A DNA stretch of 64,000 nt, taken from the NCBI GenBank assembly GCA_036172245.1, contig JAYWIR010000040.1, positions 1,612,001 to 1,676,000 of the forward strand, given 5' to 3'. Shown piece after piece: positions 1 to 64,000 of this stretch. Made by a program: the position numbers and the translations under genes. Origin of the DNA: Raillietiella orientalis (Eukaryota). Position 1 is the first letter of the stretch, and each line of letters opens with the position of its first letter. A model generated the notes under the pieces. That model was not told the origin of the DNA. It saw only the letters and a list, made by a program, of their open reading frames with translations, and did not search any database.

Positions 1-2249
1 TGCCAGCCATAGCAACGCTCGTCGCTCCCATTGTTCCCATCTCAGAGAGAAATTTGATTTCTAAAGGAGTCGCTAATTCGCTGCGTGCTCGGAGGCTGCA
101 GCTTCTTGCTTCCTTCCTTCCTTTTTGTTTTCCGGGCGAAACTTTGCTGCCACGATCGAACACATGATTAATGGTTCTACATGCACACCATGAGAGCGTG
201 CTTCCTGCTTTTCATTTCACGTGCCCCTCCTAAGTTTCCCAACTAATTTTTACCTCTCTCTAAAGAAATAGATTGATCTTCTGAGTGAGCATCTTTAATA
301 ACGAACGATGCAGTAATAACAATGGAAATAATAACAACTTACTACTGAACCGACCGAGCAGCCCCTTTTCCATCATACGACCTGCATCCAATGACGAAGC
401 CATAAGCAGGGAGGCTGTATTCGAAAATCGGAATAGGGGAGGAACAGCACCCTTCCCCTCATCCGCCGCCTCATCCATTCCGTGAAACATCCCCGCTGTT
501 ACCGCCTTCCATGTTGTTGTTGTTGTTGTTTTTTTTTGTTACTCGCTTGCGTTTTTGTTTTTCATTTTTTTTTCCCCAAATGGGCAAGCAGTCAGGAGAT
601 GTGTTGAAGAGTTTGGTTCGAATCCGTGACGTGTACGTGGCGTCAGTGAGGGGTCCATTGTTGCCCTCGTCCGCGCAACCTGCGAGAGAATCCACCATGC
701 GGCAGCGATCGTCACGGGAGACGACTGGAGGGGGGGGGGAGAGAGAGAGAGGGAGAGAGAACTGCAGGTATTTTGCAGGCAAAGAGGAGGGGAAAAAAAA
801 AAAAAAAAATGTCCACCATGATGCGGAGGACGACACGGAGTCGTATCTTGCCGCGCGATCACGCGAGGCTTCCCGACAGAAATCTTTTGGGAACTTCGGA
901 AAACCAGAAAGCATGCTGCCTTTTTTTCCTTTTTTTTTTTTTTCTACCTGCTCGCCAGCAGCTCGTTATTCGCATCGCGTAATCGCGTTGCGTAACAATG
1001 CCGGTCTGTGACGAAAAATTTTGCGAAAAAAGGGAAGCAGCAGCACTGCTGGCTGCGTTACACACACACACAGAACTCGTGTTTACGATCTCCCGAGTTT
1101 TGGAAAGAAGAAATGAGTGTTTCCGCCTGGAGTGTTACAAAACAACTTGAAAAATAGCGCGTAATCGTCCTTGACTCGTGTGCTGTGGAATCGGTAACGG
1201 AAGCACTTTGCACGTTTGCCACAAAATCTTCCACCGCTGCACAACGCGAGCTCGAAATGCAGGGCGTTGTTGGGATGCAAGAGTGGGGAAACAGCGTACG
1301 CAATGCTTCTGGAGGAGGAGCAGAAAAGAAACGAAGAAAAAAACATTCGCGCAATCATACGCAGTCATCGAAAGTGACTTTGAAAATTAAAACAATGTGA
1401 AGGGCAAAACCAGAAAAAAAAAATTTTTTTTTTTTCCCTTCTCCCTCCCCGACTAAATAATGGCCTTCGTCGGATCCTTCCACGGACGTGCCGATCGTCC
1501 TGTGTGCGACGGAACTCTCTCGAAAGATGGATCTCAGCACGATCTATAAGAAACCATGGCATGAAGCGAAGAGTATCTCAAAATTCATGAAAATTAGTCC
1601 ACTTTGAAGTTCTTGTGCAAGACGCGGTGATAAATCAACGTCAAAGACCAAATTAACAAGCAGTGCGTAGAAAACTTTGAATACATGGCGTGTTTGATAA
1701 TACGTGACACTCGCTTGGAGCTCTCCACGCAAAACGCAGACACACACACAAATACACGAGAGCGCACGCACACGCGCAACAAGCCATGCATTACAAGAAA
1801 AGTGAGGCTGATTGTCACTCTGCCACGCCGAATGGTAACTTGAAACGAACAACAAGGAGACTCCAGCCTGTTGCCTGCACACCAATAGGTGGCTGTTGCT
1901 GCTGCTCCCGGTTTTCCGCCAAACGAAGAGCGCTTTGTGGTCCTAATGGAAGAAATGCAAACTCTCCTCTCCTTCGGAAGAGAAGGAAAAGAGGAAAAAG
2001 GACCTCGGAGAAAGGCGAAGGATCCGAAAGCGTCCCTGTTCCTGGAGACCTGATTTCCTTCCGAACCGCAACTACAGAGGAGATGGTCATAGTTCCCGCA
2101 GAAGCAGCCACACAACGGAGTCCGGAATGCGCCATGCAAAAAGTTGGTTCATACTTGCAGAAAGGCGATATGATACTGGAAACTCAGGTCCATCCTGAAG
2201 GGCAGGGACAAAGAATTAGGGCCAAGAAAAAATAAAATAAAATAAAAGC

Positions 2250-5200
2250 TGGAGGAAATTACCTCTTTCCAGTTGGTCTGCAGAAACGTTTCAGTGATTG
2301 AGTGAGAGATTCCTGTGCTTGCAAAGATCTGGTAACCTTCCACTGCTTTGGTGACGCCCAACCCCATCCGCACATCGGTCGTGTGTGTCTACGGTAACCG
2401 CGGCGAAAAACTGCAGAGAGATCAGAGGGAATGATCCTCCAGTGAAACGAACAGCAGCGAAAACGCGTGCAAGAATCGAGTTTTTGTTGCTGCAAGAAGG
2501 ATTCAGCACAAAGCAGCCGCCGCAAGAATGCGTTTCCTGCAAACCGTTCCGCCTCTTCAAGACGCTCGAAACTCGTTCGAATTTGCGGCCTTGCTCCCCC
2601 TCCTTGGGCGTCTTTGTGCATCTTACGTGTGTTGACGCTCAGTATTGGTGGCAATTCTCTCATCTCGCGGATCCGTCCTTCTTTGCTCAGACTGGGTATC
2701 TTCACTTGGGAAATCCAAGCAGATTAAAGGGTATTTTTGATCCTATCCCTTTTGTCAACTTTAAAAAAAAAAGGAAAATAAAAATTTTTAATCCATGATG
2801 CTTCGTATGCATGAGGTTAGTTATCACCTTTTTTTTTTCAATTTTATTTCGCCAGTATTAATCAGAACAGATTCCTTTCTCAGGAGCGTTTAATTGGGAG
2901 ATTAAAGTTAACCCTCACCCGGAATAGAGATGAATCGAAGATTAGCGGTTTGCTCCTGAGGAAGGTTGATGATCGTGGGCACTTGTCACAATCGGACATC
3001 TCTTGCCATTGCCAAGCAATTAATTGAGATCTGTTTTGTTTGCTTCCGGGATGGTCCTTTTGCGAATTTTCCCATAAGACAAGAGCAGCTGATGCCTTTT
3101 GTAGTGCTTCGTTAGCGCCCGATCTTCCAGGCATCCTTCCGATGATTGTAAAGGAAGGAGCAGTTGTCGACGCTAGTGTAATGCGTCACAGAAAATCCTG
3201 TCTCGATTTTTCCCAGCTCTCGTCGCGCGCCGGCAGAAGAACCGAGGCTTCTTCGGTCATACCTTGAGCTGTTGTCCGGAGAGCCTTCGATCTTCGCTGC
3301 CGCTCATGGCATCAAGAAGGTCAACGGCAATCTGTTTCTGGAGGTGGCAACCACCCGTCCCTCTCTTCGAGCTTGAGAGAAGAGGACTGGTGAAAGCGAC
3401 GACGCTACACCACCGGCGGGAGAAGAAGGAAGCTGTGGACGGTTCTCCCTCCGCATCCAGGGTACATTCGTTCGTCAGTGACGGCGGGATCGTTCCTTAA
3501 GGGTCGAATGCCTGCGTTCTCACGTCTCCGGGTGTCTTGCGCTGCCCATCAGCCCCCTCCTGCAAGAAAGGATGCCTTTCTCTTCCCCTTCGACCAAACG
3601 ACTCACTCTTCCCCATCCTACTTTGCTCGGAAAGGATTCGGTCTTTCCCCATGATGCGCTCCTCGACTTGTTTTTCTCACATGCGCTCTCCCATACAGCT
3701 TGAGGCCACCCCTTGTCGAGACCTCGAGGGTCCTCTCGCATCCAGAGAGCCGAAACAAACTCCTTGCAGCAAATCTCTCTAGAAACGCAGAGGAAGAAGG
3801 GATTTAAGAAATTCCGGCTCCCCCTTCCTGAATGACGAACAGAAGGTGGCACAAGTCTCCTGCGTCACCTCCTGTCCGTTATTCAAGGAGCCCCATCCGA
3901 GCGCGGAAAGAGGCACGCTCGGGCATCCAGTCCGGAACGAGGAGCTACTGGGCGGGAACACCCTGTGTGGCCCGCGACGTTCGTCCGGCGGTCAGGCCGG
4001 CTGACTCCGCAGAGGCTCGTGGGGCTACTTTCGGACAGCAGCTCCTCTTGCATCGATCGATGCGATCCGCTGCTGCTGCTGCTTCGATGGCATCCACCTC
4101 CGCCCCCACCAGCAGCCCGAGCTCTGCGGGGAGGCACGCTCTTGGAAGGGGAGGCGCAGCACTCTTGAGAGCGTCGGGACAGGACTGTTCTCCGTAATCC
4201 ACAAGGGGTGTTTCCGGCTCTCGTGGGGATTCTCTTCGGTCTATCGATTTTTGCGTGGTCGGACGCCTCCGCGGGCGCCGGGGGGTTGCGCGCTGCTGCG
4301 TTCTCGGGAGACAGGGACGTTCCGACAAGCAGCCGCCGCCGTCTGGAGGTCGGAGGTTGCGCGTGCTTGTGCAGTAACGGGTCGGACTCTTTGGAGTGGC
4401 CGAAAGCGCCTGGATGCCCCCCCCCCCCCTCCTTCTGTAGGCTAGAAGGCGGCATCCGATCAGTAGCAGCGATGCCCTCAGGGAAAGTCTGAAGCAACGG
4501 CGTCGCCTCAACCAGGCTTCCATGACGTCGAAAAGGGAAAGGAGGGAGAGAGAGGGAGGGGAGAGTTGGCGCTTCAGCCTTCTTTTCGCTCACTTCTCCG
4601 GAGAATCGGCCAGGGTGGATGGTTTGCACACATCCACCCCTCTCCCTCCTTTCCATTCCTTTTCCTCTTCTTACATTCTTCTCCTCCGAGGGCATGCAGT
4701 GATGGAGGATCAGATCGCTCCGCCATGTGGAGGACGTCCTTTCTGCCGGAAGTGCACGCTGCTCACGGAGAGGTTTCTAGGAAAGTCACCAGGGAGCTTC
4801 CGCCCGCGTTCAGGGCGCAGGGCGTTGCCGTCTGCACCCGCAGCGGCGATGTCAGCACTTGACCCTTTTCCCCGAAACTGCTCGAGGAACGAGATCTCCA
4901 GATTGTTGGTTCCGGGAAGCACACGGAAGGTGGGTGAGGAGGGATGAGAGGAACTCTTGTCCGGAAGCAGCAACTCCACTGACCGCAGGAATGGAGGCCT
5001 TCTAACATAGTCCTTACCGTTCTCTGCCTCCTCTTCCCGCTTTCCCTTTCGCAGGAGGGTCGGGAGCGAGGAGGAGAAAGATCCCCTCTTCCCTTTTCTT
5101 TCTCCGGCACAGAGGCGATCCTCTCTCCTTCCCTTGCTCCCCAGCGGGCTTCTGATCGGCCTTGACCCAAGAACCAAAAGGAGAAGCTCCGCCCCCTTTT

Positions 5201-8200
5201 CCTTCCACTCGCCTGACCGTGCAGAGGGAGTGCCGGCTCGCCCTTCTCTGACACTTCTAACGCATTTCTGAGTCGCCCTCGTCCTTTTCCGCGTGCATTC
5301 CCGCCCCACTGACCCTTGAAGCAACCTTCCTCGTGTCTCGTTGCCATGCTGCCAGAGATCCAACCTCTCATCTTTCCTCCCATCCTTTCTCGTCTTTCAT
5401 CTCCGAGACCGGTGAGGGCGTTCTCCTGAACAGCCAGCATGAGAGTCTACATGAATCTAAGCAAGACGACAGTGGCAAAACGACCAAAAAAAAAAAAATG
5501 GCGAACGAGCGCGGACGCTTGGAGACTCTTGGCAACCCTGCTGACACGGGTTGAGTTACAAGGCCCATTGAGAGGTGGGTCTGCGAATTCTCCACTTCCC
5601 CACCTATTCTGCTCCGGCATACTGTGGCCCTCCTCTCTTTCTCCGATCTCCCTTTGGAGCTGACTTTTACTCCCCATCCCTTGCCCCTTCCTCTGCTGAG
5701 ATTCAATGTTCTCCTCCGTTCCTCATCGATCCAGCAGGCCGCATCCCTCCCGGTGACGAACAAAGCGCCTTTGCCAGGACGCCTCCCGCACTGTTTCCAA
5801 TTTCTACTTCTCCCCAGTAGCTCTCCCCTTCCTCTCGCGCCCACCCACGCTCCGAAAGTGAACTCTGACCTGGGGATCTTCATGCCACCATGCCTTGTGG
5901 AAGGATCGTCAGCGGCAGCAGCATCACCGCTGTCTCCATCTTGCCGTATTGCAACAGCTACCACATCACACTCTCTACTGACTCCCCTGCACTCAGGAAG
6001 ACTTATTTCAAGTCGCAAACTTCCCTGTTCCTGGGGATCGCGGATTCTGTGGCCTTTGGAGTTTTGATCTTTTCCGGTCGGGAGTTTCTTTCTCTAGTTT
6101 GCTTCCGAATGCCTCATGTATCAGGTAGAGCCCACCACTTGGCAGTCCCCCATCCCCCCCATCCATTCCCCTTCAATGATTGTTCCCGACCGAGTCATTT
6201 GGCAGGGTGAAGACGTGGTACCATCACTAGAAGACCTTTTTAACTTCCAGGAAGAGCTGCTGATGCTTCTCTCTTTCGCTTCTGAAATGTCTTTTGGGTG
6301 AGGCCGTACCTCGCAGTCCTTCCCTCACCCGCCCTCCAGCTGTTACCCTTCTCCCTCTTTCTTCCACTGCCATCTCCCTTGTCTTTACGAAGCACTGCTA
6401 GGGCGGCTGCAGTGGCTCGGTCAAACCCAAGAGCGGCGGATGGTGGAAGGTGCTGGGGAAAGGGGAGCGAGCGAGCGGATTCTGCTGGAGAAAGACGGTG
6501 GAGGCAAGGAGGGAGATGCGGGTAGTGGGCGGGACCAAGCAGCTGGTCATGATAAGCGATTCGTGCAGCCTTCGTGGGTCGTCGCAACTGCGGCGCTCGC
6601 CGGTCTCTTTCCGTTGGGAACGCGCGCGCCACGAGCGCAGGAAGCTGAGGAATTCGCAGAGGTGAGGCTAAGTGATCCACGGGAGGAGAAAGTGGGACCA
6701 CCGGGCACGAGTTATGCTCTCCGCGCGTCTTCCTGCGGAGTCACCTGCACAGCGTCCTCGGAAAGCATCACCAGCCGTTCCGTTTCAGGAGACCGCCACC
6801 GCAAGGAGGGTGGGCGTGGTGGCGATTCATTTCGCTTTCTCACCACGATAGTGCCGGGTGCAAAGGTGGACATGGCGAGCAGCGCCACCTGGCAAGGGCG
6901 GTTTCGAAAGAAACAAGGAAGGAGGAGGAGAGCACACACATCCCCAGGGTCATCGGGAATGGAACTGCAGATGCCCCGCGGCTCAGTCGACCGGTAGATG
7001 ATGACGACAAGAGCGTGTGCGACAATCAGGGCTCAGCTTGATCCGGGCGGGCGAGTAGAGTGGGGAGAGCAAAAGCCCAGAGCCTTCTGGACTGCGGTGA
7101 CCCGGAAAGCCGTGAGGAACCTCACGTCAGTGCCTCTTGGACGTCTTGAGCCGGCGCCAGTTAGCGGACACCTCAACCGGGAGTCAGCAGCGGAGCGAGT
7201 CCGACAAAAGATCGGAGTGGATGCCATCCCTCCCTTCCCCTACGATTCTCTCCTCCTGGAGATGCCGGCTCCTCGGAGCGAGCGTTGGTCCCAGGGGTTC
7301 CAGTGACCTCGGTTCCCCTTTCATCACACCAGAAAAGAGCGCCTGGGATGTCCTCCCAACCAGCTCCTGCTCTACGCCGAGGGTGGTGTTTCCGCGTACC
7401 TTCGAGAGCAGGCGCTACATCAGGCGAAAGAAGCAGCAGCCGCTCCAGGATGCACATGCTGTCTCCGGGCACACCCGGCAGCTGCCTCCGACGTGGAAGC
7501 TGTCTTCCTGGCTTTCAAGCTGCGGACTCTCGCCGGGACACACTTCCTTCTGCCATGTTTCTGACTGGGGTCCCGCCACCTCAGTGCACCCAAGAGGGAT
7601 GATGGAACCGGGGCTCACGGGAAGTTCGCTGGCAATGACTCTGCCCGGGTTCCGCAACACCGTCACATTCATCGCCTTCCTATTCCTCAGGGAGTGCATC
7701 CCTCTCAAAGGGCAACAAGTACGGGGCCTCCAGAGAAGCAAGCGGGACGCTCCAACGGGGAGAGAGGAAGGAAGGCAGAAACGTGGACCACAGAGTCCTG
7801 GGAAAGGACAAGGGCATCCGTCTTCGCGAAAGAAGGGAACTGAGACGCGCCCGAGGAGCAGGCGTTCCCGGTTTTCCCATCCTCTCCCCCTTCTCCCCTC
7901 TTCCCTTTCCTGCCTCGACTGGAGTGACCGGAGGCTGCACGGGACGGAGCCAGCGCGCGCGCGCACCCTGACCGCGAATTCGACGCAGGCGCGAGACGCG
8001 CCGCCTCCCCAGACTCCAGTCGAGAAGTCGAGACCACAGAAGTACGCGCGGTTCCTGCGCGTTGCCTCCCTACCTGCTCTATGGTTCCCGATGGACACCC
8101 CTCTTTCTCTGCGCTCACTGTTCACCTCTTTCCTGGAAGTCCTCCGCCTCCGTCTTGAGGATTTGTTCTTGCGGCCGCCACCGCCTTGCCCTTGACTTGC

Positions 8201-10200
8201 TGCTGCCGCCGCCACCTCGCCTCTCCCTTCTCCTCCCTGCCACGGACTGGTGGTGACCCCCCCCCTCCCCCCGACGCTAAAGCGGGGGAGAGGGACACGG
8301 GCGCAACAAGTTCCGCACCAACGCCCCGACGCCAGAATTGGAGGAGGACTCACCGCGCGATCCTTCCTGGAGGTCCCCGGACCTGGGCGGTCCGGTGGGT
8401 CTGTTGGGGGTGAAAAGCTCGTGAGGAGCGGCTCGCGCCTGGAGTGCTACCGCCTGCCTGCAGAAGGCGAACTTCACAGGGAGGAGTCCTCAACCGACGA
8501 AGAGCACGTCGTCACCCTCACCTCCTGCCTACCGGCCGGCTAACCCCGAGGTGCTGTTGCCCCAGGTCCCTCGCGACCAGGGTCGGATCTCGCTGCGGAG
8601 AGCTTTCCTTCCTACTCATGATGGACGGAAAGCGGCGGCGACCATGCGAGGAAGGGGGGAAGGGGTGAAGGAAGGAGCACCAACGGCGTCTCTTGCCTGC
8701 AACTTCGAGGTCCAGGGGTGTCCCTCCAGCTCTCGGGCGCGGATCTGCACTTCGTCCGCAAATCCCCCGGGACTCGGTTTTCAAGGGACTCTTCCTCGCC
8801 TCCGGACTCTTCCTCTGACCCGCGACAGCGCGTTCCCGGCTCCGCAGCTCTCCCCGCGCGAGCGGCTCGGGCAAGCGGGGGAGCGGGCAGCCGGCGCTGC
8901 GTCGGGCCCTCCCACCCCTTCCCTCGCTTCCCCAGGGAGTGTGGCATCGCTACGGCCAGCGCCCGCTCTCTCACCGGCTCCACTCCCTCTGCCCACCTCG
9001 CATGAGACCGCGGCGCCTTCCCCGCTGCCCCGGAGCGTCCCGCGCGCTCGAGGCCGTGGGCTGGGCGAGCGGTGGCGGCGGGAGTGCGCAGGTGCCCCCC
9101 TCTCCGTATCGGAGAGGCGTCCAGGTGAGGACAGAAGGGCCAGGGAGCAGAAGACTTTCCATGACGCTTGGTGCTTGCACGGCCTGCTGGGAAAAAGCCC
9201 TGGCTGGAAGACGGCCATTGGTTCCCCCTCCCCCGCTCCGCTTCACGGTCCGCGTCCGCCACGCCCTTCGTGACGTTGGCTCGCTCGCACGTGCGCTGAC
9301 GCCGACGATGCGCTTCCAAGGAACCGCGTGCCACCCGCTCCCGGTCCGCGATCTTCCGCCGCTCCGGCTGGAATGCCTTTTTCACCCCTTTCCAGCCTCC
9401 TCGAGAGATGAGGAGGGGATCCGATCCCCCGCCAAGAGCTGGTCCCTCCTCTTCCTGGATGCAGCCTGAGGGGAGAAAGTGGGAGAAGGAACCCCTTCTG
9501 AGGGAGGAGGAGTTTCTCGGGCGGGCTTCTCGATACCCCCTCCCCTCTTTCCGACCCCTGGCAGCACTCCAGGAAGAGACCGATACGGACGCGGCTCCTC
9601 GAGGACTCCGCGCCACCGTCCGGCGGGCGAGGCCGCCGCCAGCTCGAACAATGTCGCGCCGTCGCTGCGCGACAGTGGTGCAAACCATCGAGGTGGTTGG
9701 CGGGCGGGATGGCTTAACTGGGAATGTGAGGTGGTGGCGTGGTGCGTCACGCGCGGTCCAGGCAGCGGCCCTCCCTGCGTGCAGATGGACGCGGTTCCCC
9801 CGATGATGCAGCACCGCTTCCCAGATGCTCGTTGCGAGGGGGTGCTGCTGTTGCTGCTACCGACGCGCTTCAGACGGAGGGGAGGAGAGTCTCCATGCCC
9901 ACGGGGAGACGGCGAAAGACATCCCTGGGATCTGCTCCATCTTCTTTCCAGGAGAAGGCGAAAGAAAGTCGCTCGCCTTCCAAATCCTTCAGCTGTCGCT
10001 GTCGCAGCGAGTCTCTCGAGTCGTCGTCGCGCGCGGGAGCGGGTCGATCGGACAGCGCCCCCCCCCCCAACCCCCCTCCATCCTCCCCGTCCTCCGTGCA
10101 CCCACCTTCTGCTCCTACCAGCGTGGCCTGGAGCAGCAGCGTGCTGCTGGTTCAAGTGCAAGGGTGGCACCACGGTCTGAAAAAAACACACGGACGAGCA
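2250..10200 (-). mobile_element. Heavily decayed L1/Tx1-like non-LTR retrotransposon relic(s); boundaries approximate
   Basis: Minus-strand peptide fragments occur in the expected order: APE-like 'NPGRVIASEL...FHVGGS' (~7450-7700), RT-like 'PETPLVDYGEQ...LP...LGLLVG' (~4100-4230, cf. RPISLLNxDYK), 'FRTGCPSVPLSAL' (~3900-3940, cf. RQGCPLSPLLF) and 'VWESACEKNKSRSASWGK' (~3640-3700, cf. W...EKI..RL..W). Many frameshifts. Confidence 0.45.
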
Positions 10201-12655
10201 CACACACTCATCCGTAAACTCGCAGGTCGTTCACGGCTCCCGAGGTCACGCCTCCGCAAGTTCTGCTCGCTTCAGTACTTGCGCGTGTGCATGGGGTAAC
10301 CTGATGCACCATCACCGTTGCATCCGCATGCGCGCCTTATGCGCCAGTACTCCGTGGCTCGGCGAGCAGTGGTGGTGGCTCTTCAAAGCAGTGTTCAGCC
10401 AGCTTCCCATCCATCTTCCTTCCTCAAGTGCACAGTTACCAATTGAGCATTGCCGAGCGCGAAATCTCACCCACCTTTCGGAAAGAAAGAAAGAAAAAAG
10501 ACGAGAGGATGACGATGCCGAGAAATTGTGCATGCGTGCATAAAGCATGCGTACACATAAACATCCCTGTGTACACATGTATGTTTTTTTCGAGGTGTCG
10601 AGCGGGGATGAGAGAGGAGGAGAGGACGCTTTTTTTCCAGTTGCTGCACCGGGGTTCCCACCGCTGCTTTTTGCCCGCGTTTCCTGTGCGCTCGGCAAAT
10701 GAACTTGCAGCACGCCCGTTTTCAAAACGAAAGCTTCCCGCATTTGAATTTTACAAGACTGACGCTGTACGGAGAGCCTCCGGCAAAGCCGCGATACTCT
10801 CGCTGCTGCCATATTTATTCTCGAATTGCACTTCTGCTTTCTGCTTGGAGACGGGGGAAATTGCATTTTGCATTCGTGGCCATCTACACCAATACACGAA
10901 ATTAACAGTCTGCACGCAAATTTATGCCTTTAATCCGTCTCTCTCCAAATTCTTTAAACAGCTACGAGAGGCTGCGAAATTCTTACACAAGTCCTTCCCG
11001 CGATCGCCTGGTTAACGTTACAGGCAAGGTAGGTAGGTAGGTAGGTAGTGGGGAAGGCATTGTCCTACGCCTCTTTTCTTTTCTTTTTTTTTTTTCTCCG
11101 TTTCCCGTGGCAACGACACCCCCCTCCCCACCTCGCAAAAAATAAAATAAAATAAAATAAAATAAAAAATAAAAAAAAAATGCAGAAACGAGGAAAACTT
11201 TCCCCAAAGTCTCCTTATTTTCCAATAAGCACTGCTTTGCCACTTATTTACATTCTTTCTACTGCCAGTTGCTCTCCTTCTCCCGCCGTCATTTTTTTGA
11301 GGTGCTCTGCTCCATAACGACGCGGCCGGTGACGAAACCGTTGATACCTCGCAGGAGCGTCAGCGTTTTCAACGAAAAATTTTTTCGATAATTCGAATGA
11401 CGTCACAGCCATTCATTAAACATCTTTTAAAGCACTGCGATCATCATCATCGTCATCGGCGGCGGACCGCCTCGCAATCAGCAACCTCCGCCCGCCCATC
11501 CCGCGTGGGGGGGGACACCCGAAAACACCACATGATCACCCGCGAATTTATTATAAGTTGTTCGGAAATTTATAAAAACACCGGACTCCGAGAGGAACTC
11601 CACGCTGCGCAGTACGTTGCGCACTCGTTCTACGCGTTGTCAAGATTCTTTATGCCATTCCTGGGATTCCTGATCTAGCGTGCGTGAAGCGCATATGAGC
11701 AGCATAGGTATTTTGGTTTTTACGGTGAATTCTAATTCGAGCGGAGGAAATTTTTTTTGTGAGTATATATATTTTTATTATACCACTGTGATCCTCTTTT
11801 TTTTTTTTTTCTTCCTCTTCTTTCTCTCTCTCCCTCCCTCTCTCTCTCTCTCTCTCGTTCTCTCTCTATCGCCCTCTCTCTCTGTCGTCCCCCCCTCCCC
11901 CCGAACTCCACTCGGTTGTACGGGGTGTACCTTCCCTGTTTCGGTACAGATGGTTTCGTAAAAGCAATCGGTTTTTTTTTTTTTTCTTTCTTTTTTGCTT
12001 TTTTTTGTGTGTGTGTGTGTTTGTGATACGGCGCGATTTTTTTAATTGGGAAAGTGGGTTCCCTTCCTGCTGTTTTTTCCGACTTGGAATGGCGGCGGCG
12101 GTGGTGGTGGTGGTGGTCGATGGCGCCGAGTGGGAGGGGGGGGGGGGAGGCGGAAGGGCGGCCACGTATTGTGATTTTGGGGGATGCGCGCGCGGTCGGA
12201 GTGAGGCAATGGGGGGAGGGGAGGTCCGGCAGGAACACGCGCCTGTGACCGTGAAAAAAAAAAAAACCTGTTGCAAATCGGCGCGGCCCACGGAGGCCCC
12301 TGGGTGCCATTTTTTCGAATTTTTGCGAAATGGTGGTGGTGCGATGGGCCCGGCAGTCGTTCCATCCGTGCCTGCTCGCCCCGTGCGGGGAAGGCAGAGA
12401 GATGCAGAGATGTGGTGGCCAAGGGGATGATCGCACCGGAGCGTCGCCGTGCACTTCCCCGTGTTGTGATCCGCTCGCCGGAACACGCTCGCGCGTGTCG
12501 TAGTCGGGTGTTCTTCCCTATCAAAGATGATTAAGGAGTTGCTGCTACAGACGCCTGTGTGTTTCTCTCAAGGTTGCGCCTTCATTAAAGGTAAATCGCA
12601 TCGAATCCTGAAGTAATTTTTTCTCTTTAGTAAATCGGCTCCGGGTTGCCAGTGC

Positions 12656-12659
<4 letters not shown>

Positions 12660-12740
<81 letters not shown>
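12660..12740. repeat. (TA)n microsatellite, about 40 units, followed by short (TG)n and (TC)n tracts
   Basis: Directly visible perfect dinucleotide run. Confidence 0.97.
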
Positions 12741-12743
<3 letters not shown>

Positions 12744-15700
12744 CCTCCTTTTTTGCATCGCGATGATTTCTCCGTGTGTGTGTGTGTGTGTATCTCTCTC
12801 TCTCCCTCTCTCTCTCTCTTTGTTTCCTTCTTCCTTCCTTCCTTTTTTGTCTTTTGTGTACATCCGAATGAGTCACTGAAGGACATAAATTCCGGAACGT
12901 GTGTTTATGTCTGCTGTGCTTGTATGTGTGCATGTGTTAGTGTGATCCACGAGGACCACTGGTTAGCCAAATTCGCGCATATGTTGCATTTCCTGCTGGT
13001 ACTCTTGTATCAAAAAGCCTCGTGTGTTGCTAATGGCTCCTGCGTTTCTTCTTTTTTTCCCTCTCTCTCCCCTTGCCAGGGCTGTTGTCGAATGTGCACA
13101 TATCTCAGCAGGAAGTGTTTTCCTTTTTGGTCGTGTAGAAAAGTATCCTTGAGGAAAATAGTAATAATAATAATAATTCCTGGATTGTAATTGAACAGAC
13201 ACCTTGTTTCCCGTAGCGCGAACGTTGGCTCACTCGTCTTACGCAATGCCTTGCTACCTTGATATTGCTTTAAGGATCACATGCATAACGATTCCTGTTG
13301 TTGCCTTCCCCCCCCCCTCCTCCCCCAAATGTCGTCGTCAGTGGAAGGTTTTTCCTTCTTCTTCCTCCTCCTCCTTCCCCCCCCCCCACTCCCCCCCCTT
13401 CCTGTGTTCCACCGGATGGCTGCTGCTGCTGCTGCTGCTGCTGCTGCCGATCGGAATCGTGCTAATACGATGGCAGTGAGAATCGCGATTTATTGATCTC
13501 TGTGACAGATGCGAACCACGCGGTTCCTCGTTCGTGAAGATGTGTGTGAACACGGACCTGGAATCCGGCATTCGTGCGCCCGCGTCCGGGTGGCGTTGGG
13601 AATTCCCCCCCCCCCCCCGTACGCAACAGGGGAAACAAGGAAGAAAGGGAAGAAAAAAATGGGCGGTGGGGGTGGGGGGTGGGGAAGAGAGAGAGGGGGA
13701 GAGAGAGAAAAGAAGGGAAATGGGGGACCACGGACGTCCATTCGTTTCCGTTGGAATTATTTTTATTCCTCCGCCGGAGTGGCACGAGCCACGCGAGCCG
13801 GCGGGAAGGCCCCCGTTGTTCCGAATGCTCGTGCCGAAGAATGGGCTGCTGCGGAAGGGGGGAGGAAGATCTCGGGACAATGGCAGCAGAGCAATTTCGC
13901 AGGGTCCGCCGCCGCCGCCGCCGCCGCATGGATCCGCCGAGCTCTCTTCCTTTCGAAAGCCGTGTCGGGTCCGGCGGGTGCAGGCGGCACCCGCCCCCGC
14001 CGCGTGGTCGCCCCGTGGACCAGGAGCAGTGGCTGAAAGGGTGCGCCACGGAATATCCCCCTGCTCGAAGAATCGGGCGCGCCATTCCCTCGCTCCGTCC
14101 AAAAGTTTTTCCTGCTCTCTATTTTCCCTTACATTCCTCTCGCATGAGAACGAACGCGCGCGCGCGCGCGCGCGCTCCCGGGAGAGAGAGAGGGAGGGAG
14201 GGAGGAAATCACTTCTTTCTTGCTGGTGGACCGTCCGTTCCGAGCTTGCGCTGCTCCCGAAAAAGTTGGGTGCAATTTTCGTTTCAAGCGGATTCAAACG
14301 GCTTCCACGCGAGCGTTTACCTTCCTTTATGATCCTTTCTGCTGATGCCAGTCACGTACGCCGGCAGGGACTGGGCGCTGGCAAGGCAGTCACTGGTGAC
14401 CGTAATTAAAATTTTCTCTTCCCGTTCTGCGTACCCAGCTGCAAGCTGGAATTTGTTCTTTGTTTTTATTTTTTATTTAAAAAAAAAAAAAAACCCTCCT
14501 ATTTTTTTGGCACGCAAAGCTCCACCTTGCCGCAGGGCGTGTGCGAGTCGTCCCAAAGTGTGCTCTACGCGCACACGCGGCACACACCTCCATCGGTGTC
14601 TCGCAGCCTCAGTGTTTGTGGGGATTCGATATACATCCCCCCCCCCTTCTCTCCCCCCCCCCATCCCATGATGCTTCATCGCATCGGTGCTTCGCCGTAC
14701 TTGGTACAGAGGAGGAGATCAGTTTCCCGTCTCTCCCCCGCATAATGACCTGTCACATGTGCAGTTTTAATGGAAAGAGGCAGTGTCCGCGGCGTCTGAA
14801 TCCAAGGGGTTAAATCATTCATTAACTCGGCATAGGTAGCGTGCGACCCGAGACAAAGCTGGTCGCATCTTTCTCCTCCGAATCATCTGATGGCGTTCGC
14901 CGCCATTTTACGTCCGTCTGCCCGCCAGCTTTGCAGATTTGGTCGAAAGAAAGCGATACGGGTGAACTTTGATATGAATATGATTCCTCGGCAAACTTGA
15001 CCCGTTAAATCCATTTTCAAGTTGTTTTTGCCGCCGTTGTTGCTATGGACGCGTTTTGTGCACCTGTGCTCCGCCGCCAGCTGACCTTCGGTAGACTCGT
15101 TCATCTCCTTTGTATCAGGTAAGTGTAGCCTTAGGCTTCGTAGACAGGTTGCTGGCAGATTCTGCAGGTACACTTAGGGCAAGAGCGTGGGAAAAAACGT
15201 GATAAAGGATAATAAAGCTCCAGTATTCATATTTTTGGAAGAAAAATCCATTGTACTTCGAGTTTTGCATTATTCCCCTCTCCCCCCCCCCTCCTCCCCA
15301 AGTCCATATGTAATGTATTCCTCGTACGTTAGTACCCGTCGGAAAGCCACGAGGCCTTCGGCGCGCGGGAGTATTTTTCGTATTTTCGTTTCGTTTTTAG
15401 CCCGGTCGTTGGGTACAGTGTTTCCGTGTGTACGCGTGCACGTGTGTGTGCCCCGAGTGGTAGGCGTTCCTGTGTGCCAGGCGGGAACTCCAAACGGAGC
15501 TGCCACGGAGAGCAGTCGTCAAGCCTTCTTCCGCGGAGGTTTCCTCGGCACCCGTGCGCTCCCGGCACGGGGACGACCCCCGAGGAATGTACGCGCAGTG
15601 GGATGCACGTACGTTCCCGGCGTGAGCGTGTCGCGCACCCTTTTTGTTTTCGACGGTCGCTCCAACGACGGGGAGGAGTCCTTCGGGGTGTTCGGGGTGC

Positions 15701-15823
15701 ACCGCGCGCGCTTCCAGGAAGGCTTGTGCGCGCGGGTGGAGCGCCGTTTCGTAGATTGAAGTGCAGGAAGCGGGGGCGAGTCCCGGGGGTAGGGGAGGAG
15801 AGGGGGGGGGGGCCTTCGGAAGA

Positions 15824-15858
<35 letters not shown>

Positions 15859-16085
15859 GGCAGGCACTCACTCACTCACGCACGCCGCACTCATTTTCTC
15901 GTGAAACCCTTCTTTCTTGGTTCCGCTCTTCCGACCCTACTTTCTGTGTGCACCAGAAACGGCTGGTGCACCCCGCCGCTGCACCGCGATTATCTGTCGG
16001 ATCCCGCCTCGTGTTCCCGCAGCCTGTAATTCGTGTTCGTAATCTTTGTGTTTCAGTTTCGTAACGTGATCTTCTAAGCAGCAAA

Positions 16086-18099
16086 ATTTCCTCACCGTGG
16101 AGTTCGGCAGCTCCCTCCACTCCCAATTCCGAGATTAATGGAGGAGGGTCAAATTCGGATAAATGCGAAGTAAGGAAGCTGTGTCCTTTTTTCCCGTTTC
16201 TCACTTGCCTTTCCCGCGAAAAGGACAAAGACGATCTCGGATCCTCGGATGCGGAGGGAGTGTGGAGTCCAGACATCGAACAGAGTTTCCAGGAAGCGCT
16301 GGCCATCTATCCTCCGTGCGGACGCAGAAAGATCATCCTGTCGGACGAGGGGAAGATGTACGGTGAGCATCACCCACCGGTGAACCAGTCCCTGGTGTAG
16401 CTGAAGGGTTGCAATCGAGCTGATCGGTTATTTTCGTCACTTGGCACGCGGTCAAGTCACGCAAAATGGCTGGTCCGGATTTTCCGAGTAGACATCTAAT
16501 TGGCACGGGTCGCGTGCTCTCGCCGTGCAGCAGCACCTCTTTCTTCTCCCTCTATTTTATTTTTCAACGAGAACCGGAAAAAGAAAAAAAACAGTACTGG
16601 GTGCCATGGATTGCGCTCCTTGCAATGTGCAGATACGAAGGGCTTGATTTGAAAAAACCCCTCCTCCGTGGCTGTTGCTGCTGTCTCTTCGACAGCGAAG
16701 CGAGCCGTGGCACCGCGCGTGTTCGATGTGTGTCCTACATGTGTTTTTTTTTTTTTTTTCTCTCTCTCTCTCTCCACAGGACGCAATGAATTAATCGCAC
16801 GGTACATTAAACTGCGCACTGGAAAAACGCGCACTCGCAAGCAAGTGTCCAGTCACATTCAGGTCCTGGCGAGGAGGAAGATACGGGAACTGCAAGCAAA
16901 ACTGAAAGTTTGTATATTTTCCCGGCTCGGGTCGACAGGTTCCGTCTCGAAATTTTTCAGGAATTTCACGGACGCAATGTGCTAGAAACAGATGCATCTC
17001 CGGTGCATGGAACGGTGTGTATCCCCATCCTGTGATATACCTATGAAACCGTGTACTTCCACTAGGATCAGTCAGTAAAGGAGAAGGCCCTACAGTCAAT
17101 GACAAATATGTCTAGCGCCCAAATTGTTTCAGCCACGTTGCTAAACAACAAAGCTGCTATAACTAGTCTCGGGCTACCGTCTCCTAATTATCCCAGTCCA
17201 GTAAGTAATCCCGGCGAATGTAAAACGTAATCGTTGCTTCAGTTCTGGCAGCCAGCTTTGCAGACATCAGGATTAACGACGCTTCCAGTAACCGCAGAGT
17301 AAGCCCTTGCATGCCTCCAGTGCCGTTTTAACTGCATATGAATAGTGTGAAGCCGTTTGCCAACTCGGCTTCGTATAACATGACTCCAACTGCCAACAAC
17401 AAGGCGGACCTGACCATGTTGGCATCACCTCTAGGTCCTGCTTGGGAAGGTCGCTCCATCGGGACCACGAAGCTTCGTCTTGTGGAGTTTTCTGCTTACA
17501 TGGAAACACAGCGTGAACCAGATGGATTTCAACGTCATTTGTTCGTTCACATCAACAGCTCTCCGACGTATACGGACCCACTGTTGGAAACTGTAGACAT
17601 TCGTCAGATATACGACAAATTTCCCGAAAAAAAGGGTGGGCTGAAAGAACTGTACGAAAAAGGCCCGCAGAACGCCTTCTTTTTGGTGAAATTCTGGGCC
17701 GATTTAAGCACAAGCTTACCAGAGGGTGCCTTTTACGGGGTCAGCAGTACCTATGAAAGCAGTGACAATATGACAATAAGTTGTTCCACCAAAGTGTGTT
17801 CCTTTGGCAAACAAGTTGTCGAAAAAGTAGAAACAGAATACGCGCGATTCGAGGGAGGGCGCTTCCTCTATCGAATCAGTCGTTCCCCCATGTGTGATTA
17901 CATGATTAATTTTATCGTGAAATTGAAGCATCTACCAGAAAAGTATATGATGAATAGTGTTCTAGAAAACTTTACGATCCTGCAGGTCGTCACCAACAAA
18001 GACACACAGGAAACTCTTTTGTGCGTTGCATATGTGTTTGAGGTATCTACTTCAGAACATGGTGCCCAGCACCACATGTACCGTTTAGTGGCTGACTGA
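16086..18099 (+). CDS. sd: TEA-domain transcription factor (TEAD/scalloped). Exons: 16086-16169, 16224-16362, 16780-16907, [16961-17014 possibly optional], 17066-17200, 17243-17298, 17346-18099. Start uncertain (probable AUU).
   Basis: Spliced translation gives the TEA domain ([72 protein letters not shown]) and the YAP-binding domain ([18 protein letters not shown]...KFWAD...[13 protein letters not shown]). All introns are GT-AG and phase-consistent. Confidence 0.96.
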
Positions 18100-18170
18100 T
18101 TAGTGCCTTTTTCTGGCTTCTTTGATCTCAAAATATTTATTAATGATTTGCAACCAAATATTATATTTTA

Positions 18171-19622
18171 TTAATACAGACGCTGAGGAGGGCCCATGGT
18201 AGACTTGATGTGTAAAGAACGCACATTCTGCCAATGCTTTTTTAGCAGAGACACCAAGAAGTTGATTGACAGGTGGATGTTTTGGGCAAGCTCGTCTGCT
18301 GTCATGTTCACATGGCCTACTGCAACTGATAAACACAATACTTTCTTCATCTGAAACTTGATGGTTGCCTTCACTTCATCGATCTTTTGCAGCATATTCT
18401 CTTGGTGGGTTATCAAAGTTGGAAATTTTCCAGCTTTATTCAAGCCTGGCCCCAGCAGTCTAGGAATCTGCTTGATGAGGGCCTCAGATGCGAGGAAAGC
18501 ATCATACTTCTTAGCTGATACACACACTTTTACAAAGCACTTTCCTGATCACCTGCATTACCTAGTTTTTTCACCAATTTTTTATTCTTATTCAGCTTCT
18601 TCAAGGCATCACCATCCATGTACGGGATTTCATTGGCCTTTGCTTGGTCACAGTGTTGCTCATCTCCCAAGACACAAACCTTCATTTTTGGACGAGGGAT
18701 GTGCCTTAACCTAAAAACGAAGACTTTCAGCACCTTTTCTCCAACATGCAGAATGTTCGCTGCTGTTGCTCACCTTCAGCAGCTAAATGATGGATAGTAA
18801 TCGGAAAGATTGCCAACAGAGCACTCAACCCCAATTTATTTTAAGACTTTGGGTGCCAGTCCGCACAAGGCTACCTGTTTCATTGCTGTATTTAGATAAT
18901 GTGAATTAATTAGCTTCTATTATTTAACCTTTTATCACTTGTATCGTCAAAAGTACTTATAATTTCTTTTTAAGGCATTGCAGCATGCACTTCGAATGTG
19001 TTCATTATAACAAACTACATCTCTAAAACTTCCTAACATTAATTTGCAAGACTGTGTTTACAGCTCCTGTCAAGGAGCTACAAGACGTGTTCTCGAGTTT
19101 TAGGCACTAGTTACGGCTAAATACAGCAACTACTGTCAGGTTATACATACTTCACAGTTCCTGAGAAACGCTTATCCTTCTGTGGATCATAGTTCTTTAG
19201 GCCTATCTGCAATTCTACAGTTTCAAGAAACTTTCTTTTTTTTTCTTTTGAAAACTGTAACACCGCATTGATACACTCATAGAGCATATCTTTTGAAACT
19301 TTGGAGCTAAAACAAAAAAAGTTTAATTACAAATGAAACACCATTAAAGGGGCAGCATAATTAAACTATTAGCATCATGAAATTTGATAATGTAACACAA
19401 AAATAAATGGACAAAACGTGTCGTGATGAATCATTGATCTCAAAAATACGTTAATAATTGAACAATACTTCGGTAACTGCATCTAATACGTAGTTAGGAA
19501 ACACTACAAACTACCAACGTAATTCAAAGTTTTAAACAATTGATGATAGTCTCAAACTTAATTAACAAGCATTGCTACATCGCATAAACATTTTCATTAA
19601 AACATTACTGAACTCACCTCAT
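18171..19622 (-). CDS. RpL10a: 60S ribosomal protein L10a (uL1). Exons: 19622-19618, 19306-19151, 18710-18562, 18514-18171
   Basis: [13 protein letters not shown]...[35 protein letters not shown]...[11 protein letters not shown]...[12 protein letters not shown]. The first coding exon is ATGAG|GT; introns are GT-AG. Confidence 0.97.
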
Positions 19623-19639
19623 TTTAATTAGCACTTATT

Positions 19640-19662
19640 AAAAGAGTGCGAAAAAGAAAAAT
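19640..19662 (-). promoter_or_regulatory. Polypyrimidine TCT/5'TOP-like transcription start of RpL10a
   Basis: Minus strand reads TTTTCTTTTTCGCACTCTTTT about 20-40 nt upstream of the ATG, typical of ribosomal protein gene starts. Confidence 0.55.
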
Positions 19663-19861
19663 ACTCGAAAACCACAGCACCGAAACCAGACGCAATCACA
19701 ATTCCACAGGAAATGCAAGCAACATGCATACTATCAACAGGAATGCCACTTATGTTGTGCAGAGCAATTTCCACCTAGAAACCACAAATTTCACTGCATA
19801 TTCAGCAATTTTGTTGATGAGATATTCAACAAAATTGCTGAATTTGTTGCAGATCAGAATA

Positions 19862-20165
19862 AAAGATGTCTCAGACATAATATATTCAAAGTTGTGACCG
19901 AAAACCAAATGCAATAAATGGTTTTTGATACTCGAGAGACTTATGAATTTAAATAACAAAAGCTGCAAGCATAGATATTCTGCAAAATATTAACAGAACC
20001 CTATGTTGTTTTTAAAATAGCAACAGAAAGCGCCATATTTACTTTCATATAGTACAGCAATGAGTCATTCAATTAGATTACTGGTCACACCTTTTTTGGA
20101 TGGGATTGGTTTGTTTAAAACACAATTATAAGTGCACCACGTGTCATTATTCTAAAAATTCAAAT
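19862..20165 (+). repeat. Diverged dispersed direct repeat, copy 1 (possible DNA-transposon relic)
   Basis: Aligns by eye with 25461-25755. Shared blocks include TTCAAAGTTGTGA, GCAATAAATGGTTTTTG, TATGAATTTAAATAACAAAAGC and GATATTCTGCAAAATATTAACAG. Confidence 0.85.
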
Positions 20166-21899
20166 GCATAGTCAAAAAAAGTAAGTAAGTTTGATTGTTT
20201 TCATTGCGTCGGTTGTGTTCATTGATGACCAGTGACTCTCCCCGTCTTGTGTGTTCTGTGTGTTTTCGTTCAGTGTATTGTGCGTTTTTTTATGATTTCC
20301 TGTTTTGTCTTGCTTTATTTTATGTTTTGTAATTTGGATATTCTAAGCTTCTAATGTTTTTTATGCTTTTATTCTTTCGAATGTTGCCTATGCATAAATG
20401 TATTCAAAACTTGCTGCGGTCTTACGGCCTGGGGGCGTTCATGTCCTAAGTTGCTTGAACTTGTCTGCATTGTCAGCATTAGAGTTTGTTGTACTGATAA
20501 ATGGCAATTTGGCTTCTATTTTAGCACGCAGAACAAGGAAAAGGTTCCAGTGGATTTGGATAAAAATGTTGTTCCGTTTACATTTCCACTTGCATCACTG
20601 CTTGTTGTGGGATAGCAGAATTTAACTACAAGTACAACCATTGTTGACAACCAGGTTTTGAGTATTTAGAGGTATTTGAAGAGTGTTCATCTCGTGACAA
20701 CTTCTATGGGGCACACACACGTAGAGGAAGTGGCCAGAAGATGTCCTTCGGATCATGGCTGCCTGCAAGTCCACTTAGCCGAACGTTTCCCTCCCGCTGC
20801 AGTCAAAGAGGGGCCACTTTGATTTGATTATAATAACGTGGAATCGCGTTTCTAACTAGGAGAAGCCTCTTAAATCACCAGGTTTGTCATCATCGAGCTG
20901 ATCGACGCAATTTGAATTTTTCTAGTCGGGTTAACGTGGACGAAGATTTGCAGGTTGCAAATATTAGGCAGAATGTGAGGCAAGGATTGATGCCATCTGA
21001 TGGGGAGGAGCTTCACTGCTCTATAAATATAGGGGAGGGGCTTTTGATATCCTAGTTGAAAATAATCTATGCTGGGGGACCAGAAAAATGCTTTTTGGGA
21101 AATGTAGATCTGGTCGTAGCTTAGTAGATACAGTTTTTATCCACTAACATCGGGACGTCTTTTTAGGAAAAAAAAAAAAAAGGGGAGTTCAAGGGGAGAG
21201 TTCACCCACACGCAGGTCGGTTACTGGGGCAGTCCGGAGCAGGAGGGAAGAGGAAAATAAATAAATAAATAAGGGAAGGTGGGAGAAGAGGTCTTTGGCA
21301 ATAGGCGCTCCGTTCTATTCAGTACCACCGTCCGCTGCTGGCGACTGCCAACTTGCCGACGATCTTCCCTAAGGTGAAACCACCTCGGAGCCGTTTTTGT
21401 GTAGCGGCTGCCATGCTGGTGACCTCCCTTCGCTCCGCCCGGGACTCCAGCATATGGCAGGTTGTGATGGGTACAGCCGGTCATGTTGGTAGAGACAGCA
21501 TTTGAAGGGGATCAAAAGAACCTTTCAAAATCCCCTGATCTTCCACTTAAAAATCTCTCTTTCTTCGGAGGATATGATGTAGGGCTCCGTTCCCTCCTCT
21601 GGAGAATGTTGTGGCTGAGCCAGAAGACCCGCTGGCTCGTGAAGGAGATGGAAATGGGGTCCGAATTGGTTATGTGGCTTAACCTTTCCCCAGATTCAGG
21701 CGGAAGATATTAGTGTGAAGATATTACACAAATTAGTGTTCACATCGATGGGGAACCGGCAAGAGGGGGAGGGGACCACGCCTTCCAGCAAGGGGGGACT
21801 TACCATTCCAACACCTTGAAAAACTTCCCATGGAAACCAGTCGCAAGTGGGTAGAAACACGCTTAAATCGAAAAATGGGCCATTGGAATTCACAGAGCA

Positions 21900-23330
21900 A
21901 TTTGAGAGAAATTTAAGGCAATCGATGGGCAATTCGAAAATGTAAAATGTGGAACGACACCTTTATGAAACGCGTTTTCTGAAAAGGATTGGACGGTGCC
22001 GGGCGTCAAACCTGCCGAAGAGTTTTCAAGAAGAGTGGCGACTGATCCTTAGAGTAAAACCGAAACACAAAAGCGATCAGCACATCAACGGAAGGCGTGG
22101 GTCGAGAGTTGCTTCCCGGATGGCAGATTCTCGATATGAAATCGAATTCGTTGCAAAGGTTGAGAAACGTTTTGCATCTCAGGCAAGAGGATTCTCCATC
22201 TACAGGTGAAAGCCTCGCTAGGGAAATGCCCCTTCAACAGAAGGAACACAGCTCCCCCTATGGAGATGAATTCCTTTACGGCGATGGAAGTCCCTAATGT
22301 TCTACATGCTGAAAATTCTTCTCACGGATTCGATGGGACTACCCACGCTGGATGACGGATCTAGTGGATCCCAAGACAGAAATCCTAGAACAACCGGTTC
22401 AACATCCCATTGAAGTATAAGAGGATTCCCAGAAGTGGGGAGATGAACGAAAACGATTCTTCTTTCGAAGTGGGGAACCGAACTCGTGTAATCTTTCAGA
22501 ATGACGCCCCGTCCCCGTTTAAGACTGTCTGCATGGACTCTTTGCAAAATATCTGCTGAGGAGGTTCAAGGAAAGGGATCCCTGAGAATGGGGTCGCCAA
22601 CAAAATCGATTTCTTCTTCCGTTCGATGGGGTACTAGATCGAAGCTCCCGGACTCCACTCGTCGGCGGCCTAAGGATCTTCGCGTCGTCTTTCCGGACAC
22701 TGAGGATGCCTTCGGTGGCACATCACACGGATTTCTGGCCTTCCTCGTTGGAGCAAGTTTTCGCTGGAGCTGATGTCTCGAGGATCGTCGCCAAGCTCTC
22801 AACCATCCGCAGAACTCACGTGCGGTTGGATACACAGGTTACTAGGGCTTTCACACTGCGAAGCCGGTTGGAGCAGGGATGCTCCCCAAGTTCACTGCTG
22901 TTTCTCGTACCAACGGAACATTCATCCCTTCGTACAAGGGAGCTTCATTCTGAAGACGTGCTCCAGGAGTAGGCCGATGATCTGGCTACAATTGGGTGTG
23001 GAATCGGAGGATGAGATCCAGGGTCCGGCTCCGCCCGTTTGTAGATTTACGTCGAGACGCCGGTCTCGTCGTTGAAATTGGAAAATGCTGGTCGCTCTGG
23101 TGGTTTTACCAGAGCTGCTGGAGACACCAGTCCTTCATCGCCACTCGTAAGCGAGGAAGAAGTCTCATATAGAAGCTCGTCGTAACCCCCCATAGGTATG
23201 TAGGGAAAACGACGAGCTCATCCTACAAAGCGAGTGACATTGACTGGAGTGCTGAAGGAGCTCTGGGGCAAGGAACTCACCAAGGTGATCCCGCTGTCTA
23301 TCCGCGTCCCTTGGAAACAGGAACCTGGAG
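21900..23330 (+). mobile_element. Decayed L1/Tx1-like reverse transcriptase fragment
   Basis: Fragments 'RPRLRLSAWTLCKISA' (cf. RPISL...YKI), 'DTEDAFGGTSHGFL' (cf. DxEKAFDRVxHxFL) and 'AFTLRSRLEQGCSPSSLLF' (cf. RQGCPLSPLLF). Confidence 0.65.
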
Positions 23331-23339
23331 AAAAAAGAA

Positions 23340-25430
23340 CCAGATGGAAAGATGACTATGAAGGAATGCGAGAGACTATCGAGTAGCATGGTTATCCAAG
23401 CACGGCGAGTCCTCGCATACAAAAGGAAACTGGAGGAGAGAATAACCCAAAGGACGCGCGAGCTTTGGCAAGACCAAGGCACTCAGTGGTCCAAGGTGAA
23501 CCCCCCCGAACAAACGACGTCAAAATGCCAGAAAACGTCGCACCGTCCGAAGCGATAGGAAAGATGAGGGGCAGGCTGGGCAACGCCACCCTCGATCCAC
23601 AGACGAGCGGAGATCCTCCTTGCCTCCGGACATCCAGGATTGTCTCCTGATGTTTTACCACGAAGGATAGTCGCCTTCTTCCTGAGGAGCATCCTCATCA
23701 GAAGGATAAGAATGACCTTGGACATGTGTGCGATGCCCATGATCTTTTATTACTCCTGAAAAAGGAGATAAACATCTGGGCGTAGGAAGAATCCCTTCCT
23801 GGACTCTCCTGCACTGCCTCGGGATACTAAACTGCGCGGCCAGGACGGCGTACTTTCCTACCTGCGCAAGCCTCGATGGTGATTGGTTGTTTGGTCCAGT
23901 GTGAATGGATTTTTGAATGAATTCACCCCATCGCGAGTCGGACTGGGGAAAGAAGAGACATTGACCAAGGCTGAGATGATCATGAACGGTGGGCTGTCGG
24001 TGAAGCAAAAGATGAATTCCCTTAAGACCTTCCTTTTCCCCAGTCTTGTCCGTTATCAAAGACTGGGGACGCACCCCAAAAGAGACTGGAAATAGGGGTG
24101 TGAGAAGGATGGTGAAGTACTTGTGCTCGGAGCTGCCCAGGAATACCTGGATGGCGATCGACGGAACGGGTCAGATGAAGCGGACAACTTCATCGTCGGA
24201 AGCTGCTTCAAACTTCTTGCCCCTCCGGACTCCTCGACATCACGTTTGGTTTGGCAAACTTTCCGACGTAGCGCACAAAAAGGTACTGCAAGCTCCATCA
24301 GATGGACATTTGGAGCAACATGTATCTGGGGAAACAGCCGGGTTATCTGGCAGACCGAGAGGAAAATCAAAGGTCATTGGACGGGTGGACGACAGGCCTC
24401 CGGCAGGATCAATGCGACGTGGGAGAAGGGTAGAAGGGGGAGGGGGACCACGCCTGCCAGCAAGGGGGGGACTTACCATTCCAGCACCGGGAGGAAGATT
24501 GCTCCGAGCCTGCGTGCTGCTCAACGCAACAGCGCCTAGGAATCCCTGACTTCGGAACATCCGGAAAGGTGAGGCACACGGGTGAGACTGCAGCAAGCCA
24601 CGAGTTATTTCTCGTCATCTGGGGATTTTTCGTGGTGTGCAGCTGGCCACTATTGGTTCACGCCGCTGGATTGGAGCCGTACCTGATTCGAAGAGGATCG
24701 CTCTTGCAGGAGGAAATGCTTCTGGCGCAGAGGGACGCCACCTCGTGTTCTGAACCACTGCTCGAGGCTCGCTCGTATCCATGGAGCAACGCATTTGACG
24801 CCAATGTTGAAAGCTGCGACCGCTAGCAGACAGCAACTGTTGATACCTGCGGATCGGAGAGGCCCTCGTGCCAACTTGCTCCCAGGTTCAGTCTTTCGGG
24901 GAGGCGGCATCACACTAATGTGCCCATTCGGGAATGGAGGAGACGCATCCAGGATACTCCGTGAGAACAAGGAGGGGAGGCAGGCCGACATTGCAAAGGC
25001 AGCTGGCGAGCGGCGTGGCGCGAGTGGAGACAGCCAGCCGCCTTTGTGGTTGGATCCCTTGTTGCAGGGGGACCGAAAAACGATGCAACCCTCAGGGACT
25101 CGCATGTCCCCCGACTGCAAGTGAGGAGATGAGACCTTTGATGGTTATGGGGGGAGAGGGAGAGAGATTGGAAGCATCGTCCCGCACATCCCCTAGATGA
25201 CGCAAGTATGCCGGCACTTGAGTTGGGAAGAGATGGCCCGCACGAGACTCGTGGAAGCGGTGTGAACCCTCTCCAGGAAAAGGATCGTCAGCGTCCTGTT
25301 CGAACCGCCTTCCCGTTTATTTCTTCCCGTGAGTAGATGAGTGAAAAATTTGGAGACGGCGAGCACTCATGGATTTTAACGGAATGATGAATGCAAATTG
25401 TGGAATTCTGGTTGAATAAAAAGTGGGGTT
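23340..25430 (+). mobile_element. Decayed NeSL/Utopia-like (RLE-type, R2 group) non-LTR retrotransposon, internally deleted
   Basis: Motif remnants in order: 'ENVAPS', 'HVCDAHDLLLL' (degenerate YADD region), 'KQKMNSLKTFLFPSL', 'QEYLDG...SCFKLLAPPD', 'HWTGGRQASGRINATW', 'PRVLNHC' (CCHC remnant), 'ITLMCPFGNG...ENK' (restriction-like endonuclease). AATAAA near 25415. Confidence 0.7.
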
Positions 25431-25460
25431 TGCTACTCGAGATGATGTGAGAGTGAGTGA

Positions 25461-25755
25461 AGGATGTCGCAGACCGTAATTCATTCAAAGTTGTGATCTG
25501 CAACCAAATAGCAATAAATGGTTTTTGGCTACTCGAGAGGGCTATGAATTTAAATAACAAAAGCCGCAGGCATGGATATTCTGCAAAATATTAACAGCAC
25601 TCCACGTTGTTCCTAAAATGGCAATAGAACGTGCTTTAGCACCGCAGAGGGTCCATGCCACCTCTGGCACCTTCGAGACCTTCTAGAAGGGGATCAGTTT
25701 TTTTTCGAAACGCAGTTATCAATGTACCACATGTCATCATTCTGTAAATTCAAGA
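25461..25755 (+). repeat. Diverged dispersed direct repeat, copy 2
   Basis: Homologous to 19862-20165. One frame reads 'WIFCKILTALHVVPKMAIERAL', reminiscent of the MULE transposase L.ALAFVP...V..AF motif (inference). Confidence 0.8.
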
Positions 25756-26699
25756 TCTTTTTTCACTTTTTCTCCTGGCACGATCCAGGAAGTCACCCAA
25801 AAGGAAGTTTTCCTTGCTGGCCTTTCCTGTCGGTCAGGGTTCACCACTTGCAACTTGCTGCCTGTATTTATTTCAACGAGAGTGCATAGTTTTTCAGCTT
25901 TAAATATAGGCGCATTTTTGTAGGCCAGCAGAACACTACCGTTTCCCTATTCGATGCAGGACATGCTCGTCGTGTTTAATTCCAAGGAATACATCAGCTG
26001 AAGTGGGAAAGTGCGATTCTAAAGAAGGAAGAAGAAGAAAAAGTCACCGGCCTAAGAAGGTTCGCTTCTTTCCAAAAGAAAAAAAAAATCACGACGATGC
26101 CTTCGTAGGTTTGAAACCAACACTCTCGGTAACGGATACGGAAATTCATAGTTACGAGGAAGGAGAGGATTTCGCAATGAAAGATGCCGAAATGCCAGCC
26201 GCACTTTACGACGGAAAGCTGAAGCAAACAAATACCTTTGGTAGAACGGAAACGAGAGTCCGTTTTTCCCAACATTGAAATCCATAAATCGCATGTGTTT
26301 GTAAAAACCTTTGAAAGCAAAAGCATTTTATATGCAAAAGCAAAAAAGGAAATCGTGACTGAGTGGGGGGAGGGAGAGGAGAGGGGGGGAGGGAAATTGC
26401 AGTATTTGATCTTTCTTGATGGATGTCAGATCCGTGCAGCATATCCATATCAGCAAGATCCCTTAAAGGCTTGGAAAACGCTGACTAGGATTCATCCATT
26501 AATGGTTTGTGGAAATGACTCTATTGGAAGAAAAAAAAAAAAAAAAGATGGAAATTTTTATTTTATTTTTTTTCTTTAAAAAAGGTTCGATTTCTTTTCT
26601 TCCGCCATGTCAAAAACGTACGGCACAATAAAAAAAAAAGAAAGAAAGAAAGAAAGAAAGAAACCGAGTCAAACACTTGACGTTTCAGGATGACTTTGT

Positions 26700-27350
26700 A
26701 AGAAGTGACTCCGTCCGTAAGCTTGCCTTAGAGAATGCGTGTGACCTAAAGCGAGCCGGAAGCCCTAAAACGAGGAAGCGTGTTGTTCACGGATGTCAGC
26801 TGGGAACACCACGTTCCTTCCTTCCTATAAGTGAGGAGGTGCGAAGAAACGCATTTGCAAACACCCGACTGCCGTTGCCGTGGGCAGTACACCACCCCTT
26901 TTACCATTCCTTCGCTTGCTGCTATTTGCCAGGTGGAGGGAGGTTGGGCCCCTCGCTGCACAGGATTTGAGGATGTGCTTCACAGTTCGACTTCGTGACC
27001 TCGTGTGAGAAGCCATGGCGCATACCTTCCCTAATCTCACGGTTCGTTCAGCGCGGTTGCCTCTTTTGGCCGCGTTCGTAGACTGAGCACCCCGAGCTCG
27101 GTCGGTGGGTGAAGCCCTGCTGGAGGCAGGATCACCGGATCAAGGGGTGTGACCGTGCGTCCCGCGGGATCCGGATTTCGTGCACCCCTTCTCACTCGGC
27201 ACACCGGATCCGTTTTTCGCCTCTCGAGAGATGACTAATGCCTTTGAATAGGCACGCGAAGTCAAATGCAGATGTGCTAAATCGTCCAGCCCGGAGGTCC
27301 CAGTGCTCTCCTCCAGAAGGAGCAGAATACGAAACCGAGGTTCCTTTCTG
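26700..27350 (-). mobile_element. Possible LINE C-terminal (zinc-knuckle) fragment
   Basis: 'KVCAMASH...RTVKHILKSC' resembles C..C...ETVxHxLxxC. Weak match. Confidence 0.3.
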
Positions 27351-28769
27351 ATGTGGTCATAACTGAAATCATAATTCAACCCCCCCCCAAAAGAATCGAA
27401 AAAAAAAAAAAACCTAAACAAACCTAAACAAACGCGAAATTATTAAATGCTTATTGATAAACATGAATAACTGAGTTTTAAAAGCATTGAAGCAATCAGA
27501 GATGTAAATATTCTTCGTTTCTTAGTGTTAAAGTAGATGAGGTTTTTGATAGGAGGAGGAGGAAAGAAAGAAAAAGAGAATTCGTACATCTAAAAATGCT
27601 AAAACCAAAGCTTCTCAAGTTGAATACAACATAAGATCCCAACAAATTAAAAGGTCCGATTGGGGATAAAATGACCCCTAAACTTTCCTACAGCGAAGTT
27701 GTTCGCTGAACGTTTGTTTTCCTCTTATGAAATGAATAACGAATTCAAATAGGCATTCGATTTCATTAAAAATGGATGTACAGACAGTTGGGAAGGGGTT
27801 AACTGTGGAAGTGGAAAAAAAAACACCTTCTGGTAAATGCTGAACTTCAGGGAACTCAGTAAAGATAAAGATTCCGTCCTCTCTGTAGATAAGTTATCTG
27901 AGTTTGATTAGGAGGAAGATTAGGGGATTTAATGGAAGTAGAATACTTCTGGTTTGTTCATTCGCCACGTGCAAAATCTATCATACTACGTTAGAAAGGA
28001 AAATTACAGTCACCTGTGGAAAGTTTGGTTAGGATTTTGGGCCACGCAATAGGCAACGGTGGCGATCTCGTCTGCTCTCAGCTCTATTTTTCCACGTGTC
28101 GGGGATGATGCGAGCCACCCTCCTCTTGCATGCTGCTGCTCCGAGGCATATTTTGTGAAAATTCCTGCTTCGGACTTTTCGGTTTCGAGTGTTGGGGGAG
28201 CTGCGCACATGGCTGTTCAGTACACCCACAGCTAATGTGCGTATTCGTGTGCTCACACCGTTATTCCACAGGCGACGCCCTTGTAGCTAAAGTTGCTGAA
28301 GAGCAACTCATCATTTTTAAACAAGTCAGGATCACCAGAGCAGGGAGACTTTCGCCGAAATGGTTCTGTGGTCTTGGAAAAACAGCAAAGAAAAATCGAC
28401 ATTTCCATTCTCCCTCTCCCCCAAAGGGGAAAAGACCCCCCCCCCCCCTAAAACAACGAAACACCCGGCACAAATTGCCTCATTGCGAAACCACCGAGGA
28501 GGTTGCAGCAGCAGCATATGGGCTTTGTCTGTTTAGACACGTGTGTTTCGTCTTGGATGTTGCGATCCACTACATTTCCTTCTGGTTCCCAAATGTTAGA
28601 AAATTCTTCAGTTTTTACTGATGAGGCAATAAAGTGATCCAGTCAGAAGTAAGCTTCTTAATTAAGATTTCGTTCGAGAAGCAAAAAGCTTCTTTTCATC
28701 CAGGATGCGATCATAGTAGCCACAAGCTGATGGTTGCAGCTATCACAAGTTGAAAAAAAAAAAAAAACA

Positions 28770-29113
28770 TGAGAGGGTCTACCCCTCTCGCCACGTCCTT
28801 TAATCCACTTTTTGCAGGAACATCGCCAAATTCGATAAAGTACTCTCTCTCCTCAGATGACCCCGGAAGGTCCTGGGTCCCTCCCTTTTGTCCTGGCCAC
28901 TCATCAGGGGCCTCAGGCTTTACCTGCTACTGGTGCCGCACCCGAATAGGGGACAGCCAGCGTCATCTTGCAGGAGGGGAGCCCGGGATCCACAACGCAC
29001 CCCCATTTTCCCGGAGTCGGGGTATTCGAACTCGCGACGCTTGGTGCCACGAGCGGAGACAGCAGCCCACAGGGCCTCCGACTGGGGCAGCGACAGATCC
29101 AGGGGTACCCCTG
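28770..29113 (-). mobile_element. tRNA-derived SINE-like element (tRNA-like head at 29083-29015)
   Basis: Minus strand AGTCGG...CCGACT acceptor-like pairing, GCCC/GGGC D-arm and B-box-like GAGTTCGAATACC, followed by a GC-rich body in AT-rich surroundings. Confidence 0.5.
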
Positions 29114-29649
29114 TTTTCGTATTAAAATACGGTCGAGTTATGCATGCCACTTCTAAACGGTAAAAAATGCCACAGGGAAAACAGAGGGAATGTAGCAGGA
29201 ATATGAGGCAAACCAAAACGAAATACGCAACTTGGGGTACGAGGTGAAAGGCCTGACAAAGTTTGAAATACATAATTTTGCAAGTTCATTTCATACACCT
29301 TGAATTCCTTTCTGTTTCTCATTTTGTCTTAGCACTGCTTATAGGCAACCGGGGGGGGGGGGGAGGAGGCAATTGGTAAGGATATCAAATACAAAATTTC
29401 TGAAAATTCTGGTGTGCAGAAAAATAAAATAACATCCTGGACTGGTGGTTACTATGTGTGCTTCTAATTGAAAAAAAAAAAAAAAAAAACAATTGGGATA
29501 AATAATGTATGAAGGTGCGTTCGTGAAAGCAAAGGTGTTGGAAAGAATCCCTGTTCGGGAACCCTTAGAGGATACTTAGGTTGTTTTGAGACTTGCATGT
29601 TGTCTCACGTAACCACGAACAATTTACTCCCGTGGGCATCTGATTCTTG

Positions 29650-30230
29650 ATCGAAAGACATCAAGCCAATCTGCCGGGATTGCAATTTGAAAGGGGAAAA
29701 AACAAAACAAAATACTTGCAAGCGGAAACTGGAGCTAGGATTTTTTTTTTCTTTCTACGAAAATGTTTTCGAATTTGGAACTTTGAAGAATCTGCAAAAC
29801 CGAAGAAATCCAACCGGAAGCTATGGGCCAGGGATTTCTCCTTCCTTGATTGCTATCCATGTCCTTTAAATATTTCGCGAAAACATTTCAAAAAAGGATG
29901 CGTTATCCTCCCCGCAATCCGTTCATCCAGACACTTTCCCGAGTGTGTCCGAATATTTTCCCAGCGATGTGGGAAACGTCGGAGGTGTCGCCGGGGCGCA
30001 GCGCCCGAGAAAGTTGCACGGTGCGGCGCAAAGTGCGGAGGCGGTGCCATCTTCCGTCGAATTCCGGAACGAACTGGTGGCTCAGTGGAAACAGAAGTGT
30101 GCATTGTTGAGGGTGGCAGAAGTGGTGGTCAGTCATCCCGGAAGAAGAGTGAGAATTTCGAAATGCCCAGCATCCCGCCGAAAAACGCGTTTCCCCCCCT
30201 TTTTTTTTCTCCAAAGGAGTGGTAAATAAG
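29650..30230 (+). mobile_element. Possible L1/Tx1-like 3' (zinc-knuckle) fragment
   Basis: 'KKGCVILPAIRSSRHFPECVRIF' resembles C..C...ET..H.F.EC; followed by an A-rich tract near 30225-30253. Confidence 0.3.
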
Positions 30231-31088
30231 AAGCAGGAAAAGAAAAAAAAAAACATGTCCTTTATTTGTGTATGTTAGTTGCATGTCGTGTAACAAGTTT
30301 TGCAATCAGGAAAGTTGATGTCGAATGCACAATCACTTTCGATGAAGCCGCCCATTTGAAGAATATAACAAATCCATTCGAAAACAAGTTTTTGGACTGT
30401 TCTTTGAGGAGGCAGGTTTTTCAATTAAGTGAGATTCCCATTCATCTGTTCATGGAAACTCTTTGAACCCAAGGAGCATTACTGGTTTTAATGGTGCTAC
30501 AATAGTTCAGTCAATAGACATTTTATGGAATCACATGGATGTTGAATAATAGTATAATGTAATGGGGAAACGAAAGAGCAGTGGAAGTGGAGTGGATTTA
30601 GAGGAGTGCATCATGAAGGAAGATGAAGAAGAGTTAGTTTGCTTTATCTGTTTAAGTTTGATTTTGCTTTATTTTGTTGAGTAATCAATAATTTATTCGT
30701 TTCAGAGTTTATGTTTCCAAAAAATGTAGTAAATGTTAAAAGTAGATAAAATGCATTGGTAAAATGTATTTCATTGCAATGAGTTTTAGTGTTGAGAAAA
30801 ACTGAACCCATTGAAAGTCAACCTAAAGAAGTATTCCTAATGTTTCTATGTGTCTAGAAGTGTTTATATATTTTTATTTGAATTTTTCATTGGAGTTTGG
30901 ATCCTTTTAAAAAATATATTCGAAGATAAAAATTATGATTATGAAAAAAAAAAAAAAAGAATCACACTCACTGTTGTATTAAAAATCGAAAACTTTATTC
31001 GTAAATATAAGTGCATTCAAGAGAATGCGTTTATTAATGTTGTGAAAGCATAGAACTTACATCTTTCGTTTAATCTTTACAAAGGGAA

Positions 31089-34000
31089 ATGATTGCCGAC
31101 GAACTGTCGAATCAGTTTGAAAAATCATGTTTAAAAAAAAAAAAGGGGGAAGATATGGATGATAACAACGAAGTGACTCATTGTATACGGAGCAGTGCAA
31201 GACAGGCGAAAAAGAAAATTTTAGAAGAAAGTCGAACTCTTTTAGAAAATGGTTAATTTCTAAAACTTTTAAAATCAGTACATTGTTTCATATTTTTACA
31301 GACAGAGAAAACACGTATAACATAGAAAATCAATCTGAGAATATCAAGCAAAAGAGGTCTTGGGAACTTTGGTCAGCAGAAGAAAATGAGGCCTTTTTTG
31401 AGGCATTAAATGAATATGGGAAAGAATTTGAAGCAATTGAAAACCACATTGCACTTAAAGCAAAAAAGAAGGGTGCATCCCACATAGCAGCAAAAACCCG
31501 TAACCAAGTGAGACACTTCTATTATAGAACATGGCATAAGATATCAAAGTACCTAAACATATCTGATGGTAAAAAAGAAAATTTTTCATAGCCAAAATAT
31601 TTTACACACCTTATCATTTTAGCAATAAAAAAGAGTACACAGGAAATTTATGGTCTTATAAATTATGGAGAAATGAGGAAACGAGTTGGCTGCCATTTAA
31701 ACAAGAAAGTACTGTTCAAATTAAATGAATTAGTGCATAAAGGAACTACCATTGTGCGCATAAAAGGAAAAAATTTACGTATAAAGACACCAGTATGCTG
31801 TGCATTAAAAAAATTAAATAAGATTGCAGGTATATTGTTATTTTCATTGCCTTTGCCAAGTAGCTAACATATTTTTAGAAGCTTCTGAAGAGCACCTACT
31901 TCGCCTTCCAAATCATGTTGCCCTGCAATTGCAGCCTCGTTCCAATTCATCATGGCTTTTTGTCCAAAGCCTTGCACAGAATCCTCGACTGCGTATTAAT
32001 TTCTCCTTAAATACTCGTATTTCAACTGTGATTAAATTTTTGCAGAACAAATGGCGATGCCACAATGAATACCTAGTATCCTTATCTAATTGCTGTATGA
32101 TTTTTTCTGTATTTTTTATTCCTTGACTCAAATCAGATGAGCAAGCAATTCAATAGCAAGTCAGAAGAAAGCATAAGTGAATCTTTTTTTAGTCCATCTC
32201 TTCGACTGTATTTGGCAGATTCTATGGATGTAGTATTGCTTTCAGTCAAGGCTATGGAAATCATTCAAAGTTGTCAAGTTAGCCTAAAAAGTTATAAGGA
32301 TAATATGATGCATGCATTTAGTTTGGATGATCTCATTTGTGAACAAATTACTGAAAAGAACACTTTAGAAAATACATCAAAACCCCCATTAGATGCTAAT
32401 GTGTGTGCTCATGATGATAAAAAAACACATGATTCCCTTGAAGATTCCCTTAACATAAGTTCTGTTTCTCACAAAGAGGATATTTGTCAGTCTTATAGCA
32501 GGACCAATCATAATTTGAAGCAGCCAGAATTGGCAAGTAGTACAAAACAATATGTGATGTTAGAATCCCAGTCTTCAGTGCAAAAAACTGTATTTCCTAT
32601 TACACATCAGTCTCAGGGTGATCTAGTCAATCAAAGAGATAGTGACGATCCAAATGACAAAGCAAATTTAACAGATAAAGACCTTTCCAGCCTGCTTGAA
32701 AAAGAGAGAGAAAAAATTAAATTAGGTTGGACAGAAAAAAATGCATGTGATTTGACAGTTGGTGAATTGTTTCTTATGGTAGTTGGTAAATGAACTTGAT
32801 AGTGGTGATGCACTAATATGCTTACAGGTGGGTCGACCAAGCAAAATTTTTCTCTTGTATGAATGGGAATGGGTTGGAATCGCCAGTGCAGAAATTGCAC
32901 AGTCCAATCAAATGGTTGGAATTAGTACTTTATCTAGTATTTTGCAGACTTTACTGTCTGTAGCTCAGGAGATTTGTGTACCATCAAAAGTTAAGGTTTG
33001 TGAATGAACTAATAATATGTAGTTATCATTTGTAAGCAGATGCATCAATGCAGCATTTGTGGGCATAAACACCAGTGTAATAACAATAGTGGCAATTCAC
33101 GTGCTTCAATTAATAAAACTAATATTCGTTCAAAGGTAGGTTGTAGGACAGTTTTGGCTTGGATACAAAAATTCGATGTATGGCTAAATTATATAAATCA
33201 CATGTATGCATTTAGTTTTTTCAAGTTAGAGGTATTAAGTAAGTTATTCAGTGAATAATTTTATTCAGGTTTAAAAACATTCAGAGATTTTATGAAATTA
33301 GTGAACAGTAATTAATTTGAAATGGAATTTCAGTGCAATCTAGAGTGTGCAATAGATCAGGAAATGGAAAAGTACACAATGTATTAGAATAAAAGTACAC
33401 TGCCAGGCTTGCATACAGCAGACTTGCCATATTTTCTCATAAACAAAGGTACAAGAGTTAGTACAGCTTGAACGTCAGTCAAGTATACATTTCTTCATTT
33501 AGGCATATTTTCCTCCTGTCACTTGTTGATTGAAAATATTGTATTTTCTGTGTATCAGGCTCAACTTTCACTGTTTCTGTTATACCCACATGAAAGTTGT
33601 GTATCCAATATACTCAATATTAATATGGGAACCAAGAACATTCAGGTTGGCTGAGGAGGATTCCTCACTTTAGCATGTGGAACAAACTCTGCTGGCTCCA
33701 ATTGTACTTGCAGTGGCATCATGAAATTTTTTTCCATCCAACTAAAATAGGCTGCATAGGCATTAAGGGTTGCATCAATGTTTTCTGCTTGTCATACTTC
33801 TCAGCCTCCGATTCATATATATCTCAGAAATTCAAAACAAAAGATACAGACGTATTTCTGTCAAGTATTTCAGTTTAGCTCCATTTCCAAATTTACTCAA
33901 TTCGTTTCACGGAATGTAATTTTTTTAAATGCCTCGTTTTCTGTTTACATCTATATTTTCAAAAGAGATAACTTTGCATGTTGTTTCTTTGATGCTGTCT

Positions 34001-35712
34001 GCAATGATTCATGAAAGTGTTGCATTGCTAATTGGGTAATGTTTGAAAAAAAAATCTCAGCCATTGTGAAATTCCATTATTGTGAACTTTGATTAATTCA
34101 GTTGCATAAATTCTATTTCTGATGTCAACACTGCAAGTGACTTCTCTTATAGTGTATTTGCTTATGGACACTGAAAATTTACATGTCACGTCATCAGTTT
34201 TTACACTTTAAAAGCAGAGATTGGATCAGACCAAAGGGGCTGTTCTGTCAAATAAGTGCACTCATAAATGAATGCTTTGCTTTTGTGTTTGTTCATGTGT
34301 ATGAATAAAAGTACATTTCAGGTACCTTGTGTTTTAAATGATCATACAAAAAATTGTTTTGTATGCTTTAAAGAAATTGTACTAACAATTAATTGTCAAA
34401 TACCTCCCTAGCCCAAACTGACACATCAAAGTGTCCAGGTGTCTCAGCATGTACAGGCTGATGTATGTACTTCTCATGTGTTACAGTCTAATAGCACTAT
34501 CCCCCTCACTGAAGACCTTGGTAAGGATGCATTTATTCAGCTTGGTGATGTTTGTGTAGCCCAGGTAGATGATGCTGTTGCTCCAAAGAGAATTCAGGTA
34601 AACTGGGAAGCAGAACTGGAGAAAATTGTTACACATTTTCAGAATATCATCCTCCCACGTTTTTCCCGACGAGGTACTCGAAACAGAAGTAAAAACACAG
34701 TTACACCAAGGATGGTTCCAGTATTACCAAAAAATCGTTCTTTAACAATGAAAGTGGGAATCCCTCGCTGCTCCAATTTGCAACTACGTAATAAAATCAG
34801 TGGAACAGCTTACTTGCCCATAACCATTTCTCCCAATATTCCTACAAGTACTGCCTCAGTTTCCTTGGCTCATAATATTCCCATTACTTTGACAGTGCCC
34901 ACTTGTACCATAGGAACCACCTATCCTTTTATGGAGAACGACTTGGTAATCAGATCCCCTCAATTAACAGGAGAAGTAGTTCAAGTAACTGAATCTGATC
35001 CTTTACAAATGCTTGTTGAAAAAGAAATCATCGGAGATTTTGTCCCTTCAAAGTTGCTTGCTTCTTCTTCAGGCAACAATAGCATAGCTAATCTTCATAT
35101 TAAAGAGGCATCTTCCCAAGACATATCTTCACTTCTGGGCATCAGTTTGCAGGAAAATGATTCTTTACTAGAGCATCTGGAAAACTCCGACCGCAGTTTT
35201 TCAGGCAAATTTTTGGTTTTTCATGCTTCATTAACTTATAGATTCGTTTATAGATTTACTAGAAGCGAATTTGGTAAGCAACAAACAAGCAGATTCCTCC
35301 ACTAAAGAAAGGAAGAAAGAAACGAATGAAACTCAAGTTGTTACCCCTCCAGGCTCCCCCTCACGATTTTTGCATGATTCAGAAAACCAGTGGCTCAATC
35401 CTGAGGTTTAATTTTTGATTTTCACTTGCTTCTTTTTGCATTGTTGAGCTACTTTACTCTTCTTTTTAGATTAGTGAATTATCTCTTGGTAGTTTACTCA
35501 ATCATCTTGATTCTCCTTGCAAGCTATCATCCAGCAATGGTGCCAGTTTAATGGAAAATCCCAAGCTGGTAAGTAATTAAAAAATCTTTCATTGTCATAA
35601 CCTCACTGTCGAATAGATGGATTCCCAGTTTGGATGTTTGTTAGAGAATAGCATTGATTTCACAGCTAAATTTGCTGACTTAGCTGCCAAAGCCAATGAC
35701 ATCAACCAGTGA
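31089..35712 (+). CDS. CRAMP1: Cramped-like SANT/Myb chromatin regulator. Exons: 31089-31251, 31302-31568, 31623-31829, 31879-32075, 32137-32778, 32828-32995, 33040-33135, 34412-35204, 35254-35405, 35470-35568, 35617-35712. Extra 5' exons from about 30562 are possible.
   Basis: 'IRSSARQAKK', SANT domain 'KRSWELWSAEENEAFFEALNEYGKEFEAI...QVRHFYYRTWHKISKY', 'EIYGLINYGEMRKR', 'RIKTPVCCALKKLN', 'AQNPRLR', 'LTVGELFLM' and C-terminal 'ENSIDFTAKFADLA'. AATAAA at 35738-35743. Confidence 0.92.
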
Positions 35713-35801
35713 ATTTGCTGATTGTAACAAACTTATTAATAAAACTATTTTTTTAAGAATATGCTTTTATAATCAAGAAGTTTGTTGTACTTTTATTAAA
35801 A

Positions 35802-36455
35802 TCAATCTGTGCTATCCACGTTTTCTGTCTGTAGACCCTTGAAAGAAGCTTTAGGAACAAATGTGACTAATGTATACAACTGATGTGGCGAATCTTCATC
35901 TTCGTTTCTTCTTCTAGATAAACGAACCCTGATTCTGTGTGGTACACTTCTGCAATTAAACAGGCTTTTACAGAACACTTAAATGTGAGCTTTACCTTAC
36001 TCCTTTGTACCATACTTGTTGGTTAAGTTTCGTATCAATACGAACATCCTGTGTGCCCATTTGTTTTTCAGCAAATTTTCTGATTTCTTTAATAGCACGG
36101 GGAGCACGCTTTTTGAATCCTCTGGAAAAGTGTTTCATTTGCTAAATAAAAACTCATCCAACAAAATATCAGATCAACGCCTACTAACAACACTGCGGGA
36201 TACTTATATTTCCAAAATTCAATGCGTACACTAAACCATTTCATGTTACGTTTACAAAGACGGCTAATAAATTACAAAATTCTTAAGGATGGGGGCAAAA
36301 AAAAAGAGTAAAAGAAAGGCAAAGAATAAAAAGAAAAATCAAAACTATTTCACTTACATTCCATGTAGTCTTTTATGCAAATGGATTGTGTATTCCCTGG
36401 AGACAATTTCTTTGGTAGTGGATTTCTTTTTCCTTTCACCTTTATTCTTCGCCAT
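35802..36455 (-). CDS. RpL31: 60S ribosomal protein L31 (eL31), 123 aa. Exons: 36455-36358, 36121-35996, 35949-35802
   Basis: [66 protein letters not shown]...[30 protein letters not shown]...DSTD*. GT-AG introns; total 372 nt. Confidence 0.97.
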
Positions 36456-38899
36456 TGATAAAGAACTTCCTTTATGCCAGTAACACTATAACATCTAGAA
36501 AGAAATGAGAAAATGCAACATTAACACGATGCACATAACTATGAACAATCTCAAGAACATATATTCTAACAAATTCATTACCAAACAAATTCTAACACGA
36601 TCCTTTTAACACCATCCGGATGCACATGCTTACCAATATTACAAGTATGCGATTATGGAATAATCGAGTATGCAATAGCAGAGTATTCAAAAACAATTGT
36701 CACGCAATTTCCACATTAGAATATCATTTGCACAGTATTTTCTTAACTTTCTATGTGATAAGGCTTCTTTCAAAAATATAATCAAGACCTTGTTTTCGTC
36801 TGAATGTTCGTTTTATAACTGACAATAATTGCTTTCGGCTTCGCGAATCAATTTCCAACTAAATAAAAACAAACACAAGTGAAATGGCAACATGTGAACT
36901 TATTGCAATTCTGAATATCTTTAGTTAAATTCTTTTCTATCTAGATATGATTTGCTTTTCAAGATTCAGCACCATATGGTGATTGTCTTAATAGCTCTAG
37001 CATGGATAACATTCGACAAATCAGAAATCATAGACATCAAATAACTGAATATATGAGAAAAAATGCCTTTCTCATTACTGAATGCTTGATATATTTTGGA
37101 ATGTTGCATTTAGTTAACAAATCAGTATCTCTTTTATCAAAATCCTACTTTTTTGAAATCAGCTCACGTAAAACAAGCAAGGGTTAATTCACAATTCAAG
37201 GACATTGATTTCAAAATTGTTTTCAAGAAATGCAAAAATTAGCTCCTCTTGTAAAATATTAAAAATGATGAAATGTATTTATACATCTGAGATTGACATC
37301 GGAGATGATTCTTCTACTTGACTGAGAGGTAAAAATCAGAGCTACAACACGAAAATATTCTTCTGATCAGTCAGTAGATAGAGCAGCCAGACAAGGATTC
37401 ATGTCCAATGCCTTCATGACTCGAATATTGGAACAAGTAATAATTGGGAATCTAGATGCTGCTGAAAATCTTGAAAAGATCCAAATATCCGGCACATGCT
37501 GACCACTCATACATAGAAGGTTTCGGTATTTTCACTGGTAGAAAGAAAATTTTCTATTGTAGTTTACCCTCTTCTTCCTATAATCGAAGTCAAAAAAAAG
37601 TGAACTGAATAGCACCTAATCTATGCAATTTATCAGGATGATTGTTTATCTCTTAATATATACTGGAAAATTTTTCTTCTACTAACTTACTTCCATGTGG
37701 AATTTCAGTACCTACAGAGATGCATAAATACGAAATTGCCTTATTGTTTTAATTTTTAGACCCAAAAAGTAAGAAAGATTTTACATTAGCTGATTTCGTT
37801 GATTACCATGGTGTAGCGATTCGAAAGCTTCAATTTCATTTAAAGCCCCATCAGGATATTTGATATATTATATTTACCATGAAACTCCTCCAATAACGAA
37901 AAAAGCTTCAAATCTCGAAATGGAATTTAATGATCAGGAATAATTCCCAACCGCCTATCTTAACGTTACGGATTCGTCTCGGTCTTCGTGAAAATATTCT
38001 CCGTGTTCAGAAATTTTGATTTGAATGCTAGCTTTTCATATCAATTTAAAAATTCATCTACATAATGGAGAGATTATTAAATTGAAGAAGACTTGATTTT
38101 TGATTCTTAACGCTTCGCTTATTTGAAGCAATTTAATTGGTAATTGGCATTAAGAAGGCAACTTCAATGAGGTTTGTTTCCTTGGAACATGAATTCTTAA
38201 CTTTAAAATGAATTAGAATTACATTTCCATTACAAGCGTGCTTATAAATAATGCTGAATAATAGTATAAACAATGCAAAGTCATCTCAGAATAATTACGC
38301 AGTAAATCATATTTCACTGATAGCTTTCGGTTTCATATTCCATCTATTTATTAGTCGTAGATGGTGGCCGACTGTTTGTCCGCTGACTCGCAAGTCTTCC
38401 ACAATTTGATATGATTTTCTCTCTGGTATTAATGAATTCATTTTTATTATAACAAGATACTCTTACGCATTTAATTCATGTATCATGTTTGCTCTTTAGT
38501 TTTTTTCATTAATATAATCCTGGTTAATTCATTAAGAATTCAGATCCATATCAATGAAAAGCAAAGTGTTTCATGCTAAAGCTTTATGGGCATTATACTG
38601 AATGATAAGTTTTGTTGATATTCAATACAAAAATTAAGCTTGCCTTTCAAATTTTGGTGTTGCCTTTGCACTACTTTCTTCCCAAATTCCCAAATTCAAA
38701 AGCTCGATCCCCCCCCCCCGCCCCATGGTTTTGTTCCAAACGAATGACATTCTCAGGAAAATTCATTTTAAAACAGCTATTTTCATACTTTTACGAAGAG
38801 GAAAAGAATATGTAAGGGATACCTTAAACCTTTTCTTGTTTTTGATAAAAAGGGGGAGACGATTCTCAGTTTGGAGTTTCGCTGTTACGAAGAGACAGT

Positions 38900-41620
38900 A
38901 TTAACACAAAATTGGGAAATGGCATCTATTTATTAGCACATTAGCTTCATCGAACAAATTATAAAAGAATGAAGATCTAAAGGTAAAGCTTTTGAACCAT
39001 TCCCAGCTGCGTTTCACCTCGAATGAAGGGAACTCGCACCAGAAGACATGCGCAGAAGAGCTCATCAATATGCTCGCCTGGTTCGAAGCGCTTCGCTGCC
39101 ACCACGAAGTCATCGAAATCACCCTGCGGCACACCACCATTCGCAGGGTCGGTGCTTGGGACAGGTCGGAGCACATCGTACACCTCTTCTGCAGTTTTCA
39201 ATACGGCAACAGGAAAATGAGGCAGAAAGAGTATCGGGTGCTCAACTCCAAGTACGACTCGTAATACTAGGATCAGTGCGAGAGGAGGTGCGTTGTCCGT
39301 ATGATAAAAGGGGAAATCGGTGTGCCGGAGAAGAACATCGCCAACGACGTCTGCAGCCTCCAACACAACGATCAAGGGTCCGTCGCATGCCGGAAGGCAT
39401 CGTGGAAGCTTTCCAACAGCACTACAGCTTTCACTGCCGGCATCAAAAGTACCGTGAACGATGGAGCAGGAAGTTCGCCTGCGTGAAAGCTCGAACACGC
39501 AGACAGCAAGATCCCGCTCAAAGAGGAAATCTCTATCGAGGAAGTGAAAAGCCCGTTCGTGGGACTACGCAAGCGGCCGACCCTTACACTGCGTCCATCT
39601 CCCACTATCGGCAGTACCTGCGTGCCTACAAACACACACTAAGAACACAAGAGGAACAGAAGCTTCCTGCCGCCGTTCCATGGCAGCAGGATGAGAATAA
39701 TGTCTGCGAAAGGTGACCCGGAAAATGCCGCCTCCTTTCAGCAGCATCTTGAGTTCGGATGTCAAGTGGTTGGCTAAGATTTGGGCCAACCACATCATGC
39801 CATCGGTCGCGGGGATGAATTGTGTCCGGACGATGTAAACGACATCAACTATAGCTGGTGTGTAGGTACGGACCTGGTGCTGGTTTTCAAGGATGAGGAG
39901 AAAGCATTCGACACTGCGGACCACGGGATGTTGCAGAAGATATTGAGTTACCAGGGATTTCCAAGATACTTCAGCCAGTACGTGGACAGGATATCCGAAG
40001 GATATCAGAATACTAGGAACAAGGGGAAAGACAAGAACGCAGCCTGGATGAAGAGGGAAGTCCTCCAAGAAGTCTGATGCTGCCCGCGATCTATATGGAA
40101 CCTGTTTCGTTGCTGATCGGAAGAAGCAGCCTCCTTTAGGGATTACCATTGACACTGACTGATGGACTCACTGGCGTATGCGGGCGCTCTCTTCTTGCCG
40201 AAGGATCAGCATGCGTTCCTGAAAGTAGTCAGGAAATGGGATTGGGCCCTCAAGATCAACTCCCAGAAGTCGTAGTGTTTGCCCATAGGAACCCTGGACC
40301 TTTCCACGTTAACAAGGGAGGGATTCCGAGTGGTGGACGACATCAAGTGTCAAGGAATCCACATTGGGGATGCCTCGGCTTCGCAGATCCTGTGGGAAGA
40401 AATCCTTGGAGAAGCAGGAGAGGAAGCTGAGAAGTATGCCCGAGTCCAAGTCAGCACGAAGCAGAGGGCGAACTTGTGGAAAGGCGTGCCACTTTCCAAG
40501 GTGCCCGCCGGAGCGGCCTTCTTCCAAACAGACAAGAAGACTCTGGTGGAGGCGGAACAGCTCCAGAGGAAGCTGCTATGGTTGGAATTCAAAACTGACG
40601 TCTCGAGTGGTCTGACGTCAGCTCTTATGGGCAAAGCAGGAGGATAGGTGAACATCGATCCCACCTGGGAGAGGAAGTAGGCACTGATGAAGACTCTCCG
40701 ACTAAAGTTAGTGCCTCGCAGCAGAGAAATAGAGAGCGAAGAACTGGCCTTGGCGATTCCTTGCTTCCTTCCCGTTCCACGGGAGACGCGGCCATGGTTG
40801 CACCAATGGTTACCCAGACGGACCATTCGAGACTGTGAGTCGCTCGCTGCCAGTGGCTACCGCCATCAAATGCGGCTGCTCCGCTAACCCGAAAGGGGCC
40901 AAAGGAAGATGACGGACAATAATGCCACAGGACCTGGAACATGGCAAAGTCAAGACACCAAAACGGTGGCCAGAGTCGCAAAAAAGAATGTTCGGGAATT
41001 CATTCCAGAAAGACAAAAGGGGTAACGCCCTCGCCGCAGCTGCCAGCCGCTTCGGGATCCGCAACGTGGACCTGCAAGCTGCTGGAGAGAGCCTGGAGAA
41101 GCGTCCTGCCACGAGACACTCAAGACGACCTTCTCATGTTTCACCACGGAGGGACGTCGAGTGGATTCAGTGCTGGAGTGGCAACGTGCGAGATGTGCAC
41201 GGCCTGTGGGGCGAGGGAGACCCAACTCCACGTGCTCACCTGTCCAACACTGGGCCGAGACTGGGTAACGCTGAAGGTGGTGACGAACTTGCAGACCAGT
41301 ACGGGAGTGGAAGTCCTGGCGGGGATGTTTGGTAGGGGACGGCAGCGTCCCCCGACACAGTCCCATTTGCCTCTTCGTGACGAGTATCGTGATGAGAAGT
41401 GCAAAATTGAAGCAAAGAAGAAGAATGGAATACCATTTATGCTCGGAAGGAATTCCTGAGAGGGCTGATCCAAAAGAAAAAGTGGAATCAGGAAATCGTG
41501 GGGAAGGTCCCGCCCGGATATATCTCGAAGAAGGTCGGCGATCACACCTGGGTGTTGTCGTCGATCCTAGAGATCCCAAGTGTAAGCTCAAGACACCATG
41601 CGCCGGAATAAATCAACTTG
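38900..41620 (+). mobile_element. Decayed L1/Tx1-like non-LTR retrotransposon (ORF2 relic, internally deleted)
   Basis: 'KASWKLSNS' (end of APE), 'LVFKDEEKAFDTADHGML' (RT), 'DDIKCQGIHIG...LWEEIL...STKQRANLW...LSKV' and 'CTACGARETQLHVLTCP' (CCHC knuckle), all in the correct order. Confidence 0.75.
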
Positions 41621-43599
41621 GGATTAGAAGTGCAGTGCTAACCAAAACACCAGAGTGTAACAGCTAAGCATGTGTCTCTTGATTGTAGTGTTTGTAAATT
41701 GCGTGTTTTCAACAAGCTCATCCCAGCGGCTGTCGGATTTGGAGAAAAGTGTGGTAGATGGGATGTGCAGCTGTATGCACTTGTAGATTGTAAAAAACCT
41801 CGTGATAGAAGTGTACGTTGTAATTCTATTACAACTGTTTTGTTTGAAGAGTAATGTAAAGAAATGAAGGTTTTTGATTTTATGTTCAACATATTTCACA
41901 GGTTTACTCAATTCCAGGATTAACTTGGAAATCGAATGCAACCAGTTTCTGTATATTGTAATGTAATAAGTTTCTGTGGATTTTTGTTCGGCATTTTTTT
42001 TTTTTGTTTTATTCACCAAAATCGGGAATTTTTAAAAAAGTGTCAACAAGTTAAGGAAAATCTTCAAATGAAAAATTACATGAGAAAATAATTGCCAATC
42101 GTGATTGATTTCCATCAACTTGTGTACACGAAATAAAATCGGAATTCTATCTATTTTGACATTACAGTCCACAATTTCGTGTATTGCAATGTTTTCTTCT
42201 TCTTTTTTTTTCTTTCTGCATCTCTTGAATTTTAGTTTAGTTTTCTTGGCATGTCGTTGGTTACTTTGAATTCAGAATTTTTTACTCCCATCTTCTCAGT
42301 GAAACAGTCCTGATCATTAAAGATTGCGATTACCATCGGGGTCCTCATTCTACATTCATTACATTTGCACTTTTCGTAGTTTATAATTTTCCTCTCGAAA
42401 CCCTCTATTTGCTCGGGACTTGTCGGTTGTCGGGGGGGGGGGGGGCATCGAATGTGGCTTCCACAAACGAAGGAACTGGCAGATCATTTTTGATTTTCTC
42501 AGTGCGTCACTTCCATGTTCCTAACGGAAAATTCTTGATGATAATGTATTCTGATCGTTAGGAAAAACTTTCAATGCCCGGTGACTCTTGGAATGCTTTT
42601 TCACTTGTAGTGCTTAGATTCTTGATTCTACAAGGCTTTTTGCATTTCACTCTTATCCTTCAAACATCCGATACACACATACTCTTTTCGAAGAGAATTT
42701 CAATTTCGACGATCCCATGGTAGATGTTGGACCTCATGCATCAATGTATACCTTTGTTTTTATTTTTGATGTATAATTCAAGTTCGTACCATCATAGCAC
42801 TTGAAAGCCGAATCATAATTCTGTTTTTTTTTTTGTAATGGATTTGATAACAACCCGAACTGCTGCTGACCTTAATGGGCCGAGCTTCGGTTTTCTAAGG
42901 ATTGGTGTTTTCTTTGCCCTCGTTCATCATGTTGGTCTTCGAAAGGAAGCGTAGTGATTTCGGAGAGAAAGCTGGAACTATTTAAAATGGCAGCAAGAAA
43001 TTACTTGCAGGTCTTTTGGAATATCATGGAAAAATCGATCTATTCCAGAAGCTGCATGCAGCTTTGCTGTACATGGATTAAGGGGTGCTTCTGATGGGTG
43101 CTCCTGATGAAGAACGGTGCTTTCCGGCTCGGGAAAGCAGCTGTCTCTTTAGAACAATCTGAAGTGTTTGTAGGGTTCTACCGGTCGTGAAGAAACGAAG
43201 ACGAAGACACTCACGTGCAGGCAGCCATAAATCAGAGATCATTATGGGAGTGTCCTTAGCATGAAACAGACCACAGAAAGTAACTGCCGGTTGCGTGTTG
43301 TCGTCGACCTACGAGTGTGGCTGCTTGCAAGAGGAACGTTTCATAAAAAGTGGCTGCTCCTCACTTATGCATGAACGGGAATGTGAAAGTAGAGATTTGC
43401 TGTAGACGATCCTGCAATTCCACACAAGTCGGAGCGAATTCCCACCAGGAAAACATGACAGCACGGTGGAAACTCGTGAATGCGTTTGTTTTAACGTGTG
43501 AAGACTTCCTCCGCCGTAAAAATTCTGATTTTAATTTGAAATGCACGCTTTAATCAGGAATGTGCCTGGGCAAGTTTCCAGGCGCTGTTGACACAGCAA

Positions 43600-44000
43600 A
43601 TTTGGAGATCACCATGGAAACGGTCGTGGAGCTGTCCGGTCTAGCAGGGCAGTTAGCAAACTGTTGGTTAATTATTCGATGCCGGGATCGGGAACTCGAT
43701 CCCGAGATTTTTCCCTGATCCCTCGGCGGTGCTTCGTTATTTCCTGTCCGCTGCCGTTGATTTCGTTAGCAGTGGAACTTGAAAGTTGTCGGGTGAGCGT
43801 CAGCGAAATTTGAAATTCGGCGGTTTGCATGTCAGCATGGTAACCTTTGTCACCATTGTGCCGTGTGTTACCGATGCAATAATGATAAATAAGCAACCAA
43901 AAGTTCCACCATTTCGGTAAACAGCGGCGGCAACAGAGTGCCTGCTGCTGGTTTGATGGAATTGAGGAAACAGTTCTTTTGGTTGTGCTTTTAGCGTTAG
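43600..44000 (+). promoter_or_regulatory. CpG-rich promoter/5'UTR region of the TRIM-NHL gene
   Basis: CpG-dense segment ending at a donor-like AG|GTAAAG (44001), followed by abrupt CpG depletion through the gene body. Confidence 0.45.
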
Positions 44001-44283
44001 GTAAAGTGGTATGTTCAAAAATTCATAAACGATTTCAACCTTCACTCACATGCATGTATGAATAATGATATAAAATGAACTCTTATTTGAATGGAATGTT
44101 GATAAAAAATTCTGCTTTACAGGTATCTAGAAAAGCTGTATAAAACGTGTGCTCAAAATGTGTAAATACAAAAAGGGCATCTGTGAAGCCATACTGATTG
44201 AAACCGAAATATGGGAAAGATTCAGTATTTAAAAAACTGATTAATGCTGAGTTTATGGTCTTCAAGGATGCGTATATTTTGTT

Positions 44284-47200
44284 ATGATGGAACAATATGA
44301 AAGTCAAAATATGTTTTCTGACTCTGTTCAGTCATTTGATGATAATGATATATGTGAGATATGCCATACTAGATATGTTATTCCAAGAATCTTGTCATGC
44401 TTGCATGTGTATTGCGAATCCTGTTTGGAAAAGCTTGTTTTAAGTGAACATGGAGAGACATGTAATGAAAAAATTATTAGTTGTCCTGGATGCAATCAGG
44501 AAACAAAAGTATTATTTTTTTTTGGTTTGTTATTTTGTTTGTAAAGCTATTACACATGCAGTCAGATTTTTGTAGATGCTTTTTTGATTTTTGTTTAGAA
44601 TATTCTTGTAATATCTACTTATGAAGCATGTAAATTATCAAAACGCTATTTTGTTGTATAGGTTGAAAATTTACAGACTAAGAAAGTATTGTGTTTCATC
44701 TTCCAAATAATACTTAGTAAAGTCTTCATACTGAAACACATAACAGAAATCATACTTCCTCATGATCGGTGATGTAGTATGATTATCACAAAACACTTTC
44801 ACATTGCTATCTCGTGTTTAGCAATTAGTTTGAGTTTATATTAATGAAGGACGACGTAAATCTACAGCAATTTCGAAGGGTTAAAAATCGAAACATTGTA
44901 ACACGTTTTCTCTGTGTGAAGTTGAATGCAATCATCTTTGTGCCTTCCACCATTTGGACTAAATGCTGCTTTCTTTAGGATTTTCATTGCATGGGGAGGA
45001 TTCCTTTTACGCCAGTGATTATATTTTCTGCTGCTGTAAGATTATTGTAGATTGACATTGTTGAAAATTCATGTGTGCTTAATTTGCTGTTTAGATTTTA
45101 TGATCTTCAGCATTGGGTATACTGCAAAGGATACTTTGAAAGAATTTGCAGAGATCTAGGTAATAAGTGCTAATAAATGTTAAATGCAGTAATTTGTAAT
45201 CATGACTACATTGTGTAAACAGATGTCATATAGCTGCAATTGTAAGGTGGTGTAGCACTCCTCTTGCTTGGTTAATAGATCCTGAACATTTATTAGCAAC
45301 TTTTGAACCTTGTGTCTATCAAAATACTTAATTGATTTTAAATTTGTTAAAATGATTAATGCCTTTAATAATGTCAGCATAGTTTACATTATTAAAAATT
45401 GCATCTCATATCACATTTTGACTGGCATATTACACTTTGGGTTTACATAGACTATTTGTTTGTTCCGTTGATCATATGGGAAGGAATCTTCAATTTGAAA
45501 ATTTGGACCAAAAATCTCATTATTGTTTAATTAAGCTGGGACCATAAAATGTAGGATGTGCTTTAAGATTTTTGTACGTGGATCCATATACTAGGAGTAA
45601 ATAAGTGTGCTGTTTCCATTGAGAGATTCATTTATGACTGCTGTTTCTTTGCATAGGAATCTTAACATCTTAAAGCAGTGATAGCAAAGAGGACTGTGAC
45701 TGGTTGAATCATAAGTAGCATTTTATTATAAATGAAAAAAAAAAACAAAAAAAGGTTTATTGCAACACTTGAAAACAGGTATATATCTGGTAATTGAAAT
45801 TTATAGTTTAACCAAAGAGCAATGAAATACTGTTGGATCCATGAAGAAATTTCTACAAAGTATCCAGGATATCAAATATATATATCTGGTTTTTGACAGG
45901 GTAGAATGAAATCTTTTCAGATGGTGTTATGAAGAATAATTTAAAAGCTTTATCATGAGTTATCTTCAGTTGGAGTCCATTTTTAGCATATTATATGGCT
46001 TCCAAAAGTAAATTGATTGGAATCTGAGAATGAATTTGTTAATAAAAACTTTTAAATAATTCTTGAAATGTTTTTTTAGTATTATCTGTTATGCATCGAG
46101 TTTTCCTACCAAAAGTAGTTCACTCGTATTTCTTTATAGCAAATGATTTAATTTTAAGATCTGGAACTTAACAAAATGCTGTTTTCTGATTTCTGTCATT
46201 CTGACTTATCTTAATTTTTGAATGGGGACAATAGGTTTAACCATATTTTTACACTTACATCAACACGTCTTTAACAAAAGTCTGTTCATTTAGCTTCCTT
46301 TTTTGTAAAGTGAATAGGCATGCATATAAGCAAACTAACTTTGCAAAGCATACAAGGTCAGTTTGATGGATTGATTTTAAGCTTAATGTAATAATGATGC
46401 ATGGCTTTCAGACTGCTGTGTTGCCTTGATATTCCGTAGTTGAATTTTTTTTATTTCAAGAAGCGTATCTTGAACCTGACAAAATGAGAAAAACCTTCAT
46501 AATTTTTTTCGAAACCCAGACACAAAAAAGAAATATGAATTCTTACATTTCTAGCATTCACTTGAATATCATTATTTATTCTACTTTGTATTAAGGAATT
46601 GTATTCATTATTTTTCAAATAAGTATGTGCTTATGCAAATGTAACTGCCCCTGAATTGTTTGCAGAATTGTTGTGTGTTGGGAATGCGGTAACATTTTAC
46701 AATCCATTTTACATCTTACAATTTTTATTTCTTGGGGAGAGATTTGTTGTTACTTTGTGTACTTTGGCTAACAAATTTTCAAATATGATCTTTACATGTG
46801 GAGCACTGGCTTTTTTCTAGATTGTTGACAAAGGAATACCATCTTTGCCATTGGACTATGTTCTGTCAAATTTACTGGATATGGCTGCAATCAGAAATCA
46901 GACTGTTTTGTGCACCTCTTGTAAGGCTAAAGTCAAAGCAGTTGCTAGGTGTTCAGACTGCGCCAATTTTTTGTGCCCTAACTGCAATTCAGCTCATCAA
47001 GTGAGTTTTTTTGTACATTATGTGTTTACACATTCTTAGCATATGAGATGCTTTGAAAACCATCGTGTAGCATCGTTTGAGGATTTGCTTAAGAGTTCTG
47101 AAAAATTGCCAATCCACACCCCTATTAAATGTTCTTTGCACTCTAATGAGGTTTTGCATCAGTTTTGTCATTCTTGCCAAGTGAGTGGATGTTCTTGTTG

Positions 47201-49784
47201 GAATACAAAAGTGACCATCAGTCTAGGTACCCATTTGCAAGGAATGTACAATAGAAGAGCATAAATCTCCAGAGCACCACTTTGATCGGATTTGTGACAT
47301 TGAAGAGCAGCAACGCAAAGAGTTGCATAATTTAGTAGCTGACAGCAAACTAAAAGTCCCCTTTTTAGAGGAAGTATCTGAGGAACTACAGCGTGCTTTA
47401 CAAGACTTGGAACGCCATAGAGACAAAGCCAAAATGCTTATTGAAGATGCTGCGCATGTAATATATTTCAATTCGCAGTTTAGCTATTGATCCCTTTAGA
47501 ATCTTAGAATCCTGCTAGATCACTATAAGAATGAAGCTTTATCTCAACTGGAATGCTTTCACAATCAACAAGAATTGAAAATCATGGACTCTTTTAAGAG
47601 GTTTGCACACAGATATTCATTGGGGGTGGGGAGGAGAAAAACTTCCAATTTTCTGTCTAGAGTTGAAAAAACTATGTTCAAAATGGAAGATGCATGCCGT
47701 TTTTCTTTGCGTCTACTAGAGCATGGAAGCATGCTAGAAATATTAATGCTGAAGTCTCATGTAGTAGCACAGTTACTCCACTTAACAAGTTTTACTCCAA
47801 ACATGGATTTCAGTGTGCATATAACTTTTGTGACTCAACCTAGCAAATATGAGGAAAGCATGCAAGTGAGTTAGTTGCATAGGTAGATGGAACTTTCTCC
47901 TTAGGAACTGTTTGGTAAATTGCAGCAACCAGATACCCATGTATCTCCTTTACCTTTGCCAGTTGTAATTCCTGCGTCCTTTGATGACAACAGGTTTCTT
48001 CCCTCTCCTATTCTGACATCCACTCCTCAATTAGCCAACTTAAATATAAGCACAGATGTTCTTGAATATAATCTCAAGCAGTTAGCTAATTTGGCTGGTA
48101 AGTAAACTATCTTGCTCCCTTGATGAAAAGCACAAGGAGTCATCATGTCAATCCTTCTTTCTGCTGCCCTTTGATCCTTGCTCTTCTGTATCTTTGCCTG
48201 ATATTTTCATCTGTGATCTCAATGCAACTAATGAGTTGGATGATTTGAGCTTTCAAAGTGAAAATATGCAGAATAATTTGTAAGCTTTAATTCAGTTGGG
48301 CTTTTCTCCCACAGGAGTTGGTGAGTCAAGTTTTCAGGGTTTCCATGTTTTTAAAAGCTATTAGAAAATACGATAACTTAGTAAATATCCATTGTTACTG
48401 TTTTTTTAATTTACATAGCTGATCATCTGACCATTTCAAATGCAATGGAACCTATTCCACCCAATGGAACACTTGCTCCTGCAAATAGCTTGTCCATTTC
48501 TCCTAATTCACTTCTGAATAATAATCCCAGTAAGCTATTGATAAATATTGTGATCTGATTATTTGTAGTTGTAAATGGCATCATTCCTAGCCCATTGCAG
48601 AATTCCAGTGTAAAAAACAATTCCTTTTTAAATGCTCCAAGTCACTTGCAGCAAGGATGGAATAAGTATGATAGATAATCCCCTAAGGGCATCAGAACTA
48701 CATATTTGGTAGTTCCGCCATTTATTCTTCTTTGCGTTCTTCAGTTGCAAAACTGAACTCCATGCAGATAAGGTGTAAATTCGGACAACTTGGTCCAGCT
48801 AAGGGGCAATTTAATTCTCCTCATGGGTTTTGTTTGGGTGTTGATCAAGATATTGTAGTTGCTGATACGAATAATCACAGAATCCAGGTATGTTCTCTAA
48901 GCACGATTATTGTTGATTCATTGTATTTCACAGGTATTTAACAAAAATGGAGAATTCCGTTGCCAATTTGGCATCCCAGGAAAGGAAGAAGGACAGTTGT
49001 GGTTCCCGAGAAAAGTTGCAATAATGCGTGTATCTGGAAAGTTTGTTGTCTGTGATCGCGGTAATGAGAGATCACGCATGCAGATATTCACCAGGAATGG
49101 ACAGTTCTTGAAAAAAATTGCTATAAGGTTGAGACCATCGATTTTGGGTTAGATGTGTGTATGATCATGTCAAATTAGATACATTGACATAGTTGCTGGA
49201 TTGGCTATTTCACAGTGTAGCCATATTGTTGCTGTTGACAGTGTGTCACCAACAATATTCATTATTGCTGAAACAGGTGAATTGGTCAAGTGGTTTGACT
49301 GCAGTGAGTATATGCGAGAACCATCTGACATTGCCATAAATGGTGAGCTTGGTTCTTGTTTTCATGCAATCTTAGTGGCTGCTGAATCATTTCAGACAAA
49401 GAATACTTTGTTTGTGACTTCAAAGGCCACTGTGTTGTAGTATTCAACGAGAATGGACGATTTTTGAGACGAATTGGATGTGAAAATATTACAAATTTCC
49501 CCAATGGGATTGATATTTCTGATGCTGGAGACATCTTAGTTGGAGATTCCCATGGGAATCGTTTCCATGTTGCTGTTTTCTCCTGTGATGGATCGCTGCT
49601 ATCTGAATTTGAGTGCCCCTATGTCAAGGTGATTTGTCACATCCAGTTTAATGCTGTTGCTTGTATGTGTCAAATTTAGGTATCCCGATGTTGTGGTCTG
49701 AAGATAACTTCTGAGGGATATGTGATTACCTTAGCCAAAAATAACCATCATGTTCTCATCCTGGACACATTGTATATTGCCTGA
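44284..49784 (+). CDS. mei-P26: TRIM-NHL protein, mei-P26/NHL-2 type (RING, 2 B-boxes, coiled coil, NHL). Exons: 44284-44508, 46821-47000, 47040-47180, 47227-47457, 47500-47600, 47661-47865, 47905-48097, 48419-48529, 48569-48665, 48713-48887, 48934-49127, 49179-49342, 49396-49628, 49680-49784
   Basis: RING 'CEIC...[14 protein letters not shown]...CPGC', B-box 'CTSCK...[18 protein letters not shown]', and NHL '[11 protein letters not shown]...[10 protein letters not shown]...[14 protein letters not shown]...[10 protein letters not shown]...[26 protein letters not shown]', characteristic of mei-P26. AATAAA at 50457-50462. Confidence 0.93.
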
Positions 49785-51263
49785 GTGTAACAGCCACTCA
49801 ACTGTGCATATCATTCTCTAGTCCGGCACTGGAGTTTGTGCTTATACTGTCTTGGAGTATAGGTTTCTCACTACACTGATGCAAGCCTTATTTCAAATTC
49901 ATACAAGGCTCTTGTTTTCTCATCAGCTACCTTGCTGTATCTATGTTACCAAAGTCCAGTGCAACTTCTATCTTGTGATATTCATAGGAAGAATCTTGTA
50001 TACGCTTACTACTCAGTTGCCTTCATAGCAGTTGCCAAATTTTGATTCGGTGACCTTTGCTATATGCTTGTCTTCCTAACCCTTCCATCAGACACCATCC
50101 AGTCATTTCAAACATGGTGAATTGGCTAGTGAAGCAATACAGAAGAAAAATACATTATTTTGCATTTATGATAGTTAAAATATTATTATATTTGGAATGC
50201 ATTTTCAGTTGAGAATACTTGGATTTTGTTCACTTTGTGGATTTTGCCATTTGATGCAAGTCATTGTGATAGTTTTCTAGTTTGCTATTTGTTTGTTGTA
50301 TAAACATAGGTGTTATTTCTTTATATTCCCCCTTTTTTTTCTTTTTCTTCCACTCCCCCGTTTACTGTGGATTTGTCACTTAGGAAAGCTTTTGAGTTTT
50401 TACAGACTTTTTCAAAAGAATGATTGTTGACAATATCTTAATAGATATTCTGCATAAATAAATGGTTTTCTTTTTTTTTTAAAAAAAAAAAAATGGAAAT
50501 GTATTTGATTGGGGATTTATATTTTAATTCGATTGAAATTTACGTTAAATCAACAAAATATCCGTGGAGAAGAATCCTGTTGTACATCACTTCCACAAAG
50601 CTATGGATGAAACCACCTAATTGAAAATGATTTTTGGCGCTCTGGTGAAAACCGTTATCAGCATACCGCGAGAACGTTCACTCCACGGGCATTTAAAACA
50701 ACAAAAAAAAAGGAAAAAAGAAAAAAAGCCGAAATTGCGAATGCTTTCGAAATTCTCCGTACGTGGTGAATTCTGCTTGCCTCCTTGCTGGCGTATGACG
50801 TCACGTGTTCCTTGCGTGTGTGCGACGCATATGCGTGTCCGTCACGCATATGTTAGCGGCATATTTGGTGGGGACGAATGCGTGGGCTTGCCAGGGAGTT
50901 GTGTATTCCGATCCTGGTGCAGCCCGGGAAGTATCGGGTGAGCCCGCTCGGAAAGCGTGCACCTCAAACAAAAAAAAAACCGCCGAGAGCAAACATTCGA
51001 CCTGCTCGGGGAGTTGCACCGAGCAGGTCGTGTTTGAGCAGTGGGGAGGTGCGCCGCTTCGGCGGGCGGAAGCCGTCGAAGTGCGGGGCATGCCCGCGCC
51101 TGGCGCGCGCAGCCCCACAACCCACGGGGGGGGGCAGCAAGCGAGAGAAGTACGGACGGTTCCGCACTTCGCAGCAGCAGCGGATGCACAGGGTTCGAAA
51201 GCACAGGCACTGCTTCGTGCTGGGGTGGTCAACTTGCCCTCGTTTCATATCAGCGGCGGCGGC

Positions 51264-51303
51264 GGTGGTGGTGGTGGTGGTGGTGGTGGTGGTGGTGGTG
51301 GTG
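51264..51303. repeat. (GGT)n trinucleotide microsatellite preceded by (GGC)n
   Basis: Directly visible. Confidence 0.95.
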
Positions 51304-51823
51304 GGTCGAGGGGTTCCCCGTGGGGTTGGCGAGTTTCCGTCGCCCCCCCCCCCTCCCCACGCGCGGGATTTTGCCCTCCATTTTTCTGGCAGCGCCCGTG
51401 ACCGCAGGATGCTCGGTTCCCGGGGTGCCACGGTTCCCTGAATCAGCAAGAAAGTCGCGGAACCGGGACGGGGAGCACGCGGCAAGGTCGCGCCGCTGCC
51501 CGAGAGGCACTCGGCCGTGAGGACCCAGCGCATACTCTGGCGCGAAGCTGTCGGGGGAGACCCCATTTTCTTTCTTTCGCTTCCACCGGATTCTCCTCCT
51601 CCGGGCTGTCGCAGGTAGGAAAAGGAAAGCAACGGAATATCCGATTTGCAGTCCTGTTAGGAGTCCGGCGAGAAGAATTCCGAGTCGAGGGCGGCGCAGT
51701 TTGCATCTCTCTTTGCCGTCCACGTCGGTGCAGCAAAAAGTGTGCCTGGACCCCGATTCCTTCCTTGTAAAACGAACCGGGAGCGTTTCAAGATTCGAAA
51801 GGAACCCTCTTTCCTTCTTGCTT

Positions 51824-51829
<6 letters not shown>

Positions 51830-51868
<39 letters not shown>

Positions 51869-54800
51869 GATCCTTGGTCATTCTTTTGCATGTCTCAGAT
51901 CTTGGCTTTCTTTCCCTTCGAGGCCCCAACCATCTCCACAGCTTTTTCATTTGGTGAAAAAACAGAAAGCCTCTGAAAAATCTCAGCAACTGTCGCACTT
52001 TTGCACGCGAAAGCGGGAGGAACCGTGGTTTGCCACGTTCCCCGCGAGGGTGTAATCAGCCAGCGCTTGCTTTGACCCGCGCTGGCCTGCTCGACCCAAC
52101 GATGGCATCTGGTCAGCATGAAAGTCCACTTTTTCACAACTGCCTGCCTCTGGGGAAAGTCGTTGTGATCCACGGCGGTCTTCGACTCGGGTCGTTTCGC
52201 GGAACAGGAGAGTTCCAGCGAAGATTCGCGCACTCCGCCACATGGATTGCTGCTGGCGTTTCCAAGCATCTCCTCCGGGAGCCTCTGGAGGGGTGCGAAC
52301 TTCATCAGAGGACGACGGCATCATAAACCTCCAGCTTGCACTGGGTGGGTGCATCCTGGTCAGTGTTTCGATAAAACGCCTTTGGACTCGCAGATGCTCG
52401 TGCCGCAGAACACGATTCCAATGCGCCACCACTTATCTTTATTGTTCATCTGAACAGAGCAATGGTACGAGATTGTGTATCAGTTTCTTTTTTTTTTTTT
52501 TTTTCCTTCTCGTCTGCTACGTCAAGATAAGAGCCAAATCATTTTTGCGAACATCCCGCTCTATGAGTGACCCATCTAGCCGTGGATTGGATTCGAAGAT
52601 GCCGGATACTTGCTGGGACGGTTCAGAAAATTCTTCATCACTTATTCCACTTATTTTGCAGGGTGTTGCAATTTATGTATTGCCTATCCGTTGCATCACT
52701 TCTGTGGTCTCGAGGAAGAACGCTGTGCTCTCCGTGCTTGTGATCTCACGTCATTCTATTCGACAAACTTTTATCAGATGCTCCCAATAGGGTGAGTTCA
52801 TTCCCGAGCAGTTTTTGTATAGCGATTTCGTCAAATCGTGTCCGTTTGCTGCGTACATTAGCAACAGACCTATGTTGCCCAACCACTAATAACGACAAAT
52901 CGCTCCACGTCTCGATGGAAAAGTGATTGAAAAAACATGGTGACACGGCGTGTACTCCTGACATCCTGAGAGCCTTCGAAACCGCCGTCCTCTGAATAAA
53001 CACATCGATTAGATACACGAAGTGTGTGCGCGTGCGCGCACACAATGCCAAACAGCCTCGTGATTGCCCAAACACACACACACACACACACAAACACACA
53101 TCATCATGAGCAATGTCACAAATTCCTGGCGTTGCATCGGCACAGCCTCCAGGTCGCATCCAGCGCCGAGGAAAATTGCGGCATCTCGGGATCAAAGGCG
53201 GCTCGAGACGGCTCCAGATGCAGCGCTCGGCTCTCTCCTTGTGCTGATTTTGGGGTCTTTTCTATACACTTGCACGCCGCACGCGTACCTATGCGTACCT
53301 TCGTACAGTTCGATAAAAAAGTTTCACGCAAACGCGGTCGCTGGGAGCTCCACATACTCTCGTGCTCTTTCATGCGATCCGTTGCGTGCGCTACCACTGG
53401 CGACGCGCAGCCTCCGTTTCCGGTCACGACCGAGCAGTGCATGCCCGCACAAGAATCACTGACTTTTTTGCGACTCCATTTTTCTTTTCGAGAATTCCTT
53501 CCCTCCCATGTGGCCGTACGTTTTTTTCTTTCTTTCTTATTCTCATTTTCCTTTTCGCTGATGTCGAAAACCAGCCTCCACAGAACCTTTCCTTACAAAC
53601 GGAGGACCCAAATCAAACGTCTGCAGCACCGTTCTGTTTCCTTTTTTTTTTTTTTCTTTTTACGTACGCAACACGGGGCTCACCTCGAGTTCTTTGAAGA
53701 GGCCCCCCCTTACGTTTCCTAGACTTTTGGTCCAAGTTCCTCTTTCCGCCGCGCGAGGCAAACGACCTGAACCGAACGCGGATGCCGGGAATCTGCAAAG
53801 CTGGCGAGCGGGCGCCAGGCACCACTTTGGAGTCTTCAGAGGACAACTCGTGGGTTCTGCTGGAGAGGAACGCCGGGCTTCCTGCTGTTTGTGACGGCCT
53901 CTTCGCACGACAGGTGGGAAGCACAGGGCTTAAAGGAAGGAGCAACGACCAGGAACGCCCGGACGGCACACAAAGCGCTTCTTGCGCTTTTTTACCTCCC
54001 GTTGATTTCACCGTTCAGAGATCTTTTGCTGCGGCAGTCGCAGTCAAAAGATGTTTCCACGAGCGCGACCGTGCCAAGAAGACCTGCTGGACTGAAGAAC
54101 GCTTTGGTCCAGCACGCAGGACGCTCGGGTCGTGGACAGGCATCTCCTGAGGCTGGAGGACCGGAGCCACCGCCGTCTGTCACCCTCTCATCCCGCACCA
54201 CGCACTTCTCCGGAAGGATGCCGAGAACGGGACCGGATGCAGATGATCCGGAGGCAGAGGCAGGCGAGGACGCACCAACAGACGGCGGGCGCGGGGCTGG
54301 AGCGGAATTCCTCCACCCCCCCCCCCCCCCCACCTCGAGTGCCTGCGTCTGCGCTCGTCCCGAAGTCATAGGTGCCGCTGGACCCCGGACGGCCGCTCGC
54401 CAGCGGCCTTCTTGCACCTACAGGCCCGGTTGTCCGACTCAGACGCCTCTTTGCGCGTTGCCTTCCGAGGTGCAGCCTCGATGCACGTCTTTCGGTTCCC
54501 CCGACTTCCCGCGCGCGCTTCTGAGATGCCACGTTCCCTTGCGACGGGGGCTTCCGCCCCCGGGACCCTGGTCACCCCATGGCAACTGGGCTATCGGGAA
54601 CGAGGAACGCTCCTTGGGTCGGGGTTTCTTCCGCCCGTCTCCCCTGCATCAGCCTGTCTCGACCTCACGGACGCAGCGAGGAAGAAGAGGGAAGGGAGGG
54701 AACAACTGAACAGCCAATCGCTACCGGAGACTGCCTCTGCCCCCTCCCATTCTCTCTACCCTGGCTGGCGTCGACCAGGAGAACGCGCGCGAGAGGGTTT

Positions 54801-57800
54801 CCTAGGGAACCCGCAGCCCCCCGGCTCAAGATGCCTTGGACCTTTGCCCGCGCTCTTACAGACGCATTCAGGTTCCTGCAATCGTGCGCACCGGGAGGGT
54901 GGTTCCTTCTCTGTTCACCTGCCCCCACCCCCACCCCCGCCTCCGAGACCCTTCTCTTTCGGGTACGGATGTCGGGAAGGTCCGTCCTCGCTAATCAGCT
55001 CCGCACTCACTGGGTGAAGGCTATCGACCCGGGTCGGGAGTGTGTAGAAATGAGACTTCCTCTTTTCCCTGGAGTCACTCCTCCTCGGAGCAAGGGGAGC
55101 AGAAGAGGAGAAAAACGGGTGGAAAAAGGGAGGAAGCCATCGTCTCCTTCCCGAGAAGGCCCAGTGAGACGGGGGCCAACGACCCGCTTGGGCCCTCAGC
55201 ACGCGAGAGAATTTTCCACGTTGCCGCAGTGGCGTCCCGCGGGGACGCGCTGCAGGGTCACGGGCTGTCTCCGCGGTGCTTGAGCCTAGCGGGCTTCGGG
55301 GGCAGGGGGAAGGAGGGGGAGGATGAAGGCACCGATCGGTGCGTAAGTTCTCTCCGCTCTCTCTCTCCCCCCCCCCTCCCTACCCTCTTGCGGTTTTCTT
55401 GCAAGTAAGGGAAGGAGGGCCCGTTCTTCGGGGCGGAGGGGATGCGCCTCTCCAGGATGGGACTGCTCCCAGGAAGGCTCCCATGGGGGAAAGGTCGCAG
55501 CAGCCTCCGAAGGAGACTGACGGGGCATAACCGCCCGAAGTTCCAGGCTACCCTATTCCCTGCGTCGGAAAGAGGAAGAGGTACCCGCTACCTCATGCGA
55601 CGCCGCCTGGGGCGCAATCCCTCCGAGAGGACGGAGGGCGCGAGTCGGCGCGGCTGAAGCGGGCATGCAGAGCAAAGGAGGAGGAGAAGGAGGAAAGGGA
55701 TGAGCGGGGGTTCCTAGCGGCGAGGTCAGCACTGTCGGCTCCGGTTCTGCTGAGTCCCTCCTTCCCTCGCCTCGCTCGGGGAGAGGAGGGGATGTGCGGC
55801 ATTCCCAGCGTGGTTTTTCGCCCGGGAGGGAGACGGCAGACGGGAGTGTGTGCATGAGAAAGGGAGCAGCTCCCTTCCCTCGCCAGGAAACGGCAGCCGC
55901 TGACCCCGGTCCGGTTGAAGGCGCTGTTTCGGGGTGCGCGCTTCGTGATAGGGTGCCAGCCCGATGCGAACGCGCGCAGACACGGCTCCCGGTGGGCGCG
56001 CCATGCCACGTCACGGTCCACACCGTCACCAGAGGACAAGGGGGCGAGGGCAAGCCTCGGAAGGAGGCAGCGTGGTCGCACGTGCTTTCGGGAAGCGACG
56101 AAACACAGGAAGGTCAAAACACAAAAGCACACACAAAGGCAGATAGATGGTGGTCAGGTTCCTCTGGGCCCGCGTCTCGTGTGTGCTCTTCCTCACAGGA
56201 GTGGCCGAGAGTTTTCGACACTGGGGGGGACGTGACCTGGCCTCCTCCGTTCTTCGTGTGTGTACCTCTTTCCTGCTGACTCCTTCCGCTGCGGCTACGG
56301 GTCCAAGAACGCTGTGCTCTTCCGGAACGAAAGACTTTGTGTTCCGCGTGTAGCACACGGGAGAAACGCTCACGGGCGAAGACACCTCGGCGCGCTGTCA
56401 CGGCAGATGAAGTGCACGCAGGCAGGCGGATTTCAACCACTGGCAGCAGCGTTCTGCGGTCGATTTTTCCTGGACCTCTGCTCGTCTTTCCCGCGCGTTC
56501 CTCGAGCGGGGAACCCGGGCAGCCCCGAGACGCTCTTCCCAGCTTCCCCTTGATGCAGTTGCAAGGGGAAGCCTCGCGCTAAACAAGCCGCGGAAAGCGT
56601 GGACTGAAAAGCAGATGTCGGCACATGAGCAGGAGGCAAGGGAGGGAGGGAGGGAGGGAGGAGGAGGACGTCGGTTAAGCTGCCACCGTTCGTCGGGACA
56701 GGGCGTTGGGCCAACGAGACCCCGCCATCCGCGGGCAACGCGTCCCCCTGGCGCGTTTCCTTCAGAGCCTCTTCCGCCTACCTCACGCATTGAAGCACCG
56801 CGCGCCCCTGCGTGCTCTAGGACCTGCGGAGAGCGACGCCGCAAAGGCAGCGGCCCTGGGTCTGCAGCTTTGGGAAGGGATCCGCCAGTCAAGCCCGTGG
56901 GCACGAAGCATCGTAGGCTGTCTGCTGCCATCGCTGCAATCAGGCACACAGGAAGCCTGTTATCCTTTTCTCTCTTATTTACCTGGAATTGCGTTCAACA
57001 GTGCGTGACTAGAAAATAACTTCCGGTTTGAAGACCAGCGAAGTCGACTTTGCGTAACACGGAGCATTCGTCCTCGCATCTGTGGCCAGTGCAGCGTGCA
57101 TCTTCAGTGCAGAGCAAAAACTTTCTCTTTGCAAACTGCGTCCACAGCGCCCTGTTTCTCAACACTCTCCCTTCGTCGCTCCCCCACTTTTTACGGTAAG
57201 GTGCTCAGTCCCACGAACGACGTCTCCTGCCGTCACCATTCCAGTCCAACAGTCGTGGGGGATTTTTTTTTTCCTTCTTCCGAATGGAATCAGTCATTTA
57301 CATCGTAACCGATCAGCAGCAACCGATTGGGAATGCTGCGCGAGTACACGGGTGCTGCCTCACTCCCGCACCTTCATCTTTCTCGAAGCAGGCTACAGAG
57401 AGACATCAACCTGGAACCCTGGAATCGGTCTCGGAAGCCCCAGGAAACCATGCAGCCCGAGCCTTAGGAAGATGCAACAACACGCCGGAACACGATCGGC
57501 GACCGAAACGCCAAACCGTCCCATTCCGGTCCACTCGCTACCAAGATGATGGAGGCGTTTGCAAGCGGATCTTGCCCTGGTGCAAAACCGCTTGTTCAAC
57601 AAACCAGAAACCCCCCAACCCTCCGTTCCGGCCGCCATACGATTTTCAAGGGCTTTGCGGCGGTCCCACGACGCCGTCGGGTGGCGATGGCGTTTTTCCG
57701 CAACTGCTGCCACCGAATGAGCGATGACGGGAGAGCACTGCAGGCGGACCCCGCAGCGAGCTGCCCAAAGTCCGGCCACTTCCTCTGCAAAGTCGGTCAG

Positions 57801-58130
57801 CTTCAGGTACGCTGGCGTGCGAATGCCACGGCATGGACGCGCAACGTCGGCAGGCGTGTCCACGGACGACGACACGGCTGGCTGGTGGGGATGGCTAAGC
57901 AGTCGATGGCGGCTCCCCCATCCTCTGCGGGCGCGCGTCACCGACCTCCCCACTTCCGTGCGGCCGTCCCTCCTGCAACAAGCCCGGGCGCCCCACTGCC
58001 CCGCACGGGTATGGGCGCAGACCAGCAGAGTCGGATGTGGCGATGGTACTGGCACAACCAATCCCACACCGAGACCGCTTGCTCGAGCAATCTGCTGACG
58101 GAGATCACGTGGACGGAACGCGGCTAAAAT
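51830..58130 (-). mobile_element. Heavily decayed L1/Tx1-like element, possibly near full length
   Basis: GC-rich block. Near its 5' end (minus strand) 'RGIRTPAYLKL' and 'RFCTRARSACKRLHHLGSE' resemble Tx1-type ORF1 zinc knuckles. A plus-strand poly(T) near 51838-51854 could be the poly(A) tail. ORF2 motifs are barely recognisable. Confidence 0.35.
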
Positions 58131-59211
58131 GGCTGCACATGGCTGCCTGCATCATTCGGTGCACGGCATGACAAAAAGCATTCGCTCAGACTCCCATCGA
58201 TACCGCAGGATGCGAATCTCTTGGAAACGTATGGAAACACCAGTGGCACCCCGTGATAAACAAGTTTTTTTTCTTTTTTTGAAAAAAAAAAAAAAAAAAA
58301 AAAAAGAGAGGAGGAAGGCATGTGCGACATTTACATCACAACATGAATAATGTATTATTATTTTACAGTATGTAAGAGAATTTGGGACTTTTACATCATG
58401 ATTACGTATCTTTGCTGCTAGACAACCTCAGCCACTGATGCACTTGATTGCCTTTCTAAGAAAATAATCGATGGCAGCACACGCATTTTGTAACGACGTG
58501 TTTCATTTTAACAACAAAATCAGTCCACAAGTTCGTGAAAAAAACGTTAGCTCATTAGTAGCGAAAACTCCCAGAGAACGACTTCAAAATCTTGCAAACA
58601 GCCCACCTGAATTGAGAATCAATCATGTTAAATGCAAATTACACTGAAAACAGCAATGAATGCACCATGCAATGATGTTAAGACCTGAAAACTCATGAAT
58701 GGTGGCCACATGCCTTTGTTCTCTTCGAAACTTGAATATCATGCCAGCAAGCAACTAACAATACCTTCAATTCTTATAACCAAAGCACAATTTTCCAATC
58801 TGTGTGATGGTGACTGTATTCAATTATTTGATTAGAACACATGGTATACACTCAAAAAGAAAAATGCAGAGCAATCCCATTTCTCCACCTATTTCCAAAT
58901 TTACACTGTAACTGGACCATTTTATTGACTAACAGAAAAGGGAATTGGCTACAGAAATACAAAAACAAGGAATTAGTTGGCAGGACCCTGCAATGGTGTG
59001 GTCAAATATAAGAGGTAAAATAAATAAATACAAATTCCAAAAGGAATACAGGAAGGAAACTGAAACTAATGTCTATTGTTGCTTTAGAAAAAGGAATTTG
59101 TCCTCCCACCCTTAGTTCTTCCACTTGAGCAGGTACCATTATGAGATTAGGTTGGAATGCTCATCTAGGAGCGCACACTTAAAATATATACATGTTGTAC
59201 TCTTCTCAGTT

Positions 59212-59215
59212 TTAC

Positions 59216-59246
<31 letters not shown>

Positions 59247-59969
59247 CTTCCTCCTCATATTCATCAACCACTTTTGTAGGTACGTTATTGGCCTTGGATT
59301 TTTTGTATGCATCCATTTCCTTATGAACACGTTGTCACTTACCCTAACTACAACTTTGTCACTTACCCTTTCGTATCTATGACGATCTTTCTCTGCCATT
59401 GCTTCATATTTACTACGAGCAGCTTCATCTACATCAGCCCATCTCTTCCCTAACTCTTTTGCTATATCTCCTACACCATACTCAGGATTCTCTTCCTTGA
59501 CTTTTCCACGTTCATCATTGCAAAACCAAAAAAATGCTGACCTAAACAGATACATCAGTGACAATCTACTTAACATTTTGCTGCTTACAGTGATCTTTTA
59601 GGGGCACCTGGATCTTTTGTACGCCTGCGTTTCCTACTCTTCTTTGGTTCGCCTTTGGGTGGATTGTAATCCTTCATTTCACTATCATAGCGTTTTTTGT
59701 CTTTGTCTGCCATTTCGTGGAAACGCTTCTTTTCTTTTTCGGACATGGTCTACACATTGTACATGAAATGTATAAGTAAAAATTTTTTTGCACATGAAAG
59801 CGCACTTCACCTTCCATCTTTCCGCACATTTTTTGGAGAATTCTGAGAAGACAACGTTTTCATCTGGGTGCTTTTTTTTATGCTCTTCCCTGCAAGTCTG
59901 AACGAAATATGCATAAGCCGACATACGTCCTCTCGGCTTATCACTATCTGCAGCTTTTCCTCTCGGCAT
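59212..59969 (-). CDS. HMGB: Two-box HMG protein with acidic tail (HMGB1/2, Dsp1-like). Exons: 59969-59811, 59749-59589, 59541-59367, 59319-59212
   Basis: '[50 protein letters not shown]...[25 protein letters not shown]...[11 protein letters not shown]...[13 protein letters not shown]'. Confidence 0.96.
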
Positions 59970-60674
59970 GTCTCTCTCTCTCGCGCTCTCTCTCTCGCTC
60001 TCTTTTTTTTTTTTTTTAATTTTAATTTTTCACTTCTGTACAACTATACTATACTACACAACAAAGAGAATGCATGAATACACCCGAGTACACAAAATTC
60101 GACAATCATTACACAACAGGCAGATAGAAGATATGCACACTTTTTTTTTTTTTTTTTTTTCCTCCTTTTCCCCATGCCGTGTCCGAAAACAATCACTGCT
60201 ACGTGAAAAACGCTGCGCTTAATGGGTATTGCGTTTTCGCTTCACAACAGGACGCTATACTTAGCCATGAAAAGTAAAAAAGAGGGTAAGGCAAAAACCA
60301 CGTACGTGAAAGCCTCACGTGAAAAGTGCATCCATTCCTTCCACACACACACACACACACACACACTGCCCACACGTACGAACCCACCCCGGGTCCGTAG
60401 GGTAGGCGCCGGGTGGGGTGGGTGGGAAAGAAAGGGGGAGGGGAGGACCCTCCGAAGGAAAGGCAAGGAAAGAAAGACTGGCGCGTTTTCACGATGGGGG
60501 GACGAGGAATTTCAAAAAACCGAAGCTGCTGCTGCAGAAATTCCAGGGGGGGGGAAGGGAGGGATGGAGGGGGGGGGGGAGAAGAAGAAGAAAGGGAGCC
60601 ATTAACGGAGCACAAGAAACGCGCACAAAATGCCTGCATTCCTGCCGCAGCACATTCGCAAGATGCTGTGCAAC

Positions 60675-60720
<46 letters not shown>

Positions 60721-62000
60721 CACACATACACACGCATACAAAAGCGCGTCGACTTTTACAGCAATGGTTGCAGCAGCCACCCAACGGAAATTTTCATAAA
60801 TGCGATATACGGGAGAATCCGGGAGCATAAAAAAAAAAAAAAAAAAAAAAAACGAAATGAAACGGAAAAAAAAAAAGAAAGAATAGAAAAAGAAAGAAAG
60901 AAAAATGAAATGAAAAACGAAAAATACACACGCACGCACGAATATATACGCACCAACATATACAAATATATATATAAGCGCAGGCAAATGCATCCGTGTA
61001 CATACCTACATCCACAAACACGCATGCACACTCACATATATTAATTGTGGAACACAAATATGCAAAAGTTCACACAGGAACACCGGCGACTGCTGCACGA
61101 ATTTCGAAGAAAAAAAAAAAAAAAAGAAGACGGGAAAAGAAAAAAAAAAAAAAGGAGAAGACGGGAAAAGAAAGAAAAAAAAACGAAGCACGGGAAAGAA
61201 GGAAAAAGGAAGGGGGGGAAGAAGAAGGAAGGGGGGGGGAAATAAAAAAAAAAAAAAGAAAAGAAAGAAAAAGAAAGGAAGGGAACGGGTGAGCGAGGAA
61301 AAAAGGAAGAAAGGAGGAAGGAAGAAAGAAGAAGAAGAAGAAGAGGAGAAGAAGAAGAAGAAGAAGGAGGAGGAAAAAAAAAAAAAAAAAGTCAGCCCAG
61401 AATGCTTACCTTTTCCGGCGGTTTTTCGGGACGTACACCGTGCTGAAAGCATAAGAAAAAGCAAAGCGTATCTGCTCAATACAATGCTAACGTATCGGCT
61501 ATGGGAGTTTCGCTATTGGCTTGATTTGTTTTTGGCGCACTTTTTGATCCAATACAAGCGGCAAGCAAAGTGTCGCCGCTCGAGGAAAGGAAGCCAATTG
61601 TTGGGGCTTCCGAGAGCAAACGTGAACTGTGAAGTGGATGATGCGGAGTCCCCCCCCCCTCCTCCCTCCCCCCTCTCTCTCTCTCTCTCTCCCTCCCTCC
61701 GCCGCCGCCGCCGCCGCCGCAGCCGCAGCCCCCCCTCTCTTTCCCCCCCCTTCCTTCCTTCCTTCCTCCAGTGCGTGCATGCATGTGTTGTTGCTGCCGC
61801 TGCCGCCCCTCCGAGGAAACACCGAGAGCCTTTGTTCCGTGTCGATTCTTGGGGAAGGGATGAGTCTCTTTTTTCGTTTTTTCGTGTTTTTCCCCCCCCC
61901 TCCCCCCTCCTTTTCCCGAGAAGGTTGAATCCGACGGTGCGCCGGGAAACACGTTTGTGTGTAGGCATGTGTGAACTGCAGTCGGCTGTGCCAGTCCAGA
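59970..62000. promoter_or_regulatory. Divergent (putatively bidirectional) promoter/5'UTR region between HMGB and SAP30, rich in (CA)n, (GAA)n, poly(A) and (GCC)n
   Basis: Two genes are oriented head-to-head about 2 kb apart; the region is CpG-retaining and simple-repeat rich. Confidence 0.55.
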
Positions 62001-62009
62001 ATGATAGAA

Positions 62010-62588
62010 ATGAATGGGTGTCGTAACGAGGAGGACTGCAAAAAGGACAGTAAAAGCCCCCAGCGGCAAACGTGCTGCCTCCTGGACAACGGAGAAAAAT
62101 GCGCCAGGGTAGCTGGTAATGCGTCGTACAGCAAAAGAATAGAGAAAACCGTGGGTCAGAGGAAACTGAAGCTGCTCGTGGATCACAACGTAAGTACCTG
62201 CGTGTGATTGGAAAATTATTTACGTCTTGGTTGGTTTAAGGCGCAGCACAATTACATTTGCGATTATCATAAATCCGTCATACAGTCCATACGGACGAAA
62301 AGAAAGAGGAGAGATTCCGAAGATAAGGATGGCGAGGATCAAGATAAACCTGAAGTAGACTTATATCAGCTGCAGTTGAACACGCTTCGAAGATACAAGA
62401 AACACTTTAAAATTCCATCCCAGCCTGGGATTAATAAGGCGCAGCTGACTGATATTTTAACATGTCATTTCAAAACTATTCCTGTTTCTGAGAAAGAAAC
62501 ACTGACGTTTTTTATTTACATGATCAAGTCTCAGAGGTCAAAACTAGACCAAAAACTGGGGAGCCCATCTCACTCAGATGCTATTTAA
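62010..62588 (+). CDS. SAP30: Sin3-associated histone deacetylase complex subunit SAP30. Exons: 62010-62189 (alternative in-frame ATG at 62001), 62241-62588
   Basis: 'MNG...[29 protein letters not shown]...HNYICDYHK...[20 protein letters not shown]...[20 protein letters not shown]'. One 51-nt GT-AG intron. Confidence 0.96.
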
Positions 62589-62673
62589 ACATAGCATCTA
62601 GCAACTTTCCAAGTTCTATAACTCGAAGATGTAAAGCAGATATTTAAATAACCACAGAAATAAAACTGGATAA

Positions 62674-63971
62674 TCACCAACCACTACTGGAATACCAATT
62701 GCGTCCATGAGTTTTCTTACTTGCTTGGAAATCAGATCTGGGAAACCACATTTAAACTTTACTAAACTAACAAGTAACTTACTTCTGATCTCCCATCAAA
62801 AACTGTGGCTCTAACACAATTAATTCTTCTTCACTACTGTCACCACTGAGTTCTGTAAATCAGCACAGTAATGTCAAATGATATGAAAGCTCTACTACCG
62901 ATCTGTTCCACTTTTTTATCTTCTGGCCTGATCTGCTCCATTACCTCTATATCTGATAAATCCGAACTGAGGTCCATTTTTTTCGGATTCAACATGTTTG
63001 CATCCTGGCTGTCAGCAACTGTTTCTTTTGGAACAGCAAGGCATTCATTCTGATAATTGGCATCTGTTTCTTTCTGACTTGAAATGCTTTCACCATCACA
63101 AACATCAGTATAGAGGGCCTCAACCACTCCATCCTGAGTATTCAACACCTGCATGACTTCTGTTTGTTCCACAACACTCTCCTCAAAAGAAATCACATTG
63201 GGGCGGAACTGAAACAGTTGTTCAGGGGTCCAGGAAGCCTTCAGCTGATCCATGTTTAAAGAGTTGGCCAGACCCACATGGTTACCAGATGCTCTATTCT
63301 CTAGATAGAAAACATAGCCTTCCATTTCTGGAATACCTGCTTAAACGATCTTCCTGGATTTTGTCCTTAAGCATTTTGCACAGCTGTATTACGTGCATGG
63401 CAGCAATTTGCGTGCACCTGCTCACTTGTTCCACCATTAACAGTGTGCATCCAACTAAGTGTAATGTACACAACTCTTTGTATGGATTCATGCCAACTAC
63501 CATTTTCCCTTCCATCACACGCTCTTCCAGATCCGTAGGATCTGCCACTAAGTATTTGCTATCACATTAGGAAGCATTTGATTGGAAATTCGTCCATGTT
63601 CTTACCCTTCTCGGAAAAACGCAAACGTGGCCAACAAGGGTAAATGGTGCAAAGTTAAAGGCAAGGGATCTTTTTCATCAAAAGAGTGAATTATTATTTC
63701 TTCACCAACTTTGCTGACATCTGGATGACGAAAATGCATCAAGGATGTTAATACAGCTACACTACAGCAATCAGCAAGGCTGCCATCATTATTTAGGATA
63801 TGCACATCAACATGGATGCTCCATACCTGCAGTCAACTACTTAAATTGCCAAATGTAAATATCAAAAACCTTTTCTTCTGTGACAATACAGAGAGCTTCC
63901 AAATCCAGGCAATGGGAATCCTTGAAGATTCTCTCCAGCAAGCAGTTAATTTCTATGCTTGTTTCTGTTTG
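62674..63971 (-). CDS. EXOSC9: Exosome complex component RRP45, 3' portion (5' end outside window). Exons: ~63971-63870, 63826-63606, 63558-63337, 63293-62899, 62852-62783, 62737-62674
   Basis: 'LLERIFKDSHCLDLEALCIVTEEKVWSIHVDVHILNNDGSLADCCS...HFRHPDV...DPLPLTLHHLP...ADPTDLEERVMEG...MNPYKELC' and C-terminal 'DSSEEELIVLEP'. Confidence 0.94.
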
Positions 63972-64000
63972 CTTGGAATAACCAAATGTATTTGCCACAG

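Follow-up and report, generated by a model that had tools for sequence, protein, structure and literature searches.

In the mei-P26 gene of Raillietiella orientalis, a 321-nt intron contains a former part of the preceding coding exon. The explanation that we favour, and to which we assign about an even chance, is a large shift of a 5′ boundary: one inserted base would have broken the reading frame and made or strengthened a splice donor at 48098, splicing of 48097 to 48419 (48097^48419) would restore the product, and a second stop codon (TAA at 48281) would have arisen later. Positions refer to the window, i.e. the whole 64,000-nt stretch of DNA analysed, and the features concerned are as follows.

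44284–49785, + strand: mei-P26/NHL-2-type TRIM-NHL gene; 14 coding exons; 784 aa if 48097 is joined to 48419, open to TGA; Pfam matches to RING and NHL
47905–48097, + strand: live 5′ part of the ancestral exon, with a phase-0 start as in metagenome locus L032; ends in linker motif 1 (11 residues; motif score 32.4)
48098–48103, + strand: putative new donor, at which the frame breaks; GTAAGT (phase 1; score 9.4), overlapped by TAA 48103
48098–48125, + strand: 28 nt, either old codons (the homologous frame is open and reads VSKLSCSLD) or what is left of a short intron with TG at its end (score 5.4 if TG is read as AG)
48126–48320, + strand: broken coding remnant of 65 codons, recognized by profile, motif and codon scores, with eroded motif 2 (SLPDIF) and motif 3 (NNL*ALIQLG)
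48281–48283, + strand: TAA where motif 3 has Gln (58/92 orthologues) or Ala (23/92)
48296–48320, + strand: possible 25-nt exon, out of frame as assembled, with a stop after 434 aa; acceptor at 48295 (CAG, 198 nt from the donor; score 5.1)
48315–48320, + strand: candidate in-frame 6-nt micro-exon (Gly-Val) that would keep the old donor; acceptor CAG, score 2.0
48321–48418, + strand: ancestral phase-1 intron of 98 nt with donor GTGAGT, six codons past the LG of motif 3 as in L032

Results

A single-copy mei-P26 gene

In our curated model, the 14 exons encode an open protein with the same domains as its orthologues, namely a RING, two B-boxes, a coiled coil and an NHL propeller. The N-terminal RING exceeds the Pfam cut-off (PF13445, 29.6 bits; PF00097, 29.2 bits), as does NHL (PF01436) in three C-terminal exons. 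B-box matches fell below the Pfam cut-off when searched exon by exon; both B-boxes and the coiled coil are present, with ∼50% identity across the region to named orthologues, and the coiled-coil region corresponds to a long helix in the AlphaFold2 model of the Strigamia orthologue. One NHL exon shares 94–95% identity with insect proteins that carry the names meiotic P26, ncl-1-like or brain-tumor-like, and the propeller appears, from its sequence, to be closest to Mei-P26-type proteins. The gene is the sole close match in the 210-Mb assembly, which holds two further NHL genes at 46% and 37% identity. We therefore rejected the idea of a pseudogene with an intact paralogue elsewhere, as no paralogue was found in the genome.

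Two proteins, P0001 (metagenome locus L024) and P0002, one of them from Brevipalpus obovatus, matched the NHL exon with unusually high total scores, the NHL region being aligned twice. This suggests that each chain may carry two Mei-P26-type NHL domains.

A long intron with two donors

The intron in question runs from 48098 to 48418, with its acceptor at 48418 and two phase-1 donors, G/GTAAGT at 48098 and G/GTGAGT at 48321, which lie 223 nt (3 × 74 + 1) apart. The exon frame meets a TAA at 48103, and the frame homologous to the orthologues has another at 48281. An earlier sequence-only reading of the window had given these coordinates, phases, spacing and stops, and all of them hold on re-derivation. 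It had also called the intron unusually long, and so it is: of the 19 further introns that we curated, in mei-P26 and in a Myb/SANT-domain gene of the window (the latter taken to be cramped-like), 18 measure 37–64 nt and the nineteenth 2312 nt. The last of these is the first coding intron of mei-P26 (44509–46820); apart from it and the 321-nt intron, those of the gene measure 39–60 nt. Splice-site scores throughout are rough, because the matrices were built from only these 19 introns. The donors at 48098 and 48321 score 9.4 and 5.6, respectively, against 0.5–10.1 for held-out true donors. Every one of the 20 curated acceptors has TAG or CAG at its end, and none has AAG.

Several other features of the window were seen in passing. 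The shortest curated intron (35205–35241, 37 nt), picked by eye in the Myb/SANT-domain gene, seems to start with GC. Genes with such tiny introns lie in blocks of 31–38% GC (30000–38000 and 44000–50000) adjoining blocks of 59–67% GC (4000–10000 and 54000–58000). A TEAD/scalloped exon (17332–18099, + strand) encodes the complete YAP-binding domain within a single frame of 255 codons and ends ∼70 nt from the stop codon of a convergent RpL10a gene (18171–19310, – strand); the 3′ ends of these two genes probably overlap.

The intron carries eroded linker motifs

In arthropod Mei-P26, the linker from the coiled coil to the NHL propeller carries three motifs: EYNLxQLAxLA (motif 1), FxLADL (motif 2) and NNLxALAKLG (motif 3). 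Motif 1 occurs in 94 of the 344 proteins fetched, and motif 3 in every one of those 94 (92 by pattern, two by eye). A motif-3-like stretch is also present in annelid, brachiopod and mollusc proteins (Owenia, Lingula and Tegillarca). In the AlphaFold2 model of the Strigamia orthologue, the motifs form short helices (residues 420–428, 442–446 and 457–472) within a linker whose pLDDT is mostly under 50, and for this reason they look like binding motifs rather than parts of a domain. In the openly available literature on mei-P26 with splicing, with conserved or disordered motifs or with crustaceans, we found these motifs and an isoform of the present kind undescribed; the passages concerned of a study of Drosophila Mei-P26 (PMC9070667) likewise contain no description of a linker motif.

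Motif 1 of the window gene lies in an exon and is normal, its score of 32.4 falling within the range of held-out orthologues (20–39). The sequence-only reading had proposed that the intron holds decaying coding sequence akin to the orthologue linkers. Consistent with this, one frame of the intron can be aligned with the orthologues. A linker profile built from 73 orthologues gives the intron, in one frame, a score of 14.5 bits, versus a maximum of 7.6 among 1000 dinucleotide shuffles, each taken at the best of six frames (P < 0.001). The codon score of the remnant frame is 0.41, compared to 0.08 and 0.14 in the other two, and five of 2000 shuffles score as high. The number of stops is by itself no proof of a coding origin (P = 0.15). 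The segment is former coding sequence.

The decay that had been proposed is evident in motif 3, which scores 13.1, lower than 29 of 30 held-out variants. Its Ile and Gln each occur in none of 92 orthologues, which have Ala (86/92) and Lys (90/92) at those positions. We rejected the possibility that TAA is read as Gln, since the RpL10a gene of the window terminates with TAA. The linker comprises 160 aa if the segment is counted and 86 aa if it is left out; in orthologues (n = 86) its median length is 154 aa, with a 5th percentile of 97 and a minimum of 55. Motifs 1 and 3, both predicted helices, have the pattern N-L-x-x-L-A-x-L in common, and motif 1, which is retained, may compensate in part for the missing motif 3. 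This likeness is loose: against the motif-3 profile, motif-1 sequences reach scores of only −6 to 10.

The segment seems to have been dead for only a short time. In 22 held-out coding blocks, codon scores range from −0.11 to 0.35, all below the 0.41 of the remnant, a value that fits a very recent death and also a still-coding exon with errors. The long exon could then be intact in the species, with the window showing assembly errors or one damaged haplotype, and codon use as coding-like as that of live exons, with a single internal stop, is what such an artefact or private allele would give. We think this improbable, because it requires two independent lesions within 190 nt in a gene whose other 2355 coding nt, beyond the lost segment, are open. 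Moreover, the frame is broken just where a consensus donor of matching phase lies, and the erosion seen in motif 3 has spared motif 1.

The downstream donor as the ancestral one

We compared the gene with the best 30 of 80 metagenome loci (L005–L034), among which only L032 is both intron-bearing and spans the linker. This locus, 81–98% identical to an ant protein, has seven intron positions in common with the window gene, and the latter has four introns that are absent from L032. In L032, a single exon extends from EVFG through motifs 1–3 and ends at a phase-1 donor six codons past the LG of motif 3, the position of 48321; there is no intron after motif 1, i.e. none at the position of 48098. 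Six ORF fragments with intron-like tails, from about four insect-like species, are also unbroken through motifs 1–3 and end a few codons later. The position and phase of the L032 donor, together with the six fragments, show that 48321 is the old donor. The sequence-only reading had taken the segment for ancestral coding sequence moved into the intron by a new donor; the comparison agrees on the coding ancestry and on the old donor, and 48098 lacks a counterpart in these insect-like sequences. A protein search with the coiled-coil exon gave no matches, and no close relative emerged from the other searches.

Past the old donor, the frame runs on as GESSFQG (48321–48341), similar to GQSTLNG of a spider orthologue. 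This likeness is probably due to chance, although a second old donor at 48339 (score −1.9) may be conceivable.

Since four of the window gene's introns are missing from L032, there may have been an older short intron at 48098, and de-exonization has to be considered alongside the boundary shift, with which it shares the predicted mRNA. Here, 48098 would be the donor of a lineage-specific short intron whose acceptor has died (now TG, 48124–48125) and which has shrunk to 28 nt, and the symmetric 195-nt exon downstream (48126–48320) would be skipped in frame and decay. If the splice fell at 48125, the product would read LANLA-EKHKESS, which resembles LASLA-EKEAASS of insects, and a pyrimidine-rich stretch lies upstream of the TG, which scores 5.4 with an AG in its place. 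That score, however, is matched or beaten by 6.7% of 734 exonic sites; 28 nt is less than the length of the shortest curated intron; and the curated acceptors are all TAG or CAG. In addition, neither L032 nor the six fragments have an intron at this position, and a deletion, the loss of the AG and the TAA are all required. On balance, we judge de-exonization unlikely.

The frame break falls on the proposed new donor

A single extra base that explains the frameshift is confined to 48084–48103, and motif 1 is intact through 48096, so the break falls on the donor G/GTAAGT. In 4936 exonic nt, there is a single occurrence of the consensus GTRAGT, which makes it unlikely that break and donor coincide by chance or error. 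When an extra base at 48097–48102 is removed, the best remaining donor scores 4.3–6.8; with removal at 48103, the value is 8.7. We also considered a tandem duplication of the 28 nt as the trigger and rejected it, because only 11 of 28 bases match, which is the chance level.

According to the boundary-shift explanation, then, an ancestral exon (47905–48320) would have encoded the three short linker helices. One extra base at 48097–48103 would have shifted the frame, produced the stop at 48103 and, simultaneously, made or strengthened an in-phase consensus donor. Splicing 48097^48419 would drop 74 codons of disordered linker in frame and leave the RING, both B-boxes, the coiled coil and the NHL propeller whole, and we propose that the allele survived for this reason. 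The detached segment would later have gained the nonsense change at 48281. The event would thus be a recent and probably tolerated one, with transcripts from the old donor as by-products that give a 427-aa product or decay. One point against this explanation is that motif 3 appears more eroded than recent decay alone would make it. Another consideration is that, in a gene of 40–60-nt introns, the old donor, being nearer (intron of 98 nt), may be a competitor of the new one, whose intron measures 321 nt.

Splicing paths inside the intron

The sequence-only reading had stated that no phase-compatible acceptor rescues the segment. Three in-phase AGs do exist past TAA 48281 (48284, 48314 and 48317), and use of the old donor would therefore not always yield a stop-codon isoform; the statement stands for the motif-bearing part, which none of them rescues. 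Internal acceptors in phase score 2.0, −1.8 and −5.8, and the best internal one (5.1, at 48295) is out of phase. The two in-phase acceptors at 48314 and 48284 are both weak and retain only 2 or 12 codons, respectively. The removed lengths of 223, 217 and 187 nt are all of the form 3n + 1, and 198 nt is a multiple of three, but its junction is out of frame as assembled. Among 449 open GT–AG paths (introns of at least 35 nt, at most two internal exons), none retains the NNL codons, and the best open path retaining LPDIF requires a site scoring −1.9. With acceptor 48284, a 36-nt exon would restore N-L-x-x-L-x-x-L-G in the right register (score 14.3); it was ranked low, as the AAG of this acceptor is found in none of the 20 curated ones.

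These acceptors bear on a further alternative, true internal intronization with the old donor still in use. The new intron would be either 48098–48314, leaving the 6-nt micro-exon in frame, or 48098–48295 (198 nt, 66 codons), whose removal would keep the frame only on the assumption that a G at 48097–48098 was miscalled or arose later. At the old donor, the sequence remains a perfect GTGAGT, and both lesions fall inside the proposed introns. Acceptor 48295, a multiple of three from the donor, has a sequence that was created by the same changes that eroded motif 3. Its score is equalled by 4.5% of 246 exonic AGs, but by a rough estimate a site scoring 5.1 in a given frame would be expected by chance in ∼15% of such segments, and without the G no nearby donor scores above 4.3. 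For 48314 the score is equalled by 27.6% of exonic AGs, and 48284 has the disfavoured AAG ending. We consider internal intronization quite unlikely.

Both donors are intact, and it could be that cells choose between them. Poison exons and alternative 5′ splice sites can be coupled to nonsense-mediated decay (NMD); to our knowledge, the known poison-exon switches are conserved and regulated. The window gene resembles them in that the distal donor would add a premature stop ahead of several introns: with the old donor, translation would end at 48103, upstream of seven introns, leading to decay or to a 427-aa RING/B-box/coiled-coil protein without NHL. Such a protein could pair with full-length Mei-P26, which the relevant passages of PMC9070667 describe as modelled as a dimer via N-terminal helices. 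The sequence-only reading had raised a regulatory switch of this kind. The comparison speaks against it: the window stop is not conserved, all 94 motif-1 proteins have a coding motif 3, orthologues show no such isoform, and the appearance of the segment suggests recent death rather than conservation. We found no RNA structure across the intron (z = 0.43), and after a recent event an intact old donor is expected without any selection. A regulated poison isoform accordingly seems to us of low probability, and on present evidence the case lies outside the conserved poison-exon class.

Discussion

Exonic sequence has been seen to become intronic in other lineages. The passages concerned of a survey in Cryptococcus (Roy 2009; PMC2740785) tell internal intronization, de-exonization and boundary movement apart, all of them rare among 28,256 introns; for intronization in Caenorhabditis, Irimia et al. 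2008 is cited. In these cases, as in the window gene, a newly used splice site made exonic sequence intronic while the old coding signal remained visible. Of the features of intronization given in those passages, exonic ancestry is present in the window, whereas the length is no multiple of three: the five intronized introns of that survey are internal, all multiples of 3 nt and mostly still alternatively spliced. Of the features of 5′ boundary movement, we find an old donor downstream, an in-phase donor upstream, the same acceptor and an open product, donor use being inferred from the reading frame; in L032 and the six insect-like fragments, the upstream donor is absent. The sequence-only reading had used the term exon intronization; in the terms of PMC2740785, as its passages on these classes define them, the main form is a 5′ boundary shift and not the conversion of an internal part of an exon. 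It differs from the cases described there in size and consequence as well: most of the in-frame boundary shifts listed measure 3–12 nt, and the shift in the window is 223 nt long, at the 5′ boundary, out of frame and with two stops.

The relevant part of a review (PMC3443670) describes intronization by point mutation and by a route in which a premature stop comes first. The second route resembles our case in that a stop and the splice site that removes it go together; the +6 base of the donor is also part of TAA 48103. It differs in that the window gene reuses the old acceptor, so that an existing intron grows and no new intron is needed. Intron gain has also been argued, in the part of PMC9612004 concerned, to begin as a splicing error. 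In the literature on exon loss and on crustacean mei-P26, we found no direct precedent.

Compared to Drosophila Mei-P26, as far as the passages of PMC9070667 describe it, and to the arthropod orthologues, the window gene has the same domains, a nearly identical NHL exon and an intact motif 1. The difference lies in motifs 2 and 3, which are kept in all 94 motif-1 proteins and are missing from the sole open product of the window gene.

A more far-reaching possibility is that we are looking at a splice switch at its birth, in which one base made the donor, the frameshift and the stop. The two donors would compete in a regulated manner, giving either a motif-less full-length Mei-P26 or an NHL-less, dimer-forming 427-aa form (or decay), and this choice would replace the linker-motif control common to insects, spiders and molluscs. 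We regard this as a long shot.

What the data most readily suggest is a clear, probably recent change in gene structure, of a known kind, that stripped an old motif from a germline regulator. If confirmed, the boundary shift would be an unusually clear snapshot of a large event of this type in an animal, with a likely one-base trigger, where such events are counted as rare in the passages concerned of PMC2740785. It would also represent a natural deletion of a Mei-P26 linker motif that has been kept from molluscs to insects, through which the role of the motif becomes testable.
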